The notes under the pieces are model-generated. The model was not told the origin of the DNA. It made no database searches and saw only the letters and a list, made by a program, of their open reading frames with translations. From IMG/VR virus record IMGVR_UViG_3300020205_001800, positions 1 to 64,000 of that record: a stretch of 64,000 nt of DNA. One strand, 5' to 3'. The number at the start of each line of letters is the position of its first letter. Position 1 is the first letter of the stretch. The stretch comes from a virus. This document shows, piece after piece, positions 1-64,000 of the stretch. The position numbers and the translations under genes are program-made.

Positions 1-4
1 GTCA

Positions 5-958
5 ATGCCTATCCTTCGCTTCGAACAGTTCGCTGTTAAGAAGACAGAACTAGGCGTCGCACCTGGTCTCCAGATCAACTTCATGCGTTACAACAACCTC
101 GGCTTCGCGGGTTCACTCGTTGAAGGCGTTCGTATGTCAACAAACGCATTGACAGCCCAACAGTTCTCAATCACTGTTGCTGAGCACGGATACGCAATTG
201 CAGTATCAGAGCTCCTACTTAACGCATCATTCGATGACGTTATGGCATCAGCTTCACGTCTTCTTGGACGTAACATGGCTCTCTACCTTGATGGCCAGGC
301 TCGTGACACACTTATGGCAGCATCATCAGTCATCTACGGTGAAGATCGCACAGATCTAACAGCTGTAAATGCATGGTACGCAAACGGTACAAAGGGCACA
401 TCACGTGCTTCAATGACCGGTAACTTTGACTTGACACCTCACACTGTGAAGGATGCAGTCGAGACACTTGCTACAAAGAACATCCCTCGCCTTGGTGAGA
501 CATATGTTGCTTTCGTACACCCACACCAGAGCCGTAAGCTCCGCGACAACGCAGAGTTTATTGAAGTAACAAAGTACGCTGCTCCAGGTAACTTCATGCT
601 AGGTGAAATTGGTCGTTTGTACGACACAGTATTCATCGAAACAACACAGATCGAAAAGGTTGCAGGCGGAGCTGGCTCAGGCTACTCAGCTGACTCAACA
701 GTAGCTGCTGGTTCAATCGTTTACCCAACTGGTGGAGGATACACATCTCCAGCAACAAAAACAGGTAACGGTAACAAGGATCGCTACTCAGCAATCTTTA
801 TTGGTGACAACGCATTCGGTCACGCTATTTCACTTCCAGTGGAACTTCGTGATGGCGGTATTCTTGACTTCGGTCGTGAGCACGCTCTTGCTTGGTATGC
901 TATCTACGGTCTTGGTCTAATTACTGACCAATCTGTAGTTATTGCAGAAACCAACTAA
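5..958 (+). CDS. Major capsid protein (5' end probably lies upstream of the window)
   Basis: Capsid-like motifs (YVAFVHPHQ..LRD, GEIGRLYDTVFIET, DFGREHALAWYAIYG). The frame is open from the window edge and is followed by a strong stem-loop and head/tail genes. Confidence 0.88.
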   Translation: MPILRFEQFAVKKTELGVAPGLQINFMRYNNLGFAGSLVEGVRMSTNALTAQQFSITVAEHGYAIAVSELLLNASFDDVMASASRLLGRNMALYLDGQARDTLMAASSVIYGEDRTDLTAVNAWYANGTKGTSRASMTGNFDLTPHTVKDAVETLATKNIPRLGETYVAFVHPHQSRKLRDNAEFIEVTKYAAPGNFMLGEIGRLYDTVFIETTQIEKVAGGAGSGYSADSTVAAGSIVYPTGGGYTSPATKTGNGNKDRYSAIFIGDNAFGHAISLPVELRDGGILDFGREHALAWYAIYGLGLITDQSVVIAETN

Positions 959-979
959 TTTAAAAAAACCCCCCAAGTC

Positions 980-1015
980 GTTGTGGGGAGTAGGCAGTAG
1001 CTTATTCCCCACAAC
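980..1015 (+). promoter_or_regulatory. 16-bp stem-loop 3' of the capsid gene (mRNA-stabilising or processing element)
   Basis: GTTGTGGGGAGTAGGC-AGTA-GCTTATTCCCCACAAC with 2 G-U pairs and no U-tract. Confidence 0.55.
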
Positions 1016-1042
1016 ACTTAAAACACAAGGAGAATAATAATC

Positions 1043-1408
1043 GTGGCAAAAGCAAAAGTAACAGACGTCACAGGACGTGAACGTGAATCACAGATCAGAG
1101 CACATGCAGAAGAACTTGCAGAGCGTGCTGGACAAATGTCTATGGCTACAGCGCAAGCTGCGGCTAGATTAGAGACAGAAATTGTCGACCTAACCTCCCC
1201 ATCAAATCCAACAGTTCTTGATGAGGTTGAAGTTATTGGCGTAGACCTTGCAGATGATCTGCAAGTTATTCGTGTGGCAGAAGATTTAGAAAATGTAACC
1301 ATCGGCGCTGGAAATAACTACTCTTTCAAAGCCGGTCAAAAGTACAAGGTTGCAAAGCACGTAGCGGTTCATTTGCAGGAAAAGGGATACTTGTACGATC
1401 GTTTGTAA
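1043..1408 (+). CDS. Hypothetical virion-associated protein
   Basis: GTG start with AAGGAG RBS; lies directly after the capsid gene. Confidence 0.75.
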   Translation: MAKAKVTDVTGRERESQIRAHAEELAERAGQMSMATAQAAARLETEIVDLTSPSNPTVLDEVEVIGVDLADDLQVIRVAEDLENVTIGAGNNYSFKAGQKYKVAKHVAVHLQEKGYLYDRL

Positions 1409-1424
1409 ACCGCGTATCTAGGTC

Positions 1425-1471
1425 GCCCTCGTAGACAAATGCCCACCTGTCTGCGAGGGTTTTTACCTTTT
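1425..1471 (+). terminator. Rho-independent terminator
   Basis: GCCCTCGTAGACA...TGTCTGCGAGGGT followed by TTTTTACCTTTT. Confidence 0.75.
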
Positions 1472-1533
1472 GCGCTGAATATTTTAAGGAATAGCGAGAC
1501 CATATTGGATACCAGTAACATCGGAGGAGACAA

Positions 1534-2607
1534 GTGGCAACGCTAGCAACACTATCTGAACGCCTTCGCTACGAAATAGGCGACATCCCCCGCTCATTTG
1601 TTGAGGGTTTTGAAGGTGACGGAGTCACAAAACGATACCAACTCACCGTAGCTCCAGTTGAAGGCAGTAGCCTAGTAATAAAGGTAAACGGCGTTGACGT
1701 CTCTAACTCCGCATCTGTAGAAGAACAAACCGGTATGGTAATCCTGGCAGTGGCCCCACTAGCAGGTGTTGGAATTTCTATAACCGGGACAGCTTTTAAA
1801 TATTTTACAGTGGCCGAAATTGAACAGTATGTAAATACTGCGTTCATTCAACATGCTGCTAGTACAACCGATTCCAACGGAAGTCGAGCTACATTACTTT
1901 CCTTGGCTGGAATTGAAGAGTATCCACTTGTACTTTTGGCGTCAACTATGGCCCTATATACTTTAGCCACAGACGCAGCATTTGATATTGATATTATCTC
2001 TCCAGACGGAGTTTCTATCCCACGTTCTGAACGTTTCCGTCAACTTTCCGAAACTATTACCCAACGTAAAGAACAGTACAGAGAGCTATGCAACCTTCTT
2101 AACATTGGTCTGCATCGCATCGAGGTGTTTAACCTACGTCGTATTAGCCGCCTTACAAACAAGCTCGTTCCTATGTACCGACCAATGGAGATTGATGATG
2201 CTTCACTTCCGCAACGTGTGCGACTCCCAATTCCAGCGTATGGGGACATCACACCTGAAAGTACCGCTCTCACTAAAGACTTGTCAATGTACTCAGGAGA
2301 TGACTTTATCATTAAGCTTAAGTTCTCAATGGACCTTACTAACTACACTCCTAAATCTGAAATCAGACTTTTCCACACAGGTGGTCGCGCACAAATAGGT
2401 CCAGTAATTGTTGGAACATTTATAATTACAAAAACCCAATCTGTAGCCGGAGGTGTGTATGATACGCTTCAACTATTCCTTCCAGGATCTGTAACCAAAG
2501 ACTTGCCACGTACCGCGTATTACGACATACAGCTTATTGATAGTGAAAACCTAACGAAGACATATATTTCGGGCAAGGTGTTTACTAAGGAACAGGTAAC
2601 TCTGTGA
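1534..2607 (+). CDS. Head-tail adaptor/neck-like protein with beta-sandwich insertions
   Basis: GGAGG RBS. Has LRYEIGD N-terminus and FTVAEIEQY motif typical of head-tail connectors; the C-terminal GDDF..L...YYDIQL segment resembles an attachment domain. Position after capsid fits. Confidence 0.6.
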
Positions 2608-5108
2608 CAAATCCAGAAATTGTAGAAATTATTGAACAACCTATTACAGTTATCACAATTGGCGCTGATCAAACAGGCGGCGTAGGACCAGTAGGGCCAG
2701 CGGGTCCAACTGGACCTAGAGGCGCAACTGGCGCAACTGGTGTAGGTGCAACTGGAGCTACAGGCCCTATGGGTGCTACCGGAGCTACCGGTGCAACTGG
2801 CGCAGTATCAACAACGCCAGGACCACGAGGCTTTGCTGGTGCAACTGGCCCCACAGGTCCTGAAGGTGCTGCATCACAAGTACCTGGACCTCAAGGTGAT
2901 AGAGGATCTACAGGTCCTGCAGGTGCCCAGGGTGATACTGGTCCACGAGGTTTTACTGGGCCTATCGGACCAACAGGTCCTAAGGGTGAAGACGGTTTAC
3001 AAGGCACGTCAATTAAATTTAAAGGCAGTGTCCCAACAGCAGCAGGACTTCCAACAACAGGCAATCAAAATAATGATGCTTGGATTGTGGATGCCGATGG
3101 CGATCTTTACGTTTGGGGCAGTGGCGTTTGGACAAGTGTTGGACAAATTGTTGGTCCTCAAGGACCTACAGGAGCGACAGGCGCTGCAAGTACAGTAACC
3201 GGACCACAAGGAGCGACAGGTGCAACAGGAGCGCAAGGACCTACTGGCCCTACTGGACAAACTGGCAATCTTGGACCCACAGGTCCGCAAGGAATTTCTG
3301 GACCTACAGGAAGCACTGGTCCTAGAGGACCGCAAGGAGATTTAGGCCCTACAGGTGCCGACTCTACTGTTACAGGTCCAACAGGATCTCAGGGACCTAC
3401 AGGTCCACAAGGAAACATTGGTGCTACTGGTCCTACAGGTGCTGCGTCAACTGTTGCTGGACCAACAGGTCCAACAGGGTTAACTGGTGCTACTGGTCCT
3501 ACAGGCCCTTCGGGATCATCTGTACGACTTTTAGGTTCGTTTAATTATTTTGGAGACCTGGATGTTACTGTCACAAACGCAAGTATTGGTGACACATATT
3601 TAGTTTTACTTGCGAGCCCGGAAAGTTTTGCGGGAAACCTTTGGACATGGAATGGCATAGGTTGGACTAACGCGGGGCAGATTCTTGGACCTACTGGAGA
3701 AACTGGACCAGCCGGAGACACTGGACCAGCTGGTCCCACAGGATCCACAGGAGAAGCAGGACCAACAGGTCCGACTGGAGCACAGGGCACTGGCGTAACA
3801 ATTCTTGGCTCGTATCCAAATGAAGCTGCGCTTATTGCTGCACACCCAACTTACACAACTCCACCAGCGGCTTGGGATAACTTTGCTTATTACGGACTTT
3901 ACGATTTAGTTACGGCTGGCAATCAAGTTTGGATTCTTGCCGGTACTGGCGGTTGGACCGTTGGCGGTGCACCTCCAGGATATAACTGGGCTCCATACAC
4001 CCAGCCACAAAACGGAGATAGCTATTTAGTAGCTGGAAATCTTTACGTTTGGTCTTCCAACACAAACTCTTGGATTAACGTTGGAAGTATTCAAGGACCT
4101 ACTGGTTCAACTGGGCCAACAGGACCAGAAGGACCAGAAGGACCAACCGGGCCGCAGGGTGAGCAAGGTTTTGTAGGAGAGCAAGGTTTACAAGGTAACG
4201 AGGGTCCTACAGGCCCAACAGGCGCAACTGGAACTGGTTTTGTTTATTTAGGTAACTATATAAATGGAAATGGTTACATAAGTGGAATTGCTGTTGTAAC
4301 AGGATCTGACGGTAATTTATATATTGCAACCGCAAACGGTGGATTAAATGACCCTGTTGGTAACACCGCCGAATGGGCTCTCTACTTACCTCACGGAGTC
4401 GAGGGATCAACAGGTCCAACAGGACCTACAGGTGCAGCATCTGAAGTTGCGGGCCCGACTGGTGAAGCTGGCCCTACTGGTCCAACTGGTGCACCCGGAC
4501 TTACGGGAGAAGCATCTGCATTTCTTGGTACGTGGAATAGCGTAACTGAATTTCTTGCCACATATCAAGGGGGGCAAGGATCTCTTCCAGCTGCTGACTG
4601 GTGGGCCTTTGTAAAAGACAATACTAACCCGAACAAAATTTACGTTGTTCGTGAAGACCCTAACTCTGCAACTGGTTGGGTAATTGATGATAACGAACAT
4701 TTTGTTTTACCTATCGGACCCACAGGTCCACAGGGTGAACCAGGATTAACAGGCCTTGAAGGAGATCCAGGCTTACCAGGTCCAACCGGACCACAGGGTA
4801 GGTTCTCTTACTCGCAAGACACCCCACCTACCTCTGGAAACAACGGCGATGCCTGGTTTGATTCTTCATCCGGATCCGCCTACATTTACTACGACAGCTT
4901 CTGGGTTGAAGTTGGTGTTGCACCTATTGGCCCTACTGGTCCGCAGGGTCCAGCTGGTCCTATTCAAGATATTTTGCCAGTTATCAACTCTGCGTTTATA
5001 CATGCAAATCATCAAGGAATCGTAGTATCCTTTGATGAACCAACATCAGAGATAAGAATTATTTCTGATGTAGCTTTTATTGAAGCAGTAGCCCTAGCGG
5101 GACTATAA
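2604..5108 (+). CDS. Collagen-like fibre protein with interspersed globular knuckle domains
   Basis: Long Gly-X-Y runs (GPT/GAT/GPQ) interrupted by GDxYxV..LYVW...W..VG.I domains. Confidence 0.9.
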
Positions 5109-5117
5109 GGAGACACA

Positions 5118-5834
5118 GTGCCAATTAATCCAGATTTCTCGGCCTTAGAAGCGGTTATTACCGCAAAGGTTGAGTCTGTTGCGACCAACATCGACAACAA
5201 AGATCTTTTAATTCAGATGAAGGCTTTGGAAGCAGCAGTTGCTAACCTAGCCCTAACAAGAGTTATTGCAGAGGGTACTTATCAACAGGGCCAAGTTACT
5301 TCTACAGCCGCAACAGCCGTTACTAACTTAAATGCAGGTGTTACTACAGCCCAAACCAGCTTAAACGGAATTGTAACAACTGCAACTACTAACTTAAATG
5401 CAGCGGCAACTACCGCTATCTCTAACTTTAACGCAGTAGCAACACCTACTCTGGCCACCATTAACCAACTTTTAGATGATCTTGGAGAGACTAATACTGC
5501 CGATATCATTGCGTTAGTAAACTCATCCCTAACCTCTATAACAAACGCTGCAAACTCAGCCAACTCTTCAATTTCATCTGCTCTAAACGACGCTCAAACC
5601 GTCATATCTTCTGTTGGTACTTCGGCTATCGGGTCTGTAAATGACGCTAGAGACGCTGCTGCGGGGGTTCTTTCGACCACACAGAGCTCAGCCGTCACGA
5701 GTATTAACAGTGCTAGAGATCAAGCTTTGGCGGCAGTAAGTGCCTCCGGAGACGTCACAAATCAGATTAACTTTCTAAGAAATGACCGTTGGTTAGGCCT
5801 AGACATATTTGCCCCTACAAATTACAGCAATTGA
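5118..5834 (+). CDS. Ala/Thr/Ser-rich coiled-coil fibre protein
   Basis: AAGGAG RBS and GTG start; heptad-like A/T/N/S-rich sequence. N-terminus resembles that of ORF 5899. Confidence 0.7.
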   Translation: MPINPDFSALEAVITAKVESVATNIDNKDLLIQMKALEAAVANLALTRVIAEGTYQQGQVTSTAATAVTNLNAGVTTAQTSLNGIVTTATTNLNAAATTAISNFNAVATPTLATINQLLDDLGETNTADIIALVNSSLTSITNAANSANSSISSALNDAQTVISSVGTSAIGSVNDARDAAAGVLSTTQSSAVTSINSARDQALAAVSASGDVTNQINFLRNDRWLGLDIFAPTNYSN

Positions 5835-5898
5835 GGTTAAAAATTAAAAATTCTATGTATACTATAACCATGGGTAGCACCCTCGAAGGAGAAATCTA

Positions 5899-7275
5899 AT
5901 GCCAACATATACAGCTCTTAATACGCAAATTGATGCGGTTAAAGCAGAAATAACCTCATCGCTTGCAGCGAGCACGTATACAGCTCAAGACTTGGTATAC
6001 ATTGCCAAGACACTTGAGACTTTGGGCAACCTTCTAGGTATCAATGATCTAGCAGCAGCCTCTGTCGATGCTCAAGCAGCACTCAACGATACACTTGAAG
6101 CAATTCTGGATGGAACAGCTCCTGCTAACGTAGGTAAGTTGTACGTTGGTGCAGAAGCACAAGATTTTGAAACAGCCGCTAGCTTGCAAAACCCAGCAGT
6201 AATTGTCTCTATTGATTCAGACGATTACGCTCAGATCTCGTTCCAGAACGCTGGAAACGGAACTGCCTCTTCAACTGACTTTATTGCATACGCAGAAAAT
6301 GGAACCGATAGCTCTGGTTACATTGATATGGGTATCACATCATCAACATTTAATGACCCTGACTTTACAATTACAGGTCCAAACGATGGATACATCTTTA
6401 TGGTGGCTCCAGAAGTTTTGACTACATCTATTAATGGTAAGTCTTTAACAAATAACGTAGCAACTTTAACAACAACAACTGCACACGGATTCCGCGTAGG
6501 CATGCCAGTTGTTATTTCTGGCGTAGACGGAGTATTCAACGGATCTTACACAATCTCCGCAATCCCTACAACAACAAGTTTTAGATATGCAAAAACAAAC
6601 GGTGACGTAACATTTGCTGGAGTAACTCCTTCAGGAACAGCACTTGCTGGAACAACTGGAAACGGTAACTTAGTTTTTGCAACTGGCGATGCTGGCGATC
6701 AAAACCGCATTGTGTTTGCTGCTGGTGGTCTTGCCTCTGACAACACACAGATGATCATTATCCCAGATCAACAAGTACACATTGAAATTGATACTGAGTC
6801 TACTTCTCCACAGACAGGTGCGCTCCGCGTAGCTGGTGGTCTTGGAGTTAGTGGAAACGTAAATATCGGTGGTGACGTAAACATCACAGGTACTATCTCA
6901 TTTACTGGTGGCGGAACAACAGTTGAGACTGCAAACATCTCCATCGTTGCTCCTATGATCTTTACCGCACAGGACAACCCTTCAAATCTTCTAGACTTTT
7001 CACTTGTTGGTGAGTACAACGTCGGTGGGTCTGATAAGTGGGCTGCTGTGTCTAAGGATGCTACAGACGGTATTTGGAACTTCGTATCCAACATTACTAC
7101 AAAGCCGACTACCACAATCAACTACGCACAAGCAGGACTTGTGTATGACACTATCAAGGTTAATCAAGCAGTACTAGTATCCGCACCAACAATCGGATCT
7201 CACGCAGCAACTAAGAGTTATACTGACCTACAACGTCAAGCTAACGAAATTGCCCAGGTAATGGGCGCTTACTAA
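5899..7275 (+). CDS. Tail fibre/appendage protein
   Basis: TTTAHGFRVG..VVISGV beta module, STSPQTGALRVAGGLGV beta-helix motif and HAATKSYTD fibre motif. Confidence 0.75.
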   Translation: MPTYTALNTQIDAVKAEITSSLAASTYTAQDLVYIAKTLETLGNLLGINDLAAASVDAQAALNDTLEAILDGTAPANVGKLYVGAEAQDFETAASLQNPAVIVSIDSDDYAQISFQNAGNGTASSTDFIAYAENGTDSSGYIDMGITSSTFNDPDFTITGPNDGYIFMVAPEVLTTSINGKSLTNNVATLTTTTAHGFRVGMPVVISGVDGVFNGSYTISAIPTTTSFRYAKTNGDVTFAGVTPSGTALAGTTGNGNLVFATGDAGDQNRIVFAAGGLASDNTQMIIIPDQQVHIEIDTESTSPQTGALRVAGGLGVSGNVNIGGDVNITGTISFTGGGTTVETANISIVAPMIFTAQDNPSNLLDFSLVGEYNVGGSDKWAAVSKDATDGIWNFVSNITTKPTTTINYAQAGLVYDTIKVNQAVLVSAPTIGSHAATKSYTDLQRQANEIAQVMGAY

Positions 7276-7316
7276 TCCTAGTAAGAACTAATAGTTACTC
7301 AGGAGGTAACAAGTAA

Positions 7317-7619
7317 ATGGCAAATACAGTAAAGAAGCTGTTCCGAGGAAACTTAACAACCTCCGCAGCAGACGTATATCAAGTACCTAGCGCAACTACT
7401 GCGGTAGTAACTAACATCGTGTTGACTAACACTACAAGCTCAGTGCTAACAGCAACAGTAAAGTTGGGAACATTTGATGTTCTATCAGCTGTTTCTGTAC
7501 CTGCAAATGGAATCTTTGCTTTTGACCTAAAGCAGGTCCTTGAAGCAACAGACACTCTAAACGCACTTGCTTCAGCAGCTGGCGTACGACTCCACGTTTC
7601 AGGGATGGAGATTAACTAA
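7317..7619 (+). CDS. Small beta-sandwich virion protein (paralogue of 14829)
   Basis: GGAGG RBS; YQVPSATTAVVTNIVLTN...VSGMEI pattern is shared with ORF 14829. Confidence 0.75.
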   Translation: MANTVKKLFRGNLTTSAADVYQVPSATTAVVTNIVLTNTTSSVLTATVKLGTFDVLSAVSVPANGIFAFDLKQVLEATDTLNALASAAGVRLHVSGMEIN

Positions 7620-7621
7620 TA

Positions 7622-10471
7622 ATGGCTTCTCTAGTATACCCATCCACCTCTGGTGCGGGCGTAGGTGCATTAACCTATAGCTTTGCAGCAGTCCCAGGTG
7701 CAGAATACGACACTACCGAGCTCAATGCCAGTAGCGTTTATGAATTTCGTGCTCAAGAAGAGCCACTTACAGTTGCTATCTACGCTGTAGGTAACCTAAC
7801 TAACCCTGCTGAAACTGTATCCTTAGCTAAAGGAAAAGGTTTTACACACAGCGGAACTATTGCCCGTATCCGAATCCTAACCGCAACAAGCGGCGGAGTT
7901 TCTTCTAATTCTGGTACAGGATCAACACTTCTTATTATTAAGTACAGCTCATCCACACCAACTCGTACAGGTTCTGTAAACGATGGTTTGGGCGATGTCT
8001 ACGTACACACTGAAAAGAGCCCAGACTGGTTTGCTTACGAAGGCTATGGTATGACGTCTACTCGTATTCCTATGACTGCCCGTCTTGACGGAACAGCAAA
8101 CACTGCCGCTTGGGTAGCTTGGACATACGACTCAACTGGAGCTGGTGTATATCGTTTTAGAAACACTCCTAGTACTGGAAATGGTATTGGAACTTCTAAT
8201 ACTACATTTTCTGGTATTGCAGGTAACTTCTTCTATAAGGCACTAAACAACACAACTAATACTTGGACACGTTTAGCTGATATTCCTCTACCTGTAGTTA
8301 GCGTTGAAAACGGAACTACTTTTTCTGAGCAACGCCTACGTCGTGGATTTATTTGGGATCAAGGAGACGAATTGTACGTAATGTTCCGTACAGTAGACTC
8401 TCGTACACAAACAATCAACGCAGTTCAGTACACTTCATCAAACCAATATTTCTATATCTATACAAAGGCTACAGATACTTGGACATTTGTTGGAGCTTAC
8501 AACGTCGGAAACACTGGCTATAACAGCTACGTAGATGGTCCTATGATGGCGTTTGTTCACACTATTAGCGGAGTCAAGTACTTCTACAACTGGCAGAACG
8601 AACGTTCTGGAAACGGCTTTGTTCGATACAACGTCTCTACAGGTGTTCGTGAAACCATTACAGCTGCAGCAGATACTTGGAACGAAGGTATTTACGTAAA
8701 TAACTACTTCCTTGCAACTCCTTCTCAGGGTATTGGTAACACTGACGGTGGTGCAACTGACTACCAGATTTACGACCCAACTAACAACGTATGGGCTAAG
8801 GTAACCCCTCCATCACGTTTGAATGAGGCATCTACTTGGTTCCGTGGCGGTCAGATTTTCCGTTACAACTCAACATCTTTCGGTGTTATTGGTCGTCGTA
8901 CCTATACAACAGATAACGCAGCTCCTTCTAACGGTGACCGTTACTATGGTCGACGTTTGTGGATCTATGACACAGCTACACAGTCTTTGGACCGTTGGCT
9001 AGACAAGTCTTCTGATCTAGACGACTTCTACCCACAGGCTATGCGTCCATCTCGAGATGTTCGAGGCGCCTATGTATTCCAACCTCAGGGTTCAAACTGG
9101 AACGGTCGATTCTTCCGTTTCGTAGATAACTTTGGTGGTAGCGCCGTCACTCGATTTAACCATGACTACGTAGATGTGTTTAAGCCTAAGAAGGTTGAAG
9201 CCATCGGTATGTACCGTTCTCGTGGAGAAATGTCAGTAGGTCTAAACTCAGTACTAGCTTTTGGACACGCAAGAAACGCATTTTCCCGTTCAACTACCTA
9301 CGTTATGTACACCCAACACTCACAGGATTCTGAAGTTAGAGGTGGACGTTCAAGTGGAGATACCTATGATTCAACTGTAAAGCAACGTCACGCATTTGAG
9401 TCTTGGGGTGCGGAATTGATTACAACTTCAGGAGAAGTTTACCCAGTTCTTCATGAAATGCCTATTATCCAAAGTATTTACGATGCGCAAATGCGTCGGT
9501 ACTATGTAACAGGCTTCTTGCCTTCTCGTTTAGGTTATCACTGGAATGATGGCGATATTGCAAACAACACCTACCAAAGAACACCTTGGCGTCAAGTTTC
9601 TGCAATTGTAGAAGAAGACACTGGTAAATTTTGGTACATGGACTACAACCAAACAGGTGATGAAAACTCTGGTGCGTACACTGTTGGTTGGAACCAGCAG
9701 AACTCTTACACATCTTCATCTGAATCTCCAGGAGAACTTGCTATCTACTCAAACGGTAAAGCGTTTAAGCCTGGAATTCACTTCATCCGACCTTACTCAG
9801 ACAACCACTGGGAAACATACAACATCTGGAACTTGTTCAGCACGCCATTTGGTTGGAGCCAGCGTTGGACTAACTACACTTGGTACTCTAACCAGTACAC
9901 AGGTGGAGGTATAGCCCCTCAGGGTTATCTATTTGGTCACGATGTTCTTGATAACGGCTATGTTCAGCTTGTTAAGTTTGGAACTGGCCGAATCAATGCT
10001 GTAGGTATTCCAGAAGGATCTATTTTCTGGGATGGTCGCGCATTGGTTCAGTACAGTCGTGAGACTGGAGTTGCTCCGTTTACAGCTGCTCAAACTGGCT
10101 GGCGTCGTCTGCATACAACCTCTAGCCCATACTGGTCTCAAGACACCACTATGCTACGTACACCACACGTGTGGTTTGACGGTCGCTACGCTATCTGCGA
10201 AAAGTCTGATGGCACTGGTTACTATGTATTTGACATGGATAACCTAGCGTTTGAGCCAAAGGTTATTCCGTCTCACATCCCTAATAACTCTCGTCCAACA
10301 CCTGCTTATCTAGCAGCAAACTCTGGAACAATCGGAAACGAAACCTGGCGATACTCTTACAACAAGGCTTGCCTTGGTGGAGTGGAGATCATTGCTGGAG
10401 GTTCAGAACAAGACAGCGTACGTACTTGGCGAAATCCAGGTTACTTCATCGTAAGATCTAAGGAGGTCTAA
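7622..10471 (+). CDS. Large beta-propeller (Kelch-like) protein, putative receptor-binding appendage
   Basis: Repeated Y(D/N)..TNTW motifs (NTWTRLADIP, YTKATDTWTF, YDPTNNVWAK); rich in aromatic residues, Gly and Thr. Confidence 0.6.
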   Translation: MASLVYPSTSGAGVGALTYSFAAVPGAEYDTTELNASSVYEFRAQEEPLTVAIYAVGNLTNPAETVSLAKGKGFTHSGTIARIRILTATSGGVSSNSGTGSTLLIIKYSSSTPTRTGSVNDGLGDVYVHTEKSPDWFAYEGYGMTSTRIPMTARLDGTANTAAWVAWTYDSTGAGVYRFRNTPSTGNGIGTSNTTFSGIAGNFFYKALNNTTNTWTRLADIPLPVVSVENGTTFSEQRLRRGFIWDQGDELYVMFRTVDSRTQTINAVQYTSSNQYFYIYTKATDTWTFVGAYNVGNTGYNSYVDGPMMAFVHTISGVKYFYNWQNERSGNGFVRYNVSTGVRETITAAADTWNEGIYVNNYFLATPSQGIGNTDGGATDYQIYDPTNNVWAKVTPPSRLNEASTWFRGGQIFRYNSTSFGVIGRRTYTTDNAAPSNGDRYYGRRLWIYDTATQSLDRWLDKSSDLDDFYPQAMRPSRDVRGAYVFQPQGSNWNGRFFRFVDNFGGSAVTRFNHDYVDVFKPKKVEAIGMYRSRGEMSVGLNSVLAFGHARNAFSRSTTYVMYTQHSQDSEVRGGRSSGDTYDSTVKQRHAFESWGAELITTSGEVYPVLHEMPIIQSIYDAQMRRYYVTGFLPSRLGYHWNDGDIANNTYQRTPWRQVSAIVEEDTGKFWYMDYNQTGDENSGAYTVGWNQQNSYTSSSESPGELAIYSNGKAFKPGIHFIRPYSDNHWETYNIWNLFSTPFGWSQRWTNYTWYSNQYTGGGIAPQGYLFGHDVLDNGYVQLVKFGTGRINAVGIPEGSIFWDGRALVQYSRETGVAPFTAAQTGWRRLHTTSSPYWSQDTTMLRTPHVWFDGRYAICEKSDGTGYYVFDMDNLAFEPKVIPSHIPNNSRPTPAYLAANSGTIGNETWRYSYNKACLGGVEIIAGGSEQDSVRTWRNPGYFIVRSKEV

Positions 10472-10473
10472 TA

Positions 10474-10761
10474 ATGGCACTTACTTCATCAGTAGATAAG
10501 AAAGTTGCAACAATTCTACACGAAGACGGCGGTGTTTATTTAACACAGTCCTTCGATCCAACAAAGGAAGGGTTCACCCCCTTTGCTAACAATGCAGCTG
10601 CACAAGCTTGGGCAGATGCGTTTATCGTTGCTGAAGCCGCAGAGATTGCAGCCCGTGCTGAAGCGGAAGAGGCTAAAAAGGCCGCTATCCTAGCTGACGA
10701 AGCTGCACTTCTTGAAGGAGTTCTTGTAGAAGAATCAGGTTCAGAAGAGCCTGTAGAATAA
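10474..10761 (+). CDS. Hypothetical protein (possible fibre assembly factor)
   Basis: GGAGG RBS; Q.FDP...PF....AQAWA motif followed by an acidic coil. Confidence 0.7.
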   Translation: MALTSSVDKKVATILHEDGGVYLTQSFDPTKEGFTPFANNAAAQAWADAFIVAEAAEIAARAEAEEAKKAAILADEAALLEGVLVEESGSEEPVE

Positions 10762-10778
10762 TTTAAAAAAGAACGGTA

Positions 10779-10811
10779 TGATAGGCGGGTCCCACAAGGA
10801 CCCGCCTATCA
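10779..10811. terminator. Perfect 14-bp hairpin (terminator or processing site)
   Basis: TGATAGGCGGGTCC-CACAA-GGACCCGCCTATCA in an intergenic gap; the U-tract is weak. Confidence 0.55.
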
Positions 10812-10826
10812 CTATTTGGAGATAAA

Positions 10827-11501
10827 ATGAAACGAGTACTAATCGCAACCGCTTCACAAACCCCTTACGTATCTGCATTTTTTAGCAAAGCGTTGGCGGA
10901 AACATTTGCGGAGGGAAATAAAAAGGATATTGAGTTCCTCTTTTATTGGTCTCCAGATGAGCTTGGTTTTAAAAATGATGCGGTTGAGATGGCTATTAAA
11001 GAACAACTAGATAGCGTAGTGTTTATCAAACCTCATATCCAGTGGGTTGCAAGTGATCTAGTATCTATTGTAGAAAACGAGTCTCTAATCGAAGGAGTTC
11101 CTACAAAGAACCACTACTCGCCTACTCACTCTTACAAGGCGCTGTTGAACAATCCTTCAGAAGATGGTCCAATTTCTGCAAAGATTATGGATCTAGACAT
11201 GGTTAAGATTAAGGTTGAGGTCTTTGAAAGAATTAGGGATTTTGTTATTACAGTAAATCTCCAGGATAAAGAAGTTATTGAGCAAGTTCCGCTGTACTTC
11301 TATGCCACTACCGACGAGAATGGTCCAGTAACCCAGGATGTAAACTTCTGTTTAGCGGTAGAAAAAGCTGAAATCCCTATCGAAGTAAACATGGGTATGG
11401 CTATATGGGAGCATGTAGGTATGCCTACCAGGACGGCTATTGGGGACGATATCCGAGCCTCTGCTGTTCACAAGGGTTTTAGAGAAGCTGAAAGTGCTTA
11501 A
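10827..11501 (+). CDS. GT-A/GT2-like glycosyltransferase homologue with degenerate catalytic motifs
   Basis: MKRVLIAT start; VVFIKPHIQW sits where FIDxD is expected and QDVNFC where EDxxFC is expected; terminal H(V)G motif. Confidence 0.6.
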   Translation: MKRVLIATASQTPYVSAFFSKALAETFAEGNKKDIEFLFYWSPDELGFKNDAVEMAIKEQLDSVVFIKPHIQWVASDLVSIVENESLIEGVPTKNHYSPTHSYKALLNNPSEDGPISAKIMDLDMVKIKVEVFERIRDFVITVNLQDKEVIEQVPLYFYATTDENGPVTQDVNFCLAVEKAEIPIEVNMGMAIWEHVGMPTRTAIGDDIRASAVHKGFREAESA

Positions 11502-11541
11502 AGCCGTATAGTTTGGTAAAACTAACCTATACTTAATTACT

Positions 11542-11904
11542 ATGCCTATAGACTTTCCAAATAGCCCTACAGTAAACCAACAGTTTACTGCTGGAGATAC
11601 TACGTGGTACTGGACTGGTGCAGTCTGGCGTTTACTTATCTCCGAAGGTGTTCAAGGAGATCTAGGCCCAACCGGGCCCACAGGACCTTTAGGACCTACT
11701 GGTCCGACAGGTGCAGTATCTACTGTTCCAGGACCTACCGGCCCTACAGGACCTACAGGACCTACAGGAGCGGTATCAACTGTTCCTGGCCCTACTGGTG
11801 CCACAGGACCAACAGGTCCAGAAAACGACAACCTTGACGGTGGAGTTGCTAACACTGTTTATGGTGGCGGTATAACTATTAACGCAGGAAACGTGAACGG
11901 ATAA
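11542..11904 (+). CDS. Short collagen-like virion protein
   Basis: [20 protein letters not shown]-terminal module, GPT repeats and LDGG C-terminal motif. Confidence 0.85.
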
Positions 11905-11907
11905 AAC

Positions 11908-13650
11908 ATGGCAGTTAAAATTCAGTTTAGACGCGACACTGCTTCAGCATGGTCGACTGTTAATCCAATCCTTTCTCAAGGAGAAGCTGGGTATGAATTT
12001 GATACCGGACGCTTTAAAGTTGGTAACGGTTTATCTCCGTGGAACTCACTTCCATATTCTTCTGGTGTAACGGGCCCTACTGGTCCCCTTGGACCAACTG
12101 GTGCACAATCAACTGTCACAGGTCCTACGGGTCCTACAGGAGCAACTGGCCCAACAGGCCCATCTATTACTGGACCAACAGGCGCGGCATCTTTAGTTAC
12201 TGGGCCAACAGGACCACAAGGTGTAACCGGTCCAACAGGACCGACTGGACCTACAGGAGCAACTGGTGCAGCATCTACAGTAACTGGGCCAACCGGAGCT
12301 ACCGGCGCTACTGGTCCACAAGGAACATCAATTAGTTTTAAGGGAAGTGTTGCAGCTGTTGTAAATTTGCCTGTTGGAAGTAACGTCGTTAACGATGCTT
12401 ATGTTGTCGATGCAGATGGAAATCTGTATGTTTGGAATGGCGGAGTCTGGCAAGACGTCGGACAAATTGTTGGGCCAGAGGGCCCAATAGGCGCTACAGG
12501 TGCTACCGGAGCGGACTCTACAGTAACTGGACCCACAGGCCCTTCTGGAGTTATCTCTGTAACAGGACCGGTCACAAATACTGGAACATCTACAGCAGCA
12601 ATTCTTAATATTGATCAATCAACCATTTCTATTGCTAACACTCAGGTAACCGGCCTTGGCACAGCCTCCGTAAAAGACGTCCCTGCAACTGGAGACGCAA
12701 CTGCTTCACAGGTAGTCTACGGAACTGACACTCGCCTTGCTGACACCCGTACCCCATCAGATCTTTCAGTAACAACTGGAAAAATTGTTGACGCAAACGT
12801 TACTGAAGCAAAGCTTGCCTCAGACTCTGTTACTACTGTAAAGATTACCGACGCTAACGTTACTACCGCCAAATTAGCTGCAGATGCAGTAACTACCGCT
12901 AAGATCACTGACGCTAACGTAACCACAGCTAAGTTGGCTGCAGACGCTGTGACCACTGTAAAAATTACTGATGCTAACGTTACTACAGCTAAACTAGCTG
13001 CAGACTCCGTTACAACATCTAAGATTACAGATCTTAACGTTACTACAGCTAAGATTGCAGACGGGGCAGTTACAGCAGCTAAACTTAACGGAAACGCTTT
13101 CTTAAACCTTGCTGGAAACCTAAACCAGTCCCTTTCTGTAGTGGATGTAACACCTCGCTCTGGTAATAGCAGCGCATCGCTATCTAGCGGAAACGTTTAC
13201 TTTACGTTCTTTACCCCAATGTGGTCAGCAGAAGTAAACTCAATTAGCGTATCTTCCGCCTCAGTTCTTACCTCAGGAGTCTCTTTAATTAGATTCGGGT
13301 TGTACACATTTAATGATGCTACTGGAGCGGCTACTCTTGTAGCTAGAACTTCTGCTTCTACATCAATCTTTGCTTCTGCAAATACACTAGCTACCTTGGT
13401 ATTTAATACTACGGGCGGTTATCCAGCTACATACACCCTCGCTCCAGGAGTAAGATATGCTCTAGGAGTGATCATAGTTGCCTCTAACCCAGGAAGCGTC
13501 TACACCGCATACAACTCTCAACCTCTAGTACTTAGCTCACTATCTCCAAGAACTACGGGCGTAGTTGGTGCACAGACCGATTTGCCAGCAACCACTACAG
13601 TATCCACTGCAACAAGCGTTGCCGTGTGGGGAAGGTTTAGTACATCATGA
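11908..13650 (+). CDS. Collagen-like tail fibre with Mtd/hyaluronidase-type N-terminal domain
   Basis: [11 protein letters not shown]...[24 protein letters not shown]-terminus, Gly-X-Y runs, knuckle domain, VTTAK repeats and a C-terminal beta domain. Confidence 0.85.
12769..13086 (+). repeat. About eleven 30-nt (10-aa) tandem repeats, VTTAK(I/L)(TDAN/AADA)
   Basis: Alternating [10 protein letters not shown] / [10 protein letters not shown] units are visible in the translation. Confidence 0.85.
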
Positions 13651-13760
13651 GTGAGACAAGAGTAAGCCTCGGCTTAAACAACGACGGATCAGAATCCTTT
13701 GAAATCAAAGATGATTCTGGCAATGTGATAGGATTTGAAACAGTATTCCCTGCTGAATAA
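13647..13760 (+). CDS. Small hypothetical protein (37 aa, [14 protein letters not shown]...)
   Basis: ATGA overlap with the fibre stop codon; fills the gap. Not in the ORF track. Confidence 0.6.
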
Positions 13761-13771
13761 ATCGGAGCATT

Positions 13772-14824
13772 ATGAAGGTAGCTGTCTACGCGATAGCGTT
13801 GAACGAAGAACAATTTGTAAAGGCTTGGTATGAATCCGCTAAAGAAGCTGACTACCTACTTATTGCTGACACTGGTTCTACTGATGGCACTGTTGCCCTT
13901 GCTAAAAGTCTTGGGATAAATGTAGTTGAAGTTTCAATTAAACCGTGGAGATTTGATGATGCTCGTAATGCTAGCCTCGCTTCTATCCCTGGGGATATTG
14001 ATTACTGCATTGCTCTGGATCTCGACGAAGTTTTAATACCTGGGTGGCGTGAACACCTAGAAACAGTCCCAACACAAACAACCAGACCCCGATACAAGTA
14101 CACGTGGAGCTGGGCTCCCGATGGTTCTCCAGGGCTTCAATACGGCGGGGATAAGATTCATTCTAGGCACGGATACCGTTGGAAGCACCCGGTACACGAA
14201 GTTTTAACCTGTGACCGCATAGAGCAAGTAGAGCACTGGGTTGACTTAGAAATCCACCATCATCCAGATAACTCTAAGCCTAGATCTCAATACATGCCGT
14301 TGCTAGCTCAGTCTGTAAAGGAAGATCCTTACGACGATCGTAATGCTTTCTATTACGCAAGAGAATTGTTTTTCTATGCCCAGTATGAGCAATCTACGGA
14401 AGAGTTTAAAAGGCACCTTTCTCTACCCAAAGCTTTGTGGCGTCCTGAGCGTGCAGCCTCTATGAGGTATATTGCTAAAATGGAAGATGATTTTCAAATT
14501 GCTTGGGATTGGTTAGTTAAGGCACACCAAGAAGATCCGGGAAGAAGAGAGCCTTTAGTAGACGCAGCTAAACTGCTATACGAAAATAAGTCTTGGACAG
14601 CTTGCCTACAAGCTGCAGAGAAAGCTATTGCTATAACTGAAAAACCTTTGGACTATCTATGTGAAGAGTTCGCCTGGAGCTCCGCACCCTGGGACTACGC
14701 AGCTATAGCTGCTTATAACCTGGGAAAGTTTGAGCTAGCCCTGACTTACGGAACCAAAGCGGTAGAATTGAACCCGAACGACCCCCGTCTTATAGCTAAC
14801 CTATCTTTCTACTCAAAGGAGTAA
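13772..14824 (+). CDS. GT2 glycosyltransferase with C-terminal TPR repeats
   Basis: YAIALNEE, ADTGSTDGT, FDDARNASL, LDLDE (DxD) and W..PVHE motifs; TPR-like helices (YYAREL, AVELNPND). Confidence 0.92.
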   Translation: MKVAVYAIALNEEQFVKAWYESAKEADYLLIADTGSTDGTVALAKSLGINVVEVSIKPWRFDDARNASLASIPGDIDYCIALDLDEVLIPGWREHLETVPTQTTRPRYKYTWSWAPDGSPGLQYGGDKIHSRHGYRWKHPVHEVLTCDRIEQVEHWVDLEIHHHPDNSKPRSQYMPLLAQSVKEDPYDDRNAFYYARELFFYAQYEQSTEEFKRHLSLPKALWRPERAASMRYIAKMEDDFQIAWDWLVKAHQEDPGRREPLVDAAKLLYENKSWTACLQAAEKAIAITEKPLDYLCEEFAWSSAPWDYAAIAAYNLGKFELALTYGTKAVELNPNDPRLIANLSFYSKE

Positions 14825-14828
14825 TTCC

Positions 14829-15164
14829 TTGGCCACAACAACATATAAAATTCTAGGACAGATTGCCCCAGCGGCCAACGTCTCCGGCGGAACTACGCTA
14901 TATGCTCCTACAGGCGCATCTGCAGTTGTCTCTACCCTAGCTATTTGTAACCGAGCTTCAACAGCAGCTACCTACCGTATTGCTGTTCGCCAAGCTGGCG
15001 CTGCTCTTACAGATAAGCAGTACCTTTTCTATGACGCTACTGTTCCTGCTTTTACAACTAATACACACACCCTTGGTTTGACCCTAGCTAACACTGACGT
15101 TATTACGGCAGTGGCATCTACAGCAAACCTCACTTTTCAGGCCTTTGGATCTGAGGTAGCGTAA
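14829..15164 (+). CDS. Small beta-sandwich virion protein (paralogue of 7317)
   Basis: TTG start after AAGGAG; LYAP..SAVVSTLAICN...FQAFGSEV. Confidence 0.75.
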   Translation: MATTTYKILGQIAPAANVSGGTTLYAPTGASAVVSTLAICNRASTAATYRIAVRQAGAALTDKQYLFYDATVPAFTTNTHTLGLTLANTDVITAVASTANLTFQAFGSEVA

Positions 15165-15733
15165 TGGCGTCCGCAAGTAATGGCCAACCAGTTAGCGCCA
15201 TAAACTTTACGGACAACCTTCCAGGTAACCGTATCTTTATTGGTGCAACGGCCCCCTCATACCCAACCAACGGCGACGTATGGCTTGACTCAGATATCTA
15301 TAACAACGCGGGTCAAAACCTTATCTCTACTGTGACTTTATCTGGATCTTCTAAGGACATTTCAGTCCTATCTTTATACAAAAATATGAAGATAGTATTC
15401 CGTGGGGTTCAACCTTCCGCTACAGCTGACGTAAAGATTACGGTAAACGACGACATTGTTAACTACGCTTCGGGTACTTCGCTGTTTACCCTTCCAAATT
15501 TTAAAACTGGCGTAACTACTAATCATATGGTTCTAGACCTTTTAGATACTCAAGATACCTCAAGCTTTGAGTTTGGAAGCTTGCAAGGCGTGTATACAAA
15601 TTCGTCTAATGCTGTAACCGTTATTAATAGCGTGGGTGTTTATACACAAGCTGCTGCTCTAAACAAAATCACTATTTCGTTGTCTACCGGAACATTTTCC
15701 GGAGGCACTGCCCTAGTATACGGAGTTAACTAA
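15164..15733 (+). CDS. Virion fibre protein
   Basis: GATAPS.P.NGDVWLD module and C-terminal ITI....GTF.GGTALVYGV motif; TAATG coupling. Confidence 0.7.
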   Translation: MASASNGQPVSAINFTDNLPGNRIFIGATAPSYPTNGDVWLDSDIYNNAGQNLISTVTLSGSSKDISVLSLYKNMKIVFRGVQPSATADVKITVNDDIVNYASGTSLFTLPNFKTGVTTNHMVLDLLDTQDTSSFEFGSLQGVYTNSSNAVTVINSVGVYTQAAALNKITISLSTGTFSGGTALVYGVN

Positions 15734-15963
15734 TGGGACTTAAAAGATATAATTCAGGAAACTCTGAGTGGGAAGCTTTTGGAACCCCACAGCTAAACCC
15801 TGCAAGCTTGGGTATTACAACAACCGCTATTAACGCTGTTGATAAAACCAACGGATTTGTGACAACTGCGTCTACATCTTCAGGAGTTGTACGTAACATT
15901 TTTGTTAGTACTAACGATCCTTCTGGTGGAGTTGACGGGGACATCTGGGTTAAGTATATCTAA
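15733..15963 (+). CDS. Small virion protein
   Basis: RNIFVST.DPSGG.DGDIWVKY motif; TAATG coupling on both sides. Confidence 0.75.
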   Translation: MGLKRYNSGNSEWEAFGTPQLNPASLGITTTAINAVDKTNGFVTTASTSSGVVRNIFVSTNDPSGGVDGDIWVKYI

Positions 15964-17162
15964 TGCCAGGTCAAGTCAAGGTTGGTGGTTCCTGGAAGTC
16001 TGCCTCAGGTCTTTCTGTAAAGGTAGGCGGCCAATGGAAAACTGGTACTTCCGCGTTTGTTAAAGTGGGAGGTGTTTGGAAGCAATGGTTTGCTTCTGTA
16101 ATCACTGATACTTTTGCACGCGACAGTACTGTTACCGGCCTAGGTACATCAGAGACCGGACAACCTTGGGCCTCTCTTAAAGGTAACTGGCGTGTAAGTG
16201 GGTCTCAAACTGCGCTCTCAGACGATGCCGGCTCAGTGTATGCCCTATCTTCAGTAAACTTTGGTAGCCCCGACTCAACAGTGCAAGCTTCAGTATCTCC
16301 TGGAATAGGAACTGCTTTTTGGGTAACGGATGCTAACAACTGGTGGGCTGCTGTTTCCTATACCACTTCAACATCGGCCTTTGTACCTATTACCTATCCT
16401 TGCCAAGAGTGCGTACAAACAAGCTGTACAGGTTGTTCTAGCTACACATGTTCCTGTAACAATGGTTCTGCTCCTACATATACCTGTCCTTGCGGAAACG
16501 GTTCACCAGGACAAGCCGCTACTCCAGGATCCGCAGACACAATGAACTGTCTCTGTCCTACCTCTACCGCACACCAAGTTCAGTGCGGATCAACATGTAC
16601 CTCTTGTTCTGGTCTTTGTCCTAATGGCGGTCCAGCAGGGTGCACAGGCTGTCTTAATACTGCCCCAGAAAGAACTTGCTTTGGTAACTGTTACTACAGA
16701 GACTCAAACTGTGCTTGTAACAACGCACAACCCGGAAGCCCATATATTGCACCTGTTGCAGATACTATGAACTGCTCTTGTAACAATGGCGGCCAACCCA
16801 CCTACAACTGCTGCTGTGGATATAGCTACCCTTGTCAACAATGCTATACAACGACGTGCCAAGGTACTCAAGAAGTCATAACTTACTATTACTGGCTACG
16901 ACTTATATCTTCAGTTAATGGGACAATAAGCACTCCAATCTCAGACGTTTCTTTAAGCTCCAGCCCAGCTGCAATACGAGTAACCACACTCGGCAATACA
17001 ATAACCGCTAGAGCGTACTCCAACACAAACTACACTACCCAGCTTGGTTCTACCATGACTCATACCCCAGGATCGCCTGTAAAAGGACCTTCTGTTGGTA
17101 TACTAAAGTCACCGTCTACACAACAAGGCTCAACTGTCGACTTATTCTCGACAACGATATAG
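15963..17162 (+). CDS. Virion appendage protein: VKVGG.WK N-terminal repeats and a beta-sandwich carrying a 28-Cys insert
   Basis: Three (V)KVGGxWK repeats. All 28 Cys lie in residues 147-299, flanked by Cys-free beta-rich sequence. Confidence 0.8.
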   Translation: MPGQVKVGGSWKSASGLSVKVGGQWKTGTSAFVKVGGVWKQWFASVITDTFARDSTVTGLGTSETGQPWASLKGNWRVSGSQTALSDDAGSVYALSSVNFGSPDSTVQASVSPGIGTAFWVTDANNWWAAVSYTTSTSAFVPITYPCQECVQTSCTGCSSYTCSCNNGSAPTYTCPCGNGSPGQAATPGSADTMNCLCPTSTAHQVQCGSTCTSCSGLCPNGGPAGCTGCLNTAPERTCFGNCYYRDSNCACNNAQPGSPYIAPVADTMNCSCNNGGQPTYNCCCGYSYPCQQCYTTTCQGTQEVITYYYWLRLISSVNGTISTPISDVSLSSSPAAIRVTTLGNTITARAYSNTNYTTQLGSTMTHTPGSPVKGPSVGILKSPSTQQGSTVDLFSTTI

Positions 17163-17172
17163 GAGAAATAGT

Positions 17173-17418
17173 ATGGCAAAAGATCCGTTTTCACGTCCGG
17201 CACGACCTTGGGATTTGTTTAATAAGAATCTAGGTCGAGTTGGGGAAACTATTGCCGAAGACCGCTTAGCTATTTGTAAGGCGTGCCCCAAGCTACTCCC
17301 TACAGGAAACTGCTCTGAGTGCGGATGCTTTATGTCTCAAAAAGTAAAGTTACCTAATGCGGAGTGCCCACTAGGTAAATGGGGCCACGTAGAAGTTACA
17401 TTTAAGGAGGAAAATTAA
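17173..17418 (+). CDS. Small Cys-rich metal-binding protein (DUF6171-like)
   Basis: RLAICKACP...CSECGCFM..K......CPLGKW pattern; AGGAG RBS. Confidence 0.7.
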   Translation: MAKDPFSRPARPWDLFNKNLGRVGETIAEDRLAICKACPKLLPTGNCSECGCFMSQKVKLPNAECPLGKWGHVEVTFKEEN

Positions 17419-17636
17419 TGAGTCTTAATAGCAAAAATAACCTACCACCAGTTAAACTAGCTTTTGTAATTGATGGTAAAATTGTAGAAACTTTTTATTC
17501 AGATCATCGTTTTGCAGCTATTCTTCTAAGCGACCCGATTGTTGTAGACGTTACTGAGATGCCAAGCCACCTAAGTTACGGATACGACTACCACTCTGAA
17601 ACGGGAACATTTACCCCACCTGACAAAGGACACTAA
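17418..17636 (+). CDS. Small hypothetical protein (possible fibre chaperone)
   Basis: AAGGAGG RBS, TAATG coupling; LAFVIDG.IV...GYDY...GTFTPP. Confidence 0.7.
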   Translation: MSLNSKNNLPPVKLAFVIDGKIVETFYSDHRFAAILLSDPIVVDVTEMPSHLSYGYDYHSETGTFTPPDKGH

Positions 17637-18250
17637 TGCGCGGCGAGTACCCTGTAGGGCGATTCAACATTAACCATGAGCGCCAATCTATTATCGGCGG
17701 TACTACCAAAGACGTCGTACGCATGGTTGGGTACCAAATTGAATGGTGGCTCTATAGATCCGACCTGACTACCGTTGACGATATCTACGACGTAGGTAAC
17801 AACAGCGGCGGACGTATCTGGGACGGCCCGCACCACATTGATGTTATTAACGCAAGACTTACTCAAGGCGTAACAATGCAAAATGAGATGGGTGCCTATA
17901 ACACTGACGTCTTGGATATTACTATCAACATGGACGTTATTGATGGTTCCAGCCTATCTGGTGGGGAATCCCTACCAATCCCAGAGTTGCGGTATTTGCC
18001 CTCTAACCCCGACGCCTATCTACGCGATAGGATTGTCTTTAAGAACCAAGTCTTTAGGCCCCAGCAAATTCTGCCTAAAGGAATCATTACAAACGACTAT
18101 ACTCTTTTTGGCATTCAATGTGTTCAAGTTAACCCAGAAGAATTGGTTAATGACCCACAATTTAGTGCCTATGCTAACTACAGCTCTTTTGGGGGCCGCA
18201 ACGTCTATGCGTTTGGTGAATCCCGTGAGGGCACCCCACCAACTAACTAA
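17636..18250 (+). CDS. Head closure/neck protein
   Basis: Position before the tail terminator and sheath; DDIYDVG and DRIVFKNQVF motifs. Confidence 0.55.
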   Translation: MRGEYPVGRFNINHERQSIIGGTTKDVVRMVGYQIEWWLYRSDLTTVDDIYDVGNNSGGRIWDGPHHIDVINARLTQGVTMQNEMGAYNTDVLDITINMDVIDGSSLSGGESLPIPELRYLPSNPDAYLRDRIVFKNQVFRPQQILPKGIITNDYTLFGIQCVQVNPEELVNDPQFSAYANYSSFGGRNVYAFGESREGTPPTN

Positions 18251-18259
18251 GGAGAAAAT

Positions 18260-18400
18260 ATGTGCGCTACCTGTGGCTGTGGAATGCCTAAGAATAAGCA
18301 TGGCCAGAAGACCCTAGCTAAGGCCAATAAGAAATTTGATAAGAAAAAGCCCTGTACCTGCGGCACATGTAAGTCGTGTAAAGCAAAGAAAAAGAAGTAA
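18260..18400 (+). CDS. 46-aa Cys/Lys-rich metallothionein-like peptide
   Basis: AAGGAG RBS; MCATCGCGMPKNKHGQKTLAKANKKFDKKKPCTCGTCKSCKAKKKK; immediately followed by a terminator. Not in the ORF track. Confidence 0.75.
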   Translation: MCATCGCGMPKNKHGQKTLAKANKKFDKKKPCTCGTCKSCKAKKKK

Positions 18401-18406
18401 CGACTT

Positions 18407-18436
18407 AGCCCCCGAAAGGGGGCTTTTTCGTTTATT
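18407..18436 (+). terminator. Rho-independent terminator
   Basis: AGCCCCC-GAAA-GGGGGCT followed by TTTTCGTTT. Confidence 0.88.
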
Positions 18437-18504
18437 CTTGTTTTTGACGCCGGAGCAATCCGGAACCCTGCAGCTTAACCCTTAACCTCTCTGGAGGATT
18501 TATA

Positions 18505-18678
18505 ATGGCTATTTACCTCATAGATCGCCTCGCTCGGCTTGAAACTGAAGCTGACCGTGAGCAGTTCCTTCGTGGTGCCTTAGGTTTAGACAAATTCCAT
18601 GCCGGCTCTTTAGTAGCTGGTTGGCTTGCGGGAAGTCTACTTACTAACGCGTCGCGGAGCATACGTGAGAATCGCTGA
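18505..18678 (+). CDS. Small hypothetical protein (57 aa, MAIYLIDRLARLETEADREQFLRG...)
   Basis: GGAGG RBS 6 nt upstream; overlaps the next gene. Not in the ORF track. Confidence 0.65.
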   Translation: MAIYLIDRLARLETEADREQFLRGALGLDKFHAGSLVAGWLAGSLLTNASRSIRENR

Positions 18679-18988
18679 GATATTAGAAGCTGCTGGTAAG
18701 CAGGGCGTTGCATTTGAAGCTGAGCAACTCTCAGCAGAGTTACAGCAATACGCACGAGCCGCAGGCTGGCCGGAAAACATCTGTACTCAACTACGCATTC
18801 GTCAAGAAGACGGAGAGTACATTGCGTCATTCCCAACAAACATTACTGACCAAGTAAACGACCTTGAGTACGGTACCCAAGACTCGGCACCTAGCCCAGT
18901 CATTAGGACTTTTTTAACTACTCAAATTAAAACCCACCACTTTGAGCGTGGGATTTCCGATAGCTTAAAAGAGTCGGGGGTTGAGTAA
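18665..18988 (+). CDS. Neck/tail completion protein (HK97 gp10-like); GTG start at 18665 preferred
   Basis: LEYGT....PSPVIR motif; GGAG precedes the GTG; position before the tail terminator. Confidence 0.6.
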   Translation: MRIAEILEAAGKQGVAFEAEQLSAELQQYARAAGWPENICTQLRIRQEDGEYIASFPTNITDQVNDLEYGTQDSAPSPVIRTFLTTQIKTHHFERGISDSLKESGVE

Positions 18989-19617
18989 TGCCTATTATTA
19001 TTAATGAAGACAAGGCTCTTAAAGCATCCTTGACTGGAATAACCGTCTCTGATAGCGGAAACCCAACACGCCCAGTAGGCGTGTGGTTTGGTCAACCAGA
19101 CCTTGAAATTCGCCAACAGTCTTTTCCTTACATTACTATTGATTTTATTAGCTACTCTGAAGATACCAGCAGAGCTCACCGTGGTGACATTGATATGTCT
19201 TACTTCCCAGAAGGTGCGAACCCTGGGCCTGTAAATGAGGATGGATCTGGAACACTTCAGTACACAACTGAGTATCCCATCCCAGTTAATTTAGATTATC
19301 AAATTACAACTTGGGCTCGTCAGCCTAGACATGACCGTCAAATTATGGGTCAGATGCTTGCAGGAGGGCGTCTACCTTTACGATTTGGCTTACTAGTTAT
19401 TCCAGAAGATTTAACCGTACGCCGGTTAGATTTTCTTGGACATACAAAAAGAGATACAACGGATTCCAATGGAAAACGTTTATTTTCTAATGTTTATAAC
19501 GTTAGAATAAGCGCTGAAGTTCTTCCGTCTATCTTAGATCAGAAGTACGCAGTAACAGAGCCACCGATTATCACGTTCAACAGTCAGTCCAATACCTTCG
19601 TACCACTAAACCTTTAA
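18988..19617 (+). CDS. Tail terminator/sheath stabiliser-like protein
   Basis: FPYITID and PIPVNLDYQITTW motifs; directly upstream of the sheath gene. Confidence 0.65.
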   Translation: MPIIINEDKALKASLTGITVSDSGNPTRPVGVWFGQPDLEIRQQSFPYITIDFISYSEDTSRAHRGDIDMSYFPEGANPGPVNEDGSGTLQYTTEYPIPVNLDYQITTWARQPRHDRQIMGQMLAGGRLPLRFGLLVIPEDLTVRRLDFLGHTKRDTTDSNGKRLFSNVYNVRISAEVLPSILDQKYAVTEPPIITFNSQSNTFVPLNL

Positions 19618-19664
19618 TATTCGGCGCCCCAAAGAAAACAACCTAACCCTAAGGAGTAAAAAGG

Positions 19665-21209
19665 ATGACTACATACAGTCGCCCCGGAGTCTTCATCAGT
19701 GAAGTCGCCATCCCGCAGACAGTCGCGTCTGCAAATAACGGAACTGCTAGAGGTGCTTTTACAGGTACTTTTGCAAAAGGACCAACAGTTGAACCCGTTC
19801 TATTGAATAGCTGGTACGAATTTACTAAGACTTTTGGTAGTATTTCAGCAGCTTACCCAGCAACAATCGCTCTATACACTTTCTTCGCTAACGGTGGACG
19901 TCAAGTTTACGTAAAGCGCGTATTGGGTACCGGAGCTTTGCCAGCAACAGTGACTATAAAAAACCGTGCTGCTACCCCTCTCGACGCACTTACTATTGAA
20001 GCTGTTAACCAAGGAACTTGGGGAGATGATCTAAGCGTAAGCGTTACTTCAGCTTCAACATCTACCTTTAATTTAGTTATCTCAGATTCTAATGGAATCC
20101 TTGAGCAGTTTACTGACCTAAGCATGGTCACTACTAATTCACGTTATGTAGTTTCCTACGTTAACTCAGCGTCTAACTACGTACGCGTAATAGATGAAAA
20201 CAGCGCTACAACAGGTTCAGATAGACAACCTGCCATAGCAACTTCAGGGCTAGGCAGCGGAGCAAACGGTGCAGCGCCAACACGCACACAGTTCCTAAAC
20301 GCTTTGTCTACCTTTGACTCTATTAACAGCCCACTAATCATGAACAACGCTGATGCAGCATACACATTTGCATCTGGTGGAGACGAAGCAACAGAGCTAG
20401 TCCTAATGTTAAATCTACAAGCTGATATCGCGGGATACTGCGAAAATCGTGGAGATGCATTTGCTATCGTGGATATCCCAGTTGGATACACACAATCTGA
20501 AGCGTCTAACTACATCCTCGACCTAGTTGCAGATCCAGACTTTTCTGCTGCAGGTGACGGAGGAAACACAGCAACTTACTGGCCATGGATTGTTACGCCA
20601 GATAGCTTAAGCGCAGCTTCAGGAGCAACACGTCTTGTACCACCAGGACCGGCAGCTATGGGTCAATACCTTGCAAACGACGCTTCACGCGGAGTTTTCA
20701 AGACACCTGCAGGTTTTGGTACACGCATTGCTAACGCAGTAGCTGTAGAGCGCAACCTAACAAACCTAGAGCTTGATGCTATTAATGCTCAACGAAACCC
20801 AATTAACGCAATTCGTAACGTACCTGGTGCGGGAATTGTAATCATGGGCGGCCGTACTCTAAACAACACACCTGGCGATCGTTATATTAACGTCCGCCGC
20901 TCACTAATTTTCTTAAAGAAGGAATTGACTGATCGAAGCAATTTCGCAATCTTTGAGAATAATGATGCTCGTTTGCAGAATCAGCTTCGCACATCACTAG
21001 GTAACTTCCTCCGTTCATACTGGTCACAGGGTGGACTTCGTGGAAATACCCCAGCAGAAGCATTTTTCGTACGCTGCGATGCTTCAAACAATAGCGCTGC
21101 CGATCGTGAAAACGGTCGAATTAACATCGAAATCGGTGTCGCTCTTGAATACCCAGCAGAGTTCATTGTGATCAGCATTGGGCAGGTCACCGGAAGCGCT
21201 TCGGCGTAA
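19665..21209 (+). CDS. Contractile tail sheath protein
   Basis: YSRPGVFISE, RGVFKTPAG, INAIRNVPG.G..IMGGRT, YINVRR, AIFENND and PAEFIVI are hallmark sheath motifs. Confidence 0.97.
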   Translation: MTTYSRPGVFISEVAIPQTVASANNGTARGAFTGTFAKGPTVEPVLLNSWYEFTKTFGSISAAYPATIALYTFFANGGRQVYVKRVLGTGALPATVTIKNRAATPLDALTIEAVNQGTWGDDLSVSVTSASTSTFNLVISDSNGILEQFTDLSMVTTNSRYVVSYVNSASNYVRVIDENSATTGSDRQPAIATSGLGSGANGAAPTRTQFLNALSTFDSINSPLIMNNADAAYTFASGGDEATELVLMLNLQADIAGYCENRGDAFAIVDIPVGYTQSEASNYILDLVADPDFSAAGDGGNTATYWPWIVTPDSLSAASGATRLVPPGPAAMGQYLANDASRGVFKTPAGFGTRIANAVAVERNLTNLELDAINAQRNPINAIRNVPGAGIVIMGGRTLNNTPGDRYINVRRSLIFLKKELTDRSNFAIFENNDARLQNQLRTSLGNFLRSYWSQGGLRGNTPAEAFFVRCDASNNSAADRENGRINIEIGVALEYPAEFIVISIGQVTGSASA

Positions 21210-21223
21210 GGAGATAGAAAAAA

Positions 21224-21877
21224 ATGGCTCAAGCCTTTACAAACGTACTTAGTACATTACAAACGGATCCAATCCGTAATTTTCGGTTCCTGGTTGAATT
21301 CCTACCGTCTAATAACACAGCTGCCAATGAATGGGGTATTAACGCAAAGATGGGCTTTACCTCAGTGTCAGGCCTAACTGTTGCAACAGAGTCTATTGCT
21401 TACCGTGAAGGCGGATACAATACGACTATGCACCAGTTCCCAGGTCAAACCTCATTTAGCCCTGTGACATTTAGCCGTGGAGTTCTTCTTGGAAATTCAC
21501 AGCAATATGCATGGATGCGTCGCTTGTTCTCAGTTATCCAAACAGGAGCTAAGGCAGGCGTAGGTTCAGACTTCCGTTGCGATATCGACATCTCAGTACT
21601 TAGCCACCCAAATGCTAAAGGCTTAGTTGTTCAAGACGGAGCTCAAGCTGGAACTACAGCAGAACCACACGTAGCTCTACGATTCCGTATCTACAATGCT
21701 TGGATCACAAACCTTTCATACAGCAGCCTAGATGCAGGCGGAAGCGCTTACATGGTTGAAGAAATGACTGTTGTTCACGAAGGTTGGGATGCAAACTACG
21801 CAAAGGACTACAAGGCATCAGCAACAGACTTTGGTGACACACCAACAGACTCAGCAAACATAAGTAACGCTGTCTAA
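21224..21877 (+). CDS. Tail tube protein (T4 gp19-like)
   Basis: DPIRNFRFLVE, GFTSVSGL, YREGG.N...PG.T.F..VT..RG and NAW...LDAG..VEE motifs. Confidence 0.95.
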   Translation: MAQAFTNVLSTLQTDPIRNFRFLVEFLPSNNTAANEWGINAKMGFTSVSGLTVATESIAYREGGYNTTMHQFPGQTSFSPVTFSRGVLLGNSQQYAWMRRLFSVIQTGAKAGVGSDFRCDIDISVLSHPNAKGLVVQDGAQAGTTAEPHVALRFRIYNAWITNLSYSSLDAGGSAYMVEEMTVVHEGWDANYAKDYKASATDFGDTPTDSANISNAV

Positions 21878-21900
21878 TCCCCTAACAGAAGGTACACAAC

Positions 21901-22719
21901 ATGGACACAAAAGTAAACGCAGCACTAAATCCCGATTTAGCTAACCAACTAGCTCAAGAAGCTATGACCGTTGAAGTTCAGGAATCGGTGGGAGCGCCTC
22001 CGGCGATCACTATCCCATCGCTTCCTGAAACTTCGGTGGAACTTCCTGCGGGCTATTACGAAGGCTTTGACGGAGTACTAGACACTATTGCAGAAGTTAG
22101 AGAGCTCAACGGAGCTGATGAAGAGGCTATTGCCAAAATCACAGATCCAGGAAAAGCTTTGCTAGCAATACTAGAACGAGCAACAGTATCTGTAGGAGGA
22201 AAGCCAGTTACTAAAGAGGTTCTAAACAACCTACTAGCTGGAGATCGAGAAATGCTTATTCTAGCAATTAGAAAAGCTACGTTTGGATCTGAAGTTACCG
22301 TAGAGGCAGTTTGCTGCGACGGTATGGAAAACATTGTTATTGACCTAAATAAAGATGTTCCTATTAAGACCTTAGATGACCGAATCTCTGATCGCATGTT
22401 TTACATGGATATTAAGCCTGGACGAATTAAGGTGTTTCTACCAACTGGAGATACACAGGCAAAGATTATTAACTCTGCTGATAAAAACTCAGCTGAGCTA
22501 GATACCTTGCTTTTAACTAACTGCGTCGTTGAGCTTAATGACATGCCAATTATGAGCCCAAACACTATTCGTAACTTTGGTATTAAAGATCGTAGAAACA
22601 TTCTAGACGAGATTGCTAAGCGTAATCCTGGTCCACAGCTAAGTGAAATTAAAAAGGTTGCTTCTTGCGGCCAGGAGGTAAGCCTGCCACTAACACTGGC
22701 AGATTTGTTTCGCTCATGA
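21901..22719 (+). CDS. Tail assembly chaperone / T4 gp26-like protein
   Basis: Between tube and tape measure; VRELNGADEE, L..GDR..L.LAIR..TFG and DRR.I.....PGP motifs. Confidence 0.75.
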   Translation: MDTKVNAALNPDLANQLAQEAMTVEVQESVGAPPAITIPSLPETSVELPAGYYEGFDGVLDTIAEVRELNGADEEAIAKITDPGKALLAILERATVSVGGKPVTKEVLNNLLAGDREMLILAIRKATFGSEVTVEAVCCDGMENIVIDLNKDVPIKTLDDRISDRMFYMDIKPGRIKVFLPTGDTQAKIINSADKNSAELDTLLLTNCVVELNDMPIMSPNTIRNFGIKDRRNILDEIAKRNPGPQLSEIKKVASCGQEVSLPLTLADLFRS

Positions 22720-22867
22720 AATCAGCTATCAAAATGTAATTGATGCCTATGACATGCTAGCCCAGTACTATCCGGGTTGGTCATTAGTAGACATAAGAAA
22801 TTTGTCCGTAAGAGAACGACTAGTGTTTTTATCCAAAGCAATTATGAGGCCTAAGGCGGTGATGTAG
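22709..22867 (+). CDS. Chaperone C-terminal extension in the +1 frame (G-T type frameshift product or small separate gene)
   Basis: Frame open 22694-22867, encoding FAHEISYQNVIDAYDMLAQYYPGWSLVDIRNLSVRERLVFL..., and ending TAG/GTG on the tape-measure start. No RBS of its own is visible. Confidence 0.65.
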   Translation, partial: FAHEISYQNVIDAYDMLAQYYPGWSLVDIRNLSVRERLVFLSKAIMRPKAVM

Positions 22868-25806
22868 TGGCAGACCCAAAGGGAAATATGGGCGCCGGTA
22901 TGGAAGACTTTACCGGTCAAAAAGGCGTATCTAAACTCATCGAAACTGGCACTAAAGGTTTTGGATCTTGGTTAAAGAACTTTAAAGAAGTTTTAACCGT
23001 TGCTGAAAAAACTAGAGACGTTGTAAAACAGACGGCAGATATTCAGGCGGGCAAGGGTTCCAACGGCAGCAAACTTGGTGCTGCCAAGATGGGGCCCGGA
23101 GCCTTCTCTGAACAGATTGGTCTTAAAGGCGGAAAAGCTTTTGCCGAAGAAATAGGTTACACGGGTACTCGTGAAAGCCGTATGGGAGCAGTAGCCCAAG
23201 GCGTAATGGCTGCAGGTTCGCTTGGTATGGGCTTAATGCCAAACACAATGTCGGCTGTAGGGCAAAGACTTGTAGCTGAGCAAATAGGCATGTTCTCTGC
23301 GGGAAATAGAAACCCTAGAGACATAATTAAGCAAGCTAACTCTATGACAGGTGGAGCAGCAACAAGTGCTGGAGCACCTACACGTGCTATGGGAATTATG
23401 TTGTCCCAAGGCGGATACGGTTTAAACTCAGGCTCTACTAGAAACCTTATGGGGCAGCTGGCGGGTGCAAGCGCCATTTCAGGCATGTCTATGGAACAAG
23501 TAGCCTCTTCCACTGCCGGAGCAAGTGGAATGACTTTCTTACGTTTAGGCGTAAGGTTGCGTGACCAAAATGGAAGCATACGTCCATACAACCAACTTGT
23601 AAATGAAATTTACCCAAAGATCTGGCGTGGGGATCCAAAGAACCCAGAATTAATTTTTAACCGTCAAAGCCGAGAAGGATTTACTCTTTCACAAATTACT
23701 GGCGGAGACGAAGGCCTATTTAACATTCTTGCTACGCTTCTTGTGCAACGTGCTAAAAACAAGAAGCCACTAACTGCTGCAAATTTAAAAACAACTAAGG
23801 GCGCGTTGGCCATGGCAGGCAACCCTAATGGGCTAATGCAGTCTGGTTTAGCACAGCAAGCTTCAGAAAACAGATTGCTTGGGGCAACAGAGAGCGGTTT
23901 AGTATCAGGCTACAAGGGGGCACTGGATACCTCTACAGCAGTTAACAACGGCCTTTCAGGTATGGCTGAGCTTCTACCTGGCGTTGTAGATGGACTGGGT
24001 AAGTTAAAGGGATTTTTAGAAACGTTTCCATCTACGGGAAATGCTGGATCAACTTTGTCAGGTTTAGCTGGAAATCTTGGAACCACATTGTTAGCCGGAA
24101 GAATGTTAGGTCTAGGTGGCCCAGGTAAAGTAGCCGTATCAGGTGCAGCAAAAACATTAAGCAAGGGCGTGCCAGTTCTAGGTGCAGCAATAAGTGCCTA
24201 CGGTGGATACAAAGCCGGCAAAGGAAGCAATAAGTTTAATTGGGGATCACTCCTCTCTTCTGCTGGAATAGGCGCCGCTGGTGGCGCTGCAGTAGGAGCA
24301 ATGGGGCTTGGAGTTGCTGCGGTCCCAGGTGCGGTTCTAGGTGCGCTTATTGCTGGCGGTAGTAATGCGGCGGGACAATTGCTTGGGCGAAACCAAGGCG
24401 GTGGTGACGGGAACGAATCCATGAGCGCAAACCTTGGTGGAGGAGCAGATAGTCTTATGGCTCCAGGAACTCACGTGTCTTCAGGATACGGCTCAAGAAA
24501 AGATCCTAACGGTTCTGGAAGACAACACCACAACGGTATTGACTACGCCATGCCTGTGGGCAGCGCAGTTGTTGCGGCTGCCGATGGAAAAGTTGTAATG
24601 ATTAGAAAACAACCCGGAAAGTCTAGAAGCTTTGGTTTGTACATGGTTCTGCAACATAAAGGTTTTTATACATACTACGCACACTTAAGTCAAACAATAG
24701 CTCGACTAGGACAAGAAGTGCGTCAGGGAGAAGTTATTGCAAAGTCTGGTGGAGAAAAAGGCGGACCAAACTCAGGCTCATCAACGGGCCCACACCTACA
24801 CTTTGAGGTTCGTAAATCTCTTACTAGCCCAAACAGCTCAGTAAACCCAACAAGTTTGTTTGGAAAATTAAAAAGCAAAATAAGCAGCCTTCTTGGAAAC
24901 AAAGATCCAGACGGAACTAAGCTTGCGGCGCAAGTAACCAAGAAGTACAGCAACTCTTTAGACGTGCTTGGCATGGGTGCAAACGGCTATGGAAACGCAT
25001 ACACCGGAACTCGTTTGGCAGACTTGCTAAAGAGTGGAAGCGCAATTGGTGTTCAAGACATGATGAACTTTGACAAGATGGGTGTAAATAAAAACCTATC
25101 TGCAGAAGAGCAGGCAGAGTTTAGCCAACACACTGCAAGTTCTGGAGACGGCGGAGGCATGGCATACGGCTCTCGTAAGGGACTAATGTCAGCTCTGTAC
25201 CAGCATGGATTTAGAGGAAAAGGATTAGCAACAGCATTTGGCGTTGCCTTGGCAGAATCCGGCGGCATGTCTAGAGCGTTTAACGGTAAGGGTAGAGACG
25301 AGTCATACGGCGTATTCCAAATTAACATGACTGATAAAGACCCTAAGAGTCCTAATATGGGTACTAATCGTCGTAAGCAATATAACCTAGCTAACAATGA
25401 AGCATTGTTCAATCCCAACACAAACCTTTCAACTGCCTATGGAATCTCGGCAAAGGGTAAATGGTGGGAGCAGTGGGCTACTTACAACGATGGTACTTTT
25501 ACAAAGTATTTAGATGACGCCCAAACAGCCGCACGTAAAGCTGGCGTACCTATTAATTTCTACGGCGAAGGTCGAACAAAAGAAGGTCCGGCATACCTTC
25601 ACGATGATGAAATGGTATTGAATAAGCAACAGGCTGATAAAGTTCGCGGTGGACTAGCGGGCGGTACAGCTCATGATCACCAAGTTGTAGTTAATATGGT
25701 AGTAAACATAGCTCAAGCTGGACAAGCAGAAGTACACGTACTTCTACAGCGCTTTAAAGAAGCTCTTGCTCAAGATAACGTTATTAAGCAGATTGGTTCG
25801 TATTAA
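22867..25806 (+). CDS. Tape measure protein with M23 peptidase and lytic transglycosylase-like domains
   Basis: G/A-rich helical body; HNGID and HLHFE M23 motifs; AESGG...SYGVFQIN...W.QWATY lysozyme-like motif. Confidence 0.9.
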   Translation: MADPKGNMGAGMEDFTGQKGVSKLIETGTKGFGSWLKNFKEVLTVAEKTRDVVKQTADIQAGKGSNGSKLGAAKMGPGAFSEQIGLKGGKAFAEEIGYTGTRESRMGAVAQGVMAAGSLGMGLMPNTMSAVGQRLVAEQIGMFSAGNRNPRDIIKQANSMTGGAATSAGAPTRAMGIMLSQGGYGLNSGSTRNLMGQLAGASAISGMSMEQVASSTAGASGMTFLRLGVRLRDQNGSIRPYNQLVNEIYPKIWRGDPKNPELIFNRQSREGFTLSQITGGDEGLFNILATLLVQRAKNKKPLTAANLKTTKGALAMAGNPNGLMQSGLAQQASENRLLGATESGLVSGYKGALDTSTAVNNGLSGMAELLPGVVDGLGKLKGFLETFPSTGNAGSTLSGLAGNLGTTLLAGRMLGLGGPGKVAVSGAAKTLSKGVPVLGAAISAYGGYKAGKGSNKFNWGSLLSSAGIGAAGGAAVGAMGLGVAAVPGAVLGALIAGGSNAAGQLLGRNQGGGDGNESMSANLGGGADSLMAPGTHVSSGYGSRKDPNGSGRQHHNGIDYAMPVGSAVVAAADGKVVMIRKQPGKSRSFGLYMVLQHKGFYTYYAHLSQTIARLGQEVRQGEVIAKSGGEKGGPNSGSSTGPHLHFEVRKSLTSPNSSVNPTSLFGKLKSKISSLLGNKDPDGTKLAAQVTKKYSNSLDVLGMGANGYGNAYTGTRLADLLKSGSAIGVQDMMNFDKMGVNKNLSAEEQAEFSQHTASSGDGGGMAYGSRKGLMSALYQHGFRGKGLATAFGVALAESGGMSRAFNGKGRDESYGVFQINMTDKDPKSPNMGTNRRKQYNLANNEALFNPNTNLSTAYGISAKGKWWEQWATYNDGTFTKYLDDAQTAARKAGVPINFYGEGRTKEGPAYLHDDEMVLNKQQADKVRGGLAGGTAHDHQVVVNMVVNIAQAGQAEVHVLLQRFKEALAQDNVIKQIGSY

Positions 25807-26867
25807 TGCCTACATATATGCCAAGAGTATATTACGTCATTAATGCCTTTGAGCATGTAGATGGCAAGCTGTTATATCCGAGCGCAAACTCAGATTCTGC
25901 TTTAAAAGATTCTGGCTGGAAAAAATTAAAACAAGGCGAAAACGTAGTTAACGCTAAAAGCGACGTACTGTATCGCGTTACGTTTTTTCAAGAAAAAGTT
26001 GCTGGGGTACAAAATCCACTGGTAGATAGAGTACTAACTGATGGGGCGAATGATATGCGCCCAAGCATAGCTGACGGAGCTACTAGCGCCCAAAGCGGAA
26101 GATTTTTTAATTGGCACCAATCAAAAGAATTTAAAAAAGTAGCTAGTCTTGGTAAGAGCAATATCTACACGTCTTGGGATGGGTTTTTCATAAGAACCAT
26201 TCATGATAGGTTTTTTGACTGGACGATTGTTCCAAAAAACATAGCTGGGGCTATAGCTAAACCAGACTTTAAAGCCCAAGTGAGGTTAATGCAAGACTTT
26301 CCAGAGTTTGATAACTATCCAACTACTGGGTCTTCAGGTCAATACGTAGAAGTAAAACAAAAAACTGGGGACGTAATCCCAAGTATTATTTACTCTAAGG
26401 TCGCTACCCCACAGAGTGTTCCAGACGAAGTTACTGCATTTGATTCTCGCCCTCAAAATGGACCTTACATTTGGGATGCCTGTAATAAACAATATGTTCG
26501 TTATTGGGAAAAAGTAGACACCGCATTTGTTGAGGCCAACCCTATGGCTACCGACATTAAATACAAAGTTTTTTTAAGATACTTTGATAAATTTGGTAAA
26601 AAAATAAAAGAAGTTCCGTATACCAATGGTAATATAAAATCTGAATACACGTTAGATCAATATAAAAAAACTAGCCTTATGCATAAAGCAAAAGCTGAAA
26701 TGGCAAGGCTAGTAACGGCATCCGCTGCTTGTGGAAGCAATGCGGCACAAGTCCCTGTTGATCCAATAGTTGAACCAAAACCCATTACAGCTACTAACGT
26801 GTTGTTTAACCCACCGCCACATTCAGTAACTAGACATTTCTCACCTATAGCCGATGGAGGTTTATAG
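25806..26867 (+). CDS. Hypothetical protein (tail/baseplate region)
   Basis: 353-aa ORF coupled (TAATG) to the tape measure gene; no motif recognised. Confidence 0.7.
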   Translation: MPTYMPRVYYVINAFEHVDGKLLYPSANSDSALKDSGWKKLKQGENVVNAKSDVLYRVTFFQEKVAGVQNPLVDRVLTDGANDMRPSIADGATSAQSGRFFNWHQSKEFKKVASLGKSNIYTSWDGFFIRTIHDRFFDWTIVPKNIAGAIAKPDFKAQVRLMQDFPEFDNYPTTGSSGQYVEVKQKTGDVIPSIIYSKVATPQSVPDEVTAFDSRPQNGPYIWDACNKQYVRYWEKVDTAFVEANPMATDIKYKVFLRYFDKFGKKIKEVPYTNGNIKSEYTLDQYKKTSLMHKAKAEMARLVTASAACGSNAAQVPVDPIVEPKPITATNVLFNPPPHSVTRHFSPIADGGL

Positions 26868-26868
26868 A

Positions 26869-28023
26869 ATGCCTACTCCAGTAATTATTGCTGTATCCCC
26901 AAGTTCTGCTCGCGTAGGCGAACGCATCTACATTAGCGGCCAGTACATTGGCGTGCCTACAAAAATAGAGTTAAAAGTCCCAATACAAAATCCAAGTAAC
27001 CCCGCTGTTAATTACTATTTTGAAACAATAGGTAACTATGGCCCCAATGAAACTCCCGGAACCCCAGGCTCATTAGATCAAATTGATTTTATTATTCCTC
27101 CTATTGGATCTGGTAAAGATTCGCTTATTGTAGATATTTTAATATACAGCGAAAACGCCACAGACCCTGTTGTATGGCCGAACTTTAAAGTTACTCAAAA
27201 TCAAACTCAAGCTAGCTACAGCACTTACTACGATCAACCGTTTTCTAGCAAACCTAAAGTATCTGACTATACAAATTTAGGAATGTTCTATCAAGATCCA
27301 GATAGCAATACGATTGCCCCAGACGATAAAGGCAGTTTAAACAGCGCCGTATCTGGTTCGGACACTGCTTTGCAAGCAAAGCTAAGTGCTAACTTATACG
27401 GGTTTAGATTTTTATTTAACCCCACCACTTTTGGGTATGGTGCCAATGTTAATAACTCTGTTGACTGGTCTATCCCAAATACTAATAATGCGGTTGTTGT
27501 TGGTACAGGAATTGGAGGCCAAATTACCCTTGGAATTCTTTTAGACCGAGTTGCGGACATGTACACTATGAAAAACAAAAAACCTTCAGACGTAATGGGG
27601 CCCCCTCACTACCCATATGATTTAACCCCAGAGCAGTGTGAAAACATCCTTCGCCGAGGTACTGAGTACGATTTAGAGTACCTATTTAGAGTTGTAAACG
27701 GAAAACCCGCCCCAACAACTATGCTTGGGTATAACGGAAGCAGTAACTTTAAGTTAGAGAGCTCTAACCTCGGGTATATTGCCGGTACGCCGTTTATTTT
27801 TAAAGTTCACGATGCTTTAAGATTTAGAGTGATGCTTACTACGTTACAGGTAAGTCATGACATATTTACTAAAAATATGGTGCCTATTAGGACTTATGTG
27901 CAAATTGGGTTAGAACGTCTTCCCGACTTCCCGCCAGATATTTCTCAAAACCTAGACAAATACACTGATATTGCTATGGGAGTTAAGTCAACCTCTACTA
28001 ATTCTGGAGTTTATCGACCATGA
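26869..28023 (+). CDS. Baseplate tube-initiator-like protein with N-terminal IPT/TIG-like domain
   Basis: GGAGG RBS before ATG 26869; PVI..VSPSS..VGE.I.ISG start; FRFLFNP and F..NMVPIRT.V motifs of tube-initiator proteins. Confidence 0.65.
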   Translation: MPTPVIIAVSPSSARVGERIYISGQYIGVPTKIELKVPIQNPSNPAVNYYFETIGNYGPNETPGTPGSLDQIDFIIPPIGSGKDSLIVDILIYSENATDPVVWPNFKVTQNQTQASYSTYYDQPFSSKPKVSDYTNLGMFYQDPDSNTIAPDDKGSLNSAVSGSDTALQAKLSANLYGFRFLFNPTTFGYGANVNNSVDWSIPNTNNAVVVGTGIGGQITLGILLDRVADMYTMKNKKPSDVMGPPHYPYDLTPEQCENILRRGTEYDLEYLFRVVNGKPAPTTMLGYNGSSNFKLESSNLGYIAGTPFIFKVHDALRFRVMLTTLQVSHDIFTKNMVPIRTYVQIGLERLPDFPPDISQNLDKYTDIAMGVKSTSTNSGVYRP

Positions 28024-28301
28024 GACCTACACGCGGATCGAGATACTACACTGGCATCCCCCAACAGATTACACATAAAACTACTGGGGACTACACCACA
28101 GCCGTTTATAGAGTGTTTCCGGGCACAGTTAAAATTTCGTACACGGAGTACACTTGGACAGACGGGGATAACTTAGATTACTTAGCTGCTGTTTTTTTAG
28201 GTAACGCTAAGTTATGGTGGCAAATTATGGATATTAATCCTACTATCTCCGACCCTTTAGCAATTCAACCTGGAACTATAATTAGAATACCTAAGGTTTA
28301 A
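28020..28301 (+). CDS. LysM-like / tail X baseplate protein
   Basis: GDNLDYLA..FLG...LWWQIMDINP...PGT.IRIP. Confidence 0.88.
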   Translation: MRPTRGSRYYTGIPQQITHKTTGDYTTAVYRVFPGTVKISYTEYTWTDGDNLDYLAAVFLGNAKLWWQIMDINPTISDPLAIQPGTIIRIPKV

Positions 28302-28302
28302 T

Positions 28303-29130
28303 ATGGCGCTATACAACAACCTTACAGTAAAAATTCCTATTGAAAGAAAACATGATCGAAAAGTTGTTTTTCCAAAAACACCTAATGTAGATTTAGCTTT
28401 AATTACGGCGTCTATTACCTCAGAGATGCATGCCCATGAGACATTAACTTTAAATTTTGCAGGAAAAATTAATAACTCAACTAACGCAATTATCTCCGGA
28501 GACCCAGTAGTGTTTACTTGGAACAGTGGCAAACTTGAAAGGACTTACCTTGGCTACGTAACGCAAGTTAACCCTACAACCGTAGCTGACAACATGACGC
28601 GAATAGTCTGCCTAAGCCCTACCTATGTGCTTAAAGATGCCAATCAAAAGATCTTTAAAAACGTCACAGCAGACATGGTAGTTAAGAAAATTGCTGAAAA
28701 ATATGGGTTAAACGCAGTAACAGATAAACACCCTAGAATATTCCCAACTATTGTTCAAGCTGGACAAACAGACTGGCAAATTTTGCGTAGATTAGCTAAA
28801 CAAACGGGGTTTACCCTAGTTGTTGTTAATACTACGATCTATTTTGTATCAAAAAACAGATTAGCTAACGCTAGTAGGTCTTCTGCACCCTACTTTTACG
28901 TAAATAAAACTAACCCAGCGTCCAGAGTAGCTACAAAACTAGGGACTCTCTATAGTTTTCAACCAATTATCTCTGACGAGTCCCCGGATATGCCAGGTGC
29001 CGTTGTAGATAGGGCAGTTTCTGGAATTAATTCCATAACTGGACTACCTATAGACGTAACTCACGGCTATTCTACAAATAACGAGCGTGGTAACGGCATA
29101 ATTGTTCCAAATGCGAGGTTTTTTGAATGA
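28303..29130 (+). CDS. Baseplate hub protein, N-terminal part (P2 gpD/Mu gp44-like)
   Basis: GYV, TAD.VV..IA..YGL and Q.GQTDW..L.RLA...GF motifs. Confidence 0.8.
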   Translation: MALYNNLTVKIPIERKHDRKVVFPKTPNVDLALITASITSEMHAHETLTLNFAGKINNSTNAIISGDPVVFTWNSGKLERTYLGYVTQVNPTTVADNMTRIVCLSPTYVLKDANQKIFKNVTADMVVKKIAEKYGLNAVTDKHPRIFPTIVQAGQTDWQILRRLAKQTGFTLVVVNTTIYFVSKNRLANASRSSAPYFYVNKTNPASRVATKLGTLYSFQPIISDESPDMPGAVVDRAVSGINSITGLPIDVTHGYSTNNERGNGIIVPNARFFE

Positions 29131-29741
29131 AACCGGTTAATCCACACAGCAACGTCACTTCATCAGCTAATCAAAAGCCTAAATTTAAAAAATATTTAAC
29201 TTTTGAGACCGTTAATACCCTTACTGATGCAAAACACCTAGCAAATGACATTGCAGAAACCTATAGATATGCTTATAGAGCAAAGGCATTGTTATCTGGT
29301 CACGCTGACGTTAAAGTTGGCCATGTTATTTACTTAGATAACTTAGATCATGGCATGTCCGGATACTGGACAGTGCTTTCTGTTACGCACCTTTTTGGAA
29401 GCGGTAATGCGTCCTACCAGTTAGATGTAGTTTTAGGCTGCGACGTACTGGGGGACGTAGATCCAGAAGCAAAAAATAGATCTGAAGTTAGAGATTTTGA
29501 TGCTGAGTTCTCAGGGAAATCTTTGTTTCCCTCTAACAGCGTATTGTCTGATTACTCTAACTTTGTAACAACAGGCGTCCCAGAAGGACCTAAATTGCCT
29601 ACCCCGACGTCTAAAAACGTACCTTCCGCGTACGCCCCGGCCACAAGTACGGAATATACTACTGACCTGTACAAAGACGATGTTCCCGATACCTCAACTA
29701 TTAATCGTATGACGACTTGGAGGGCAATACGTGGCGGCTGA
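29127..29741 (+). CDS. Baseplate hub protein, C-terminal part
   Basis: G...V.VG..I.L......SGYW.V.SVTH.F motif of hub C-termini; ATGA overlap. Confidence 0.7.
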   Translation: MKPVNPHSNVTSSANQKPKFKKYLTFETVNTLTDAKHLANDIAETYRYAYRAKALLSGHADVKVGHVIYLDNLDHGMSGYWTVLSVTHLFGSGNASYQLDVVLGCDVLGDVDPEAKNRSEVRDFDAEFSGKSLFPSNSVLSDYSNFVTTGVPEGPKLPTPTSKNVPSAYAPATSTEYTTDLYKDDVPDTSTINRMTTWRAIRGG

Positions 29742-30276
29742 CGACGTAACTATGCAAGATTACATGTTAGATCCTCTGGGACGTGTGCGTTTTTTTGGTG
29801 TTTATGAGGGGACAGTTATTTCTATTACTGACCCTTTAAAGAAAAATAGAATTCAATTAAGCGTTACCGTAACTGGGTCTCAGGTGACCGGGTGGGCTAG
29901 AGCTTGTCTTCCACCAACAACTATTGCGGATCACCCAGACCATCAAGAGCATTTAGCGGTCGACATTGCCGCTTTGCTTACTACTACATCAACAACCGCT
30001 ACTGGAACCGCTACCTCTGGAGGATCTCCTGCCCATACTCATCCAGTGTCGGTAACTGTGCCGGCACTCACCGTGGTAGCTAAGAGCGGAGCTGGTACCC
30101 TTAAGCACCCCCATAAAACAACAGTCAATGTGGTTAACAAGTGGAATGACGCTATAGACGCGCCGACTACTCAAGAGCACACTCCTCACCGGGTATTGCC
30201 AAAAGTTGGCGCCAAAGTTTGGGTTATGTTTATTGCGGGAATCCCAGAAGAACCAGTTTGGATTGGAGTGCAATGA
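29731..30276 (+). CDS. Baseplate spike (gp5/gpV OB-fold) with His-rich insert
   Basis: GVYEG.V....DP...RI, GWAR and P.VG..VWVMF..G.PE.PVWIG motifs. Confidence 0.8.
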   Translation: MAADDVTMQDYMLDPLGRVRFFGVYEGTVISITDPLKKNRIQLSVTVTGSQVTGWARACLPPTTIADHPDHQEHLAVDIAALLTTTSTTATGTATSGGSPAHTHPVSVTVPALTVVAKSGAGTLKHPHKTTVNVVNKWNDAIDAPTTQEHTPHRVLPKVGAKVWVMFIAGIPEEPVWIGVQ

Positions 30277-30659
30277 AAGCCTTTACCTACCCATTTACAC
30301 TCGACCCATTTGGTGTTGCGGATACTTCAGAAATTCAAGGAAAGATATACAAGGATCGAATAGTGACTCTTTTGTCTACAGCAGTTGGAACACGCCCTAT
30401 GCGACCAACCTATGGAACAAACCTAGCTAAAGCCATGTTTGAAAACCAAGACGATTCTGCTTCTGCTATTAGATCAACTATTAAAGCTGCAATTAGCCTT
30501 TGGATACCAGAAGTACAAATTGATTCTATTGATATACGTGGTGTTCAAGAAGACGGTCGAATGCTAGTAGATTTAATTGTAATTCTACCGGATTACACCC
30601 TGGCTTCCTTAGCAGTATCTAGCGTAACTTTAACTCCAACTGGAAACGTAACGAGGTAA
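30273..30659 (+). CDS. Baseplate wedge protein (gp25/W-like)
   Basis: LLST..GTRPMRPTYG..L....FE...W.PEV motif; ATGA overlap start at 30273. Confidence 0.9.
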   Translation: MKAFTYPFTLDPFGVADTSEIQGKIYKDRIVTLLSTAVGTRPMRPTYGTNLAKAMFENQDDSASAIRSTIKAAISLWIPEVQIDSIDIRGVQEDGRMLVDLIVILPDYTLASLAVSSVTLTPTGNVTR

Positions 30660-30661
30660 TA

Positions 30662-32224
30662 ATGAGCAATCAACTTCCCTTTCAAATTGACTACACGTCT
30701 AGAGATTACGATAGTCTTATTGCTGACCTTAAAAGTCTTGTAAACCTTCGCACAGAAAACGCATGGACTGGTGAAGACCCTAACGACCTTGGCACAGTAA
30801 TTTTAGAGTCATTTGCGTATATGGGGGACATCCTTTCTTATTACATCGATCGTGTAGCAAATGAACTTTCAGTAGAAACAGCTGCTCGTAGACAGACTCT
30901 TGTGAATTTAGGGCTTCTTTTTGGTTACCGAGTTTCTGGGCCGACCCCAGCAACTATTGATGTTACTTTTCAAAATATAAGCACGCAGACTATTGCTATC
31001 CCTGTAGGTACTCAAGTACTAGCAACTTTGCAGTATGGAATTTACACTGAAATTTATTTTGAAACAATTCAATCTGCTACAAGCCTTGTTCCAGGAGATA
31101 GTATAACTTTAACCTGTCTAGAAGGAAAAACAGTAAATACTGATAAGCCTAACCTTATTAGCCCAACTACAAATAAACCTTTGCCGGTTAACCTTGGAAG
31201 TTCCACGGGACGCGCTAATCAAACTTTGTCTTTGTTTGATTCTGGTGTGGTAGACAACAGCGTAACTGTATACGTAGGTCAAAATGCCTCTTTTACACCT
31301 TGGAAATTTGTTGACACTCTTTTAGAGTGGGGACCTACAAGTTACGTATTTACAACTTCTATCGATGAATATGGAGTTACCTCTGTTGTTTTTGGAGACG
31401 GAATTAACGGAGCAATCCCCCCTGTAGGCCAAGCAGTTAGTGCGCTATACAAAACTAGCTTAGGAATTGCTGGAAATATTGCAGCAAATACCGTAGAAGA
31501 AGTTACGTTCTTGCCAGGAAATACACTAAAAGCGGCGGTTTCATACCTTACTGTTAATAACGCAGCAAAGTCATATGGCGGAGCTGATGGCGATGATCTG
31601 AATCAAATTCGTAATAAAGTAAAAGCTGCTATTGCTACCCGCAAACGTGCGGTTACTTTAGCTGACTACGAAAACCTTAGCCTACTGGTACCTCAAGTAG
31701 GGCGAGTCAAAGCCACTTCAGCTGTGTATACGTCTGTGTCCTTGTACCTACAAAGTCAGAACGACGGGTCAGTAACTCCAGGACTTGCATTGGGCTCTCC
31801 AACTTCTTTGTGGACAGGTACGTCTAACAACGTTAAAGCTTATTTAAGTGACAAAATTCCAGTGGGAACAACCCTTACTGTTCTTCCACCAACATACGTA
31901 AATCTTACTCTTGAACTTACTATTACTGTTAAATCTTCTTACAAAGCCACAGATGTAGCTAAAGACATTAGGTCTGCGTTTATTAATTCTGACGGGCTCT
32001 TTTCATATGAAAAACAAGCTTTTGGTCAAGACGTATCCTACGCATCCATTATTGCAACGGTTTATAACTTGCCCGCAGTAAAAAATGGCGGCACGATAGT
32101 TGTTTCTAAATTTAATCGTTTAGGAAACAGCTCTGTAGAACCGGCGGCAATCGTACTTACAGACGCAGAAATTGCAGTTCTTCCAACAGAAAACTTAATA
32201 ATTACGGTTAATGCCACAGCCTAA
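30662..32224 (+). CDS. Baseplate J/gp6-like wedge protein
   Basis: IDYTSRDYDS, DLG...LE..AY.GD.LSYY.DR.ANE, FGDG..G.IP and RAVT..DY motifs. Confidence 0.92.
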   Translation: MSNQLPFQIDYTSRDYDSLIADLKSLVNLRTENAWTGEDPNDLGTVILESFAYMGDILSYYIDRVANELSVETAARRQTLVNLGLLFGYRVSGPTPATIDVTFQNISTQTIAIPVGTQVLATLQYGIYTEIYFETIQSATSLVPGDSITLTCLEGKTVNTDKPNLISPTTNKPLPVNLGSSTGRANQTLSLFDSGVVDNSVTVYVGQNASFTPWKFVDTLLEWGPTSYVFTTSIDEYGVTSVVFGDGINGAIPPVGQAVSALYKTSLGIAGNIAANTVEEVTFLPGNTLKAAVSYLTVNNAAKSYGGADGDDLNQIRNKVKAAIATRKRAVTLADYENLSLLVPQVGRVKATSAVYTSVSLYLQSQNDGSVTPGLALGSPTSLWTGTSNNVKAYLSDKIPVGTTLTVLPPTYVNLTLELTITVKSSYKATDVAKDIRSAFINSDGLFSYEKQAFGQDVSYASIIATVYNLPAVKNGGTIVVSKFNRLGNSSVEPAAIVLTDAEIAVLPTENLIITVNATA

Positions 32225-32296
32225 TCGGGGCTTGTCATGACAGAAAACAAAAAGTATTAGAAAATAGCAAGATACTCTAACTAGATAGGTAGGAAC

Positions 32297-32818
32297 ATGG
32301 CAGCACAATTTCCCGGTCAAGTAAGAACGTGGACCCCAAAAGTAGACTTAGTAAATACCGTCTATGCTGACCACATTAACCTTCTTCAAGATGAGGTGCG
32401 TGCGGTTGAGGCAACACTTACGTCTGACATTTTAACCTCAGATTACACAGGTGCTTTTGCATCTACAACGTCTTGGGCTAATCTAAGCCTTAGATTACGT
32501 AACATTGAGTCTGGTCTTGTAAACGGAGTTACAGGATCTGTTTACTTTAAAAAAACCGGAGACGCGGTTACCCCTCCTTCTGGAACAGTCGGTATTGCTT
32601 TAAAAACTACAGCGGGCACAGCAAACCTTGTAGAAACTAGAAGCGCAGCTAACGTACTTAACTTTAACGTTGATAAAGACGGTTTACCTAAAGTAGGCGC
32701 TGCCGTAATTGTTTATGTTGGAAGTGCTGAATATACAGCTTTAGTCTCAGCAACTACTGCTGCACAGTCACAGGCTGATGCAGCACCGTTTAATCAATTT
32801 CTATTAGCTGGACTGTAA
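32297..32818 (+). CDS. Tail/baseplate fibre attachment protein
   Basis: FP....W..KVD....V.A.HIN.LQDEV.A.E..L motif; FLLAGL C-terminus. Confidence 0.65.
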   Translation: MAAQFPGQVRTWTPKVDLVNTVYADHINLLQDEVRAVEATLTSDILTSDYTGAFASTTSWANLSLRLRNIESGLVNGVTGSVYFKKTGDAVTPPSGTVGIALKTTAGTANLVETRSAANVLNFNVDKDGLPKVGAAVIVYVGSAEYTALVSATTAAQSQADAAPFNQFLLAGL

Positions 32819-32842
32819 GTCCAAGAATAGCGGCGCACATAT

Positions 32843-35800
32843 ATGGGTAAGTACGGTTATTTTAGATATGGTCCTGGGACTAAATACGGCGAAATTGATT
32901 CAAACCGCCTGTACTACTCCTCAGGTATATCTGCCTGGGCATATGACTACAATTCCGTATCCTTAACCTGGTCTTCTATTGTTGCAGATCCAGATGACGC
33001 AGAAAATTTGCCAACGCACTGGAGACTTACAAGAAACTACGGTGGTGAGGCTGACTCACCTTTTACGGGAGATGTACTTGACTCAGGAGTAATTGAGTCT
33101 TACAGACTTTCCTACTTAGATAACGGATTAGATCTTTTAGGTAATATTGAAGCTACATACACCCTGTGGGTATTTAATGGCGTTAGATGGATTAACACAG
33201 GTTCAATTGCTGTTCAAGTAGTCGATGAAACAAATACGTCAGACATAGTAAAAAGCCGTATGCCTGCAGCATGGCTAAACGCAGTTTTTGGCGTAGGAGA
33301 CGCGGTAGGTGAAACTGAAGATTTTGCTTTGTCTAAGGTCATGGACGCGTACATTTTTGAATACGATCGTTTAAAAAATCAAGCTTATTTATTAGAAGAG
33401 TCTAGTAACGGAGATCTAATTCCGTCTAAATTGTTAAAAGACAAGGTGCTTGAACTAGGGTTTACTTATGAGCCTTCTTTAGGAGACGTTTACCACAGAT
33501 CTCTGTACAAAGCTGGCCACACAATTAACGCAAATAAAGGAACAACTAGGGGTTTAGTAGCGTACACAACCGCACTAACTCATTGGCCTTGTCATATTGA
33601 GCTTGGTAACAATTTAATGCTTGACTATAACGACTCCTCATTTGAAGAGTCTACAGGTCGCTGGTCTATTACCGGAGGTACTTTAACTAGGCAGCCGTAT
33701 CAAACAGCTACCTCTGTATTAGGTGTGCCTGTAACTATTGCCGTACCTAAACTATATGATACTAACTATCCGCCAAGGTCTATTGCTTGTGGGTTAGTAA
33801 CAACTTCTTCAACGTCAACAGTACTAACCTTAGGGGTTTCAACTCCCATTACCTATGGAATACCCGTTTCTCCCGGGACACGGTATTTCTTTAGAGGATT
33901 AGTTAGACAGATATCTACCACTCCAGCTGCTGTAACAGTGGCTATTTCTTGGTTTACTTCGGCAGGAACTTTAATTTCTATAACTACTCCCGACACACCA
34001 CTAACTACGTCTACCGACTGGCAAGAAGTTCGTTCAGGATCAACTTTTGCTCAAAACGGTTTTGAAGCTCCAGCTACAGCAACGTATGCGGGCATAACAA
34101 TAACTTTAGCCTCTTTAACAAATAAACAATTTTTATTTGATTTATTAGAGTTAAAGGTGGCAGAAGTTGCTGATATGGGCGTGTTGGGAACAGTCCCTGC
34201 ATATGAATACGAAGACGCCAGATTAGTGGAAATTTTAGTTCAATCTGACGTTGAAAACGTAATTCCAAACCCAGAATTTGAAAATGGAACCGCTTTTTGG
34301 GAAGCCTATAACGGTGACCTTTACGTTGATGAATCTCCACCAACAGGATCTAACATTATGGGTACCCGGTGCGGAAAACTTACTTCTTCAACAGAAGGCA
34401 CTACCGCAATAGTTTCTGATTGGCTTACGCTTACTCCAGGAACCACATACAGTTTCTCAGCATACGTTAGTGGGGCTGTAGGTAAGAAAGCAAAAGCTAG
34501 AATTGAATTTTCTTCTCCAAGAACCCTAGACGATCAAGTTAAAATCCTTAAAGATGAATCTTCAGGTAACTCTTACTATGATCCAGCCGTTTACTACGTA
34601 GATTCAGATGAATTTACTGTTAGCGCAGCAGCCGAAAGAATTTTTGTAAGCGGCGTTTCACCCGAGTACAGCTTTGATTACGGCGACCCAATGGCTAAAG
34701 TGTCTATTTACTTTACTAATGCGGAGGTAGGAAACGAGTTCTACGTAGACGCAGTACTTTTGTCACCAACTTCTGAGCAACAAGATTATTTTTCTGGTTC
34801 AGGAGGCCTTTTTCCAGAAGACCCAAATGTTAATACTTTCTATGACATTACAGACTGCCGTTGGGAGCGTAGAGAACAACTTAACTTTGTTTCTAACCCT
34901 ACTCTTGAAACAACAGATAAATGGACAGCAGAAGCCGGTACAACGCTAACCTCATCTACCGATTATGCTCTTTTTGGAACAAAATCTGGAAAAGTGTCTA
35001 AAGCTGGTGGTGGAAGCATATCTACTCAAGTATTTCTACCTAGGGGAACCGCTATTGGCGGCGAAGACATAGTTATCTCTGCTTACGTAAAAAATAAAGC
35101 GGGAACTTACACTATTTCTACAACCGGTCAAACTGCGTACTCATACACTGTAGCTGAAAGCGCAAAAGATATTTGGACTCGTTTATATGTCCATAGAGTT
35201 ACTGAAATTGATGAAACTAACTTTACCCTTACTATTTCTTTAAACACCGGCTCTGGTGCCGCAGCGGTGTTTTACGTAGATGGCGTTCAAGCTGAGTATG
35301 GTCGAATTCCAACTCCATTTGTAAACCCAGGGGCTGTTGGGGTATCTACTTCGCCAAATGCTGCGATAGCTACTGAGTCTGTGCACTATGGTTACGGAGA
35401 ATTAGAGCACAGTAGCATTAGTTATTGGTCTAATCGTTACGCAGCAAAATTGGCTCGACTTCAGGGAACTATCCAAAAATACCTTCCTCATGGGTCTAGC
35501 CACTCAATTGGTACGCCGCCATCTGTAGTTGGGTTTACAGATTTGCAAACAACTCTACTGCCTTCAGCGTCCTTTGAATCTGATTTAAAAGGTTGGAATC
35601 AGCAGGCATCTACATTAAAAAGAATTGTTTCAAGAGGTTCAATTTTTGATGAGTTATTAACTCACGGAGCAGCGTACGCAAAGGTATCTTCAACTGGCAG
35701 TAATAATTTTGGAGCTGTTTCAGATTTAATTAAAATTAGCGCTGGAACTGGATACTTCTTATCTGCAGCAATTAGGCCAGAGACTGAAGACTCCTACGGA

Positions 35801-36274
35801 ACTTACACTTTAAAGCTTAATTGGTACGACTCAGATCAAGATTATCTGTATTCCAAAGAATACGCCGCAAATATTCAAACTAAAGACTATTGGACCCACC
35901 TTCAAGTTGTTGCGCCTGGATCTAAAACTATTTCTATAATTTCTGGGTCAGTAACCAGCGGAGTTGGCACGGTAACTACCGCTGCCCCTCACGGGTTTTC
36001 TGCAGGTGAAGTTGTTACCTTTGGAACAATAACCGGTACAGCCGGTGAATTTCCAACCCTACTTAGTGGCCTTACCGTCACTATTACCGGCATAACTAGC
36101 ACTACTTTTAATTTTGATGTTGATTCTGATGACTCAGCGGAGATAGACATTACTCTTTCTGCAATCTTTGTTAGCACTGGAATGCACTATGCCACAGTCG
36201 AGGTAGTGGCTGATCCAGACTTCCCTGGAGCGGGCCGAACCTTCCACCTTGACAAGGTTATATTTAGAGAGTAG
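32843..36274 (+). CDS. Baseplate wedge/tail protein (P2 I-like) with four CBM/galactose-binding-like domains
   Basis: LGF.YE...KGT.RG wedge motif; four N(L/V)..N.SFE....W repeats; C-terminal TAAPHGF..GE.V module. Confidence 0.72.
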   Translation: MGKYGYFRYGPGTKYGEIDSNRLYYSSGISAWAYDYNSVSLTWSSIVADPDDAENLPTHWRLTRNYGGEADSPFTGDVLDSGVIESYRLSYLDNGLDLLGNIEATYTLWVFNGVRWINTGSIAVQVVDETNTSDIVKSRMPAAWLNAVFGVGDAVGETEDFALSKVMDAYIFEYDRLKNQAYLLEESSNGDLIPSKLLKDKVLELGFTYEPSLGDVYHRSLYKAGHTINANKGTTRGLVAYTTALTHWPCHIELGNNLMLDYNDSSFEESTGRWSITGGTLTRQPYQTATSVLGVPVTIAVPKLYDTNYPPRSIACGLVTTSSTSTVLTLGVSTPITYGIPVSPGTRYFFRGLVRQISTTPAAVTVAISWFTSAGTLISITTPDTPLTTSTDWQEVRSGSTFAQNGFEAPATATYAGITITLASLTNKQFLFDLLELKVAEVADMGVLGTVPAYEYEDARLVEILVQSDVENVIPNPEFENGTAFWEAYNGDLYVDESPPTGSNIMGTRCGKLTSSTEGTTAIVSDWLTLTPGTTYSFSAYVSGAVGKKAKARIEFSSPRTLDDQVKILKDESSGNSYYDPAVYYVDSDEFTVSAAAERIFVSGVSPEYSFDYGDPMAKVSIYFTNAEVGNEFYVDAVLLSPTSEQQDYFSGSGGLFPEDPNVNTFYDITDCRWERREQLNFVSNPTLETTDKWTAEAGTTLTSSTDYALFGTKSGKVSKAGGGSISTQVFLPRGTAIGGEDIVISAYVKNKAGTYTISTTGQTAYSYTVAESAKDIWTRLYVHRVTEIDETNFTLTISLNTGSGAAAVFYVDGVQAEYGRIPTPFVNPGAVGVSTSPNAAIATESVHYGYGELEHSSISYWSNRYAAKLARLQGTIQKYLPHGSSHSIGTPPSVVGFTDLQTTLLPSASFESDLKGWNQQASTLKRIVSRGSIFDELLTHGAAYAKVSSTGSNNFGAVSDLIKISAGTGYFLSAAIRPETEDSYGTYTLKLNWYDSDQDYLYSKEYAANIQTKDYWTHLQVVAPGSKTISIISGSVTSGVGTVTTAAPHGFSAGEVVTFGTITGTAGEFPTLLSGLTVTITGITSTTFNFDVDSDDSAEIDITLSAIFVSTGMHYATVEVVADPDFPGAGRTFHLDKVIFRE

Positions 36275-36277
36275 GTT
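36249..36277 (+). promoter_or_regulatory. SigA-type promoter for the replication module
   Basis: TTGACA (36249-54), 17-nt spacer, TAGGTT (36272-77); lies at the structural/replication boundary. Confidence 0.7.
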
Positions 36278-36285
36278 CTGAGGCT

Positions 36286-36561
36286 ATGACAACTCTTCTT
36301 GTGGTAGCTATGGCAGCTGCGTTTGTGGTAACTGCCGTTGAAGAACTAATAATGCCCTTAGATAAACTTAAGGGTCTTATTGCCCTAAGTATGTGCACAG
36401 TAGGCTGCCTAGTTATGCGTCCTTTAGGCTGGGATCAGATTTTTTACGTGTTTGCGGCTACGTTCCTATCTTTAACGACCACGGTCATTGTTGATACCCT
36501 ATTTACTGGCAAAACCCGACGAGAATCTCTCGGTTTGCCAAAACCAATTCCACCTCGCTAA
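36286..36561 (+). CDS. Small membrane protein (about 3 TM)
   Basis: Three hydrophobic segments. Confidence 0.7.
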   Translation: MTTLLVVAMAAAFVVTAVEELIMPLDKLKGLIALSMCTVGCLVMRPLGWDQIFYVFAATFLSLTTTVIVDTLFTGKTRRESLGLPKPIPPR

Positions 36562-36588
36562 AGTAAGCCTCCCTTAGAAGGAGGAACT

Positions 36589-37530
36589 ATGAGGTCACCA
36601 ATCTCAGATCCAAGTTTGTCGTTAGCCGCAAAAGGGCTATACGCATTTTTCTTGGAAATCGGTAGGGTTGCATCTGTAGATGAGATGTCTGCTGCACACC
36701 CTGAAAGTAAGTATGCAATGACAAAAGCAATGAAAGAGTTAAAAGACAGCCACTACATTAAGGCTGTCCGATTTCAACAAAACGCCGGGCAATGGAATAC
36801 GTTGCTCAAATTTTCTGACCCAAAACTAAACTTATATGTAACTGAAGCCGACACTCCAAATACGAGTGTTCTGTCTACTGTTAGTACTATAGATATAGAC
36901 AATAGTACTAGTACAGCTAATAGCTCTAATATAGATACAGTTACTAACGTAACTGTATCTATAGGGGCTGCGCCCCTTAAGAAGAAAGGTACTGTAATGA
37001 CTTGGCCGACTTTTGATGAAGAGCAACCTGAACGCAAAAAGTACAGCTTCCGAGTTCAGGAAGAGTCCGACGCTACCCCAGGCGCTGTAGGTAAAGTTGA
37101 GGATAAGAAAGCACTCCGAAACCAGAAATACAAAAAGAATAAGTTCATGGCTGTTCCTGAATCGATGCGTCGTAATGAACGGCCTGAAGATCAGTGGACT
37201 ACCGCCGATCTTGTTGCTGAGTTCTATGATTTAAACCGCGACGCAGACCACGGCGCCCCAAGCCAAGTTAATGGCAAGCATTTAACAACTTGGATTAACA
37301 AGATGGTTGGAGAAGGCGTAACTCGGCTAGCTTTACTAAAAGCAATCCGGATGTTCTTTGCTGATCCCCGACTCACCCGAGATGCGGGAATTGGAAGCCC
37401 TCTGTATAGTCGCTTTATTGCCTACTATCAATCCGTCCATGGAATCGTTTCTCGAGTTGCAGAAACTGTTTATGAAGACGAGGATATGAAGGCACACCAA
37501 GAAAAAATGCTTAAGTTATTGGAGGGCTGA
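36589..37530 (+). CDS. Replication initiator-like protein (N-terminal winged HTH)
   Basis: D..LSL.AKGLY...A.KEL....YI motif; S/T-rich linker; AAGGAGG RBS; precedes a DnaC-like ATPase. Confidence 0.72.
   Translation: MRSPISDPSLSLAAKGLYAFFLEIGRVASVDEMSAAHPESKYAMTKAMKELKDSHYIKAVRFQQNAGQWNTLLKFSDPKLNLYVTEADTPNTSVLSTVSTIDIDNSTSTANSSNIDTVTNVTVSIGAAPLKKKGTVMTWPTFDEEQPERKKYSFRVQEESDATPGAVGKVEDKKALRNQKYKKNKFMAVPESMRRNERPEDQWTTADLVAEFYDLNRDADHGAPSQVNGKHLTTWINKMVGEGVTRLALLKAIRMFFADPRLTRDAGIGSPLYSRFIAYYQSVHGIVSRVAETVYEDEDMKAHQEKMLKLLEG
36930..36963. repeat. Perfect 15-bp inverted repeat inside the initiator gene (candidate origin element)
   Basis: TATAGATACAGTTAC-TAAC-GTAACTGTATCTATA. Confidence 0.8.
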
Positions 37531-38207
37531 TGTATAACATTGCGGAACTTCCCGGAAGCATTCGGGCACAGATTAATGCCGCGGGTCTCCCAATGAAAAC
37601 CATTGGGTGGCAATTTGATGACCTAGAACAAAGCGAGTCTTTGGACAAAGTCCGGGATTGGGTGGAATTAGTCCGCTCAGGCAAAGTAATCCAAGCTGCT
37701 GGAGAACGCACCTGCGGCCTAGGATTGATGCTGGTAGGGGAACCTGGTCACGGTAAGACTACTCTCGCGTCTGTGGCCCTACAGGAGCTTTTAATGACCA
37801 TGCCTAGGACTGTCTGGGGGGTTCCCGATTCAGCTCCTAAACGACCAGGGCTATTTATGGACTATCCCAAGCTTCTACGACTTCAGAAGGCTCAGTGGTC
37901 TGAGTTTGACGATTCAACAGAAACTATGATCAATGGGATTTACGGAGAGGCTTCTAGGGAAAACATCGTTCGAACATTTGTTCTAGACGACCTAGGCAAG
38001 GAGTACAGAACTGCCAATGGTTGGGCTGAGAATACGTTTGACGCTCTTTTACGGGCTCGCTTTAATGCCGGCCTTCCCACTATTGTTACGACTAACGTTC
38101 CACTAAAAAACTGGGGCACAGTGTACGGAGAGCCTATGGGTAGTTTTGCCCGTGAAGCTTTCATTCCACTTGCCATAATAGCTACGCAAGGAGACCGACG
38201 ACGATGA
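37530..38207 (+). CDS. DnaC/IstB-like AAA+ helicase loader
   Basis: Walker A GEPGHGKT, Walker B VLDDLGKE, R.....PTIVTTN and GDRR. Confidence 0.9.
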   Translation: MYNIAELPGSIRAQINAAGLPMKTIGWQFDDLEQSESLDKVRDWVELVRSGKVIQAAGERTCGLGLMLVGEPGHGKTTLASVALQELLMTMPRTVWGVPDSAPKRPGLFMDYPKLLRLQKAQWSEFDDSTETMINGIYGEASRENIVRTFVLDDLGKEYRTANGWAENTFDALLRARFNAGLPTIVTTNVPLKNWGTVYGEPMGSFAREAFIPLAIIATQGDRRR

Positions 38208-38503
38208 GGACATCAATGACAAACGATTGGCAAACCACTCAGATTTTTCTTTCTGACAATGGTGTTTTTGAGGTAGAAGTAAGCGCCTCTAGTTTTCGGC
38301 TTCGTTGTAAATGCAATGGTTACTCAACTCGTTTAAGTTGCAAACATACACGATTTGTAAAACAACGCATGAATGCTAATAACGGCATTTACCCAACAGA
38401 GATTTCTACTAAGGCCTCAAAAGTAGACACCCTTATTGCAAGTAAAGATCCAAAAGCTTTTAGAGAGCTTTTAATTCATTACGGCAAAATCGAGGTTATT
38501 TAA
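38204..38503 (+). CDS. SWIM zinc-finger protein
   Basis: CKC...CKH motif. Confidence 0.7.
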   Translation: MRTSMTNDWQTTQIFLSDNGVFEVEVSASSFRLRCKCNGYSTRLSCKHTRFVKQRMNANNGIYPTEISTKASKVDTLIASKDPKAFRELLIHYGKIEVI

Positions 38504-38923
38504 ATGCGAGGGGGGGATATCTCAAACGAGGTTCCTCTCCGAGTAGCTGTGACAGTTGATTGCGTCCTTTCCCGTAGACCAACAATCAAAAAAGTATTAG
38601 GTGTCACGGTGACTGGTCAAGAGGTTACTTATAACCGTCAAGCACTTTCTTTGTTTTGGCGATTTGCAGATAAGCAGGGTTACACCCTAGAGTTGGTCGG
38701 GTTCGACTATTCACAAAAAGACATGGACAGTGTCTTGGAAGATCTTGACAACTTAGGCACTAATCCGTTTAACTACGCACATTCTTATAACGTACCGGCA
38801 GATCTAGTTGCAGAACTTCCTTATAGACCAGAATTAAAGTATGTTGTAGACATTCCAGCAAGAGCTGGTCGTTATGGATCTTGGTATTTAGACATGGAGG
38901 CGATTGCAAATGGCAGCAGATAA
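38504..38923 (+). CDS. Hypothetical protein (HAD-like fold possible)
   Basis: MRGGDISNE...VTVD; contiguous in the replication operon. Confidence 0.6.
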   Translation: MRGGDISNEVPLRVAVTVDCVLSRRPTIKKVLGVTVTGQEVTYNRQALSLFWRFADKQGYTLELVGFDYSQKDMDSVLEDLDNLGTNPFNYAHSYNVPADLVAELPYRPELKYVVDIPARAGRYGSWYLDMEAIANGSR

Positions 38924-40148
38924 TGAGGTTCGTCTCTTATCTAGAGCAATACGTACTCGTGATATCACACCGCTACTTGAAGCTGGTGTAGAAGATAACT
39001 GGTTTTTTGTAGATGAAAATAAGCAAGTGTGGCGATTCCTACGTCAACATTGGACTAAGTACGCAGAAGTTCCAACAGCAGTAACAGTTAAAGATAATTT
39101 TCCCGCCTATCGTTTATTAGCTGTAGAAGATTCTGCTGAATACTTACTAGACCAGTTAATTGAGTATCGTAAACGTCAAAGCATTATTGAAGTAGTACAA
39201 ACTTCCGCAGAAGCAATTGCTAGCGGGGATCACAACGCTGCCTTAGCTGTTATGAATCAGGGCATTGCCCGAATTGCAGACGATGGGCCATCAGAGTCTA
39301 CGGATATCGATTTAACAGAAAATGCAACACAACGTTTTGAGGAATATTTAAATATAAAGACTAGACCTAACGGTTTAATTGGTTTTGCTACAGGGTTTAA
39401 AACTATTGATCAGGCTACTGCCGGTTTACAGCCGGGACAGTTAGTGACAATTATTGCGCCACCTAAAACAGGTAAATCTGTTCTTGCAATGCAAATGGCA
39501 GTGAATGTACACCGAGACGGGTTTGTTCCGATGTTCCAATCTTTTGAAATGACAAACATGGAGCAACAGCATCGTCACGATTCCATGCGAGCTCAGATTG
39601 CACACTCTCGCCTTATTCGAGGAAACCTTAACAAGGACGAAGAAGCTAGGTACATGAAGACGTTGGAAGAAATGGAGCAGATGCACAAGTTTTACTTAAC
39701 TGATTCTGTTTCTGCTATGACCGTAACTGGACTTGCGGCAAAGATTGAAAAGATTCGTCCAGACATTGTGTTTATTGACGGCGTCTATCTTATGACCGAC
39801 GACGTTAGTGGGGAACAAAACACTCCACAAGCATTAACCAGTATCACCCGTAATTTGAAGCATTTAGCTATGGCTAAGCAACTTCCTATTGTGGTTTCTA
39901 CCCAGGTCTTGCTATGGAAGATGAAGAAACGCCAAGTGTCCGCGGATGCTATTGGTTACTCATCATCTTTTTATCAAGATTCAGATGTAATCCTTGGATT
40001 GCAAAGGCAAGATGAAGAAGACGACAGTTCTCGTGAACTTCGTATAGTTGCTAGCCGTAACTGCGGTCCAGCAACAAGTGATCTACTTTGGGACTGGGAA
40101 GAAGGGAAATTTGAAGAGTATGGATCTCCTCAATTTAAGTCCGTTTAA
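38910..40148 (+). CDS. dnaB: Replicative DnaB-like helicase
   Basis: TGF..ID..T.GLQPGQL, APPKTGKS, SFEM, IDGVYLM, STQ and QDSDV motifs; GGAGG RBS. Confidence 0.93.
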   Translation: MAADNEVRLLSRAIRTRDITPLLEAGVEDNWFFVDENKQVWRFLRQHWTKYAEVPTAVTVKDNFPAYRLLAVEDSAEYLLDQLIEYRKRQSIIEVVQTSAEAIASGDHNAALAVMNQGIARIADDGPSESTDIDLTENATQRFEEYLNIKTRPNGLIGFATGFKTIDQATAGLQPGQLVTIIAPPKTGKSVLAMQMAVNVHRDGFVPMFQSFEMTNMEQQHRHDSMRAQIAHSRLIRGNLNKDEEARYMKTLEEMEQMHKFYLTDSVSAMTVTGLAAKIEKIRPDIVFIDGVYLMTDDVSGEQNTPQALTSITRNLKHLAMAKQLPIVVSTQVLLWKMKKRQVSADAIGYSSSFYQDSDVILGLQRQDEEDDSSRELRIVASRNCGPATSDLLWDWEEGKFEEYGSPQFKSV

Positions 40149-40371
40149 CGGAAGCCAGTTATGCGCCGAGGTTGATCCGGAGTTGTTCTTTCCCGAAGAG
40201 TATGAAAACAGACTGGCAGTGCTTACTGCAAAGTCTGTTTGTAATGAATGCCCTCTAACCAGTGCATGTTTAACATACGCATTAGCTAACCCAGAACTTG
40301 ACGGTATCTGGGGAGCTACAACTCCCAGAGAGCGACGTAATATGCGTCGCCGAAAGAAGGCATCAAGATGA
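40120..40371 (+). CDS. whiB: WhiB-family Fe-S transcription factor
   Basis: C...DPELFFP...AK.VC..CP....CL.YAL...GIWG.T..ER with basic tail. Confidence 0.95.
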   Translation: MDLLNLSPFNGSQLCAEVDPELFFPEEYENRLAVLTAKSVCNECPLTSACLTYALANPELDGIWGATTPRERRNMRRRKKASR

Positions 40372-40631
40372 AAGAAATTAAAGATTTAAAGCCAAGTTAT
40401 GAAAACGCTATGGACCTTAGAGGAGAACCTACACACGTATGCGTTTGTGGATCTACCTTGTGGGATATAAAAGCTATGTTCCAAGATTACGAAATTTCTA
40501 TGTACTTTTTAGACATGGAATGTTCTGAATGTGGCTCTATGGCTACGGCACCTACGTTAGTAGATATGCCAGAAGATTACGTAATGATGGATGACCGACC
40601 TAAGGAGGAATATGATGGGGAAGAAGAGTAA
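40368..40631 (+). CDS. Zn-ribbon hypothetical protein
   Basis: CVCG...CSECG. Confidence 0.7.
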   Translation: MKEIKDLKPSYENAMDLRGEPTHVCVCGSTLWDIKAMFQDYEISMYFLDMECSECGSMATAPTLVDMPEDYVMMDDRPKEEYDGEEE

Positions 40632-40842
40632 CGAAGACGACCTACGTTCATATGGGTACATGACCCCAGGTGAATTTGTAGACGCTTTGGTTCCAGGACT
40701 TAAGGAATACTTACGACATAATTGGGGAGTTAAACCTGATGAGTTGTATCACCCAGAAGATTTGTTTTCTAACGCAGAGATCTATCTTCAAGTTGCTAGG
40801 CACGTAGCCGGTGATTTTATAGTCGCACCAAAAAGGAAGTAA
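40615..40842 (+). CDS. Hypothetical protein
   Basis: AAGGAGG RBS; abuts the primase gene. Confidence 0.65.
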   Translation: MGKKSNEDDLRSYGYMTPGEFVDALVPGLKEYLRHNWGVKPDELYHPEDLFSNAEIYLQVARHVAGDFIVAPKRK

Positions 40843-41820
40843 ATGTATAGAGAAGGGGATGTGCAGAAGGCTCTTCTGCGCTTGGGTATTCCGACCGATC
40901 AACGCAATAGTGAGTTGATCGGTATTTGCCCTATGCACTTAGAACGTACTGGGCGAGAAGACCATAACCCTTCATGGTCTATCAACCTAGAGACCGGTGT
41001 CCACCACTGCTTCTCCTGTGGATACAAAGGTACGCTCCTGACGCTTGTTGCGGAGGTTCAGGATTTTCAGACTAGCTGGGGACGTTTGGATTACGAAGCT
41101 GCTAAAACGTGGCTACGTAGTAATGTGGAGATTGATTTTGAGCTTCTATCAAAAGAACTTGAAGCATTAAAAGATTCTTACGTCTCGCCTCCTCGCCCCA
41201 TTGAGATGGGCGAGGCACGGTTAGCTGTTTATTCTGAACCTCCCCAATGGGCGTTAGAGGCACGAGGCTTAACAGCGGAAGCTTGTGCTACTTATAGAGT
41301 TATGTGGGACGCTCGCGCAGAAACTTGGATTACCCCTATCCGTAACCCAGATACTGGGAAATTACTGGGGTGGCAAGAAAAAGGACAAACAAACAGAACA
41401 TTTCGCAACCGCCCCACGGGTATAGCTAAATCTACAGCTCTATTTGGTTTAGAGGCTTGGGAACAAGGAACTATGCTTGTAGTTGAATCACCATTAGACG
41501 TAGTAAAAGTTTCTTCTGTTGGTTTTGGCCAACACACAGTGGCTACTTTTGGCGCTGTAGTGAGCGACGCTCAAGTAGAGCTTTTTCGTAAAGCTGATCG
41601 TTTAATTATGGCCTTTGATAACCCTAATATCGATGCCGCTGGCAAAAAAGCCTCACTAGCGATCTTGGCAAAAGTTAGGACGCTGGGCATGGAATGTTCG
41701 TTTTTTAACTACGGAGATTCCGGAGTTAAAGATGTTGGCGATATGACCGCAGACCGTATAAGATACGGTATAGAAAATGCTAAACACTGCGTATTCGGAG
41801 AGTCCGCAATCTACGGTTAG
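40843..41820 (+). CDS. DNA primase (CHC2 zinc finger + TOPRIM)
   Basis: CPMH...D.NPS...HCFSCG; VVES.LD, FDN..D.AG and KDVGD motifs. Confidence 0.92.
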   Translation: MYREGDVQKALLRLGIPTDQRNSELIGICPMHLERTGREDHNPSWSINLETGVHHCFSCGYKGTLLTLVAEVQDFQTSWGRLDYEAAKTWLRSNVEIDFELLSKELEALKDSYVSPPRPIEMGEARLAVYSEPPQWALEARGLTAEACATYRVMWDARAETWITPIRNPDTGKLLGWQEKGQTNRTFRNRPTGIAKSTALFGLEAWEQGTMLVVESPLDVVKVSSVGFGQHTVATFGAVVSDAQVELFRKADRLIMAFDNPNIDAAGKKASLAILAKVRTLGMECSFFNYGDSGVKDVGDMTADRIRYGIENAKHCVFGESAIYG

Positions 41821-41828
41821 GGGCAAAC

Positions 41829-42053
41829 ATGTTAGCTTATTGGTCCTGGATTCTTGTAGCTATTGGCGTATCTGGAATTTTTCTTGTAGGTCGTAAAACA
41901 ATTTGGGGTTGGCTAATCCTTTGCGTTAACGAGTGCCTTTGGATTGTTTACGCAGTAACAACAGAGCAGCATGGGTTTATTGTAGGTGCCATTATTTATG
42001 GCATGGTTTACGTAAAGTCATTCTTGCATTGGAAACGAGACGAACTCGTATGA
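41829..42053 (+). CDS. Small 3-TM membrane protein, PnuC/SemiSWEET-like
   Basis: G..L...K..WGW.......LW..YA.....G..........Y....W pattern. Confidence 0.55.
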   Translation: MLAYWSWILVAIGVSGIFLVGRKTIWGWLILCVNECLWIVYAVTTEQHGFIVGAIIYGMVYVKSFLHWKRDELV

Positions 42054-43606
42054 CTTTTACAGGCACATTACTTCCGTACCAACCGGAAGCCGTCGACGCC
42101 ATGGTCGAACGCGGAAAGATGTTGGTTGCTTATGATTTAGGGCTTGGAAAGACTGTATTGACTATTGCGGCTATCGAATCGCTGATGGACAGCGGTTCTA
42201 TCCGGGAGCCTGGTATCATTATCTGTCTTTCCAGCCTTAAGTATCAGTGGGCGGAACAAATTAGAAAGTTTACCGATGGAACTTCAACACCTCTGGTTAT
42301 CGATGGAACGCCGAAGCAACGAGCAGCGCAATACGCCGAAGCTTTTGACTGGGGGCATTCACTCGTGGATTACGTCATTATTAACTACGAGCAAGTTGTT
42401 AACGACTGGGAGTATGTACGACAGCTCGCTACGGGATTCGTTGTCTGCGACGAAGCAACCGCCATCAAAAGTTTTAGATCCAAACGATCTAAGTACGTAA
42501 AGAAACTTAGCAGCCCTTACAAGTTTGCTTTAACAGGCACCCCAGTAGAGAACGGCAAGCCTGAAGAACTATTTTCAATTATGCAGTTTGTAGATCCTAA
42601 AGTTCTTGGACGGTTTGATTTATTTGACTCAACCTTTATTGTGCGCAATCGCTTTGGCGGTGTAGAGCGCTATCGCAATCTACCCGTACTAAATAAGACT
42701 CTTAGTAAAGCATGCGTTCGCAAGCGTCAAACAGATGCAGACGTCGCACCCTTCCTTCCCGAAACCATTTTTGCGGAGCCCATTTTGGTAGAATTTGATT
42801 CAGCAGGCGCTAAGTTGTATAAATCTATTGCTAATGAGATTTTGACTGATCTTGATGAGGCGGTAGATTCTTATGGCGCAGCTTTTGATATATTCTCGCA
42901 CTACGGCCAGGCAGACCAATGGGATGGGGCCGACGCGCTACGTGGCCGGATTATGTCAAAGCTAACTGCTCTACGTATGCTTTGCGACAATCCTGAGCTA
43001 CTACAGTTCTCAATCTCTACATCGGGGTACGTTGAGGAACTATCTACTGCAGGACGCCTTGATAAGGTGAACAAAGCACCAAAGCTTTCCGCACTTAAGG
43101 AGTATGTCAACAACTTCTTAGAGTCGGATGATAGAAACAAAGTTGTTATCTTTACTAGTTATGTTCACATGGTTGATATGATTAGAGAAGCGCTAGATTA
43201 TGAAAGCCGTCCGTATACAGGAGTAATGAATGCTAAAGAAAAAGAAGAATCAAAAGTTGCTTTCCAAACCGAAGAGAGCATTCGCATCCTTGTCAGCTCT
43301 GACGCTGGGGGTTATGGTGTTGATTTACCTCAAGCTAACCTTCTTATTAATTATGATCTCCCGTGGAACGCAGGACTCGCACTTCAACGTAATGGACGAA
43401 TCCGAAGAGCCTCAAGCACCTGGCCATCTATAGTCATTCAAGACTTCCTTATGGAGGGGTCAATTGAAGAACGTCAACACTCTATGCTGGTCCAAAAAAT
43501 GGCTGTAGCTAACGCTGTAATCGACGGTGAGGGCATTAATGCGCAGGGTGGAGTAGAACTAAATGTAGGCACACTTAGGGCTTTCCTACAGAACATTACG
43601 GTTTAA
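42050..43606 (+). CDS. SNF2-family helicase
   Basis: L.PYQ, DLGLGKT, DEAT.IK, LTGTP.EN, G.GVDL..A, NYDLPWN and QR.GRI.R motifs; ATGA start at 42050. Confidence 0.93.
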   Translation: MTFTGTLLPYQPEAVDAMVERGKMLVAYDLGLGKTVLTIAAIESLMDSGSIREPGIIICLSSLKYQWAEQIRKFTDGTSTPLVIDGTPKQRAAQYAEAFDWGHSLVDYVIINYEQVVNDWEYVRQLATGFVVCDEATAIKSFRSKRSKYVKKLSSPYKFALTGTPVENGKPEELFSIMQFVDPKVLGRFDLFDSTFIVRNRFGGVERYRNLPVLNKTLSKACVRKRQTDADVAPFLPETIFAEPILVEFDSAGAKLYKSIANEILTDLDEAVDSYGAAFDIFSHYGQADQWDGADALRGRIMSKLTALRMLCDNPELLQFSISTSGYVEELSTAGRLDKVNKAPKLSALKEYVNNFLESDDRNKVVIFTSYVHMVDMIREALDYESRPYTGVMNAKEKEESKVAFQTEESIRILVSSDAGGYGVDLPQANLLINYDLPWNAGLALQRNGRIRRASSTWPSIVIQDFLMEGSIEERQHSMLVQKMAVANAVIDGEGINAQGGVELNVGTLRAFLQNITV

Positions 43607-43615
43607 AATAGTTGA

Positions 43616-43759
43616 ATGCCTAACGCACCTAAGACTCCGACACGTACGATCCGTGTCTCCGCAGACCTTTGGGCTGCCGTTAAAGAAAAGGCCGCCATTG
43701 AGGGCCGTACCGTAACAGATGTCATCATTGAGGCGCTAAAGGCGTATATCTCGGAATAA
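43616..43759 (+). CDS. Ribbon-helix-helix DNA-binding protein (47 aa)
   Basis: RTIRVSADLW.AVKEKA..EGRTVTDVI.EAL..Y; TAAAAT -10 box 6 nt upstream. Not in the ORF track. Confidence 0.82.
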   Translation: MPNAPKTPTRTIRVSADLWAAVKEKAAIEGRTVTDVIIEALKAYISE

Positions 43760-43839
43760 AACCTGAGGTAGTATTGTTATACCCAAGCTTGCCCAACACC
43801 GGGGAGCTTATTTACTAGTTATCGTCTAAGGAGATAATT

Positions 43840-44334
43840 ATGGCTATGCCTGGAGGAAATAAGGGATACCCAGATCACGACTGGACCCGTAAAGAGCAGT
43901 TCCCAGCAACACCACCAAAACCAATTACAATCCAAACTTTATTCCCAAATTTTGACCGTTGGGCTATTGGATTTGACCCTTTGCTTGAAACACTAAAAGC
44001 AATTTCATCAGACTCAAAGTTAACTTCATACCCCCCGTACAACATTTTTAAGACTAAGGACAACTATGTCTTGGAGATCGCTGCAGCTGGGTTTGCTAAA
44101 GAAGACATCAAAATCTCTGTTAAAGAACTAACATTGACCGTAGAAGGCTCCGCCCTACCGTCTGTGGATAACTATGTTCATAAAGGCATTGCATCTAGAG
44201 ACTTCAAGCAAGACTTTTGCTTAGCTGAGTACGTTGTAGTTGACGGCGCTGAGATGAAGGACGGTATGCTTAGGATCCTTCTACGTCAGGAACTTCCTGA
44301 AGAGAAGAAGCCGAAAGTAATTAAAATCTCGTAA
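43840..44334 (+). CDS. Small heat-shock protein (Hsp20/IbpA-like)
   Basis: YPPYNI, LEIA.AGF.KEDI, Y.HKGIA.R.F...F.L and A...DGML.I motifs. Confidence 0.95.
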   Translation: MAMPGGNKGYPDHDWTRKEQFPATPPKPITIQTLFPNFDRWAIGFDPLLETLKAISSDSKLTSYPPYNIFKTKDNYVLEIAAAGFAKEDIKISVKELTLTVEGSALPSVDNYVHKGIASRDFKQDFCLAEYVVVDGAEMKDGMLRILLRQELPEEKKPKVIKIS

Positions 44335-44342
44335 TTGGGATT

Positions 44343-44414
44343 TGGCCCTTAGCTCAGCGGCAGAGCGGGAAGCTGTTAACTTCTAGGTCCCTGGTTCGAT
44401 CCCAGGAGGGCCAG
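44343..44414 (+). tRNA. tRNA-Asn (GTT), CCA not encoded
   Basis: Acceptor TGGCCCT/AGGGCCA with discriminator G; D-arm GCTC/GAGC; anticodon arm GGAAG-CTGTTAA-CTTCT; T-arm CCTGG-TTCGATC-CCAGG. Confidence 0.95.
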
Positions 44415-44418
44415 CAAT

Positions 44419-44448
44419 TTGCATCATGTCAGTGGTGTGGTATATGGT
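44419..44448 (+). promoter_or_regulatory. Putative SigA-type promoter
   Basis: TTGCAT, 18-nt spacer, TATGGT; upstream of AAGGAGG and ORF 44471. Confidence 0.5.
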
Positions 44449-44470
44449 TTGATTCAAAGGAGGGCAAAAT

Positions 44471-44905
44471 ATGCCAAAAATTATTCCACCAGAACGCGTA
44501 CCCGAAACAGGTCTTGTTGCAAAGGTGCGTAAGTTTATAACTCTTAAGCGTCAAATTGATGACTTAACAAAAGAACAAGGTGCAATTAAAACAGAGCTTT
44601 CTGATTTAGTTGATACTACCGGTGAACCAGATGACAAAGGTCATCTATGGTTGCCACTACCCCAAGAGGTAGATGGTTATCGTTCTTTGCAGCGCCAAAA
44701 ACGCATTTCACAACGCCTCGATTCAGATGCAGCAGAAAAACTTCTTAAAGAAAAAGGGTTAGACTCTCGTTGCTATACACAACTTCCAGTACTGCAGGAA
44801 GATGAAGTAATGGCGTGTCTATACGAAGGCCTTCTCACAGAAGAAGAAGTTGACCTTATGTATCCAAAGAGCATTACATGGGCGTTCGTACCAAGTAAGA
44901 GCTAA
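44471..44905 (+). CDS. Hypothetical protein (coiled-coil N-terminus)
   Basis: Strong AAGGAGG RBS; first gene of the SSB/polymerase operon. Confidence 0.75.
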   Translation: MPKIIPPERVPETGLVAKVRKFITLKRQIDDLTKEQGAIKTELSDLVDTTGEPDDKGHLWLPLPQEVDGYRSLQRQKRISQRLDSDAAEKLLKEKGLDSRCYTQLPVLQEDEVMACLYEGLLTEEEVDLMYPKSITWAFVPSKS

Positions 44906-44906
44906 C

Positions 44907-45377
44907 ATGAACGACGACGCATTTGACAAGCTATTCGGCGACCTGGAAGAGTACTACCCAGGTTCAAAGCGCAAACGTCGCGCACCGGATCCAAATGCAA
45001 AGAAAAAAGAAATTTCTACACCCGGTATGTGGGATAAAGATCCCCAGGTAAAAACCTTACCTAACGGAAAGGTGCTAGAATTGTTTAGTGCGGGAGCTAT
45101 GGCTCTTGCTCTAAATAGACCGTTAGTTACTTTGAGGCTTTGGGAACGAAAAGGTTATATACCACGTGCACCCTATCGCTTAAAGTCAATGATGGTAAAT
45201 GGTGTAAAGAAGCCCGGATGGCGGATGTACAGCAGAACTATCGTCGAAGAAACTATAAAGTCGTTTCAATCTAGAGGGCTCTTAGACGCTCCTCGGATTG
45301 ATTGGAATCGAAATCCAGATCTCTCATTTGAATTAATGGAGAAATGGACTAAGATTCATGATGAAGAAACAAACTAA
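44907..45377 (+). CDS. MerR-like HTH DNA-binding protein
   Basis: FS.G..A.AL.R..VTLRLWERKGYIP...R.YS motif. Confidence 0.72.
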   Translation: MNDDAFDKLFGDLEEYYPGSKRKRRAPDPNAKKKEISTPGMWDKDPQVKTLPNGKVLELFSAGAMALALNRPLVTLRLWERKGYIPRAPYRLKSMMVNGVKKPGWRMYSRTIVEETIKSFQSRGLLDAPRIDWNRNPDLSFELMEKWTKIHDEETN

Positions 45378-45416
45378 CTACTACCTATGGCTAATGGCTA
45401 AGAAAGGAACACTCGT

Positions 45417-46142
45417 ATGAGCGTTCAACAAACTAATCCGTTCAAGGTTGCAAAAGCAGCACCAAACCTTGATTCATACGTCGATACAACTCCTACAGTA
45501 GAAGCAGAAGAGCTTCTTGTAGAAGAATTCGAAATCGAAAACGAGAACGAATCCGCTGAGCGTTCCTCATCGATTCAATCTGGTTGGGCAGCAGCAAAGA
45601 AAGCTGTAGCAAAGTCAAGCAAAACATTTGCAACTGACTTTCGCTTTGATGAGGATGTTCAGCTTATTAAGTTCATTTCATCTGATCCGCTTTCCTTTAT
45701 GCAACACTGGGTTAATCGCCCAGGCAAGAAATCATTTATCAGTACTGGCGAGGGCGATCCGCTTATCGCAGTTGGAAGCAAGCCTGATCAAAAGTTTGCA
45801 TTCACAGTGCTTAATCTTTCAGACGAAGATCCACAACTTCAGCTAATGGTTGTTGGCGTCCGTCTATGTGGACAGCTAGAGAAGTTGGCTTCTGATAAGA
45901 AGACTGGCCCACTCAACCGTCAAGATCTATACTGGGCTGTCAGCAAGTCTGGCACCGGTACAAAAACTTCATACTCAATCATGCCCGTAAAAGAGCGTGA
46001 TTTGCTAGAGGATTGGGAAATTGATCCTGTCGCAGTAACAGCAGCAACTAAGGACATGAAGCCACTTGGACCTGAGGCACTTCACACCTCTACTAATGCG
46101 GAACTTGCCGAAATTGCACGCGAAATTGCAGCAGCTAATTAG
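45417..46142 (+). CDS. Single-stranded DNA-binding protein (gp32-like), putative
   Basis: IKF, QHWV and SKSGTG.KTSY motifs; located directly before the polymerase. Confidence 0.65.
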   Translation: MSVQQTNPFKVAKAAPNLDSYVDTTPTVEAEELLVEEFEIENENESAERSSSIQSGWAAAKKAVAKSSKTFATDFRFDEDVQLIKFISSDPLSFMQHWVNRPGKKSFISTGEGDPLIAVGSKPDQKFAFTVLNLSDEDPQLQLMVVGVRLCGQLEKLASDKKTGPLNRQDLYWAVSKSGTGTKTSYSIMPVKERDLLEDWEIDPVAVTAATKDMKPLGPEALHTSTNAELAEIAREIAAAN

Positions 46143-46153
46143 TTCCCATTAAT

Positions 46154-46201
46154 GTTGGAGGGCCAGGTTTTTTACCTCCTTTCTCTTCCTGGCCCTCCGA
46201 C
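46154..46201 (+). promoter_or_regulatory. 14-bp hairpin whose 20-nt loop contains the anti-SD ACCTCCTTTCT
   Basis: GTTGGAGGGCCAGG-TTTTTTACCTCCTTTCTCTT-CCTGGCCCTCCGAC. Confidence 0.65.
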
Positions 46202-46221
46202 CCTTAGCATTTGGAGCACGC

Positions 46222-48198
46222 ATGAATATTGTTACCACCAAAAAACAACTTGATGAACTTGTTGCCGCATACGATGCGGTAGATTCTTTTGCATATGACG
46301 TAGAAACCGTTGGAGATCATCGCGGAGACCCACGTCAAAATATTGTTGTATGGATTTCTATGGCTACTCATGGTCGAGTCGATGTGATTCCTATGGGCCA
46401 CCCAAACGGTGAGTACACTCACACTGATTATCCTCTTCTACCTTCTGCACATCTTCGTGCTGAAAAAGGTTTAGAACTTCGTTCATCTGATTACAGCAAG
46501 GACGAACGCAAGGCAACCCGCGTATTTACTGAGGCTCCAGACCAGCTAACTCCTGGTGAGGTTTTTAAAGCTTTGAAGCCTCTTCTAATGAGTGACAAGG
46601 TTAAGGTAGGGCATAACCTTAAGTTTGATCTACAAAGCGTTGCTAAGTACATTGGCGGGCTCCCTGCACAGCCTTACGCTTGCACGCTTAACGCATCTTT
46701 TATTATTGATAGCCAAAATAGAAACAACCTTGGTCTTGATGACTGCCTTAAGCGTGAGTTTGGGTACGAGATGGTTAAGGGTGTTGGTAAGGAAGTGGAG
46801 AAGTACAGCTTTACTGAGGTAGCTACTTATGCCGCACTTGACGCAGAGTGGACCTGGAAGCTTTGGCTTAAACTATCTGCTCAATTGGATACTGACGGTT
46901 TACGAGGAATCTTTAATCTCGAGATGGACGTCCTAGAAGTTATTTGCAGCATGGAACTCCGTGGGGCAGACATCGACGTTGTAGAACTTACTAAGCTCAA
47001 AACTGATCTTGAGATTCAACTGGAGACTACAAAAGCTGACATTTATCGGGTAGCTGGTAAACCTTTTAACATTAACAGTGTCCCTGAAAAACAAAAGCTT
47101 TTGTTCTCTAAGAAGAGTGAAGGTGGTCGTGGGCTTCGTCCTAAGGTCCTTACTCCTGCAGGTCAAAAACGTGTTGACAGTGGCGTAGAACCTACTGTGT
47201 CTGACTTCTCTGTAGCAGAGCCTGCATTGGCTATGTTTAGGGGTAAGGATGCTTTGGTTGATGCACTGTCTAATTACTCTGACCTTAATAAGCTCTTGAC
47301 AACGTACGTGGTTCCATATCTAGGTGGGGATATAACACGTACGTTGTCAGGCAAATCTAAAACTGTTGCAAAGAAAAGCCTTTTGTTTAAGGGCCGTATC
47401 CATACGGACTTTGTACAGTATGGTGCGGAGACCGGCCGATTCTCGAGTCGTAATCCAAATTTGCAGAATGTGCCGGCTCCGCATACTGCTAATGGTAAAG
47501 CAATTCGTAACCTTTTTGTTGCTCCAGAAGGATATTCTTTAGTAGTAGCAGACTATTCTCAGATTGAACCTCGTGTAATTGCATCGTTTAGCCAAGACAG
47601 AATTATGTGCGGTGCATACATGAATGGTGAAGACATTTACACAACTATTGGTAATACTATGGGCGTAGATCGTAAAGCTGGAAAAGTTCTTGTACTTTCC
47701 CTAGCGTACGGTGTAGGACCTGATAAGATTGCGGACTCAATTGGCTGTACTCTTGCCGAAGCTCGTAATCTTTTAGACGAGTTTATTCGTAAATTTCCCG
47801 CTGTAGCTCGATATAAGCGACAGGTTGTTAGTGACTGCCGACGCCAAAGCCCTACACCTTTTGCTAGCACTCTACTCAAGCGTCGCCGGTACCTACCAGA
47901 TCTTAGATCTAACGAGGTTTGGAAACGCTCTAGGGCTGAACGGCAAGCATTTAATACCGTTATTCAGGGGTCGGCAGCAGACCTTATCAAAGTTGCTATG
48001 ATTAGGGCACACAAGATGATCCCTGACGAGGCTTCTCTTATCCTTACAATTCACGACGAACTTGTAACTGTAACTCCCACAGAGTTGGCAGAAGAGACTG
48101 CGGCACAGATTAAACTTGCTATGGAAGGTATCAATGCTCTCAGCATTCCGCTGCTTGCAGATATAACGATTGTTAAGCGTTGGGGAGAGGCAAAGTAA
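46222..48198 (+). CDS. polA: Family A DNA polymerase with 3'-5' exonuclease
   Basis: DVET, HNLKFD and YAALDA exonuclease motifs; TGRFSS..PNLQN, DYSQIE.R, K....LAYG, QGSAAD and HDE polymerase motifs. Confidence 0.97.
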   Translation: MNIVTTKKQLDELVAAYDAVDSFAYDVETVGDHRGDPRQNIVVWISMATHGRVDVIPMGHPNGEYTHTDYPLLPSAHLRAEKGLELRSSDYSKDERKATRVFTEAPDQLTPGEVFKALKPLLMSDKVKVGHNLKFDLQSVAKYIGGLPAQPYACTLNASFIIDSQNRNNLGLDDCLKREFGYEMVKGVGKEVEKYSFTEVATYAALDAEWTWKLWLKLSAQLDTDGLRGIFNLEMDVLEVICSMELRGADIDVVELTKLKTDLEIQLETTKADIYRVAGKPFNINSVPEKQKLLFSKKSEGGRGLRPKVLTPAGQKRVDSGVEPTVSDFSVAEPALAMFRGKDALVDALSNYSDLNKLLTTYVVPYLGGDITRTLSGKSKTVAKKSLLFKGRIHTDFVQYGAETGRFSSRNPNLQNVPAPHTANGKAIRNLFVAPEGYSLVVADYSQIEPRVIASFSQDRIMCGAYMNGEDIYTTIGNTMGVDRKAGKVLVLSLAYGVGPDKIADSIGCTLAEARNLLDEFIRKFPAVARYKRQVVSDCRRQSPTPFASTLLKRRRYLPDLRSNEVWKRSRAERQAFNTVIQGSAADLIKVAMIRAHKMIPDEASLILTIHDELVTVTPTELAEETAAQIKLAMEGINALSIPLLADITIVKRWGEAK

Positions 48199-48617
48199 TG
48201 TTTTACAACTGGAAACGAAAGCGTAAATTAAAACATATTACGCAGGTATCTTTGCCTGTTCTAATTAGACAAGTTATTTACGATTCAATGCTAACTCCTC
48301 CCGAGGGTATTGCTACTGCAATGGGCCTCCCACCAATCTCAGACGAAGTGTCTGAAATGGAAGAGCGTGCTAGCGAAGAGCGTTTGTCTAAGTTTTCTGC
48401 TTTGGTTCCTTTTATAGACTCTCACGCAGACATCGCAGCCCGTATAGCTACCGCTGCGTATGTTTTAGAAGACTCAGACGAAAATATTGATCAAGAAGAG
48501 CTAGATAGCATGACCAGATTATTTAGGCTTGTATCCCTTGCTTCTTCTCTATCTTGCGTATCAACATTAATTAGTTTAGGCTTAGTAGAATCAAAGGTGG
48601 TATCACATGAGCAATAA
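48198..48617 (+). CDS. Hypothetical protein
   Basis: TAATG-coupled to the polymerase gene. Confidence 0.65.
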   Translation: MFYNWKRKRKLKHITQVSLPVLIRQVIYDSMLTPPEGIATAMGLPPISDEVSEMEERASEERLSKFSALVPFIDSHADIAARIATAAYVLEDSDENIDQEELDSMTRLFRLVSLASSLSCVSTLISLGLVESKVVSHEQ

Positions 48618-48993
48618 TTGGTGGGCTAATAAATTAGGACAGCCTGCGTCAACTAGCAGTACTCCTCCCGTACGACAAGCGCCTAGTGAGGTTTATATAC
48701 CTAGACCCGGAGATCCGAATACTCGCGTTTCATATAACCCGGATACCGATCAACTTGTATCTAAAGCAGTAAGTGCTAGAGATGCAGAACGTTGTCCAAA
48801 CTGTATGTCAGGCAACTACATGGCTCAAGCAGGACAACGTAAACGTTGTTATGATTGCGGTTACCCAATTGTCCAAGCTGGTAGCGGGGCAGGAATGCCT
48901 AGTGGTGCTGGTGGCGGAGCAACAATTGCAGCAAAACAAGTCAACCAAGGTGGCGGATTTAATCCAAACGTAATTGTAGATAGGATCGGATAA
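48607..48993 (+). CDS. Zn-ribbon hypothetical protein
   Basis: CPNC...RCYDCGYP. Confidence 0.7.
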   Translation: MSNNWWANKLGQPASTSSTPPVRQAPSEVYIPRPGDPNTRVSYNPDTDQLVSKAVSARDAERCPNCMSGNYMAQAGQRKRCYDCGYPIVQAGSGAGMPSGAGGGATIAAKQVNQGGGFNPNVIVDRIG

Positions 48994-50051
48994 TGACATT
49001 AAACCCAGAAGCATTAAAGATTGCGGCAAGTATTAATAAAAAACTCGGTGCAAATACAGTTGTTCTTGCAGGGGCAGCTCAACTTCCTACACGTATTCCT
49101 ACTGGATCCTTGACTCTTGATGTAGTTTTAGGTGGAGGCTGGCCTATGAATCGCTGGGTAGAGCTTGTAGGTGAAGCTTCACACGGTAAAACAGCTATTG
49201 CTTTGCGAACTATTGCGGCAAATCAAGTAAGAGATCCAAATTTTGCTGCGGTATGGATTGCTGCAGAGGACTTTGATGCCAAGTATGCAGAGCTTTGTGG
49301 AGTAGACACCAGTCGTGTGTTACTTGTAGAAACTAACAGCATGGAGCATGCTTTTGATGCTGTAATCCAATTTATGGAAAGTAAAGCTATTGACATGGTA
49401 GTAGTTGACTCTTTACCTGCACTTGTTCCTGGCGCTGAAGACGATAAAACTATGGAAGAATTTACAGTAGGGCGCGGAGCACAGTTAACTAATAAATTTT
49501 TTAGAAAGGTTGCTGCTGCTACTAAGCGCGATCTTATTGATGCAGAGCGACCAGTACTTGGAATTATGATCAATCAGTATCGTATGAAGATTGGCGTAAT
49601 GCACGGAGATCCCCGTACAACCCCAGGAGGCTTAGGTAAAGACTATGCCTACAGCATTCGCGCTGAAGTAAAGCGTGATGACTGGCTTGAGGTCGGAGTT
49701 GGTCAAGATAAGCGCCGTGTAGGTCAGACTATCCGTGTACGTACTATTAAGAACAAGACTTTCCCACCTCAGCAAACAGCTTACTTGGACTTCTACTTTG
49801 CTCCTGGTGGGGCTGTAGATGCCGGTAACTACGATACTGGTAAAGAAATTGTTGCTTTATCCATTCTTAACGGCATTGTTGAACGCCGTGGCGGATGGCT
49901 GTATTATGGTGACCGTAAGTGGCAAGGAGCTCAGGCTCTTATTGACTCCCTCCGGGAAGAGATTGATCTGCGTGAACAGATCAGCGCCGCGGTCATGGAC
50001 ACTCTCAAGTCTCACCCAGCAATTTTGCTGAATACAGACGATGAAGAGTGA
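48993..50051 (+). CDS. recA: RecA recombinase
   Basis: IPTGSL.LD..LGGG.P..R.VE..G..SHGKT, VVVDS..AL.P, INQ.RMKIGVM.G.P.TTPGG and KNKT.PP motifs. Confidence 0.96.
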   Translation: MTLNPEALKIAASINKKLGANTVVLAGAAQLPTRIPTGSLTLDVVLGGGWPMNRWVELVGEASHGKTAIALRTIAANQVRDPNFAAVWIAAEDFDAKYAELCGVDTSRVLLVETNSMEHAFDAVIQFMESKAIDMVVVDSLPALVPGAEDDKTMEEFTVGRGAQLTNKFFRKVAAATKRDLIDAERPVLGIMINQYRMKIGVMHGDPRTTPGGLGKDYAYSIRAEVKRDDWLEVGVGQDKRRVGQTIRVRTIKNKTFPPQQTAYLDFYFAPGGAVDAGNYDTGKEIVALSILNGIVERRGGWLYYGDRKWQGAQALIDSLREEIDLREQISAAVMDTLKSHPAILLNTDDEE

Positions 50052-50358
50052 AGGACAAAAGCAATCGCTAAGTCATGAAAAGCGATTGGCAAAGAAGATT
50101 AACGGCTCGCGCACAGCTGCTTCTGGAGCCTTTTGGTCTCGTAAAGGTGATGTAAGAAACGACGAGCTTTTGATTGAACATAAGTGGACAGGTAAAAAAT
50201 CTGTCACTATTAAATCAGAAGTCTTGAAGAAAATTACAACTGAAGCAATTCTTGATAGCCGTAAACCGGTATTAGGCTTGCACCTTGATGGTGAGAATTA
50301 CGTAGTTCTATTAGAGGAGGACTTTTTCGAACTTCGAAATCTAATAAAAGGTGAGTGA
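50041..50358 (+). CDS. PD-(D/E)xK nuclease, Holliday-junction-resolvase-like
   Basis: E..LA....G.R..ASGA....KGDV....LIEHK motif. Confidence 0.78.
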   Translation: MKSEGQKQSLSHEKRLAKKINGSRTAASGAFWSRKGDVRNDELLIEHKWTGKKSVTIKSEVLKKITTEAILDSRKPVLGLHLDGENYVVLLEEDFFELRNLIKGE

Positions 50359-50700
50359 ATGAATCCAGACGATCCAGCATGGACGTGGAGATATGAAGCA
50401 AAGTGTCGTGGGGTAGATACAGAGATATTTTTTCCACCGCGAGACAGGGCTTTGTATAAGCCAATAGCTGATCAAGCTAAGGCAATTTGCTGGGGCAAGG
50501 ACGGTAGTCCTCCGTGCCCGGTTCGCAAAGAGTGTCTAAAAGAGGCTATAGTTAATGATGAACTGCATGGGATATTCGGCGGCATGTCGCACCGAGAGAG
50601 AAATGCGGCTCAACGTAAATACAAAAAGCAAGGCCTAACGTTAGATGAATGGATAAACAAAGATGGCAAGTACAGAGAAACCTCGCATACTTCAGAGTAA
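50359..50700 (+). CDS. whiB: Second WhiB-family transcription factor
   Basis: W...AKC...D.EIFFP...AK.IC.....CPVR.ECL..A.....GIFGG....ER. Confidence 0.93.
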   Translation: MNPDDPAWTWRYEAKCRGVDTEIFFPPRDRALYKPIADQAKAICWGKDGSPPCPVRKECLKEAIVNDELHGIFGGMSHRERNAAQRKYKKQGLTLDEWINKDGKYRETSHTSE

Positions 50701-51550
50701 AGAGCTTAAGACTTTTCTTAACGCTAACAAGCGAGATACACGTTTGATGGGTTCAGTTGAGCGCCATCTTTTAGCAAAACCTTTTGACAATCGACGCATG
50801 GATATTATTCATCCGTCTGACATTATTAAACCGGAGTGGTGTGCCTTGGCGCAGTATCACGCTATCCGTGGCAACTATATAGAGACTAGAGAAAAGCCTT
50901 CTCTACGTCTTGCTTCAATCTTTGCGGAAGGTCACACTATCCACGCTAAGTGGCAAACTTGGTTACAAGAGATGGGTGTACTTTACGGTTATTGGCAAAA
51001 AGGTAACAAGAGGGTTGGACCAAAGTTGTCGTCTAAAGTTTCTAGTACTCATACGTACGCAGAGTTTCCTTTAGTTAGCGCAAAGCATAAAATTGGTGGA
51101 CACACCGATGGTTGGGTTAAAGGCCTGGGCGCAGACTTTTTAATTGAAATTAAGTCTATTGGTGCTGGAACTCTTCGCTTTGAAGCTCCAGCTTTACTTG
51201 CTCAAGCCGAGGGAGATCTAGATAAAGCTTGGCGTAACATTCGTGCGCCGTTTCGTACGCACCAGATGCAAGGGCAGGTTTACTTACACCTTTGTCATTT
51301 AATGGTTGAAGAGGGCCTACTAGAGTCAGCTCCAAAGGAGATTGTCTTTATCTATGAGCTTAAATCTAATCAAGATTACAAAGAGTTCACTGTCAAGTAC
51401 AACCCAGAGTTCACAGCTGAGATCTTTGAGAAAGCTATGGATGTATCTTGGGCAGTTGACAACAATCGCCCACCCGTGTGTAGTATTGATCCTGTAAAGG
51501 GCTGTACTCGTTGCGAGCCTTATCGGGAGGTAGAAGATGCCAAAGTATGA
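50663..51550 (+). CDS. Cas4-like PD-(D/E)xK exonuclease
   Basis: HPS....WC, G..IH, GHTDG...IEIKS, Q...Y and C-terminal C......C..C motifs. Confidence 0.82.
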   Translation: MASTEKPRILQSKELKTFLNANKRDTRLMGSVERHLLAKPFDNRRMDIIHPSDIIKPEWCALAQYHAIRGNYIETREKPSLRLASIFAEGHTIHAKWQTWLQEMGVLYGYWQKGNKRVGPKLSSKVSSTHTYAEFPLVSAKHKIGGHTDGWVKGLGADFLIEIKSIGAGTLRFEAPALLAQAEGDLDKAWRNIRAPFRTHQMQGQVYLHLCHLMVEEGLLESAPKEIVFIYELKSNQDYKEFTVKYNPEFTAEIFEKAMDVSWAVDNNRPPVCSIDPVKGCTRCEPYREVEDAKV

Positions 51551-51704
51551 TTTTGTATGTATGCCGTGCGACTCTACTGTAGAAATGCACATGACTATCG
51601 ATTCAGTCGAACGTCCAGCTTGTGATAGATGTGGCAACTTCATGACTAAAGTTTTTACACCACCGGCAGTTCATTTTAAAGGCGGAGGGTGGGGCGGACA
51701 GTGA
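51537..51704 (+). CDS. FmdB-family zinc-ribbon protein (55 aa)
   Basis: MPKYDFVC..C...CDRCG..M.KV......FKGGGW; GGAGG RBS. Not in the ORF track. Confidence 0.85.
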   Translation: MPKYDFVCMPCDSTVEMHMTIDSVERPACDRCGNFMTKVFTPPAVHFKGGGWGGQ

Positions 51705-51838
51705 GCAAGAAGAAAAAGAAAAGACGAGCCGGTAAATCGGTTATGAAAATTGGCGGTCGGCTACATCCGATTAAAATTAGGAAATATAATTTTCCTGTAA
51801 CTGTTACAAAGGTGGGGGCAGATGAGCATCAGTCGTAA
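51701..51838 (+). CDS. Small basic protein (45 aa, MSKKKKKRRAGK...)
   Basis: GTGA overlap with the FmdB gene; fills the gap. Confidence 0.5.
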   Translation: MSKKKKKRRAGKSVMKIGGRLHPIKIRKYNFPVTVTKVGADEHQS

Positions 51839-52307
51839 AGTATTAGACTCTTTGGGAGAGTTAGGAATTAGCTTGTCAGCTAAACCTGGGTACGGCATTC
51901 CAGATCTTCCTCGTGACATTACTGAACTAGATGATGAAGGTCTTATGGACTTATTCGTACAATTTACTCAGTGGAACGATCACCTTTCAGGTGCGCACGC
52001 TCTTGCTGTTATTAACGAACGTGAAGCTCAACGCAACGTAGATGTTGCAGAAGCTAGGGCAATGATGGCTAACTGGACCGGTGCTAAAGGCGGAGATAAA
52101 GTAACCGTTATCAAAGCACAGATTACAGCTAGTCCCGAAGTAGATGAGTTGTATGATGATTTAAACACTAAGTATGCGTTTAGAAAACTATTGGAAACTC
52201 GCGCTAATAATGTAGAACGTGATTCGCAGGTAGTAAGCCGTGAATTAACCCGTCGTACATCAGACGGTGGCGGGATGCGATCTAGACAAAGGAAGTTTAC
52301 AACATGA
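51822..52307 (+). CDS. Helical hypothetical protein (possibly UvsY-like recombination mediator)
   Basis: Coiled-coil with C-terminal SRELTRR; in a recombination neighbourhood. Confidence 0.5.
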   Translation: MSISRKVLDSLGELGISLSAKPGYGIPDLPRDITELDDEGLMDLFVQFTQWNDHLSGAHALAVINEREAQRNVDVAEARAMMANWTGAKGGDKVTVIKAQITASPEVDELYDDLNTKYAFRKLLETRANNVERDSQVVSRELTRRTSDGGGMRSRQRKFTT

Positions 52308-52846
52308 TCATTGGTCTTACAGGTTACGCACAGTCTGGCAAAGATACGGTTGCTAACATTCTTGTAGAAAAATATGGCTATAAACGAGTCGCTTTTGCAG
52401 ACAAGATTAGAGAATTTTTGTACGAAATTAATCCTATGGTTGGGTGCAGCCCCTCAGGCTACTTACGTGATTTAGTAGACCTTAAAGGTTGGGACGAAGC
52501 TAAGCAAGAGCCTCAGGTACGCAGGTTGCTACAAGATTTAGGCGTTGGGGCTAGAAAGTTATTTGGCGATACATTTTGGATTATGGAAGCTCTAGGAGAT
52601 GTATCTCCACAAGACAAAGTAGTAGTTTCTGATGTTAGGTTTGAAAATGAAGCCGAATGGATTCAAACATTTCGTGGTCAGATCTGGCGAATTAAAAGAC
52701 CGGGTGTATCTGCGGTTAACGAACACGAGTCCGAGTCACAAATGGACGGGCATAAAGTAGATCAAATTTTTGTAAACGGCGGGTCTATGGAAGATCTCAA
52801 AGTATTAATACAAACTAGGATGTCTGGTTATGCCAAGTCAGAGTAG
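52304..52846 (+). CDS. Deoxynucleoside monophosphate kinase
   Basis: IIGLTGYAQSGKDT, FAD, R.LLQ.LG, DVRF.NE and H.SE motifs. Confidence 0.92.
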   Translation: MIIGLTGYAQSGKDTVANILVEKYGYKRVAFADKIREFLYEINPMVGCSPSGYLRDLVDLKGWDEAKQEPQVRRLLQDLGVGARKLFGDTFWIMEALGDVSPQDKVVVSDVRFENEAEWIQTFRGQIWRIKRPGVSAVNEHESESQMDGHKVDQIFVNGGSMEDLKVLIQTRMSGYAKSE

Positions 52847-53180
52847 AAAACATAGGGGATACAAGTCTCAAAAAATTGTAGCCAACTACCTTGCTGAAAA
52901 TGGCTGGCCATATGCTGAATCTACTGGGGCTGGTCGTTCTGGTACTGACGTTACCGGAACTATAGGCATTGACTGGGAAGTAAAAGCACGTACAGGGTTC
53001 AACCCCAGCGCTGCTATAAAACAGCTTAAAGACCGCCATAATGGCAAAGACTTGCCAGTGGCCGTACTACGACTCAACGGCCAAGGAGAGGCTAGTATCG
53101 GGGAGTGGCCAGTAATTCTGCGCCTAGAAGACTTTGTCCAGTTATTAAAAGAAGCTGGATACGCTGACGGAACCACATAA
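52830..53180 (+). CDS. Holliday junction resolvase (PD-(D/E)xK)
   Basis: SRKHRG......VA.YL...G....G.D......EVK motif. Confidence 0.8.
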   Translation: MPSQSRKHRGYKSQKIVANYLAENGWPYAESTGAGRSGTDVTGTIGIDWEVKARTGFNPSAAIKQLKDRHNGKDLPVAVLRLNGQGEASIGEWPVILRLEDFVQLLKEAGYADGTT

Positions 53181-53239
53181 ATCACGTACCTTGTTCTTAG
53201 GCGGGCGAATCTAATTCGAACCTAAAGGACTACAAACTC

Positions 53240-53521
53240 GTGATTGATAAAGAAAATGAAGAACAGTTCCTGCGTGTAAGCGCCGGATCTAATGCACAAT
53301 CCGTTGGATCAGCTATAGCGCATGCTCTATATGAACGCCCTCAAATTAAATTGAGAGCCGTAGGAGCTTCCGCTGTAAACCAGGCTGTAAAGGCAATCGC
53401 TATTGCTAGAGGTTATGTAGCCCCAAGAGGCTTAGACCTAACTTGCCGCCCAGGTTTTACTACAGTTGACTCCCGCGATGGACAAATTTCTGCAATAGTC
53501 TTTACTATTAATGTAAATTAA
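53240..53521 (+). CDS. spoVS: SpoVS-family protein
   Basis: LRVSA.S...SV..AIA, A.GA.AVNQAVKAIAIARG and P.F.....ISAI motifs are near-canonical SpoVS. Confidence 0.92.
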   Translation: MIDKENEEQFLRVSAGSNAQSVGSAIAHALYERPQIKLRAVGASAVNQAVKAIAIARGYVAPRGLDLTCRPGFTTVDSRDGQISAIVFTINVN

Positions 53522-53566
53522 TATAGTCTTATCCCAAGAGATCTCTAATCATAGATAGGTACCCAT

Positions 53567-53932
53567 ATGGCACGCTCAACAATTCCTAGTCCTGACGAGG
53601 CACTAGCAGGCGCAGCACAGCAAGGCCGCTCAGTTATGGGCCGTGAAGGCGTAGCCTTTACAGCACCAGGAGCATCAGGAAATACAAACACAACATTGGT
53701 TCCCAAAAAGGGAGCACAAGCTGGAGACCCAACAGCTGGAGGAAAAGGCACTCGTGCCAACGTTCCTTACACCGGCGAGCGCACAGGCGCTTCATACGGA
53801 GTCTCAGGCATGCGATACACAAAGATAACAGATCCAGCAGCTGGTGAAACTCAGGCAAATGGAATCATTATCAAAACCGCAACGAACCGCGACCGCTTGA
53901 ACTTCGATTCTGGAAGTGGCGCTTCGTACTAA
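53567..53932 (+). CDS. Gly/Ala/Thr-rich hypothetical protein
   Basis: ORF with phage-like codon usage, followed by a terminator. Confidence 0.65.
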   Translation: MARSTIPSPDEALAGAAQQGRSVMGREGVAFTAPGASGNTNTTLVPKKGAQAGDPTAGGKGTRANVPYTGERTGASYGVSGMRYTKITDPAAGETQANGIIIKTATNRDRLNFDSGSGASY

Positions 53933-53947
53933 TTTCGTGTACAGTTT

Positions 53948-53984
53948 TAGGCCTTGGGAGTAATCCCGAGGCCTATTCTGTTTT
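53948..53984 (+). terminator. Rho-independent terminator
   Basis: TAGGCCTTGGGA-GTAA-TCCCGAGGCCTA followed by TTCTGTTTT. Confidence 0.75.
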
Positions 53985-53996
53985 ACGGAGGTATAC

Positions 53997-54230
53997 GTGT
54001 TAGAGAGCTTATATACAGAAGCTAAAGAACAAGCTAAAGTCAGTAGTTATTGTTTAGTTGGGCAGTGGGCTATGTCCTTAACAGGAAATGATAAAGCAGC
54101 GTTTGACGCATCAATTGATGATGTAGACTTCTCTACAAGAAGTTTATTTAAGCTATATAAAAAAGCTGGGGCCACCTTCGGGTTAACGTCTTTGCTCACA
54201 CACCGAAACGGAGAATGCGGATGTCCTTAG
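53997..54230 (+). CDS. Small hypothetical protein with C/H Zn-like motif
   Basis: GGAGG RBS; C...HR.G.C.C. Confidence 0.7.
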   Translation: MLESLYTEAKEQAKVSSYCLVGQWAMSLTGNDKAAFDASIDDVDFSTRSLFKLYKKAGATFGLTSLLTHRNGECGCP

Positions 54231-55402
54231 CGGATGACTACGATGCAATAATTCAAACAAGTAATCAAGGTTCCGATAAAGCAAATAAAAATATTCCAGA
54301 AGCATGGCGTCCACGTTCTGAAATTGGAACAGACGGTGGCTTTGTTGTTTCAACACCGCGCCCAGATGGCAATACACCTGGTGCTGAAGAAATCTTGCGT
54401 GAAGCAAATTTAGATCCTGCAGAGTGGGCAGTAGTATCACATCGTCGCTCACGTTGGCAGAAGTATGACGGGGACTGGTTAGAATCATTTAGAATCAACG
54501 TTGTTCCAGTAAATAGTTCTATAGAAAAAGATTACGATCTTACAGAATTGCTTCAAACTATTACTAAATGGAAACCTGGCAAGGTTGCAGAAAACAAAGG
54601 CGAACTTACTGCGGTGTATAGCATTGGTGATACCCAATACGGAAAAGACGATACTCCTGCAATCATAGATAGAGTGCTACGTTCTTTAGACGAAGCTGTA
54701 GAGCATCATAAGTATTTAACAAAGAAGTACAACATTGGACAGATTGCATTGCCACAACTTGGTGATTGCATTGAAGGTATGACAAGTCAAAAGGGCAAGG
54801 TTATGGGTCGCCACGACATTGGCGTATCAGAACAAGTACGAGTGGGGCGTCGCATGCTTCTTGCTCAAATTAAAGCCTTTGCACCATTAGCTGAGAAGAT
54901 TATTGTTCCAGTGGTTCCAGGTAACCACGACGAAGTTCAACGTTTCTTGGTTGGACGGCCAGAAGACTCTTGGCAAATTGATGTAGTTGCATCAGTAGAA
55001 GACATTTGTAAAGAAAACGATTTCTTGCGAGATCGCGTTGAGTTCCGGTATCCGGCTTCAGACGACAGCACTCTTACTATTAACTTAAGTGGAGTTATGT
55101 ACGGTATGGCTCATGGACACCAAGCACGTGACATGGTTAAGTGGTGGGCTGGACAAGCTATGGGCCGTTGTTCTGTAGCACAGGCCGACATACTTAATGT
55201 TGGTCACTATCACCATTATCGTTCACAAAACGTAGGGCCAAGGTTGTTTATTCAAAACCCAGCAATGGACAACGGTTCCGCATGGTTCCGTGATAAGTCT
55301 GGCCTTGAAAGCGCACCAGGAATTATTTCTTTAGTGCTTGGCGAAGGTATGGATCCACGCCGTGAGTTGGTAGTACTTGGAGGTGTTAACGATCGTGGAT
55401 AA
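54221..55402 (+). CDS. Calcineurin-like metallophosphoesterase
   Basis: GDTQ, GDCIE, GNHD, HGH and GHYH motifs. Confidence 0.88.
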   Translation: MSLADDYDAIIQTSNQGSDKANKNIPEAWRPRSEIGTDGGFVVSTPRPDGNTPGAEEILREANLDPAEWAVVSHRRSRWQKYDGDWLESFRINVVPVNSSIEKDYDLTELLQTITKWKPGKVAENKGELTAVYSIGDTQYGKDDTPAIIDRVLRSLDEAVEHHKYLTKKYNIGQIALPQLGDCIEGMTSQKGKVMGRHDIGVSEQVRVGRRMLLAQIKAFAPLAEKIIVPVVPGNHDEVQRFLVGRPEDSWQIDVVASVEDICKENDFLRDRVEFRYPASDDSTLTINLSGVMYGMAHGHQARDMVKWWAGQAMGRCSVAQADILNVGHYHHYRSQNVGPRLFIQNPAMDNGSAWFRDKSGLESAPGIISLVLGEGMDPRRELVVLGGVNDRG

Positions 55403-56117
55403 AAAGATTATTTTTAAAGCGCGAGATAAGTACGGATTTGACACGCAACCTCGTCCTTACCCAGCAGCACAAAACCTACCTGACTGGTGGAAAGACGCTG
55501 CTCCGTATATGAAGTCACCTAAAAACCCAGATGGAAAAAAGCTAATTGTTAGCCAAAGAGTTTCTAACGCTGGGTTTAAGAAGTGCTACCCAATGCTCGA
55601 TGCAATGTTGTCAGGTTACATTATTCCTCTATGGGCAGATGTTCAAGTATCTTGGGATGAAAAAGGTAACCCCCTAATTAACTCTAGAACCCATGCCCAA
55701 GTATTCTCAATGCACGGGCACTCGGCTAGGGATGTGCATCCTCCGGTTGGTTACACTAATTTTGTATACAAGTATATTAATACTTGGATTCCTATTACTC
55801 CGCCAGGGTATTCTGTACTGGTTACACCGCCCTTTGGTCATAGAAACTTACCTTTTCAAGCTATTCCAGCAATTGTAGATAGCGATAAGTCCAGTTTAGA
55901 GATTGTTCCTCCCATGTGGCTTAAAGAAGGTTTTGAAGGCATTATAGAAAAAGGAACGCCTTTAGTTCAGATTACTCCGTTTAAGAGAACTTCTTGGAAA
56001 GCTGAGTTTGAGTACTACGATGGTCATGACTATCAGACTCTTCAGGAACGAAACTTTAACGCAAATATAGTTAACCATTATGTTAGAAACGCGTGGTCTA
56101 AAAAAGACTACAAGTAA
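55395..56117 (+). CDS. Conserved-looking hypothetical protein, possibly dUTPase-like beta fold
   Basis: KKC.P.LD.M..GYII, TPPGYS.L..PP, VD.D and KGTPL.Q..PFKR motifs. Confidence 0.6.
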   Translation: MDKKIIFKARDKYGFDTQPRPYPAAQNLPDWWKDAAPYMKSPKNPDGKKLIVSQRVSNAGFKKCYPMLDAMLSGYIIPLWADVQVSWDEKGNPLINSRTHAQVFSMHGHSARDVHPPVGYTNFVYKYINTWIPITPPGYSVLVTPPFGHRNLPFQAIPAIVDSDKSSLEIVPPMWLKEGFEGIIEKGTPLVQITPFKRTSWKAEFEYYDGHDYQTLQERNFNANIVNHYVRNAWSKKDYK

Positions 56118-56155
56118 TAAAAAAACCCCCGGCTAATAACCGGGGGTTTTTTATT
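56116..56155. terminator. Bidirectional terminator between convergent operons
   Basis: AATAAAAAAACCCCCGG-CTAATAA-CCGGGGGTTTTTTATT. Confidence 0.92.
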
Positions 56156-56249
56156 AATCTTTATCTGCCCACCAACAACCTATTACGGTTGCTAGTACTA
56201 ACGTAACAAGGAATATTCCTTGAAAGGTTATATGGGTTAGGTAGTACAT
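56154..56249 (-). CDS. 31-aa single-TM peptide (MYYLTHITFQGIFLVTLVLATVIGCWWADKD)
   Basis: TAATG coupling to the CHAP gene; stops at the terminator. Not in the ORF track. Confidence 0.55.
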   Translation of the reverse strand: MYYLTHITFQGIFLVTLVLATVIGCWWADKD

Positions 56250-56800
56250 TACTTACCGCAGGTTGGGCACTTGTTAGAAGAAGTTTTCTTTGCTGGTGCT
56301 TTCCCAAATTTAGGGCGACCAAAGCCAACAATTGAAATCATTACGCCAGCTTTGTTCTTTTTAAAAGCACGAAGTTGTTTGCAAACTTCTCCGCCATTTC
56401 TTTGGCTTCCAGACTTCTTTGAAGATGTATTTCCTTCAATACACCAAACGGTTCCATCTTCATTGTCTTTTACAACAATACCTACGTGAGAAATTCTATC
56501 AACACCATCTGAGGGGAAATCAAAATAAACGATATCTCCTGGTTCTGGGTCTGCGATGTCTCCATCAATCCAAGCGCCAGCTTTTTTAAAAGCCTGCGCT
56601 CCGCCTGGTGTGTAAACAGTGTTAGGAATTTTTACGCCAGCTTCGTTCCCGCACCAGTTAATGAAACTTCCGCACCATGGTTGGAAGTTAGCCTTTGTAT
56701 AAGCACCGTACTTTGTCTCGTTGTCCTTAGGACCCTCGATAGTACCTAGCTCTGCTGTAGCAACTTCAATAAGGCGTGCCGCTGTTCCTTGATCTGCCAT
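56249..56800 (-). CDS. CHAP-domain peptidoglycan hydrolase (endolysin candidate)
   Basis: PWCGSF catalytic Cys, PGDIV.FD, HVGIV, IEGNT and GFGRP motifs; C-terminal CPTCGK. Confidence 0.9.
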   Translation of the reverse strand: MADQGTAARLIEVATAELGTIEGPKDNETKYGAYTKANFQPWCGSFINWCGNEAGVKIPNTVYTPGGAQAFKKAGAWIDGDIADPEPGDIVYFDFPSDGVDRISHVGIVVKDNEDGTVWCIEGNTSSKKSGSQRNGGEVCKQLRAFKKNKAGVMISIVGFGRPKFGKAPAKKTSSNKCPTCGK

Positions 56801-57210
56801 TAGTCTTTATCCCAATCTGTATCAACTGGCTGTGGTTCTGGCATAGCACCGTCTGGCTTTGCTGCTAAACGAGCAGCTGTGGCATCGATCTCTGCTTCAA
56901 GTTTCTTATCCGCCTGTGTGTTCTTTGCGTCCATCTCTTTGTTGGACAACTGTGCTGCCATAATGTCTTTAGCACCAGATTGACCAATAAGAATACCCGC
57001 AAGAGTTCCTGTAATAAAAGTAGCAATGCTGCCTAACACGTTAAAGAACATCTTGTCATTCTCTGACTGCGCTCCGATAGGCTGGGTTACGAATAAAAGA
57101 CCGTAAAGAATACCTAGAGATGTGCACAGTAGAATAGTTCCTAGTGTTATGCCTAGAATGAACTTTAATCTAGCGTCTAGGTCTTGTGGTGTTAGTTTTT
57201 CTCTACTCAT
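56800..57210 (-). CDS. Two-TM membrane protein with C-terminal coil
   Basis: Two hydrophobic helices separated by QPIGAQSENDK. Confidence 0.78.
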   Translation of the reverse strand: MSREKLTPQDLDARLKFILGITLGTILLCTSLGILYGLLFVTQPIGAQSENDKMFFNVLGSIATFITGTLAGILIGQSGAKDIMAAQLSNKEMDAKNTQADKKLEAEIDATAARLAAKPDGAMPEPQPVDTDWDKD

Positions 57211-57409
57211 TTGGTGTTCCTTCTGGTTGCGGGGTCTTAACTAAGTCTACCGGACAAGTCTGTGTTGCAGTGCAAATAGGTGGTTTACACTCTTCTACTT
57301 CCCAGTTTTTTGGGTCTTGACATGGATATCTGAAGAAACCGTCATAACCACAACTGGTTAATGACAGTGTCAACAGTAGTGTGGCTAGTCCGCAGGTAAT
57401 TTTTTTCAT
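57203..57409 (-). CDS. Small Cys-rich lipoprotein
   Basis: MKK plus hydrophobic core plus lipobox LTS-C; mature part has 4 more Cys (RYPCQDP.NW...C.PP.C.....CP). Confidence 0.82.
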   Translation of the reverse strand: MKKITCGLATLLLTLSLTSCGYDGFFRYPCQDPKNWEVEECKPPICTATQTCPVDLVKTPQPEGTPNE

Positions 57410-57576
57410 TCATCATCCTTTGGGTTACGTAGTGGATAAGTAACCGCCCATGCAAATAACGTTCCAATAATTGCGTACCCCACAATGGTCTTTGCAGATC
57501 CATCAAGGACTACCCAAGCAATGAACATGCCTAGCAGAGTCCATAGTTGATCAATCATGTCTCTTATTACTCTCAT
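57406..57576 (-). CDS. 56-aa two-TM membrane protein (MRVIRDMIDQLWTLLGMFIAWVVLDGSAK...)
   Basis: ATGA overlaps at both ends; two hydrophobic segments. Not in the ORF track. Confidence 0.75.
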   Translation of the reverse strand: MRVIRDMIDQLWTLLGMFIAWVVLDGSAKTIVGYAIIGTLFAWAVTYPLRNPKDDE

Positions 57577-60263
57577 GGCTTACGTCTCCTGACTCCCTTT
57601 GATTCTCCAGAAGCGCCTCCGCCTCCAGAACTTCCTCCTCCACCAGAACCACCAGTGGATGAACTACCTGCAGCACCAGCGGCAGCTCCTACAGCGTTCA
57701 TAGCAGCACCTGCGGCTACAACCGTTGCAACAACCATGTCAGTTGCTTCTTCGCGTTCTTCAGTGGACATATCAGCACCGATACTTCCTAGTGCTTGTAG
57801 TGCCTGCCCAGGGTCGCTAAATATTGCGCCAATTAATTCGGAAGGGCTCTCTAGTAAAACTAGGGCCGCAGCTACGTCTGCTGTAATTATAACTTCATTA
57901 CCGTTTTCATCCTGCCTAACCTCGACCGGAGTATCTTCTGGTAGGTCCTTATACTCAATGCCTGCGTCTTGAATTTGCTCTGATGTAAGGGTTTCTCCAG
58001 GGGCTACTGATTCAATAAGTGCTTCTGCTACCAATTCTTTTTCAGCGGTAGTTAACTTGCCGTCTTCTGATAAAGCTTCAGATAGGGCGCTTACTTCCTC
58101 CGCAGTAACTTCTCCGTCTGCATTTAGAGCATCCATAACAGCCTCGGCATCGGCAACAGTAAGCGTGCCGTCAGATATAACATCCTCTACGGCAGCCGTA
58201 ACCTCTTCAGTTTCTGTGATAGGCTCTGGTTCTGGCTCTGGAGCAGGTTCCGGAGCAGTTTCTTCAATAGGAGGTTCTAATGGTTCTGTGGACGGATTTT
58301 CTGGCTCTGGCTCTGGTGTCACTGGTTCTGGTGTTGTTTCCTCGGGTGTGGAAGGTTCAACAGGCGCCTCGGGCTCTACGGGTGGCGTTTCGGGCTCTAC
58401 CGGTTCTGGTAGGGGCTCTATGGGTGGTAATGGCTCTTCTGTGGCAGGTTCAGTAGGTGGCTCTACAGGAGTTGGTTCGGGCTCTACAGGCTCAACAGGA
58501 GGCTGTTCTGGCTCAGGCACAGGTTCAGGCTCGACTTCTGGGGTTGGTGGCAGAGGTTCTACAGGATTTGGAGAAATAGGCGATGGATCAGGAGTCACAG
58601 GATTTTCAGAAGGTGTGGGATCTGGAGTTGGAGCGGGCGCGACAGGCTGTGGATCAGTGGTTGGCTCAGGGTTCTGAGGAACTACTGGTGGAACAACTTC
58701 TGGAGCAGGAGGATTTGGAACGGGATCAACTACAGGAGTCGGTTCGCTCGGCTGTTGAGGTTGCGGTTCAAGCACTGGAGGTGCTGGGGGCACATAAGTT
58801 TGAACAGCTGCCACAGCCTGAACCACAAGTTGAGTTGCTGAATCCGCCAATTGATCAGCAACAGCAATAGTTGCTGTTGCGCTATCTGTAAGAGTAATTA
58901 ATGTAGCAACTTCAGTTGCTTTAACCTCTGTTTTATCTACTACTACTACTTGAGCAGCGGCAATAGTTTCCGTGCTTACCTCAGTCATTGGCTTTACAGG
59001 TTGCCCTGCAGCCTCACGAACACCAATACGAGGACCATTATGAAGAGCGGTAGTATTTCCTGCAACGGTTCCTACACCAGTCCATTCCCCTGTTGTTGGA
59101 TTGACTGTCATCTTCCAATTTACATTTGTAATAGGACTATTTGGTTGTGCAAATTTGTGCAAATTCCAATCGACTTCTAAAGTAGTTTCGGTAGTTTTTA
59201 CAACAGTTGAAGAGCCATTTGCGTTATCGTTCATAAAGTCGCTACCAAAGACTGAGATGTGTGCTCCAGCAGGAAAATCCCACCAGTTATAGTCGCCATT
59301 ACCAAAGGTAATAGTTGCTTTTGAAGTTACGTAAATTTGGCTAGCTGTTCCTTGGCCCTCATAAATTGTGTTGCCCATCTTAATATCAAACGGGGTTTGA
59401 ATTTTAGTCGCACCGTCGTACATAACTGGCAAAGTAGTTGTGGTAACTGTTGGAGTTTCAGGGGTAACAGGAGCAACGTATCCGGTTGTTGTGTACACCT
59501 TAGTATTCTCTGTTGCGGTTGTTAGCACCTCTAAAGCAGTCTGGGCGTTAGTTAAATTTGTAGTGGCTGTAGCTACAACAGCTGTCTGAGAGTCCACAGC
59601 CTGCACAGCTATTACAGCTACGGCTGTAGCGCTCTCGGCAACAGCAAGGGCTGTAGTGGCAGCTGTGATTTCAGGGGCTGCTGAGGAAACTGCTGCTGCA
59701 GTTGCCGTCTCAACAGCTGCTGTCAATGTTACAGTTGCGCTTTCAATTTTTTCTTGAACGGAGGCTATTGATGGAGTTTCTGGAGTCGTGGCAGGGGTTG
59801 TTGTGGTCGTTGTACCTTCTGTTGACTGGGTGGATTGTTGGGTGGATTCAGACGAGGGAGCCGTTGATTCGGAAGGTGAAGGCTCTGGAGTCGGGGTTGG
59901 AGTTGGACTCGGTTCAGAAGATGGAGCGGATTCTGATGTTGGAAGAGGAGTTGCGCTGGTCGAAGGCGAAGGTTCAGGCGCAGGAGTCGGACTTGGATCG
60001 GATGCAGAAGAAGTTGGTGTGGAGCTCGGGGATGGACTTGCCTCAGCAGAATATGTCGTACTGGAGGTTTGAGGGTCCGAAGTTGCAGAAGAGGGTTGTG
60101 GACTTGGAGATGGAGTTGGAGTCGCTTCGTTCGAAGACGGTGTGGAAGCAGGACTAACTGCAACCGTATCTACAGTCGGATCTGTTGCTTCTGCTGAATT
60201 TTGTCCCAATATAAGCAGGAATAGTGCGAGGATTAGTGCTGCGAATATGCGCAGTGCGATTAT
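57573..60263 (-). CDS. Large secreted/surface mucin-like protein (S/T/P stalk, coiled coil with beta insert, P/E stalk, acidic repeats, C-terminal anchor)
   Basis: Frame open to TAA at 60264-66. The upstream extension IIALRIFAALILALFLLILGQNSAEA is a signal peptide with AAGGAGAG RBS at 60268-75. C-terminal hydrophobic A/G stretch is followed by RRRKP. Confidence 0.8.
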   Translation of the reverse strand: MIALRIFAALILALFLLILGQNSAEATDPTVDTVAVSPASTPSSNEATPTPSPSPQPSSATSDPQTSSTTYSAEASPSPSSTPTSSASDPSPTPAPEPSPSTSATPLPTSESAPSSEPSPTPTPTPEPSPSESTAPSSESTQQSTQSTEGTTTTTTPATTPETPSIASVQEKIESATVTLTAAVETATAAAVSSAAPEITAATTALAVAESATAVAVIAVQAVDSQTAVVATATTNLTNAQTALEVLTTATENTKVYTTTGYVAPVTPETPTVTTTTLPVMYDGATKIQTPFDIKMGNTIYEGQGTASQIYVTSKATITFGNGDYNWWDFPAGAHISVFGSDFMNDNANGSSTVVKTTETTLEVDWNLHKFAQPNSPITNVNWKMTVNPTTGEWTGVGTVAGNTTALHNGPRIGVREAAGQPVKPMTEVSTETIAAAQVVVVDKTEVKATEVATLITLTDSATATIAVADQLADSATQLVVQAVAAVQTYVPPAPPVLEPQPQQPSEPTPVVDPVPNPPAPEVVPPVVPQNPEPTTDPQPVAPAPTPDPTPSENPVTPDPSPISPNPVEPLPPTPEVEPEPVPEPEQPPVEPVEPEPTPVEPPTEPATEEPLPPIEPLPEPVEPETPPVEPEAPVEPSTPEETTPEPVTPEPEPENPSTEPLEPPIEETAPEPAPEPEPEPITETEEVTAAVEDVISDGTLTVADAEAVMDALNADGEVTAEEVSALSEALSEDGKLTTAEKELVAEALIESVAPGETLTSEQIQDAGIEYKDLPEDTPVEVRQDENGNEVIITADVAAALVLLESPSELIGAIFSDPGQALQALGSIGADMSTEEREEATDMVVATVVAAGAAMNAVGAAAGAAGSSSTGGSGGGGSSGGGGASGESKGVRRRKP

Positions 60264-60357
60264 TTATCTCTCCTTAAGAACTATGCTCATACTTTAACAT
60301 GACACGGTGTATTTTGTGTATCATAGTTACCCTTACAACTTGATTTTTGGAGACTTA

Positions 60358-60564
60358 ATGACACCTCAAGACTGGGCAGCGTTTGCGCTCTCAATAACTT
60401 CTTTAATCGGCGCATTTGCAATAATGATTCGGTGGATGGTTAAACATTACTTATCCGAACTTAAACCTAATTCTGGCAGCAGTTTAAAAGACGCCGTTAA
60501 TAGGTTGGAATCAAGAATTGACGACCTATACTTTATGCTCGCAGATCGAAACAACAAGGAGTAA
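60358..60564 (+). CDS. Single-TM + coiled-coil protein (holin-associated membrane protein)
   Basis: GGAG RBS before ATG 60358; TM followed by ELKPNSGSSLKD.V.RLE..ID motif. Confidence 0.72.
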   Translation: MTPQDWAAFALSITSLIGAFAIMIRWMVKHYLSELKPNSGSSLKDAVNRLESRIDDLYFMLADRNNKE

Positions 60565-60566
60565 TT

Positions 60567-60854
60567 ATGAAACTAGATCCAAAATTAACAGCAGCACTTT
60601 CATCTTATGGCCGCGCATTTTTAGCAGCGGCGCTCGCAGTATGGAGCACAGGAAATCATGACCTTAAGGGTCTAGCCGCAGCAGGAGCTGCAGCAGTTCT
60701 TCCTGTAGTACTTCGTGCTTTGAATCCAAAGGACCCAGCATTTGGCCTAGTAAAGCTTGCTTTGCCAGAAGTTGAGAAGCAATTGGCGTCTATTTTGGCA
60801 GATTCAAACAAGAAAGCTGCAACTAAGAAAGCCACAGCCAAGAAGACGAAGTAA
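60567..60854 (+). CDS. Holin-like protein
   Basis: SY.RAF.AA.LA...A..AAV.PV.LR.LNP.D.AFG with two TMs and a Lys-rich tail. Confidence 0.68.
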   Translation: MKLDPKLTAALSSYGRAFLAAALAVWSTGNHDLKGLAAAGAAAVLPVVLRALNPKDPAFGLVKLALPEVEKQLASILADSNKKAATKKATAKKTK

Positions 60855-60863
60855 ACTTTAGGC

Positions 60864-61397
60864 ATGCCTCAATCACATCAAAACTGGCAATACCTAGGAG
60901 CTAGCGGTTACATTGGTGCCTACACCACTACAGGTGGTGGCGGTACTCCAATCGTACCTCGCAGCTCTATGGATTTCTTGCGTCTTGGTGTAGGTCGAAC
61001 CCCTTCCGCAGAGTATCCAGACGGTTACTTGGGAACAATTCGTTCTCGACGTGATGATAAGGGCAACGGTTCAGACACCGTCCTAGATTCTTTGAAGTCT
61101 AGACAGACTCAACGAGGCTACCAACGAGGTGTGCACAAAGGTGAGCGTATTGATCCAGGTCAATATATGTGGCCCGATAACTTAAAGCCAGATCGCAGAC
61201 TTAATCTACGAGTAAAAGAAGTAGATTTAGATGGTGGACTAACTATGAACGTAGTTCGTGATGCCCCTAAGTTTGACTTAGCCCCAGCTCCACACTTAGT
61301 TAATGATGGTAAAGCAAACGTTTCAGCAAACGTACCGGCTGAGTTTAACCCTAGAGTGGCCCATCAGTTTACCCACTTAAAGCCACGGTGGAACTAA
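60864..61397 (+). CDS. Hypothetical protein
   Basis: AEYPDGYLGT..RR.D and Y.RGVHKGERID motifs; TAAACT -10 box 6 nt upstream. Confidence 0.75.
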   Translation: MPQSHQNWQYLGASGYIGAYTTTGGGGTPIVPRSSMDFLRLGVGRTPSAEYPDGYLGTIRSRRDDKGNGSDTVLDSLKSRQTQRGYQRGVHKGERIDPGQYMWPDNLKPDRRLNLRVKEVDLDGGLTMNVVRDAPKFDLAPAPHLVNDGKANVSANVPAEFNPRVAHQFTHLKPRWN

Positions 61398-61657
61398 TGT
61401 CAGAGTTATACGATCAAAATCAAGATCCTAAAGAGGATAAGCCTTTTACATTTAGAGATGCCCACCATCTTGCAGGTCGCATGACCATCATGTCTCGCAG
61501 CGGTGTGGGGCCTCCTAGAAAAAATATGGGGCACGGAGCAGAGTGCCACGAATGTAGCCAAGGTATTTTTGAAGATACTGAAAAAGAATTAAGTAGAGAC
61601 AGTCATTTTAAAAAGGCTATGAGCAAACATAACGATAATTTAGGGGAGGGTAACTAA
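61397..61657 (+). CDS. Hypothetical protein
   Basis: TAATG coupling; HG.ECHEC. Confidence 0.6.
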   Translation: MSELYDQNQDPKEDKPFTFRDAHHLAGRMTIMSRSGVGPPRKNMGHGAECHECSQGIFEDTEKELSRDSHFKKAMSKHNDNLGEGN

Positions 61658-62469
61658 TGGCTACAGAAAGACCTGCCGTCCCTATGCCTACTTTTACTAA
61701 CGTAGACTCTACTCCAAGTCGGTCATCTAACTTTGAAAGCTCGACAGCTCCAAAAGGAGAAATAGTTAACTCTGCTGCAGTAGCTCCACGAGCTGCCAAA
61801 GCAACTGACGAAACTCCAATTACTCGCGCAAACTTGTCTATGAAACCAGAGCCTCGTGCTTCTGAGAAGTCACCAACACCTGTAGATGAAGATGGCATTC
61901 CCTTTTTAACCAACGAAGGTCCAGAAGGAACATCTTTAAAGCATGCATTGGGTATCACCGGAAACACCGATGCGCGTAGATCAAGCTATAGCCCAATCCC
62001 GCAGTATATAACTATAACTAAGCCCTCTTCTGGACCCGCTACTAAACCAGGTCGAGCAAAGAAATTAGACACTACGACTGTTGATAATAAATATGGCGGT
62101 ACAAGAGAAGATGTAGGCAACAGCCGTACTTACTATAAGCTTAGCGATATTGTAAATCACCTTGCTTCACGTAAGCATATGTCAGATAAAGATGCCGCCC
62201 TTCACCAAGAGTATTCAGCCCGTTTAGAAGGTCATCAAAAGAAAATTGAAGCTCTTAAAGCCGCGGGAGAAACTGTACCTACGCTTAAAGATAACCGTAC
62301 ATTTATTAATAGCACATATCATTTGCCTAAAGGCCGAGCACATTCTTCGTTTATCACAACCGGTGGTGGCCGTAAAAAGGTTCAATTTACAACTCAAAAT
62401 ATTGCTGATGCAATTAAAAAAGCTGGTGGTGTTCACCTAGCTACACGCTACCCTTACACAGAGGAGTAA
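61657..62469 (+). CDS. Hypothetical protein (disordered N-terminus, basic C-terminus)
   Basis: GGAGG RBS; 270-aa ORF. Confidence 0.7.
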   Translation: MATERPAVPMPTFTNVDSTPSRSSNFESSTAPKGEIVNSAAVAPRAAKATDETPITRANLSMKPEPRASEKSPTPVDEDGIPFLTNEGPEGTSLKHALGITGNTDARRSSYSPIPQYITITKPSSGPATKPGRAKKLDTTTVDNKYGGTREDVGNSRTYYKLSDIVNHLASRKHMSDKDAALHQEYSARLEGHQKKIEALKAAGETVPTLKDNRTFINSTYHLPKGRAHSSFITTGGGRKKVQFTTQNIADAIKKAGGVHLATRYPYTEE

Positions 62470-62472
62470 CCT

Positions 62473-62826
62473 ATGCCAGGATCACAAGATAGTGTTTATG
62501 ACCACAGTAAGCCTCGTGACATTGTCGATAACGGCCCTAAGATCCGTTACGACTACATGGGACCTTTTGCTAGTACAACCGAAGCTTTATTAACTAGAGC
62601 TGTTCGTTCTGTAACTTTGCCTAAAGAGATGGTTCAAGACATTGTTCGTCCACCCCTACCTCAAATTCAACTGTTCCCGCCACGGTTTGGGTACAGAACC
62701 CGTCAACTAGGAATCATGGACGTAATGAATGTAGACGAACAGTTTGAGCCTACTCGCGTAGATTTTTCTGGATCACCTACATCTATGCAAGGTACTTCAC
62801 GAAATATGACTGAAGGAATCTGGTAA
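62473..62826 (+). CDS. Hypothetical protein
   Basis: GAGGAG RBS. Confidence 0.7.
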   Translation: MPGSQDSVYDHSKPRDIVDNGPKIRYDYMGPFASTTEALLTRAVRSVTLPKEMVQDIVRPPLPQIQLFPPRFGYRTRQLGIMDVMNVDEQFEPTRVDFSGSPTSMQGTSRNMTEGIW

Positions 62827-62996
62827 TGGAAGAGGAATACACTACTGAAACTATCTATGACGGTAGTGTTCTTTGTCCCAAATGCGGAATGTTTATGAAT
62901 CCTTTGGAAGCAATGTACACAGATGGTAAAATGTGTCCAGCCTGCCGTAATGATCTTTATGGCAAACATATGAGGAGTCGGATGAATGGCGACTAA
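62826..62996 (+). CDS. 56-aa zinc-finger protein
   Basis: CPKCG...CPACR; TAATG coupling. Not in the ORF track. Confidence 0.7.
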   Translation: MEEEYTTETIYDGSVLCPKCGMFMNPLEAMYTDGKMCPACRNDLYGKHMRSRMNGD

Positions 62997-63282
62997 AGCG
63001 AATTCTGGGGGCAAAGCCCCACGTCCTAAATCTATGGGCCCTAAGATGACAAAGTCTGGGGCACCTAAGCCTAGGATTACTAAACCAAAGGGTGAGACTA
63101 AAACCTTTGCATCAGTAGAGAGCTGGGAAAAGAAATCTACCGGCCATTGGACATCCGGCCAGTCCAGTGCCCTTAACCCCGGGTCAACCGCAGCCATAAC
63201 CCGACGTCGAAGCTCTAAGAAGTATCAAGCAATGAACAAGAAGGTTATTAGGCCTAGAGTTCGTAAACAGGCAGACAGATAA
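62986..63282 (+). CDS. Highly basic hypothetical protein
   Basis: GAGGAG RBS; K/R/P-rich. Confidence 0.65.
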   Translation: MATKANSGGKAPRPKSMGPKMTKSGAPKPRITKPKGETKTFASVESWEKKSTGHWTSGQSSALNPGSTAAITRRRSSKKYQAMNKKVIRPRVRKQADR

Positions 63283-63306
63283 TAAAACTAGAGAGATACT
63301 GTGCTT

Positions 63307-63435
63307 ATGGGAAAACTAGTAGACCACGAAGGCAAGCCTGCCAAGTATAAGGTCGCGCCCTTAAAGATTAAAACTGCTGCCCAGGCAGCAAAAGAAAAAG
63401 AAGCTGCAAAAGCTAAGAAAGCGGTGAAGAAATGA
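63307..63435 (+). CDS. 42-aa Lys/Ala-rich peptide
   Basis: MGKLVDHEGKPAKYK...KAKKAVKK; ATGA overlap with the next gene. Confidence 0.55.
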   Translation: MGKLVDHEGKPAKYKVAPLKIKTAAQAAKEKEAAKAKKAVKK

Positions 63436-63989
63436 AGTTTGTACCTCGTCGTGAAACTGGGCGCAAAGCTTTTAAGTTTGGTAATTTAGGCGTTTTAGGT
63501 GGAAAGAACGGCGCATCAGTAAGTCTGTGGGATGCAGCAGACGGTCAGCGTCCTGGTCCACAACCAGCTGATGGCTTTGATAGAGCAAGTTATTCTAAAA
63601 CATCGCCAAAATCAAAGAGAGAAGAAGGCGCACCTGATTACCATCCAAAGAAGGAACACGCTTGGGAAGGCGACGTAGATAGCTACGGTCGCAAGGGTGC
63701 TATGAAAGATAAGCCTAGTTATGGACCAACTGATCGAGCAGAAACTCCAGAAGAAGAAACAGCTCGCGGAGCGCGTATGGAAGTAAGTGATACTGTAACA
63801 CTTCTTGGCAGCACAAAAAATGGTCCTTATAAAACTCGTGCCCCTATTGATGCAGACACACGTAGTAGAGGCAAAGCAATTGTTAAACAAAATAAAGATA
63901 GAGGAAAGCCTAAGTCGCTACCAACTAGAGACGATGTTGATAAAGCTACGGCAAAGCCTAAAAAGAGTACAAGTTTGTGGGATGACTAA
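63432..63989 (+). CDS. Charged, low-complexity hypothetical protein
   Basis: 185-aa ORF containing SLWD twice. Confidence 0.65.
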   Translation: MKFVPRRETGRKAFKFGNLGVLGGKNGASVSLWDAADGQRPGPQPADGFDRASYSKTSPKSKREEGAPDYHPKKEHAWEGDVDSYGRKGAMKDKPSYGPTDRAETPEEETARGARMEVSDTVTLLGSTKNGPYKTRAPIDADTRSRGKAIVKQNKDRGKPKSLPTRDDVDKATAKPKKSTSLWDD

Positions 63990-64000
63990 TGTATGACCAA

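Follow-up and report, generated by a model that had tools for sequence, protein, structure and literature searches.

A Mirror-Spaced, Cysteine-Rich Insert in the Lectin-Fold Domain of a Phage Tail-Module Protein: A Putative Two-Armed Stalk

A 399-aa tail-module protein (ORF 15963; 15963..17162, plus strand) encoded in the 64,000-nt stretch of viral DNA analyzed here (the window) carried all of its 28 cysteines in a 153-residue insert that splits a ConA-like β-sandwich domain. The spacing of these cysteines was mirror-symmetric around an 8-Cys core. Judging from the sequence patterns of the protein and its relatives, the insert probably forms an out-and-back pair of antiparallel arms, with a register held mainly by disulfides between facing cysteines, and would serve as a projection. 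The out-and-back hairpin was the center of the original prediction. It was favored by the insertion site, by the co-variation of the two arms, by the recurrence of the mirror in unrelated relatives, and by a gene split at the apex of the insert; against it stood a mirror that was not universal in the family and an insert that structure prediction left unmodeled.

Gene, neighbors, and fold of the flanks

ORF 15963 lies with tail-fiber genes (2604-5108 and 11908-13650) on one side and a tail sheath gene (19665-21209) on the other. No Pfam family (whole protein, E ≤ 0.1) and no NCBIfam family matched it, PHROGs of unknown function matched at residues 1-77 only, and searches of GenBank phages by tblastn or megablast returned zero matches. 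The best explanation is that the product is a tail- or baseplate-associated protein of glycan-binding type, with putative ligand binding, belonging to an uncultured myovirus of ∼100 kb. The host of this phage is probably a freshwater member of the Actinomycetota.

The N-terminal anchor (residues 1-45; 15963..16097, plus strand, as are all parts of the gene) was composed of three short β-hairpin repeats of the VKVGGxWK type, with strands at residues 4-44 in the AF2 model. In other clades the same ConA-like domain carried different N-termini, and such swapping fits, as expected, the anchor as a virion-attachment module. The sandwich follows in two Cys-free halves, one on each side of the insert: the N-terminal half (residues 46-146; 16098..16400), which contains an AFWVTD motif (pLDDT 86-97), and the C-terminal half (residues 300-399; 16860..17159; pLDDT 90-97). 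Identity to relatives was 36-66% in the N-terminal half and 33-60% in the C-terminal half.

When the AF2 flanks (pLDDT >90) were compared with solved structures using VIA-align, the scores were high for CBM66 (4b1m; Z 17.7, rmsd 2.2 Å, 147 residues aligned), the receptor-binding domain of phage TM4 gp23 (9n6a; Z 15.9), the Douge BppU-CBM (8zdo; Z 15.5), and the CBM2 of phage J-1 Dit (Z 12.2). Z was also >10 to many lectins and to GH16 and GH43 CBMs. Foldseek searches of the PDB gave weak lectin matches only (best E 0.08). The flanks are thus modeled as a ConA-like lectin/glucanase-fold CBM sandwich, onto which solved members superimpose. The claim that the insertion lies inside an otherwise Cys-free β-sandwich was borne out: two long strands of the AF2 model (residues 126-154 and 290-318) paired at the insert base, and in one relative (L012), which has this domain but no insert, a simple hairpin without Cys occupied the site. 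Another relative (P0181) carried a Tyr/Pro-rich, Cys-free insert at the same site.

Structure prediction supported paired strands at the base, with no facing Cys pairs resolved in the insert itself. AF2 placed residues 154-290 of ORF 15963 at pLDDT 25-35 (37-sequence alignment) and the insert of a very regular relative (L062) at about 30, with no pairing information in either case. No AF2 model resolved the insert, so the Cys pairing given below is deduced from sequence only.

Two small conserved genes accompany ORF 15963. One (17173..17418, plus strand) encodes an 81-aa DUF6171 protein (Pfam PF19668, 33.7 bits vs. a gathering cut-off of 27; PHROG 13558, E 7e-15) with six invariant Cys in the arrangement CxxC-x8-CxxCxC-x12-C. 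A DUF6171 gene was located downstream on the same strand in 73 of 80 family loci; conversely, a detectable family gene was present in 44 of 66 DUF6171 loci, nearly always upstream and on the same strand. P0014 represents a natural fusion. The other neighbor, a 72-aa Cys-free ORF (17418..17636, plus strand) with no PHROG match, has a start that overlaps the DUF6171 stop, and in the majority of the loci compared it co-occurred with relatives of ORF 15963 and DUF6171, including loci with no further shared neighbors. The DUF6171 protein is a candidate helper for the ORF 15963 product; complex prediction for the two proteins gave a score of 0.01, which is no evidence either way, and a literature search returned no paper on DUF6171.

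Cysteine spacing in ORF 15963 and its relatives

The translation of the ORF confirmed that 28 of 28 Cys fall within residues 147-299 (16401-16859 of the window exactly) and that the 246 flank residues are Cys-free. By our own arithmetic, 28 of 28 Cys would fall in 153 of 399 positions by chance with a probability of about 2e-12. The gaps between successive Cys were 2,4,2,4,1,9,1,18,1,9,3,2,3,7,2,8,3,6,1,18,1,9,0,0,5,2,4, which contain the pattern CxC-x9-CxC-x18-CxC-[8-Cys core]-CxC-x18-CxC-x9-CCC. An ascending base block (residues 147-162; 16401..16448) holds C147, C150, C155, and C158, and its residues 147-154 are part of AF2 strand 126-154. The putative ascending rungs (residues 163-198; 16449..16556) read CSC-x9-CPC-x18-CLC. 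The core, or presumptive distal knob (residues 199-249; 16557..16709), contains eight Cys (208, 212, 215, 219, 227, 230, 239, and 243). The putative descending rungs (residues 250-285; 16710..16817) read CAC-x18-CSC-x9-CCC, and a descending base block (residues 286-299; 16818..16859) holds C291, C294, and C299, with residues 290-299 being part of AF2 strand 290-318.

Residues 163-198 mirror residues 250-285 with i+j = 448, and the three CxC rung pairs share this one register (163+285 = 165+283 = 175+273 = 177+271 = 196+252 = 198+250 = 448). Both the gap vector and the common register therefore confirmed the palindromic CxC spacing around the core, and every motif quoted with it was present (NNGSAPTYT/NNGGQPTYN, ADTMN twice, and YPCQECVQTSC/YPCQQCYTTTC). 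The mirror was stronger than in shuffled gap vectors by exact index (P about 0.003) and by gapped alignment of the gap vector to its own reverse (P = 0.0075). The repeat units were oriented directly, not inverted (either end has CNCQTC-type or YPCQxC blocks), and with two short and two long loops one arrangement in three would be mirrored by chance alone; the weight therefore rests on the homologues rather than on ORF 15963 alone. Local alignment of the first half of the insert with the second, forward or reversed, did not beat shuffles. Recent duplication as the origin of the insert was ruled out, the internal DNA repeats being short and diverged.

A first search gave 65 homologues and a later one 2123 cluster representatives. 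The family comprised ∼2,100 clusters at 50% identity, with Cys almost confined to the insert, and insert length was variable among homologues, as had been proposed (42-476 aa). Cys counts were even in 47 of 49 clusters (binomial P = 4e-12) and in 56 of 57 independent 50%-identity representatives. Modulo 4, the count was 0 in 21 and 2 in 26 of the 49 clusters, and 2 in 20 of the 57 representatives. Even counts that are often not multiples of four favor disulfides over metal sites. Thus, where rungs stapled by disulfides or Zn/Fe had been suggested, parity supported the former and disfavored the latter, and we infer disulfide chemistry for the insert from these sequence counts. The 153-residue module was charge-poor, aliphatic-poor, and rich in Gly, Ser, Thr, Asn, Tyr, and Cys; insert residues were 0.2% His, 9.0% Tyr, and 3.7% charged, and the flanks had 0% Cys.

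Comparison of the gap vector with its reverse beat shuffles at P ≤ 0.01 in 6 of 45 clusters (0.45 expected), and mirror spacing fell short of significance in 36 of 45 at P ≤ 0.05. It recurred in unrelated clusters (L067, L062, L063, and L031). All 35 of 35 gaps were mirror-matched in L067, whereas L062 followed the order 9x10,(6,3)x3,core,(6,3)x3,9x10 with arms of different sequence; the corresponding layouts in P0193 and P0176 were 7|21|7 and 7|17|7. The longest Cys-free gap tended to be central (mean normalized distance 0.395 vs. 0.534 for the null, P < 0.001). The expectation that homologues keep mirror spacing was therefore supported in those six clusters and failed as a universal trait.

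Rung loop lengths were 9/9 and 18/18 in ORF 15963, 9/9 and 15/15 in P0004, and 12/12 and 16/14 in P0066. In P0004/L002, C158 and C284 were lost together and three residues were deleted from both x18 loops; the paired changes in the clade of ORF 15963 all lie on a single branch. P0066, a distant relative, retained the core spacing 3,2,3,7,2,8,3. Repeats were gained in both arms elsewhere in the family: a CxxxC unit in P0051/L005 relative to P0013, one extra unit per arm in P0041 relative to P0039, four Cys per arm in L073 relative to L081, and two nested indel pairs between L040 and L046. In a pairwise census of Cys-bearing indels, the change was concordant between the arms in 75 pairs, opposite in 31, and limited to one arm in 70; this census was used only as a caution because the arm boundary was a crude mid-point and the pairs are non-independent. 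Some Cys changes were confined to one arm, so local disulfides must exist too. Symmetric gain and loss of rungs was accordingly upheld by the co-varying loops, the joint loss of C158 and C284, and the both-arm repeat gains, and was tempered by the one-armed changes.

The gene was split at the apex of the insert in L130/L161 and L162 (two samples), where a stop, an SD-like GGGAAAGG, and an ATG interrupt the reading frame; the two halves contained 10 Cys each, and their gap vectors were mirror images. A hypervariable core, which had also been predicted, was not borne out: within-clade identity at non-Cys positions was 0.75 in the core, as in the flanks, and the rung loops were the most variable part (0.57-0.59; ascending rungs, 0.59). 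Variation of the insert consisted of repeat number and indels.

Alternative explanations and the proposed stalk

If the insert consisted of small Cys-rich domains (EGF-, TNFR-, or granulin-like) that fold independently, one after another, and have local disulfides only, the palindrome would be a by-product of tandem short and long units; in granulin, a near-palindromic Cys motif need not imply mirror pairing. The units are indeed direct repeats (CxC-[GN]N[GA]...[ST][MY][NT]-CxC, with x9, x12, x15, or x18 loops), their mirrored order would arise by chance one time in three with two short and two long loops, changes in one arm only, by even numbers of Cys, occur, and AF2 shows no hairpin for the insert. 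Nevertheless, this explanation is unlikely. Besides the lack of a Pfam family for the whole protein, no PDB sequence matched the insert at E ≤ 1. Local pairing leaves unexplained the equal repeat numbers in dissimilar arms (10/10 and 3/3 in L062, the 35 gaps of L067, P0193, and P0176), and no simple DNA duplication produces the nested protein order. Loop lengths changed together, C158 and C284 were co-lost, and the gene split fell exactly at the center, with 10+10 Cys.

Metal binding by the cysteines, in metallothionein-like Zn/Cu/Cd thiolate clusters or in Zn or Fe-S knuckles, would agree with the reducing cytoplasm in which virion proteins fold. The insert has the CxC, CC, and CCC motifs typical of metallothioneins, no thiol oxidoreductase gene was found in the phage, and the conserved DUF6171 neighbor resembles a Cys6 metal-binding protein. 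The Cys counts, however, were even but not divisible by four in roughly half of the clusters (26 of 49; 20 of 57 representatives were 2 mod 4), which, together with the composition, makes metal binding very unlikely: His amounts to only 0.2% of insert residues and Tyr to 9%, whereas metallothioneins are without aromatic residues. Many relatives have single, unclustered Cys 8-20 residues apart, and the Gly/Ser/Thr/Asn/Tyr-rich composition with 3.7% charged residues resembles that of extracellular disulfide-rich proteins. The family inserts did not show the features of metallothioneins or Cys4 zinc proteins (Cys in multiples of 3-4, no aromatics, Cys/His sets). Equally, the 8-Cys core spacing kept across distant relatives, which suggests a folded knob, argues against a flexible, largely unstructured linker that would form intermolecular disulfides to its own copies or to baseplate partners, and such a linker is quite improbable. 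Its precedent is cyanophage Pam3, in which fibers are disulfide-linked to the wedge (PMC9942802); the very low pLDDT and low-complexity composition of the insert agree with it, and the lineage with the split gene shows that halves on separate chains can associate. Yet cross-linking needs no strict even parity per chain, no mirror spacing, and no matched arms. Moreover, the other real genes of the window were not notably Cys-rich, the more Cys-dense frames being only short minus-strand ones that overlap larger plus-strand genes.

Identification of ORF 15963 as a radical-SAM modification target (TIGR04114) was rejected: the protein gave no hit, and P0055, so named by a source, scored 17.3 bits (cut-off, 20). 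A radical-SAM partner was likewise rejected, PF04055 having no match in the phage genome.

In the two-armed reading that we prefer, the 153-residue module would sit at the tip of one β-hairpin of the sandwich, extending outward in one arm and returning in a second, antiparallel one, the two carrying the conserved 8-Cys distal knob. The rungs would be formed by C163/165 with C285/283, C175/177 with C273/271, and C196/198 with C252/250, and the base pairs probably by C158 with C284 and by C147/155 with C299/291. Every rung would depend on a counterpart in the opposite arm, so that the stalk would lengthen or shorten only by matched two-arm changes; this constraint would account for the mirrored Cys spacing and for the joint variation of loop lengths and repeat numbers in the family. 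The stalk would likely act as a rigid, oxidation-hardened, length-tunable projection, which may hold out a binding surface toward the host envelope or keep the lectin domain at a distance from that envelope. We infer both this exact pairing and a receptor-binding role of ORF 15963. Two points count against a disulfide ladder: the cytoplasm in which virions assemble is reducing, and thioredoxin, glutaredoxin, and DsbA had no match in the phage genome (nor did Erv1/Alr, but in that search the control was also silent). The fuller proposal is possible but doubtful, namely that an evolvable, length-tunable disulfide-ladder stalk of hitherto undescribed architecture, with rungs added or removed in matched pairs, would set the reach or specificity of a host-recognition lectin and would be matured by a dedicated helper pair, the Cys6 protein DUF6171 and the 72-aa protein, which would enable its folding despite cytoplasmic assembly.

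Significance and comparison with known systems

The host range of a phage is determined chiefly by its receptor-binding proteins, and tail proteins with a lectin fold have been described before. Among the papers listed in our literature searches, none described a Cys-laddered two-armed stalk on a lectin-fold tail protein; as far as such searches show, a two-armed stalk with 28 Cys (up to about 50 in relatives) arising from a lectin domain is undescribed. If the ladder is true, it would give structural biology a novel scaffold that is simple and can be greatly extended, with a rung at intervals of 8-20 residues and inserts of 42-476 aa on a single fixed base. Two distant segments of one chain would be forced into joint evolution, and the question would arise of how a virion protein with so many disulfides is made when virus assembly is cytoplasmic. 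The family, itself undescribed, is large (∼2,100 clusters), and it seems characteristic of the abundant phages of fresh water; therefore, it may matter for phage-host recognition in lakes.

The β-sandwich of the ORF 15963 flanks is shared with the Douge BppU-CBM (8zdo), the TM4 gp23 receptor-binding domain (9n6a), and CBM66 (4b1m) (Z 15.5-17.7, 147-170 residues aligned). Actinophage tail lectins also share with ORF 15963 an N-terminal anchor followed by a C-terminal lectin-like domain and a location in the tail module. ORF 15963 differs from those structures in sequence (8-12% identity, no detectable similarity) and in its 153-aa, 28-Cys insert; to our knowledge, the Douge BppU-CBM, TM4 gp23, and CBM66 structures have no such insert. 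Binding to mycobacterial surface glycans has been demonstrated experimentally for the Douge BppU-CBM (PMC13033339). In cyanophage Pam3, the tail proteins of an aquatic myovirus use disulfides, and reduction dismantles the tail assemblies (PMC9942802), but these are a handful of intersubunit bonds between fiber and wedge, without an intrachain ladder, a hypervariable insert, or a lectin scaffold.

Among small peptides, theta-defensins, protegrin, and tachyplesin have CxC motifs on two antiparallel strands with parallel disulfide rungs (PMC13001179, PMC10096437). These cystine-ladder peptides differ in having 16-18 residues, 2-3 rungs, and tight turns, whereas ORF 15963 would have loops of 9-18 residues between rungs in a hairpin inserted in a 400-aa protein, and its relatives up to about 18-25 rungs. 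The bovine ultralong CDR-H3 (PMC8602281) is likewise a long two-stranded projection from a β-sandwich, with a small disulfide-rich knob and a stalk of variable length, which is important to its function. The likeness of ORF 15963 to this stalk-and-knob is an analogy only: the bovine stalk is free of Cys rungs, its knob has few disulfides, and its diversity is somatic and arises in an Ig VH scaffold, whereas ORF 15963 has Cys in the arms of its insert, a lectin-type sandwich encoded in a phage genome as its scaffold, and variation that is germ-line, between phages.

Cysteine pattern and flanking fold

ORF 15963-17162 (+) encodes 399 aa. By script count, all 28 of its Cys fell within residues 147-299, the Cys-rich insert (window 16401-16859, +), and none in the remaining 246 residues. 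The gap series was 2,4,2,4,1,9,1,18,1,9,3,2,3,7,2,8,3,6,1,18,1,9,0,0,5,2,4. The observation behind the original prediction was thus confirmed as a whole in count, position and gap order, and all the motifs quoted there were found. One antiparallel register (i + j = 448) held for three CxC pairs per side, and the mirror order was rare among gap-vector shuffles (P about 0.003; second test, P = 0.0075). The base blocks at both insert ends were direct repeats. Taken from this one sequence, the mirror would be thin evidence: its units are arranged as direct repeats, and a short-long...long-short order is expected by chance in one case out of three.

The AF2 model, built from a 37-sequence alignment, had pLDDT of 86-97 at residues 50-145 and 300-399, and very long strands (126-154 and 290-318) entered and exited the insert. 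The insert (154-290) had pLDDT below 50 and was of low confidence in both models made (ORF 15963 and the protein of the related viral locus L062). When compared with 48,161 chains by VIA-align, the flanks matched CBM66 (4b1m; Z 17.7, rmsd 2.2 Å, 147 aligned), the galactocerebrosidase lectin domain (Z 16.5), the receptor-binding domain of phage TM4 gp23 (9n6a; Z 15.9), a baseplate chain of mycobacteriophage Douge (8zdo_a; Z 15.5) and the CBM2 of phage J-1 Dit (Z 12.2). The Douge chain, judged from its residue range, is BppU, with an N-terminal ring domain and a C-terminal CBM; for this CBM, binding to the surface of M. smegmatis and to LAM/AM and alpha-glucan fragments has been demonstrated (PMC13033339). 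ORF 15963 had no match among Pfam and NCBIfam profiles.

Insertion site and arm symmetry in the family

The family comprised 65 homologues (90% clusters), 117 confirmed viral loci and 2,123 representatives at 50% identity (E ≤ 1e-3). In nearly all homologues, Cys were limited to a stretch that follows the AFWVTD motif region and stops ~93-112 residues before the C-terminus, with inserts spanning 42-476 aa and containing 4-52 Cys. The insert was undetectable by tblastn beyond the immediate clade; the flanks showed 33-66% identity to relatives and the adjoining genes up to 91%. Where ORF 15963 has its insert, the same domain in a related 104-kb phage locus (L012) forms a simple hairpin free of Cys, and the Cys-rich segment is an insertion at the hairpin tip. 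A homologue of 392 aa (P0181) has about 185 aa inserted at the same hairpin, Cys-free and rich in Tyr/Pro/Ala/Ser; this position can thus accommodate a stalk of a second type.

Other arrangements were also observed. At L012:6001-8064, and in L011, L013 and L014, the ConA-like domain is insert-less, and its C-terminal side bears about 450 aa of Cys-rich modules with stretches of 13-24 prolines between them; this is another mode of display for Cys modules of the same kind. The N-termini on the domain differ between clades, a pattern typical of modular tail adhesins. In a 996-aa form (L007:4270-7257), the lectin-plus-Cys-insert domain is preceded by Thr/Ser-rich modules repeated over about 650 aa.

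Paired changes in the two arms were found in several clades. Within the clade of ORF 15963, P0004/L002 (61-63% identical) had C158 and C284 replaced together and three residues deleted from both x18 loops (x15/x15), and homologue P0066 kept the 8-Cys core spacing (3,2,3,7,2,8,3) with rung loops of x12/x12 and linkers of x16/x14. In other clades, P0051/L005 had an extra CxxxC unit in each arm relative to P0013; relative to P0039, P0041 had one more C-x15-CC unit ascending and one more x14-C unit descending. L073 and L081 differed by 4+4 Cys, and L040 and L046 by two nested indel pairs. Mirroring was built on quite different repeats in L067 (35/35 gaps match their own reverse within one residue), L062 (9x10,(6,3)x3,core,(6,3)x3,9x10, with unlike arm sequences), L063 (12 vs. 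13 repeats), L031 (11|11), P0193 (7|21|7) and P0176 (7|17|7). The L062 arms grew independently yet reached equal copy numbers. In its DNA (L062:6039-7133), the arms are separate 30-bp tandem arrays of about 10 copies each (70-76% matches), with additional 33-bp arrays of 2.3 copies in each arm (88-90%).

Mirror spacing reached P ≤ 0.01 in 6 of 45 clusters (0.45 expected) but was missing in most, and the longest Cys-free gap was central more often than chance. The prediction that inserts vary in length with the mirror kept therefore held for length and for recurrence of the mirror, not for the majority of clusters. Because simple DNA duplication does not give rise to a nested order in the protein, the economical way to explain it is selection for matched arms. 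One-arm-only Cys changes were many, which indicates that local Cys pairs exist too. The predicted hypervariable core was not seen: within the clade, the core equalled the flanks in conservation (0.75), and the greatest variability was in the rung loops (0.57-0.59).

In one lineage, the family gene is naturally split into two ORFs (L130:2828-3927, identical to L161:1881-2980; and L162:1926-2980, from a second sample, 99% identical), with the same junction in both samples. The first ORF contains the N flank and one arm and ends ...GACMMQ-stop, followed by GGGAAAGG (SD-like), 9 nt and ATG; the second contains the other arm and the C flank. The halves have 10 Cys each, and their gap vectors (1,2,20,2,4,2,5,2,16 and 11,1,7,1,6,1,23,1,2) mirror each other, CxxC lying opposite CxC. 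The split point aligns to the mid-insert of an unsplit 22-Cys relative (L164). Such an apex split fits lateral association of the two arms.

Bonding chemistry of the insert

Of 49 insert clusters, 47 had an even number of Cys (P = 4e-12), as did 56 of 57 independent representatives; the number was 2 mod 4 in about half of the former set and about a third of the latter. These counts speak against sites that are all Cys4 metal centres and favour complete pairwise bonding, and the chemistry suggested by the sequences is that of disulfides. The insert was composed of C 12.5, G 12.6, S 14.1, T 14.2, N 8.4, Y 9.0 and P 5.1%, with D+E+K+R at 3.7% and His at 0.2%. The phage genome had no match to thioredoxin, glutaredoxin or DsbA; thus, one has to assume either that the Cys become oxidised once the cell has lysed or that an unknown helper acts. 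Pam3 demonstrates that aquatic myovirus tails can rely on disulfides (PMC9942802).

Genomic setting and relation to known adhesins

The source virus is 100,626 bp in IMG/VR, with direct terminal repeats, and the window is its first 64 kb. PHROG scans identified collagen-like tail fibres (2604-5108 and 11908-13650), tail sheath (19665-21209), tube (21224-21877), a tape-measure-like peptidase protein (22867-25806) and baseplate wedge (30662-32224). The virus is therefore a myovirus, with ORF 15963 within the tail module. The closest Atlas clusters were viral or Actinomycetota, and an actinobacterial host is plausible. Among the tail genes, and kept in the nearest relatives, is a GT2 glycosyltransferase with C-terminal TPR repeats (13772-14824; PHROG 13126, E = 7e-116), which could glycosylate the adjacent Ser/Thr-rich virion proteins. 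A 949-aa ORF without PHROG match (7622-10471) is weakly similar to the ORF 15963 N flank at residues about 88-154 (blastp, E = 0.002) and may contain a second lectin-like domain.

ORF 15963 is followed on its own strand by a gene for an 81-aa DUF6171 protein with six invariant Cys (17173-17418), an arrangement found in 73 of 80 family loci. Conversely, the family gene was detected with narrow flank profiles in 44 of the 66 DUF6171 loci having enough upstream sequence, and in homologue P0014 the two are fused. A 72-aa ORF (17418-17636) travels with both genes, and the trio (its last two members at 17173-17636) is conserved even where loci share no other neighbour. DUF6171 identity was 45-87%, above the conservation of the family flanks. 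The literature search returned no mention of DUF6171; hypothetically, it might act as a helper of the Cys-insert protein.

The stalk-and-knob interpretation was retained for the insertion, the paired arm changes and the recurrent mirror, but its hypervariable core was not, and most clusters lack the mirror. ORF 15963 is probably a lectin-fold tail protein with a disulfide-laddered, length-tunable, two-armed stalk and a conserved knob. It would then belong with the known phage CBM-type adhesins, the disulfide-laddered stalk being its variant feature.

Follow-up and report, generated by a model that had tools for sequence, protein, structure and literature searches.

The minus-strand cassette at positions 56154–60263 of the window, the 64-kb stretch of phage DNA analysed here, is with strong confidence assigned to two separable modules, not to one co-conserved unit. 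The best overall explanation, which we regard as probable, is a lysis core accompanied by a separable surface-display pair. The phage record is a complete 100.6-kb DTR genome. It is taken to be a freshwater actinobacterial phage, with a host signature of three WhiB genes, an actinophage-type CHAP and a homologue in an actinobacterial MAG. The cassette holds six ORFs in the order big, g56, lipo68, g136, CHAP and g31, whose successive overlaps are 4, 4, 8, 1 and 1 nt. A bidirectional intrinsic terminator (56120–56152), with a G+C-rich stem of 13–15 bp and T-runs (U-tracts) on both strands, separates it from a convergent plus-strand gene ending at 56117. The overlapping genes and the terminator described in a first-pass annotation are thus confirmed. 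The same annotation called the cassette the sole minus-strand operon; this is true of the window, but the whole genome has a second minus-strand block at about 71–85 kb.

CHAP (56249–56800, minus strand) encodes an endolysin of 183 residues, which scores 42.6 bits against Pfam PF05257 (cut-off 26; 8.9e-11) and matches PHROG endolysin families down to 4e-26. Streptomyces and Actinomyces phages supply its closest annotated relatives, likewise endolysins, and 67 sequences share C43, H105, E122 and N124 without exception, the catalytic Cys and His among them. No other free-standing peptidoglycan hydrolase was found in the genome; the one further hydrolase domain, an M23, is part of a 979-residue tail protein (22867–25806). 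CHAP carries neither a signal peptide nor a wall-binding domain.

Gene g136 (56800–57210, minus strand) encodes a 136-residue membrane protein whose two TM segments are followed by a C-terminal tail that is charged, helical and rich in Pro. It belongs to phrog_25359, a family of 181 clusters (50% identity) in which residues 3–85 are conserved. The g136 protein itself matches no holin family, and its TM domain has a mean pairwise distance of 0.145, a conservation unusual for a holin. Lipo68 (57203–57409, minus strand) is a 68-residue lipoprotein with the lipobox L-T-S-C and five further Cys. Its mature part has four conserved Cys and the core R-Y-P-C-Q-D-P-x-N-W-E-x-x-E-C-x-P-P-x-C (88 distinct sequences). 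In about 100 loci it accompanies the TM domain of g136, and it is missing exactly where that domain is missing; it is read as a lysis accessory or modulator that goes with the g136 TM domain.

Two phages unrelated to this lineage share the lipo68–g136 pair. In DSL-LC01, whose lipo68 homologue has 51% identity (E 5e-12), the pair is not adjacent to an endolysin and lies behind an r1t-like holin gene. In MW202675.1 a GH19+PG_binding_1 endolysin lies about 580 nt downstream of the pair, the gene ahead of the pair encodes a 1-TM coiled-coil protein, and the lipo68 homologue has a TM helix in place of the lipobox. The slot before CHAP is also informative. In three close relatives (L129, L135 and L151) lipo68 is gone, and an r1t-type TM domain joined to the g136 tail as one protein occupies the place of lipo68 and the g136 TM domain; the r1t-like hits are weak, with 1.5e-5 and 0.007 for the holin family phrog_443 and E 0.022, below the Pfam cut-off, for PF16945. 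Since this slot holds either g136 or an r1t-like holin domain, ordinary holin-endolysin logic applies, and the earlier view of a departure from the standard holin-endolysin cassette is not supported. The first module (56249–57409) is very likely a lysis cassette and reads as a holin-endolysin cassette plus a lipoprotein accessory, in which g136 is probably the holin.

Gene g31 (56154–56249, minus strand) encodes a lineage-specific single-TM peptide of 31 residues that is not part of the core. Homologues with the N-terminal motif MYYLTHITFQG and a WW close to the C-terminus are found after CHAP in only about 8 of 102 distinct loci, and in most relatives a 47-residue acidic soluble protein takes this position. 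The divergent genes at 60358 and 60567, previously described as a holin-like pair, gained no support from any holin family.

Actinophages are known to lyse their hosts with the help of a lipoprotein modulator and of 'Lys' regulators with one or two TMDs (bioRxiv 10.64898/2026.08.27.747656). In the cassettes of F1-cluster mycobacteriophages and D29 (PMC13056207, bioRxiv 10.64898/2026.08.27.747656), as in the present one, a small 2-TM protein of N-in/C-in topology comes before the endolysin, and extra small 1-TM proteins (here g31 and h68) and an accessory lipoprotein are present. There is no sequence relationship, however, and the present cassette has no LysB and a bare CHAP as endolysin. Lipo68 is strictly adjacent to and co-occurs with the 2-TM g136, whereas gene 64 of D29 lies elsewhere and is dispensable.

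A small Cys lipoprotein gene overlapping a membrane-protein gene beside the endolysin is also reminiscent of the Rz/Rz1 spanins, and a spanin-like alternative had been raised in the first-pass annotation. Lipo68, which contains Cys and Pro, would then be the o-spanin and g136 or g56 the i-spanin, bridging to an outer layer; the 1-TM coiled-coil protein ahead of the pair in MW202675.1 could be counted in its favor. However, both g136 and g56 have a second TM segment, which by prediction leaves the helical tail of g136 in the cytoplasm instead of spanning the envelope. The TM-anchored lipoprotein homologue of MW202675.1 sits in the cytoplasmic membrane, the actinobacterial signature presumes a monoderm host, and no spanin family was matched. 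The alternative therefore fails on both topology and host type, and we consider it extremely improbable.

Of 108 distinct loci, 88 retain the gene order big-g56-lipo68-g136-CHAP, and lipo68, g136 and CHAP are contiguous in about 100. Nevertheless, big and g56 are separate from these three genes in 9–11 of the 108, where the core lacks the pair within 5–6 kb, and in L019 and L067 the pair is relocated away from the core or onto the opposite strand. Many related phages also carry the pair within their lysis cassettes. R1t-like genes flank it in L170, L176 and L181, and in L170 and L181 it lies between the r1t-like holin and an M23 peptidase. In other lineages M23 peptidases accompany it, or a recognised hydrolase is missing. 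In the actinobacterial acMicro-4 MAG it stands alone beside tRNA-Thr, with no holin or lysin nearby; this copy, which is without the head domain, could be a remnant.

These linkage data bear on an earlier proposal that the products of all six genes assemble into a single membrane complex displaying a mucin-like shield or adhesin, for which CHAP opens the peptidoglycan. The tight translational coupling of the six genes in this genome and the widespread five-gene order would suit it. Yet the core and the pair, each of which holds together, are two units with independent histories. The pair occurs with M23, without a hydrolase or alone, the slot upstream of CHAP swaps with a holin domain, and g31 is confined to few loci. 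CHAP has no export signal, and an opening of the wall for display receives no support. The proposal is already largely refuted by the linkage data and is very unlikely.

The big gene (57573–60263, minus strand) encodes 896 residues with the predicted architecture of a type-I membrane protein. Residues 1–26 are a signal peptide, 27–165 are S/T/P-rich (mucin-like) and 166–254 Ala/Thr/Val-rich; an aromatic beta domain (255–430) is followed by a second Ala-rich stretch, a Pro/Glu stalk (about 491–690) and three D-G-x-[LV]-T repeats (698–738). The protein ends with a hydrophobic helix (about 843–866), a Gly/Ser tract and RRRKP. The segments given in the first-pass annotation are thereby borne out. 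The length of about 897 residues given there stands as 896, which needs a non-canonical start, ATA at 60263 or ATC at 60260, 6–9 nt after a Shine-Dalgarno AAGGAG (60270–60275, minus strand). This start aligns with ATG in L012 and L024, and protein-level conservation extends to the hydrophobic core that precedes the first TTG. So weak a start argues against a dense shield.

The head domain of big (residues 255–430; 58974–59501, minus strand) is beta-rich, with an AF2 pLDDT of 73 (84–94 in the core). It has no Foldseek match, a best VIA Z of 4.9, no match in Pfam or to any lectin family or fold, and no paralogue among the phage's own tail genes; the 'NIDO-like' label is an ESM-Atlas lead at 0.87 only. 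Big homologues form 834 clusters (90% identity). The head type of the window is present in about 50 of 139 homologues, and in relatives PA14, Gal_Lectin or fn3 can take the position; among the matches listed, PA14 is found in 51 of 120 homologues and Gal_Lectin or fn3 in others. The pair is very variable, with heads swappable among related phages. The Pro/Glu-rich stalk (58158–58748, minus strand), about 200 residues defined by composition, presumably spans the wall; the equivalent region of relatives scores as Extensin_1 or PARP-like low complexity.

The conserved part of big is its anchor module (57576–58157, minus strand; alignments A2 and A4, AF2 pLDDT 69.5). Its elements are the three D-G-x-[LV]-T repeats, each a helix-loop-helix, a beta hairpin with helices, G-x-D-M-[ST]-x-x-[EQ]-R-E as an invariant juxtamembrane motif, the TM helix and the basic end. 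Structural search gave no match to the module. The repeats, formerly termed EF-hand-like, fit that description as a pattern match and nothing beyond the pattern. PA14-headed flocculins and the wall-spanning LPXTG adhesins of Gram-positive bacteria share a distal glycan-binding head, a low-complexity stalk, a C-terminal hydrophobic helix and basic residues. Big differs from the LPXTG adhesins in having the juxtamembrane motif instead of LPXTG or LAXTG, and no NCBIfam sorting-signal model was matched.

Gene g56 (57406–57576, minus strand) encodes a 56-residue 2-TM hairpin, the predicted partner of the big C-terminal anchor. It lies directly downstream of a big-type gene wherever the contig permits; this adjacency holds for 70 distinct close relatives and for 15 divergent contigs. 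Its alignment has 14 invariant columns, and its four types correspond one-to-one with the four anchor types of big. The distance matrices of g56 and the big C-terminus correlate with r=0.74, against 0.07 for g56 and the adjacent lipo68, and the correlations between the pair and the core genes range from 0.07 to 0.24. Searches found no known family for the pair. Big is likely a surface-displayed binder with g56 as its partner. In this respect the earlier reading of a membrane-anchored adhesin reaching through the wall is supported; big has the build of such an adhesin or of a lectin, and g56 would be its dedicated small membrane partner.

The same covariation with the TM and juxtamembrane segment could also suit a lysis-timing sensor. 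In such a scheme g56 would be a holin/antiholin-like hairpin and big its extracellular antenna, reporting surface events such as superinfection and delaying or triggering lysis, a logic akin to T4 RI/T. The size and topology of g56 are those of class II holins, it adjoins holin and endolysin genes in several lineages, and the weak start of big suits a low-copy regulator. However, g56 matches no holin family, nothing points to signalling, and the MAG copy has no lysis genes near it. We regard the sensor as improbable. Similarly improbable is that big is an adhesin sticking infected cells to particles, algae or each other, shifting the site of lysis with no role in exclusion or lysis. The PA14 or lectin head, long stalk and membrane anchor are flocculin-like, but nothing ties big to aggregation, the steady position among lysis genes would be left unexplained, and the weak start in this lineage opposes dense display.

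A stronger alternative, though still an unlikely one, is that big and g56 are a lysis accessory that does the work of spanins, LysB or LysZ in a monoderm actinobacterium. The lectin-type head and the stalk would engage wall or membrane-anchored glycopolymers and, after peptidoglycan cleavage, help to break a residual glycopolymer layer for burst. Three different hydrolase/holin combinations occur in the lysis cassettes that contain the pair, head diversity could track host glycopolymer diversity, and CHAP has no wall-binding domain of its own. LysZ and LysY of Corynebacteriales and Micrococcales phages provide a precedent (PMC13123898); they are membrane proteins of unknown fold in lysis cassettes, with helical and Pro-rich stretches, whose function is tied to envelope glycopolymers, LysZ being needed to overcome lipoglycans. 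No homology to big and g56 was seen. On the other hand, the core lives without the pair nearby in 9–11 loci, a lysis factor would be useless alone in the MAG, and no mechanism joins lectin binding to rupture.

As for the role of big and g56, we tentatively propose receptor masking. In the lysis core, the 2-TM holin-type g136 would let the cytoplasmic CHAP cross the membrane, with the disulfide-rich lipo68 accompanying the g136 membrane domain. In the surface-display pair (57406–60263), big would be Sec-exported and held in the membrane by its C-terminal helix, the g56 hairpin may associate with the TM segment and the conserved membrane-proximal module of big, and the stalk would take a swappable glycan-binding-type head through the wall. 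Because the pair rides in the lysis cassettes of many freshwater actinophages, it is probably made with the lysis genes; this position suits a lysis accessory equally with receptor masking. A parallel for phage-borne, variable, exported proteins with a conserved C-terminal targeting part is the T9SS cargo of Cryophage, including a PA14 protein, which has been discussed for strain competition or superinfection exclusion (PMC7468147). Those proteins use the T9SS C-terminal domain of a Bacteroidota host, whereas big combines a TM anchor with a phage-encoded 2-TM partner within lysis cassettes in Actinomycetota. Under receptor masking, the head would bind envelope glycans of the infected or lysing cell and occupy the receptor-bearing surface, which may keep superinfecting phage and the released progeny from being wasted on that cell. 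If this is true, the glycan binding of the head would act at the infected cell surface around lysis.

The phage record is complete in IMG/VR, at 100,626 bp with direct terminal repeats, and the window covers its first 64 kb. Three WhiB-family genes are present (window 40156-40344 and 50386-50607, and genome 79176-79379). The CHAP protein has its closest annotated kin among the endolysins of Streptomyces and Actinomyces phages, and the sole DNA-level match to the genome among deposited phages is DSL-LC01, a lake-derived Actinomycetia phage. On these three grounds the phage is read as a freshwater actinophage. The G+C content of 44–46% suggests a low-GC planktonic actinobacterium as host, which from the actinobacterial signals would be monoderm. 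An M23 peptidase domain (88.6 bits) lies inside a 979-aa tail protein in the tape-measure position (22867-25806) and presumably serves as a wall hydrolase that is carried in the virion and used at entry.

The replication module (helicases, DNA polymerase, recombinase and exonucleases) ends at the cassette, and the two converge on a terminator. The first-pass annotation had called this terminator (56120-56152) bidirectional, and it consists of a G+C-rich hairpin of 13–15 bp, each strand carrying U-tracts. The six minus-strand ORFs it had proposed at 56154-60263 are all present with their features: the 896-aa protein big (57573-60263), the 56-aa two-TM hairpin g56 (57406-57576), the 68-aa lipoprotein lipo68 (57203-57409), the 136-aa two-TM protein g136 (56800-57210), the 183-aa CHAP peptidase (56249-56800) and the 31-aa one-TM peptide g31 (56154-56249), overlapping by 4, 4, 8, 1 and 1 nt. 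Their description as the only minus-strand operon holds within the window; in the whole genome a second minus-strand block occupies about 71–85 kb, outside it. The cassette is co-directional with its flanks, in another neighbourhood, in the related loci L010, L014 and L028, and thus the inversion is a trait of the window's lineage. A 12-mer proposed as an "early" motif occurs nowhere near the cassette and shows no enrichment in the window.

On the minus strand at 60254-60275, the start region of big has an in-frame TAA and then ATA-ATC (60263 / 60260), 6–9 nt past AAGGAG. The codon aligned to the start is ATG in L012 and L024, and no ATG, GTG or TTG stands ahead of the conserved hydrophobic core in L013, L120, L129 and L135. 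Big, a very long gene, appears to have a naturally weak start at the ATA or the ATC; the alternative is a conserved CTG at 60254. The non-canonical start gives 896 residues with a textbook signal peptide, predicted to be cleaved after A-E-A at residue 26. The remaining segments agree with those first listed, namely a Ser/Thr/Pro stalk, an Ala coil interrupted by an aromatic beta domain, a Pro/Glu stalk, three EF-hand-like repeats and a hydrophobic and basic tail.

The repeats are three D-G-x-[LV]-T-x-x-E loops between predicted helices, with Ala at loop position 1. In Pfam, TerB reached 22.7 bits in the relative L020, under the cut-off of 24.4, and EF-hand_7 matched weakly in L017. The C-terminal anchor module of big is predicted to comprise three helix-loop-helix repeats, a beta hairpin, helices and a long TM helix. 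It gave no structural match, no family match and no usable ESM Atlas match. A phmmer search against PDB sequences returned low-complexity noise only. The C-terminus lacks a sortase motif (LPXTG or LAXTG) and has instead a helix, an RRRKP tail and the conserved motif G-x-D-M-[ST]-x-x-[EQ]-R-E. The NCBIfam sorting-signal models matched neither whole proteins nor the 70–75-aa C-termini of five anchor types.

IMG/VR searches with g136 and with CHAP yielded more than 598 confirmed contigs each, of which 80 per search were kept; linkage was counted in 108 distinct loci, and distance matrices were compared pairwise over 66 loci by Spearman correlation. The genes g56, lipo68, g136 and CHAP are contiguous in 88 of the 108 loci. 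Lipo68-g136-CHAP occurs without upstream g56 or big in 9–11 of the 108 although the contig is long enough, and three have g56 and CHAP with neither lipo68 nor the g136 membrane domain. Big and g56 lie downstream of CHAP in L019 and about 4.4 kb off on the opposite strand in L067. The distances of the big C-terminus and g56 correlate strongly (r 0.74), whereas g56 correlates poorly with its immediate neighbour lipo68 (r 0.07), with g136 (r 0.21) and with CHAP (r 0.20). Mean pairwise divergence is 0.53 for the big C-terminus, 0.45 for g56 and 0.38 for lipo68, and only 0.15–0.16 for g136 and CHAP. The point at which exchange breaks the locus is therefore the junction of g56 with lipo68 and not that of big with g56. 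A g31 homologue stands after CHAP in no more than about 8 of 102 distinct loci; in most relatives an unrelated 47-aa acidic protein takes that place. The synteny survey thus speaks against the six genes forming one unit: big-g56 and lipo68-g136-CHAP are separable, and the tightly coupled six-gene "operon" has been put together from parts that move independently of one another.

The CHAP domain (PF05257) scores 42.6 bits against a cut-off of 26, and 44 bits in the genome scan, and the protein matches PHROG endolysin families down to 4e-26. Residues C43, H105 and E122/N124 are invariant in 67 sequences and, judged from the family, are the probable catalytic residues. No signal peptide or wall-binding domain was found. 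Since genome scans gave no Amidase_2 or GH25, and the sole M23 domain is confined to the tail protein at 22867-25806, CHAP is the only free-standing hydrolase found. The PHROG families and this context make it a candidate peptidoglycan-cleaving lysis enzyme.

Two hydrophobic segments are followed in g136 by a tail that is charged, helical and Pro-rich, and the stop codon of the gene overlaps the CHAP start by 1 nt. The protein has the properties by which holins are recognized: it is small, with at least one TM segment and a charged C-terminus, and is encoded beside the endolysin. In L129, L135 and L151, which share the window's flanks, one 128-aa protein stands in place of lipo68 and the membrane domain of g136. 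Its N-terminal half resembles r1t holins (PF16945 E 0.022, phrog_443 E 0.007; 1.5e-5 for the DSL-LC01 homologue), and its C-terminal half is the g136 tail. This chimera (L129 4554-4940) lies directly upstream of CHAP and carries the tail motif K-P-D-G-x-x-P-E-x-Q-P-V-D-x-D-W. The constant neighbour of the endolysin gene is thus the g136-type tail, not the TM domain, and the slot is interchangeable with an r1t-like holin, the r1t assignment itself being weak.

In DSL-LC01 an r1t-like gene is followed directly by homologues of lipo68 (51% identity, E 5e-12) and then g136 (66%, E 8e-31). In MW202675.1, an unrelated spring-water phage from Manatee Spring, about 580 nt separate the lipo68 and g136 homologues from a GH19+PG_binding_1 endolysin downstream of them; the locus (L168 2400-4691) encodes a 1-TM coiled-coil protein, the lipo68 homologue, the g136 homologue, a 55-aa protein, a secreted SNase and the endolysin. 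The swap in L129, L135 and L151, the DSL-LC01 trio and the MW202675.1 neighbourhood support a holin role for g136. From the same patterns, lipo68 is associated with the membrane domain of g136 rather than with big. In 88 distinct lipo68 sequences a strict core motif, which includes four Cys, is kept. The g136 family forms 181 clusters at 50% identity (conserved residues 3-85) and 3,735 at 90%. Its membrane domain is 85–98% identical across loci whose g56 and lipo68 fall to 36–50%, a conservation unusual for a holin that points to a partner or target under constraint.

SNase-like genes also follow CHAP in the window's relatives L072, L085, L086 and L096. An Ntn-hydrolase/proteasome-subunit-like protein of about 185–197 aa is encoded downstream of CHAP in L146, L147, L155 and L158, and a similar one follows an r1t-like holin at L176 4335-4928 (Pfam Proteasome 22.5 bits, at the cut-off).

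A spanin-like accessory had been suggested as a reading of the cassette. Lipo68 has the lipobox L-T-S-C expected of an o-spanin, whereas its MW202675.1 homologue has no lipobox and a TM helix as its anchor. An i-spanin has a single N-terminal TM segment and a long envelope-spanning coiled coil; g136 and g56 have two hydrophobic segments each, which argues against the suggestion, and the g136 tail is therefore predicted to be cytoplasmic. The proposed divergent holin-like pair (60358 and 60567; region 60358-60854), here h68 and h95, found no support among holin families: the Phage_r1t holin profile (PF16945) hit none of g136, g56, h68 and h95. As a possible r1t-type holin, h95 was rejected, as it neither aligned with the L129 r1t-like protein nor matched the phage databases. 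The h68 product has one TM segment and a helix and belongs to phrog_9869. Similar genes recur in L181 and L183, no more than about 1 kb from g56, and in L014 and L028, some 3 kb downstream of CHAP; h68 is possibly a 1-TM lysis regulator. Mycobacteriophages were reported to have 2-TMD and 1-TMD lysis regulators and a lipoprotein modulating lysis (bioRxiv 10.64898/2026.08.27.747656). As judged from sequence, the lysis core lipo68-g136-CHAP would belong to the known holin-endolysin kind, with an obligate lipoprotein partner and a new g136 family.

The pair of big and g56 has its own pattern of occurrence. In each relative a 450–1,020-aa protein is encoded upstream of g56, with a signal peptide, a variable body, a C-terminal helix and basic residues. 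Four anchor types pair one-to-one with four g56 types, and the juxtamembrane G-x-D-M-[ST]-x-x-[EQ]-R-E of big and 14 positions of g56 are invariant in all types. Fifteen further divergent phage contigs have a g56 homologue, always directly after a big-type gene where the contig allows, with no CHAP, g136 or lipo68 nearby. Many still carry the pair among lysis genes: the order is r1t-like holin, PA14 protein, g56 and small M23 peptidase in L170 and L181, and fn3 protein, g56 and r1t-like holin in L176. The sole match in a bacterial genome is the freshwater actinobacterial MAG acMicro-4 (JNSD01000013.1; L166 5083-6503). Its big-type protein is headless, 323 aa long, and combines the conserved anchor with a lipobox-type signal and a Pro/Glu stretch; a g56 homologue overlaps it. 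This two-gene islet lies beside tRNA-Thr amid housekeeping genes (MFS, fasciclin, pfkB, DeoR and PTS). The g56 profile matched one of 301 genomes sampled from the order of acMicro-4 and one of 81 relatives; the islet did not turn up in the other 300 or in 80 relatives. Thus the pair is autonomous and essentially phage-borne, usually but not always in lysis cassettes.

The window's head, big residues 255-430, has a predicted fold that is confident in its core (pLDDT 84–94). Pfam found no NIDO, PA14 or lectin family in 19 members of this domain. Among solved structures, Foldseek against PDB gave none at E<=0.001, and the VIA wide search reached a best Z of 4.9, with nothing usable; the ESM-Atlas lead to NIDO (PF06119), at 0.87, stands beside no Pfam hit in the 19 members and no solved-structure match. 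PA14 (PF07691) matched neither the window's big nor anything else in the phage genome; its profile matched many relatives at the orthologous position, 51 of 120 big homologues among the matches listed. Others have Gal_Lectin (P0092 and P0103) or fn3, and the window's own beta domain occurs in about 50 of 139. In one case, the 527-aa ENA metagenome protein P0117, a transglycosylase domain (PF00912, PBP-type glycosyltransferase) forms the head in place of a lectin-type domain. Among 301 genomes of the class of acMicro-4, the head profile A1 found a single weak match. No paralogue of the head exists in the phage's own genome, so a specificity shared with a tail fibre is without support. A PA14 big-type gene at L170 4242-6001 seems split, a 497-aa ORF ending at 5735 and the anchor module resuming as a 72-aa ORF at 5783-6001; the split may be real, or it may come from a frameshift or from an error of assembly.

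Gene anatomy, domain content and linkage are observed directly, and from them we infer the functions of the cassette. Big would be exported by Sec and held by its C-terminal helix, which with the juxtamembrane motif may contact the g56 hairpin. The Pro/Glu stalk of about 200 aa would pass through the wall and the head would bind glycan. Around lysis, the head might then occupy receptor-bearing envelope glycans, which would bring exclusion and spare the progeny from debris. We tentatively favour this masking role, which may well be wrong, because the heads of big are lectin-type and rapidly swapped, a stand-alone copy has been kept in a bacterial genome, and variable exported PA14-type cargo in another phage (PMC7468147) provides a precedent. 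A dense shield of big, as first imagined, is spoken against by the weak start codon in the window's lineage.

The pair is alike in build to wall-spanning adhesins and in logic to T9SS-sorted phage cargo, and it shares a genomic address with spanins, LysB and LysZ. That big is a plain adhesin is improbable. A barrier-breaking lysis factor like LysZ is a rather unlikely reading; the cassette position fits it, and actinophages were reported to require membrane proteins to overcome lipoglycans (PMC13123898). LysZ is described there with a disordered N-terminus, one TM segment, a long helix, a linker rich in Pro and a helix at the C-terminus, which sets it apart from big with its predicted cleavable signal peptide and C-terminal TM segment. 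There is little probability that the pair is a lysis-timing sensor. No family matching the pair was found, nor any description in the part of the literature covered. It is conceivable, though doubtful, that big and g56 form an undescribed two-gene system of actinophage lysis cassettes, in which a new juxtamembrane motif and TM anchor fasten a wall-spanning, lectin-headed protein to its dedicated 2-TM partner, and which works on the envelope glycans of the host at lysis, either as the monoderm equivalent of spanins or LysZ or as an external lysis-timing sensor.

Phages of this kind abound in lakes and infect hosts that are mostly uncultured; the anchor of big forms 834 clusters at 90% identity. 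Three testable items emerge: a candidate holin family, g136, with an obligate lipoprotein partner; a phage-encoded membrane-anchoring pair of anchor module and 2-TM hairpin that matched no curated sorting system; and a hypervariable lectin-type head, which may show which surface glycans are important when freshwater Actinomycetota and their phages meet. If the pair is indeed a new lysis-cassette system, its swappable heads would be a record of how diverse the surface glycans of the most abundant freshwater Actinomycetota are.
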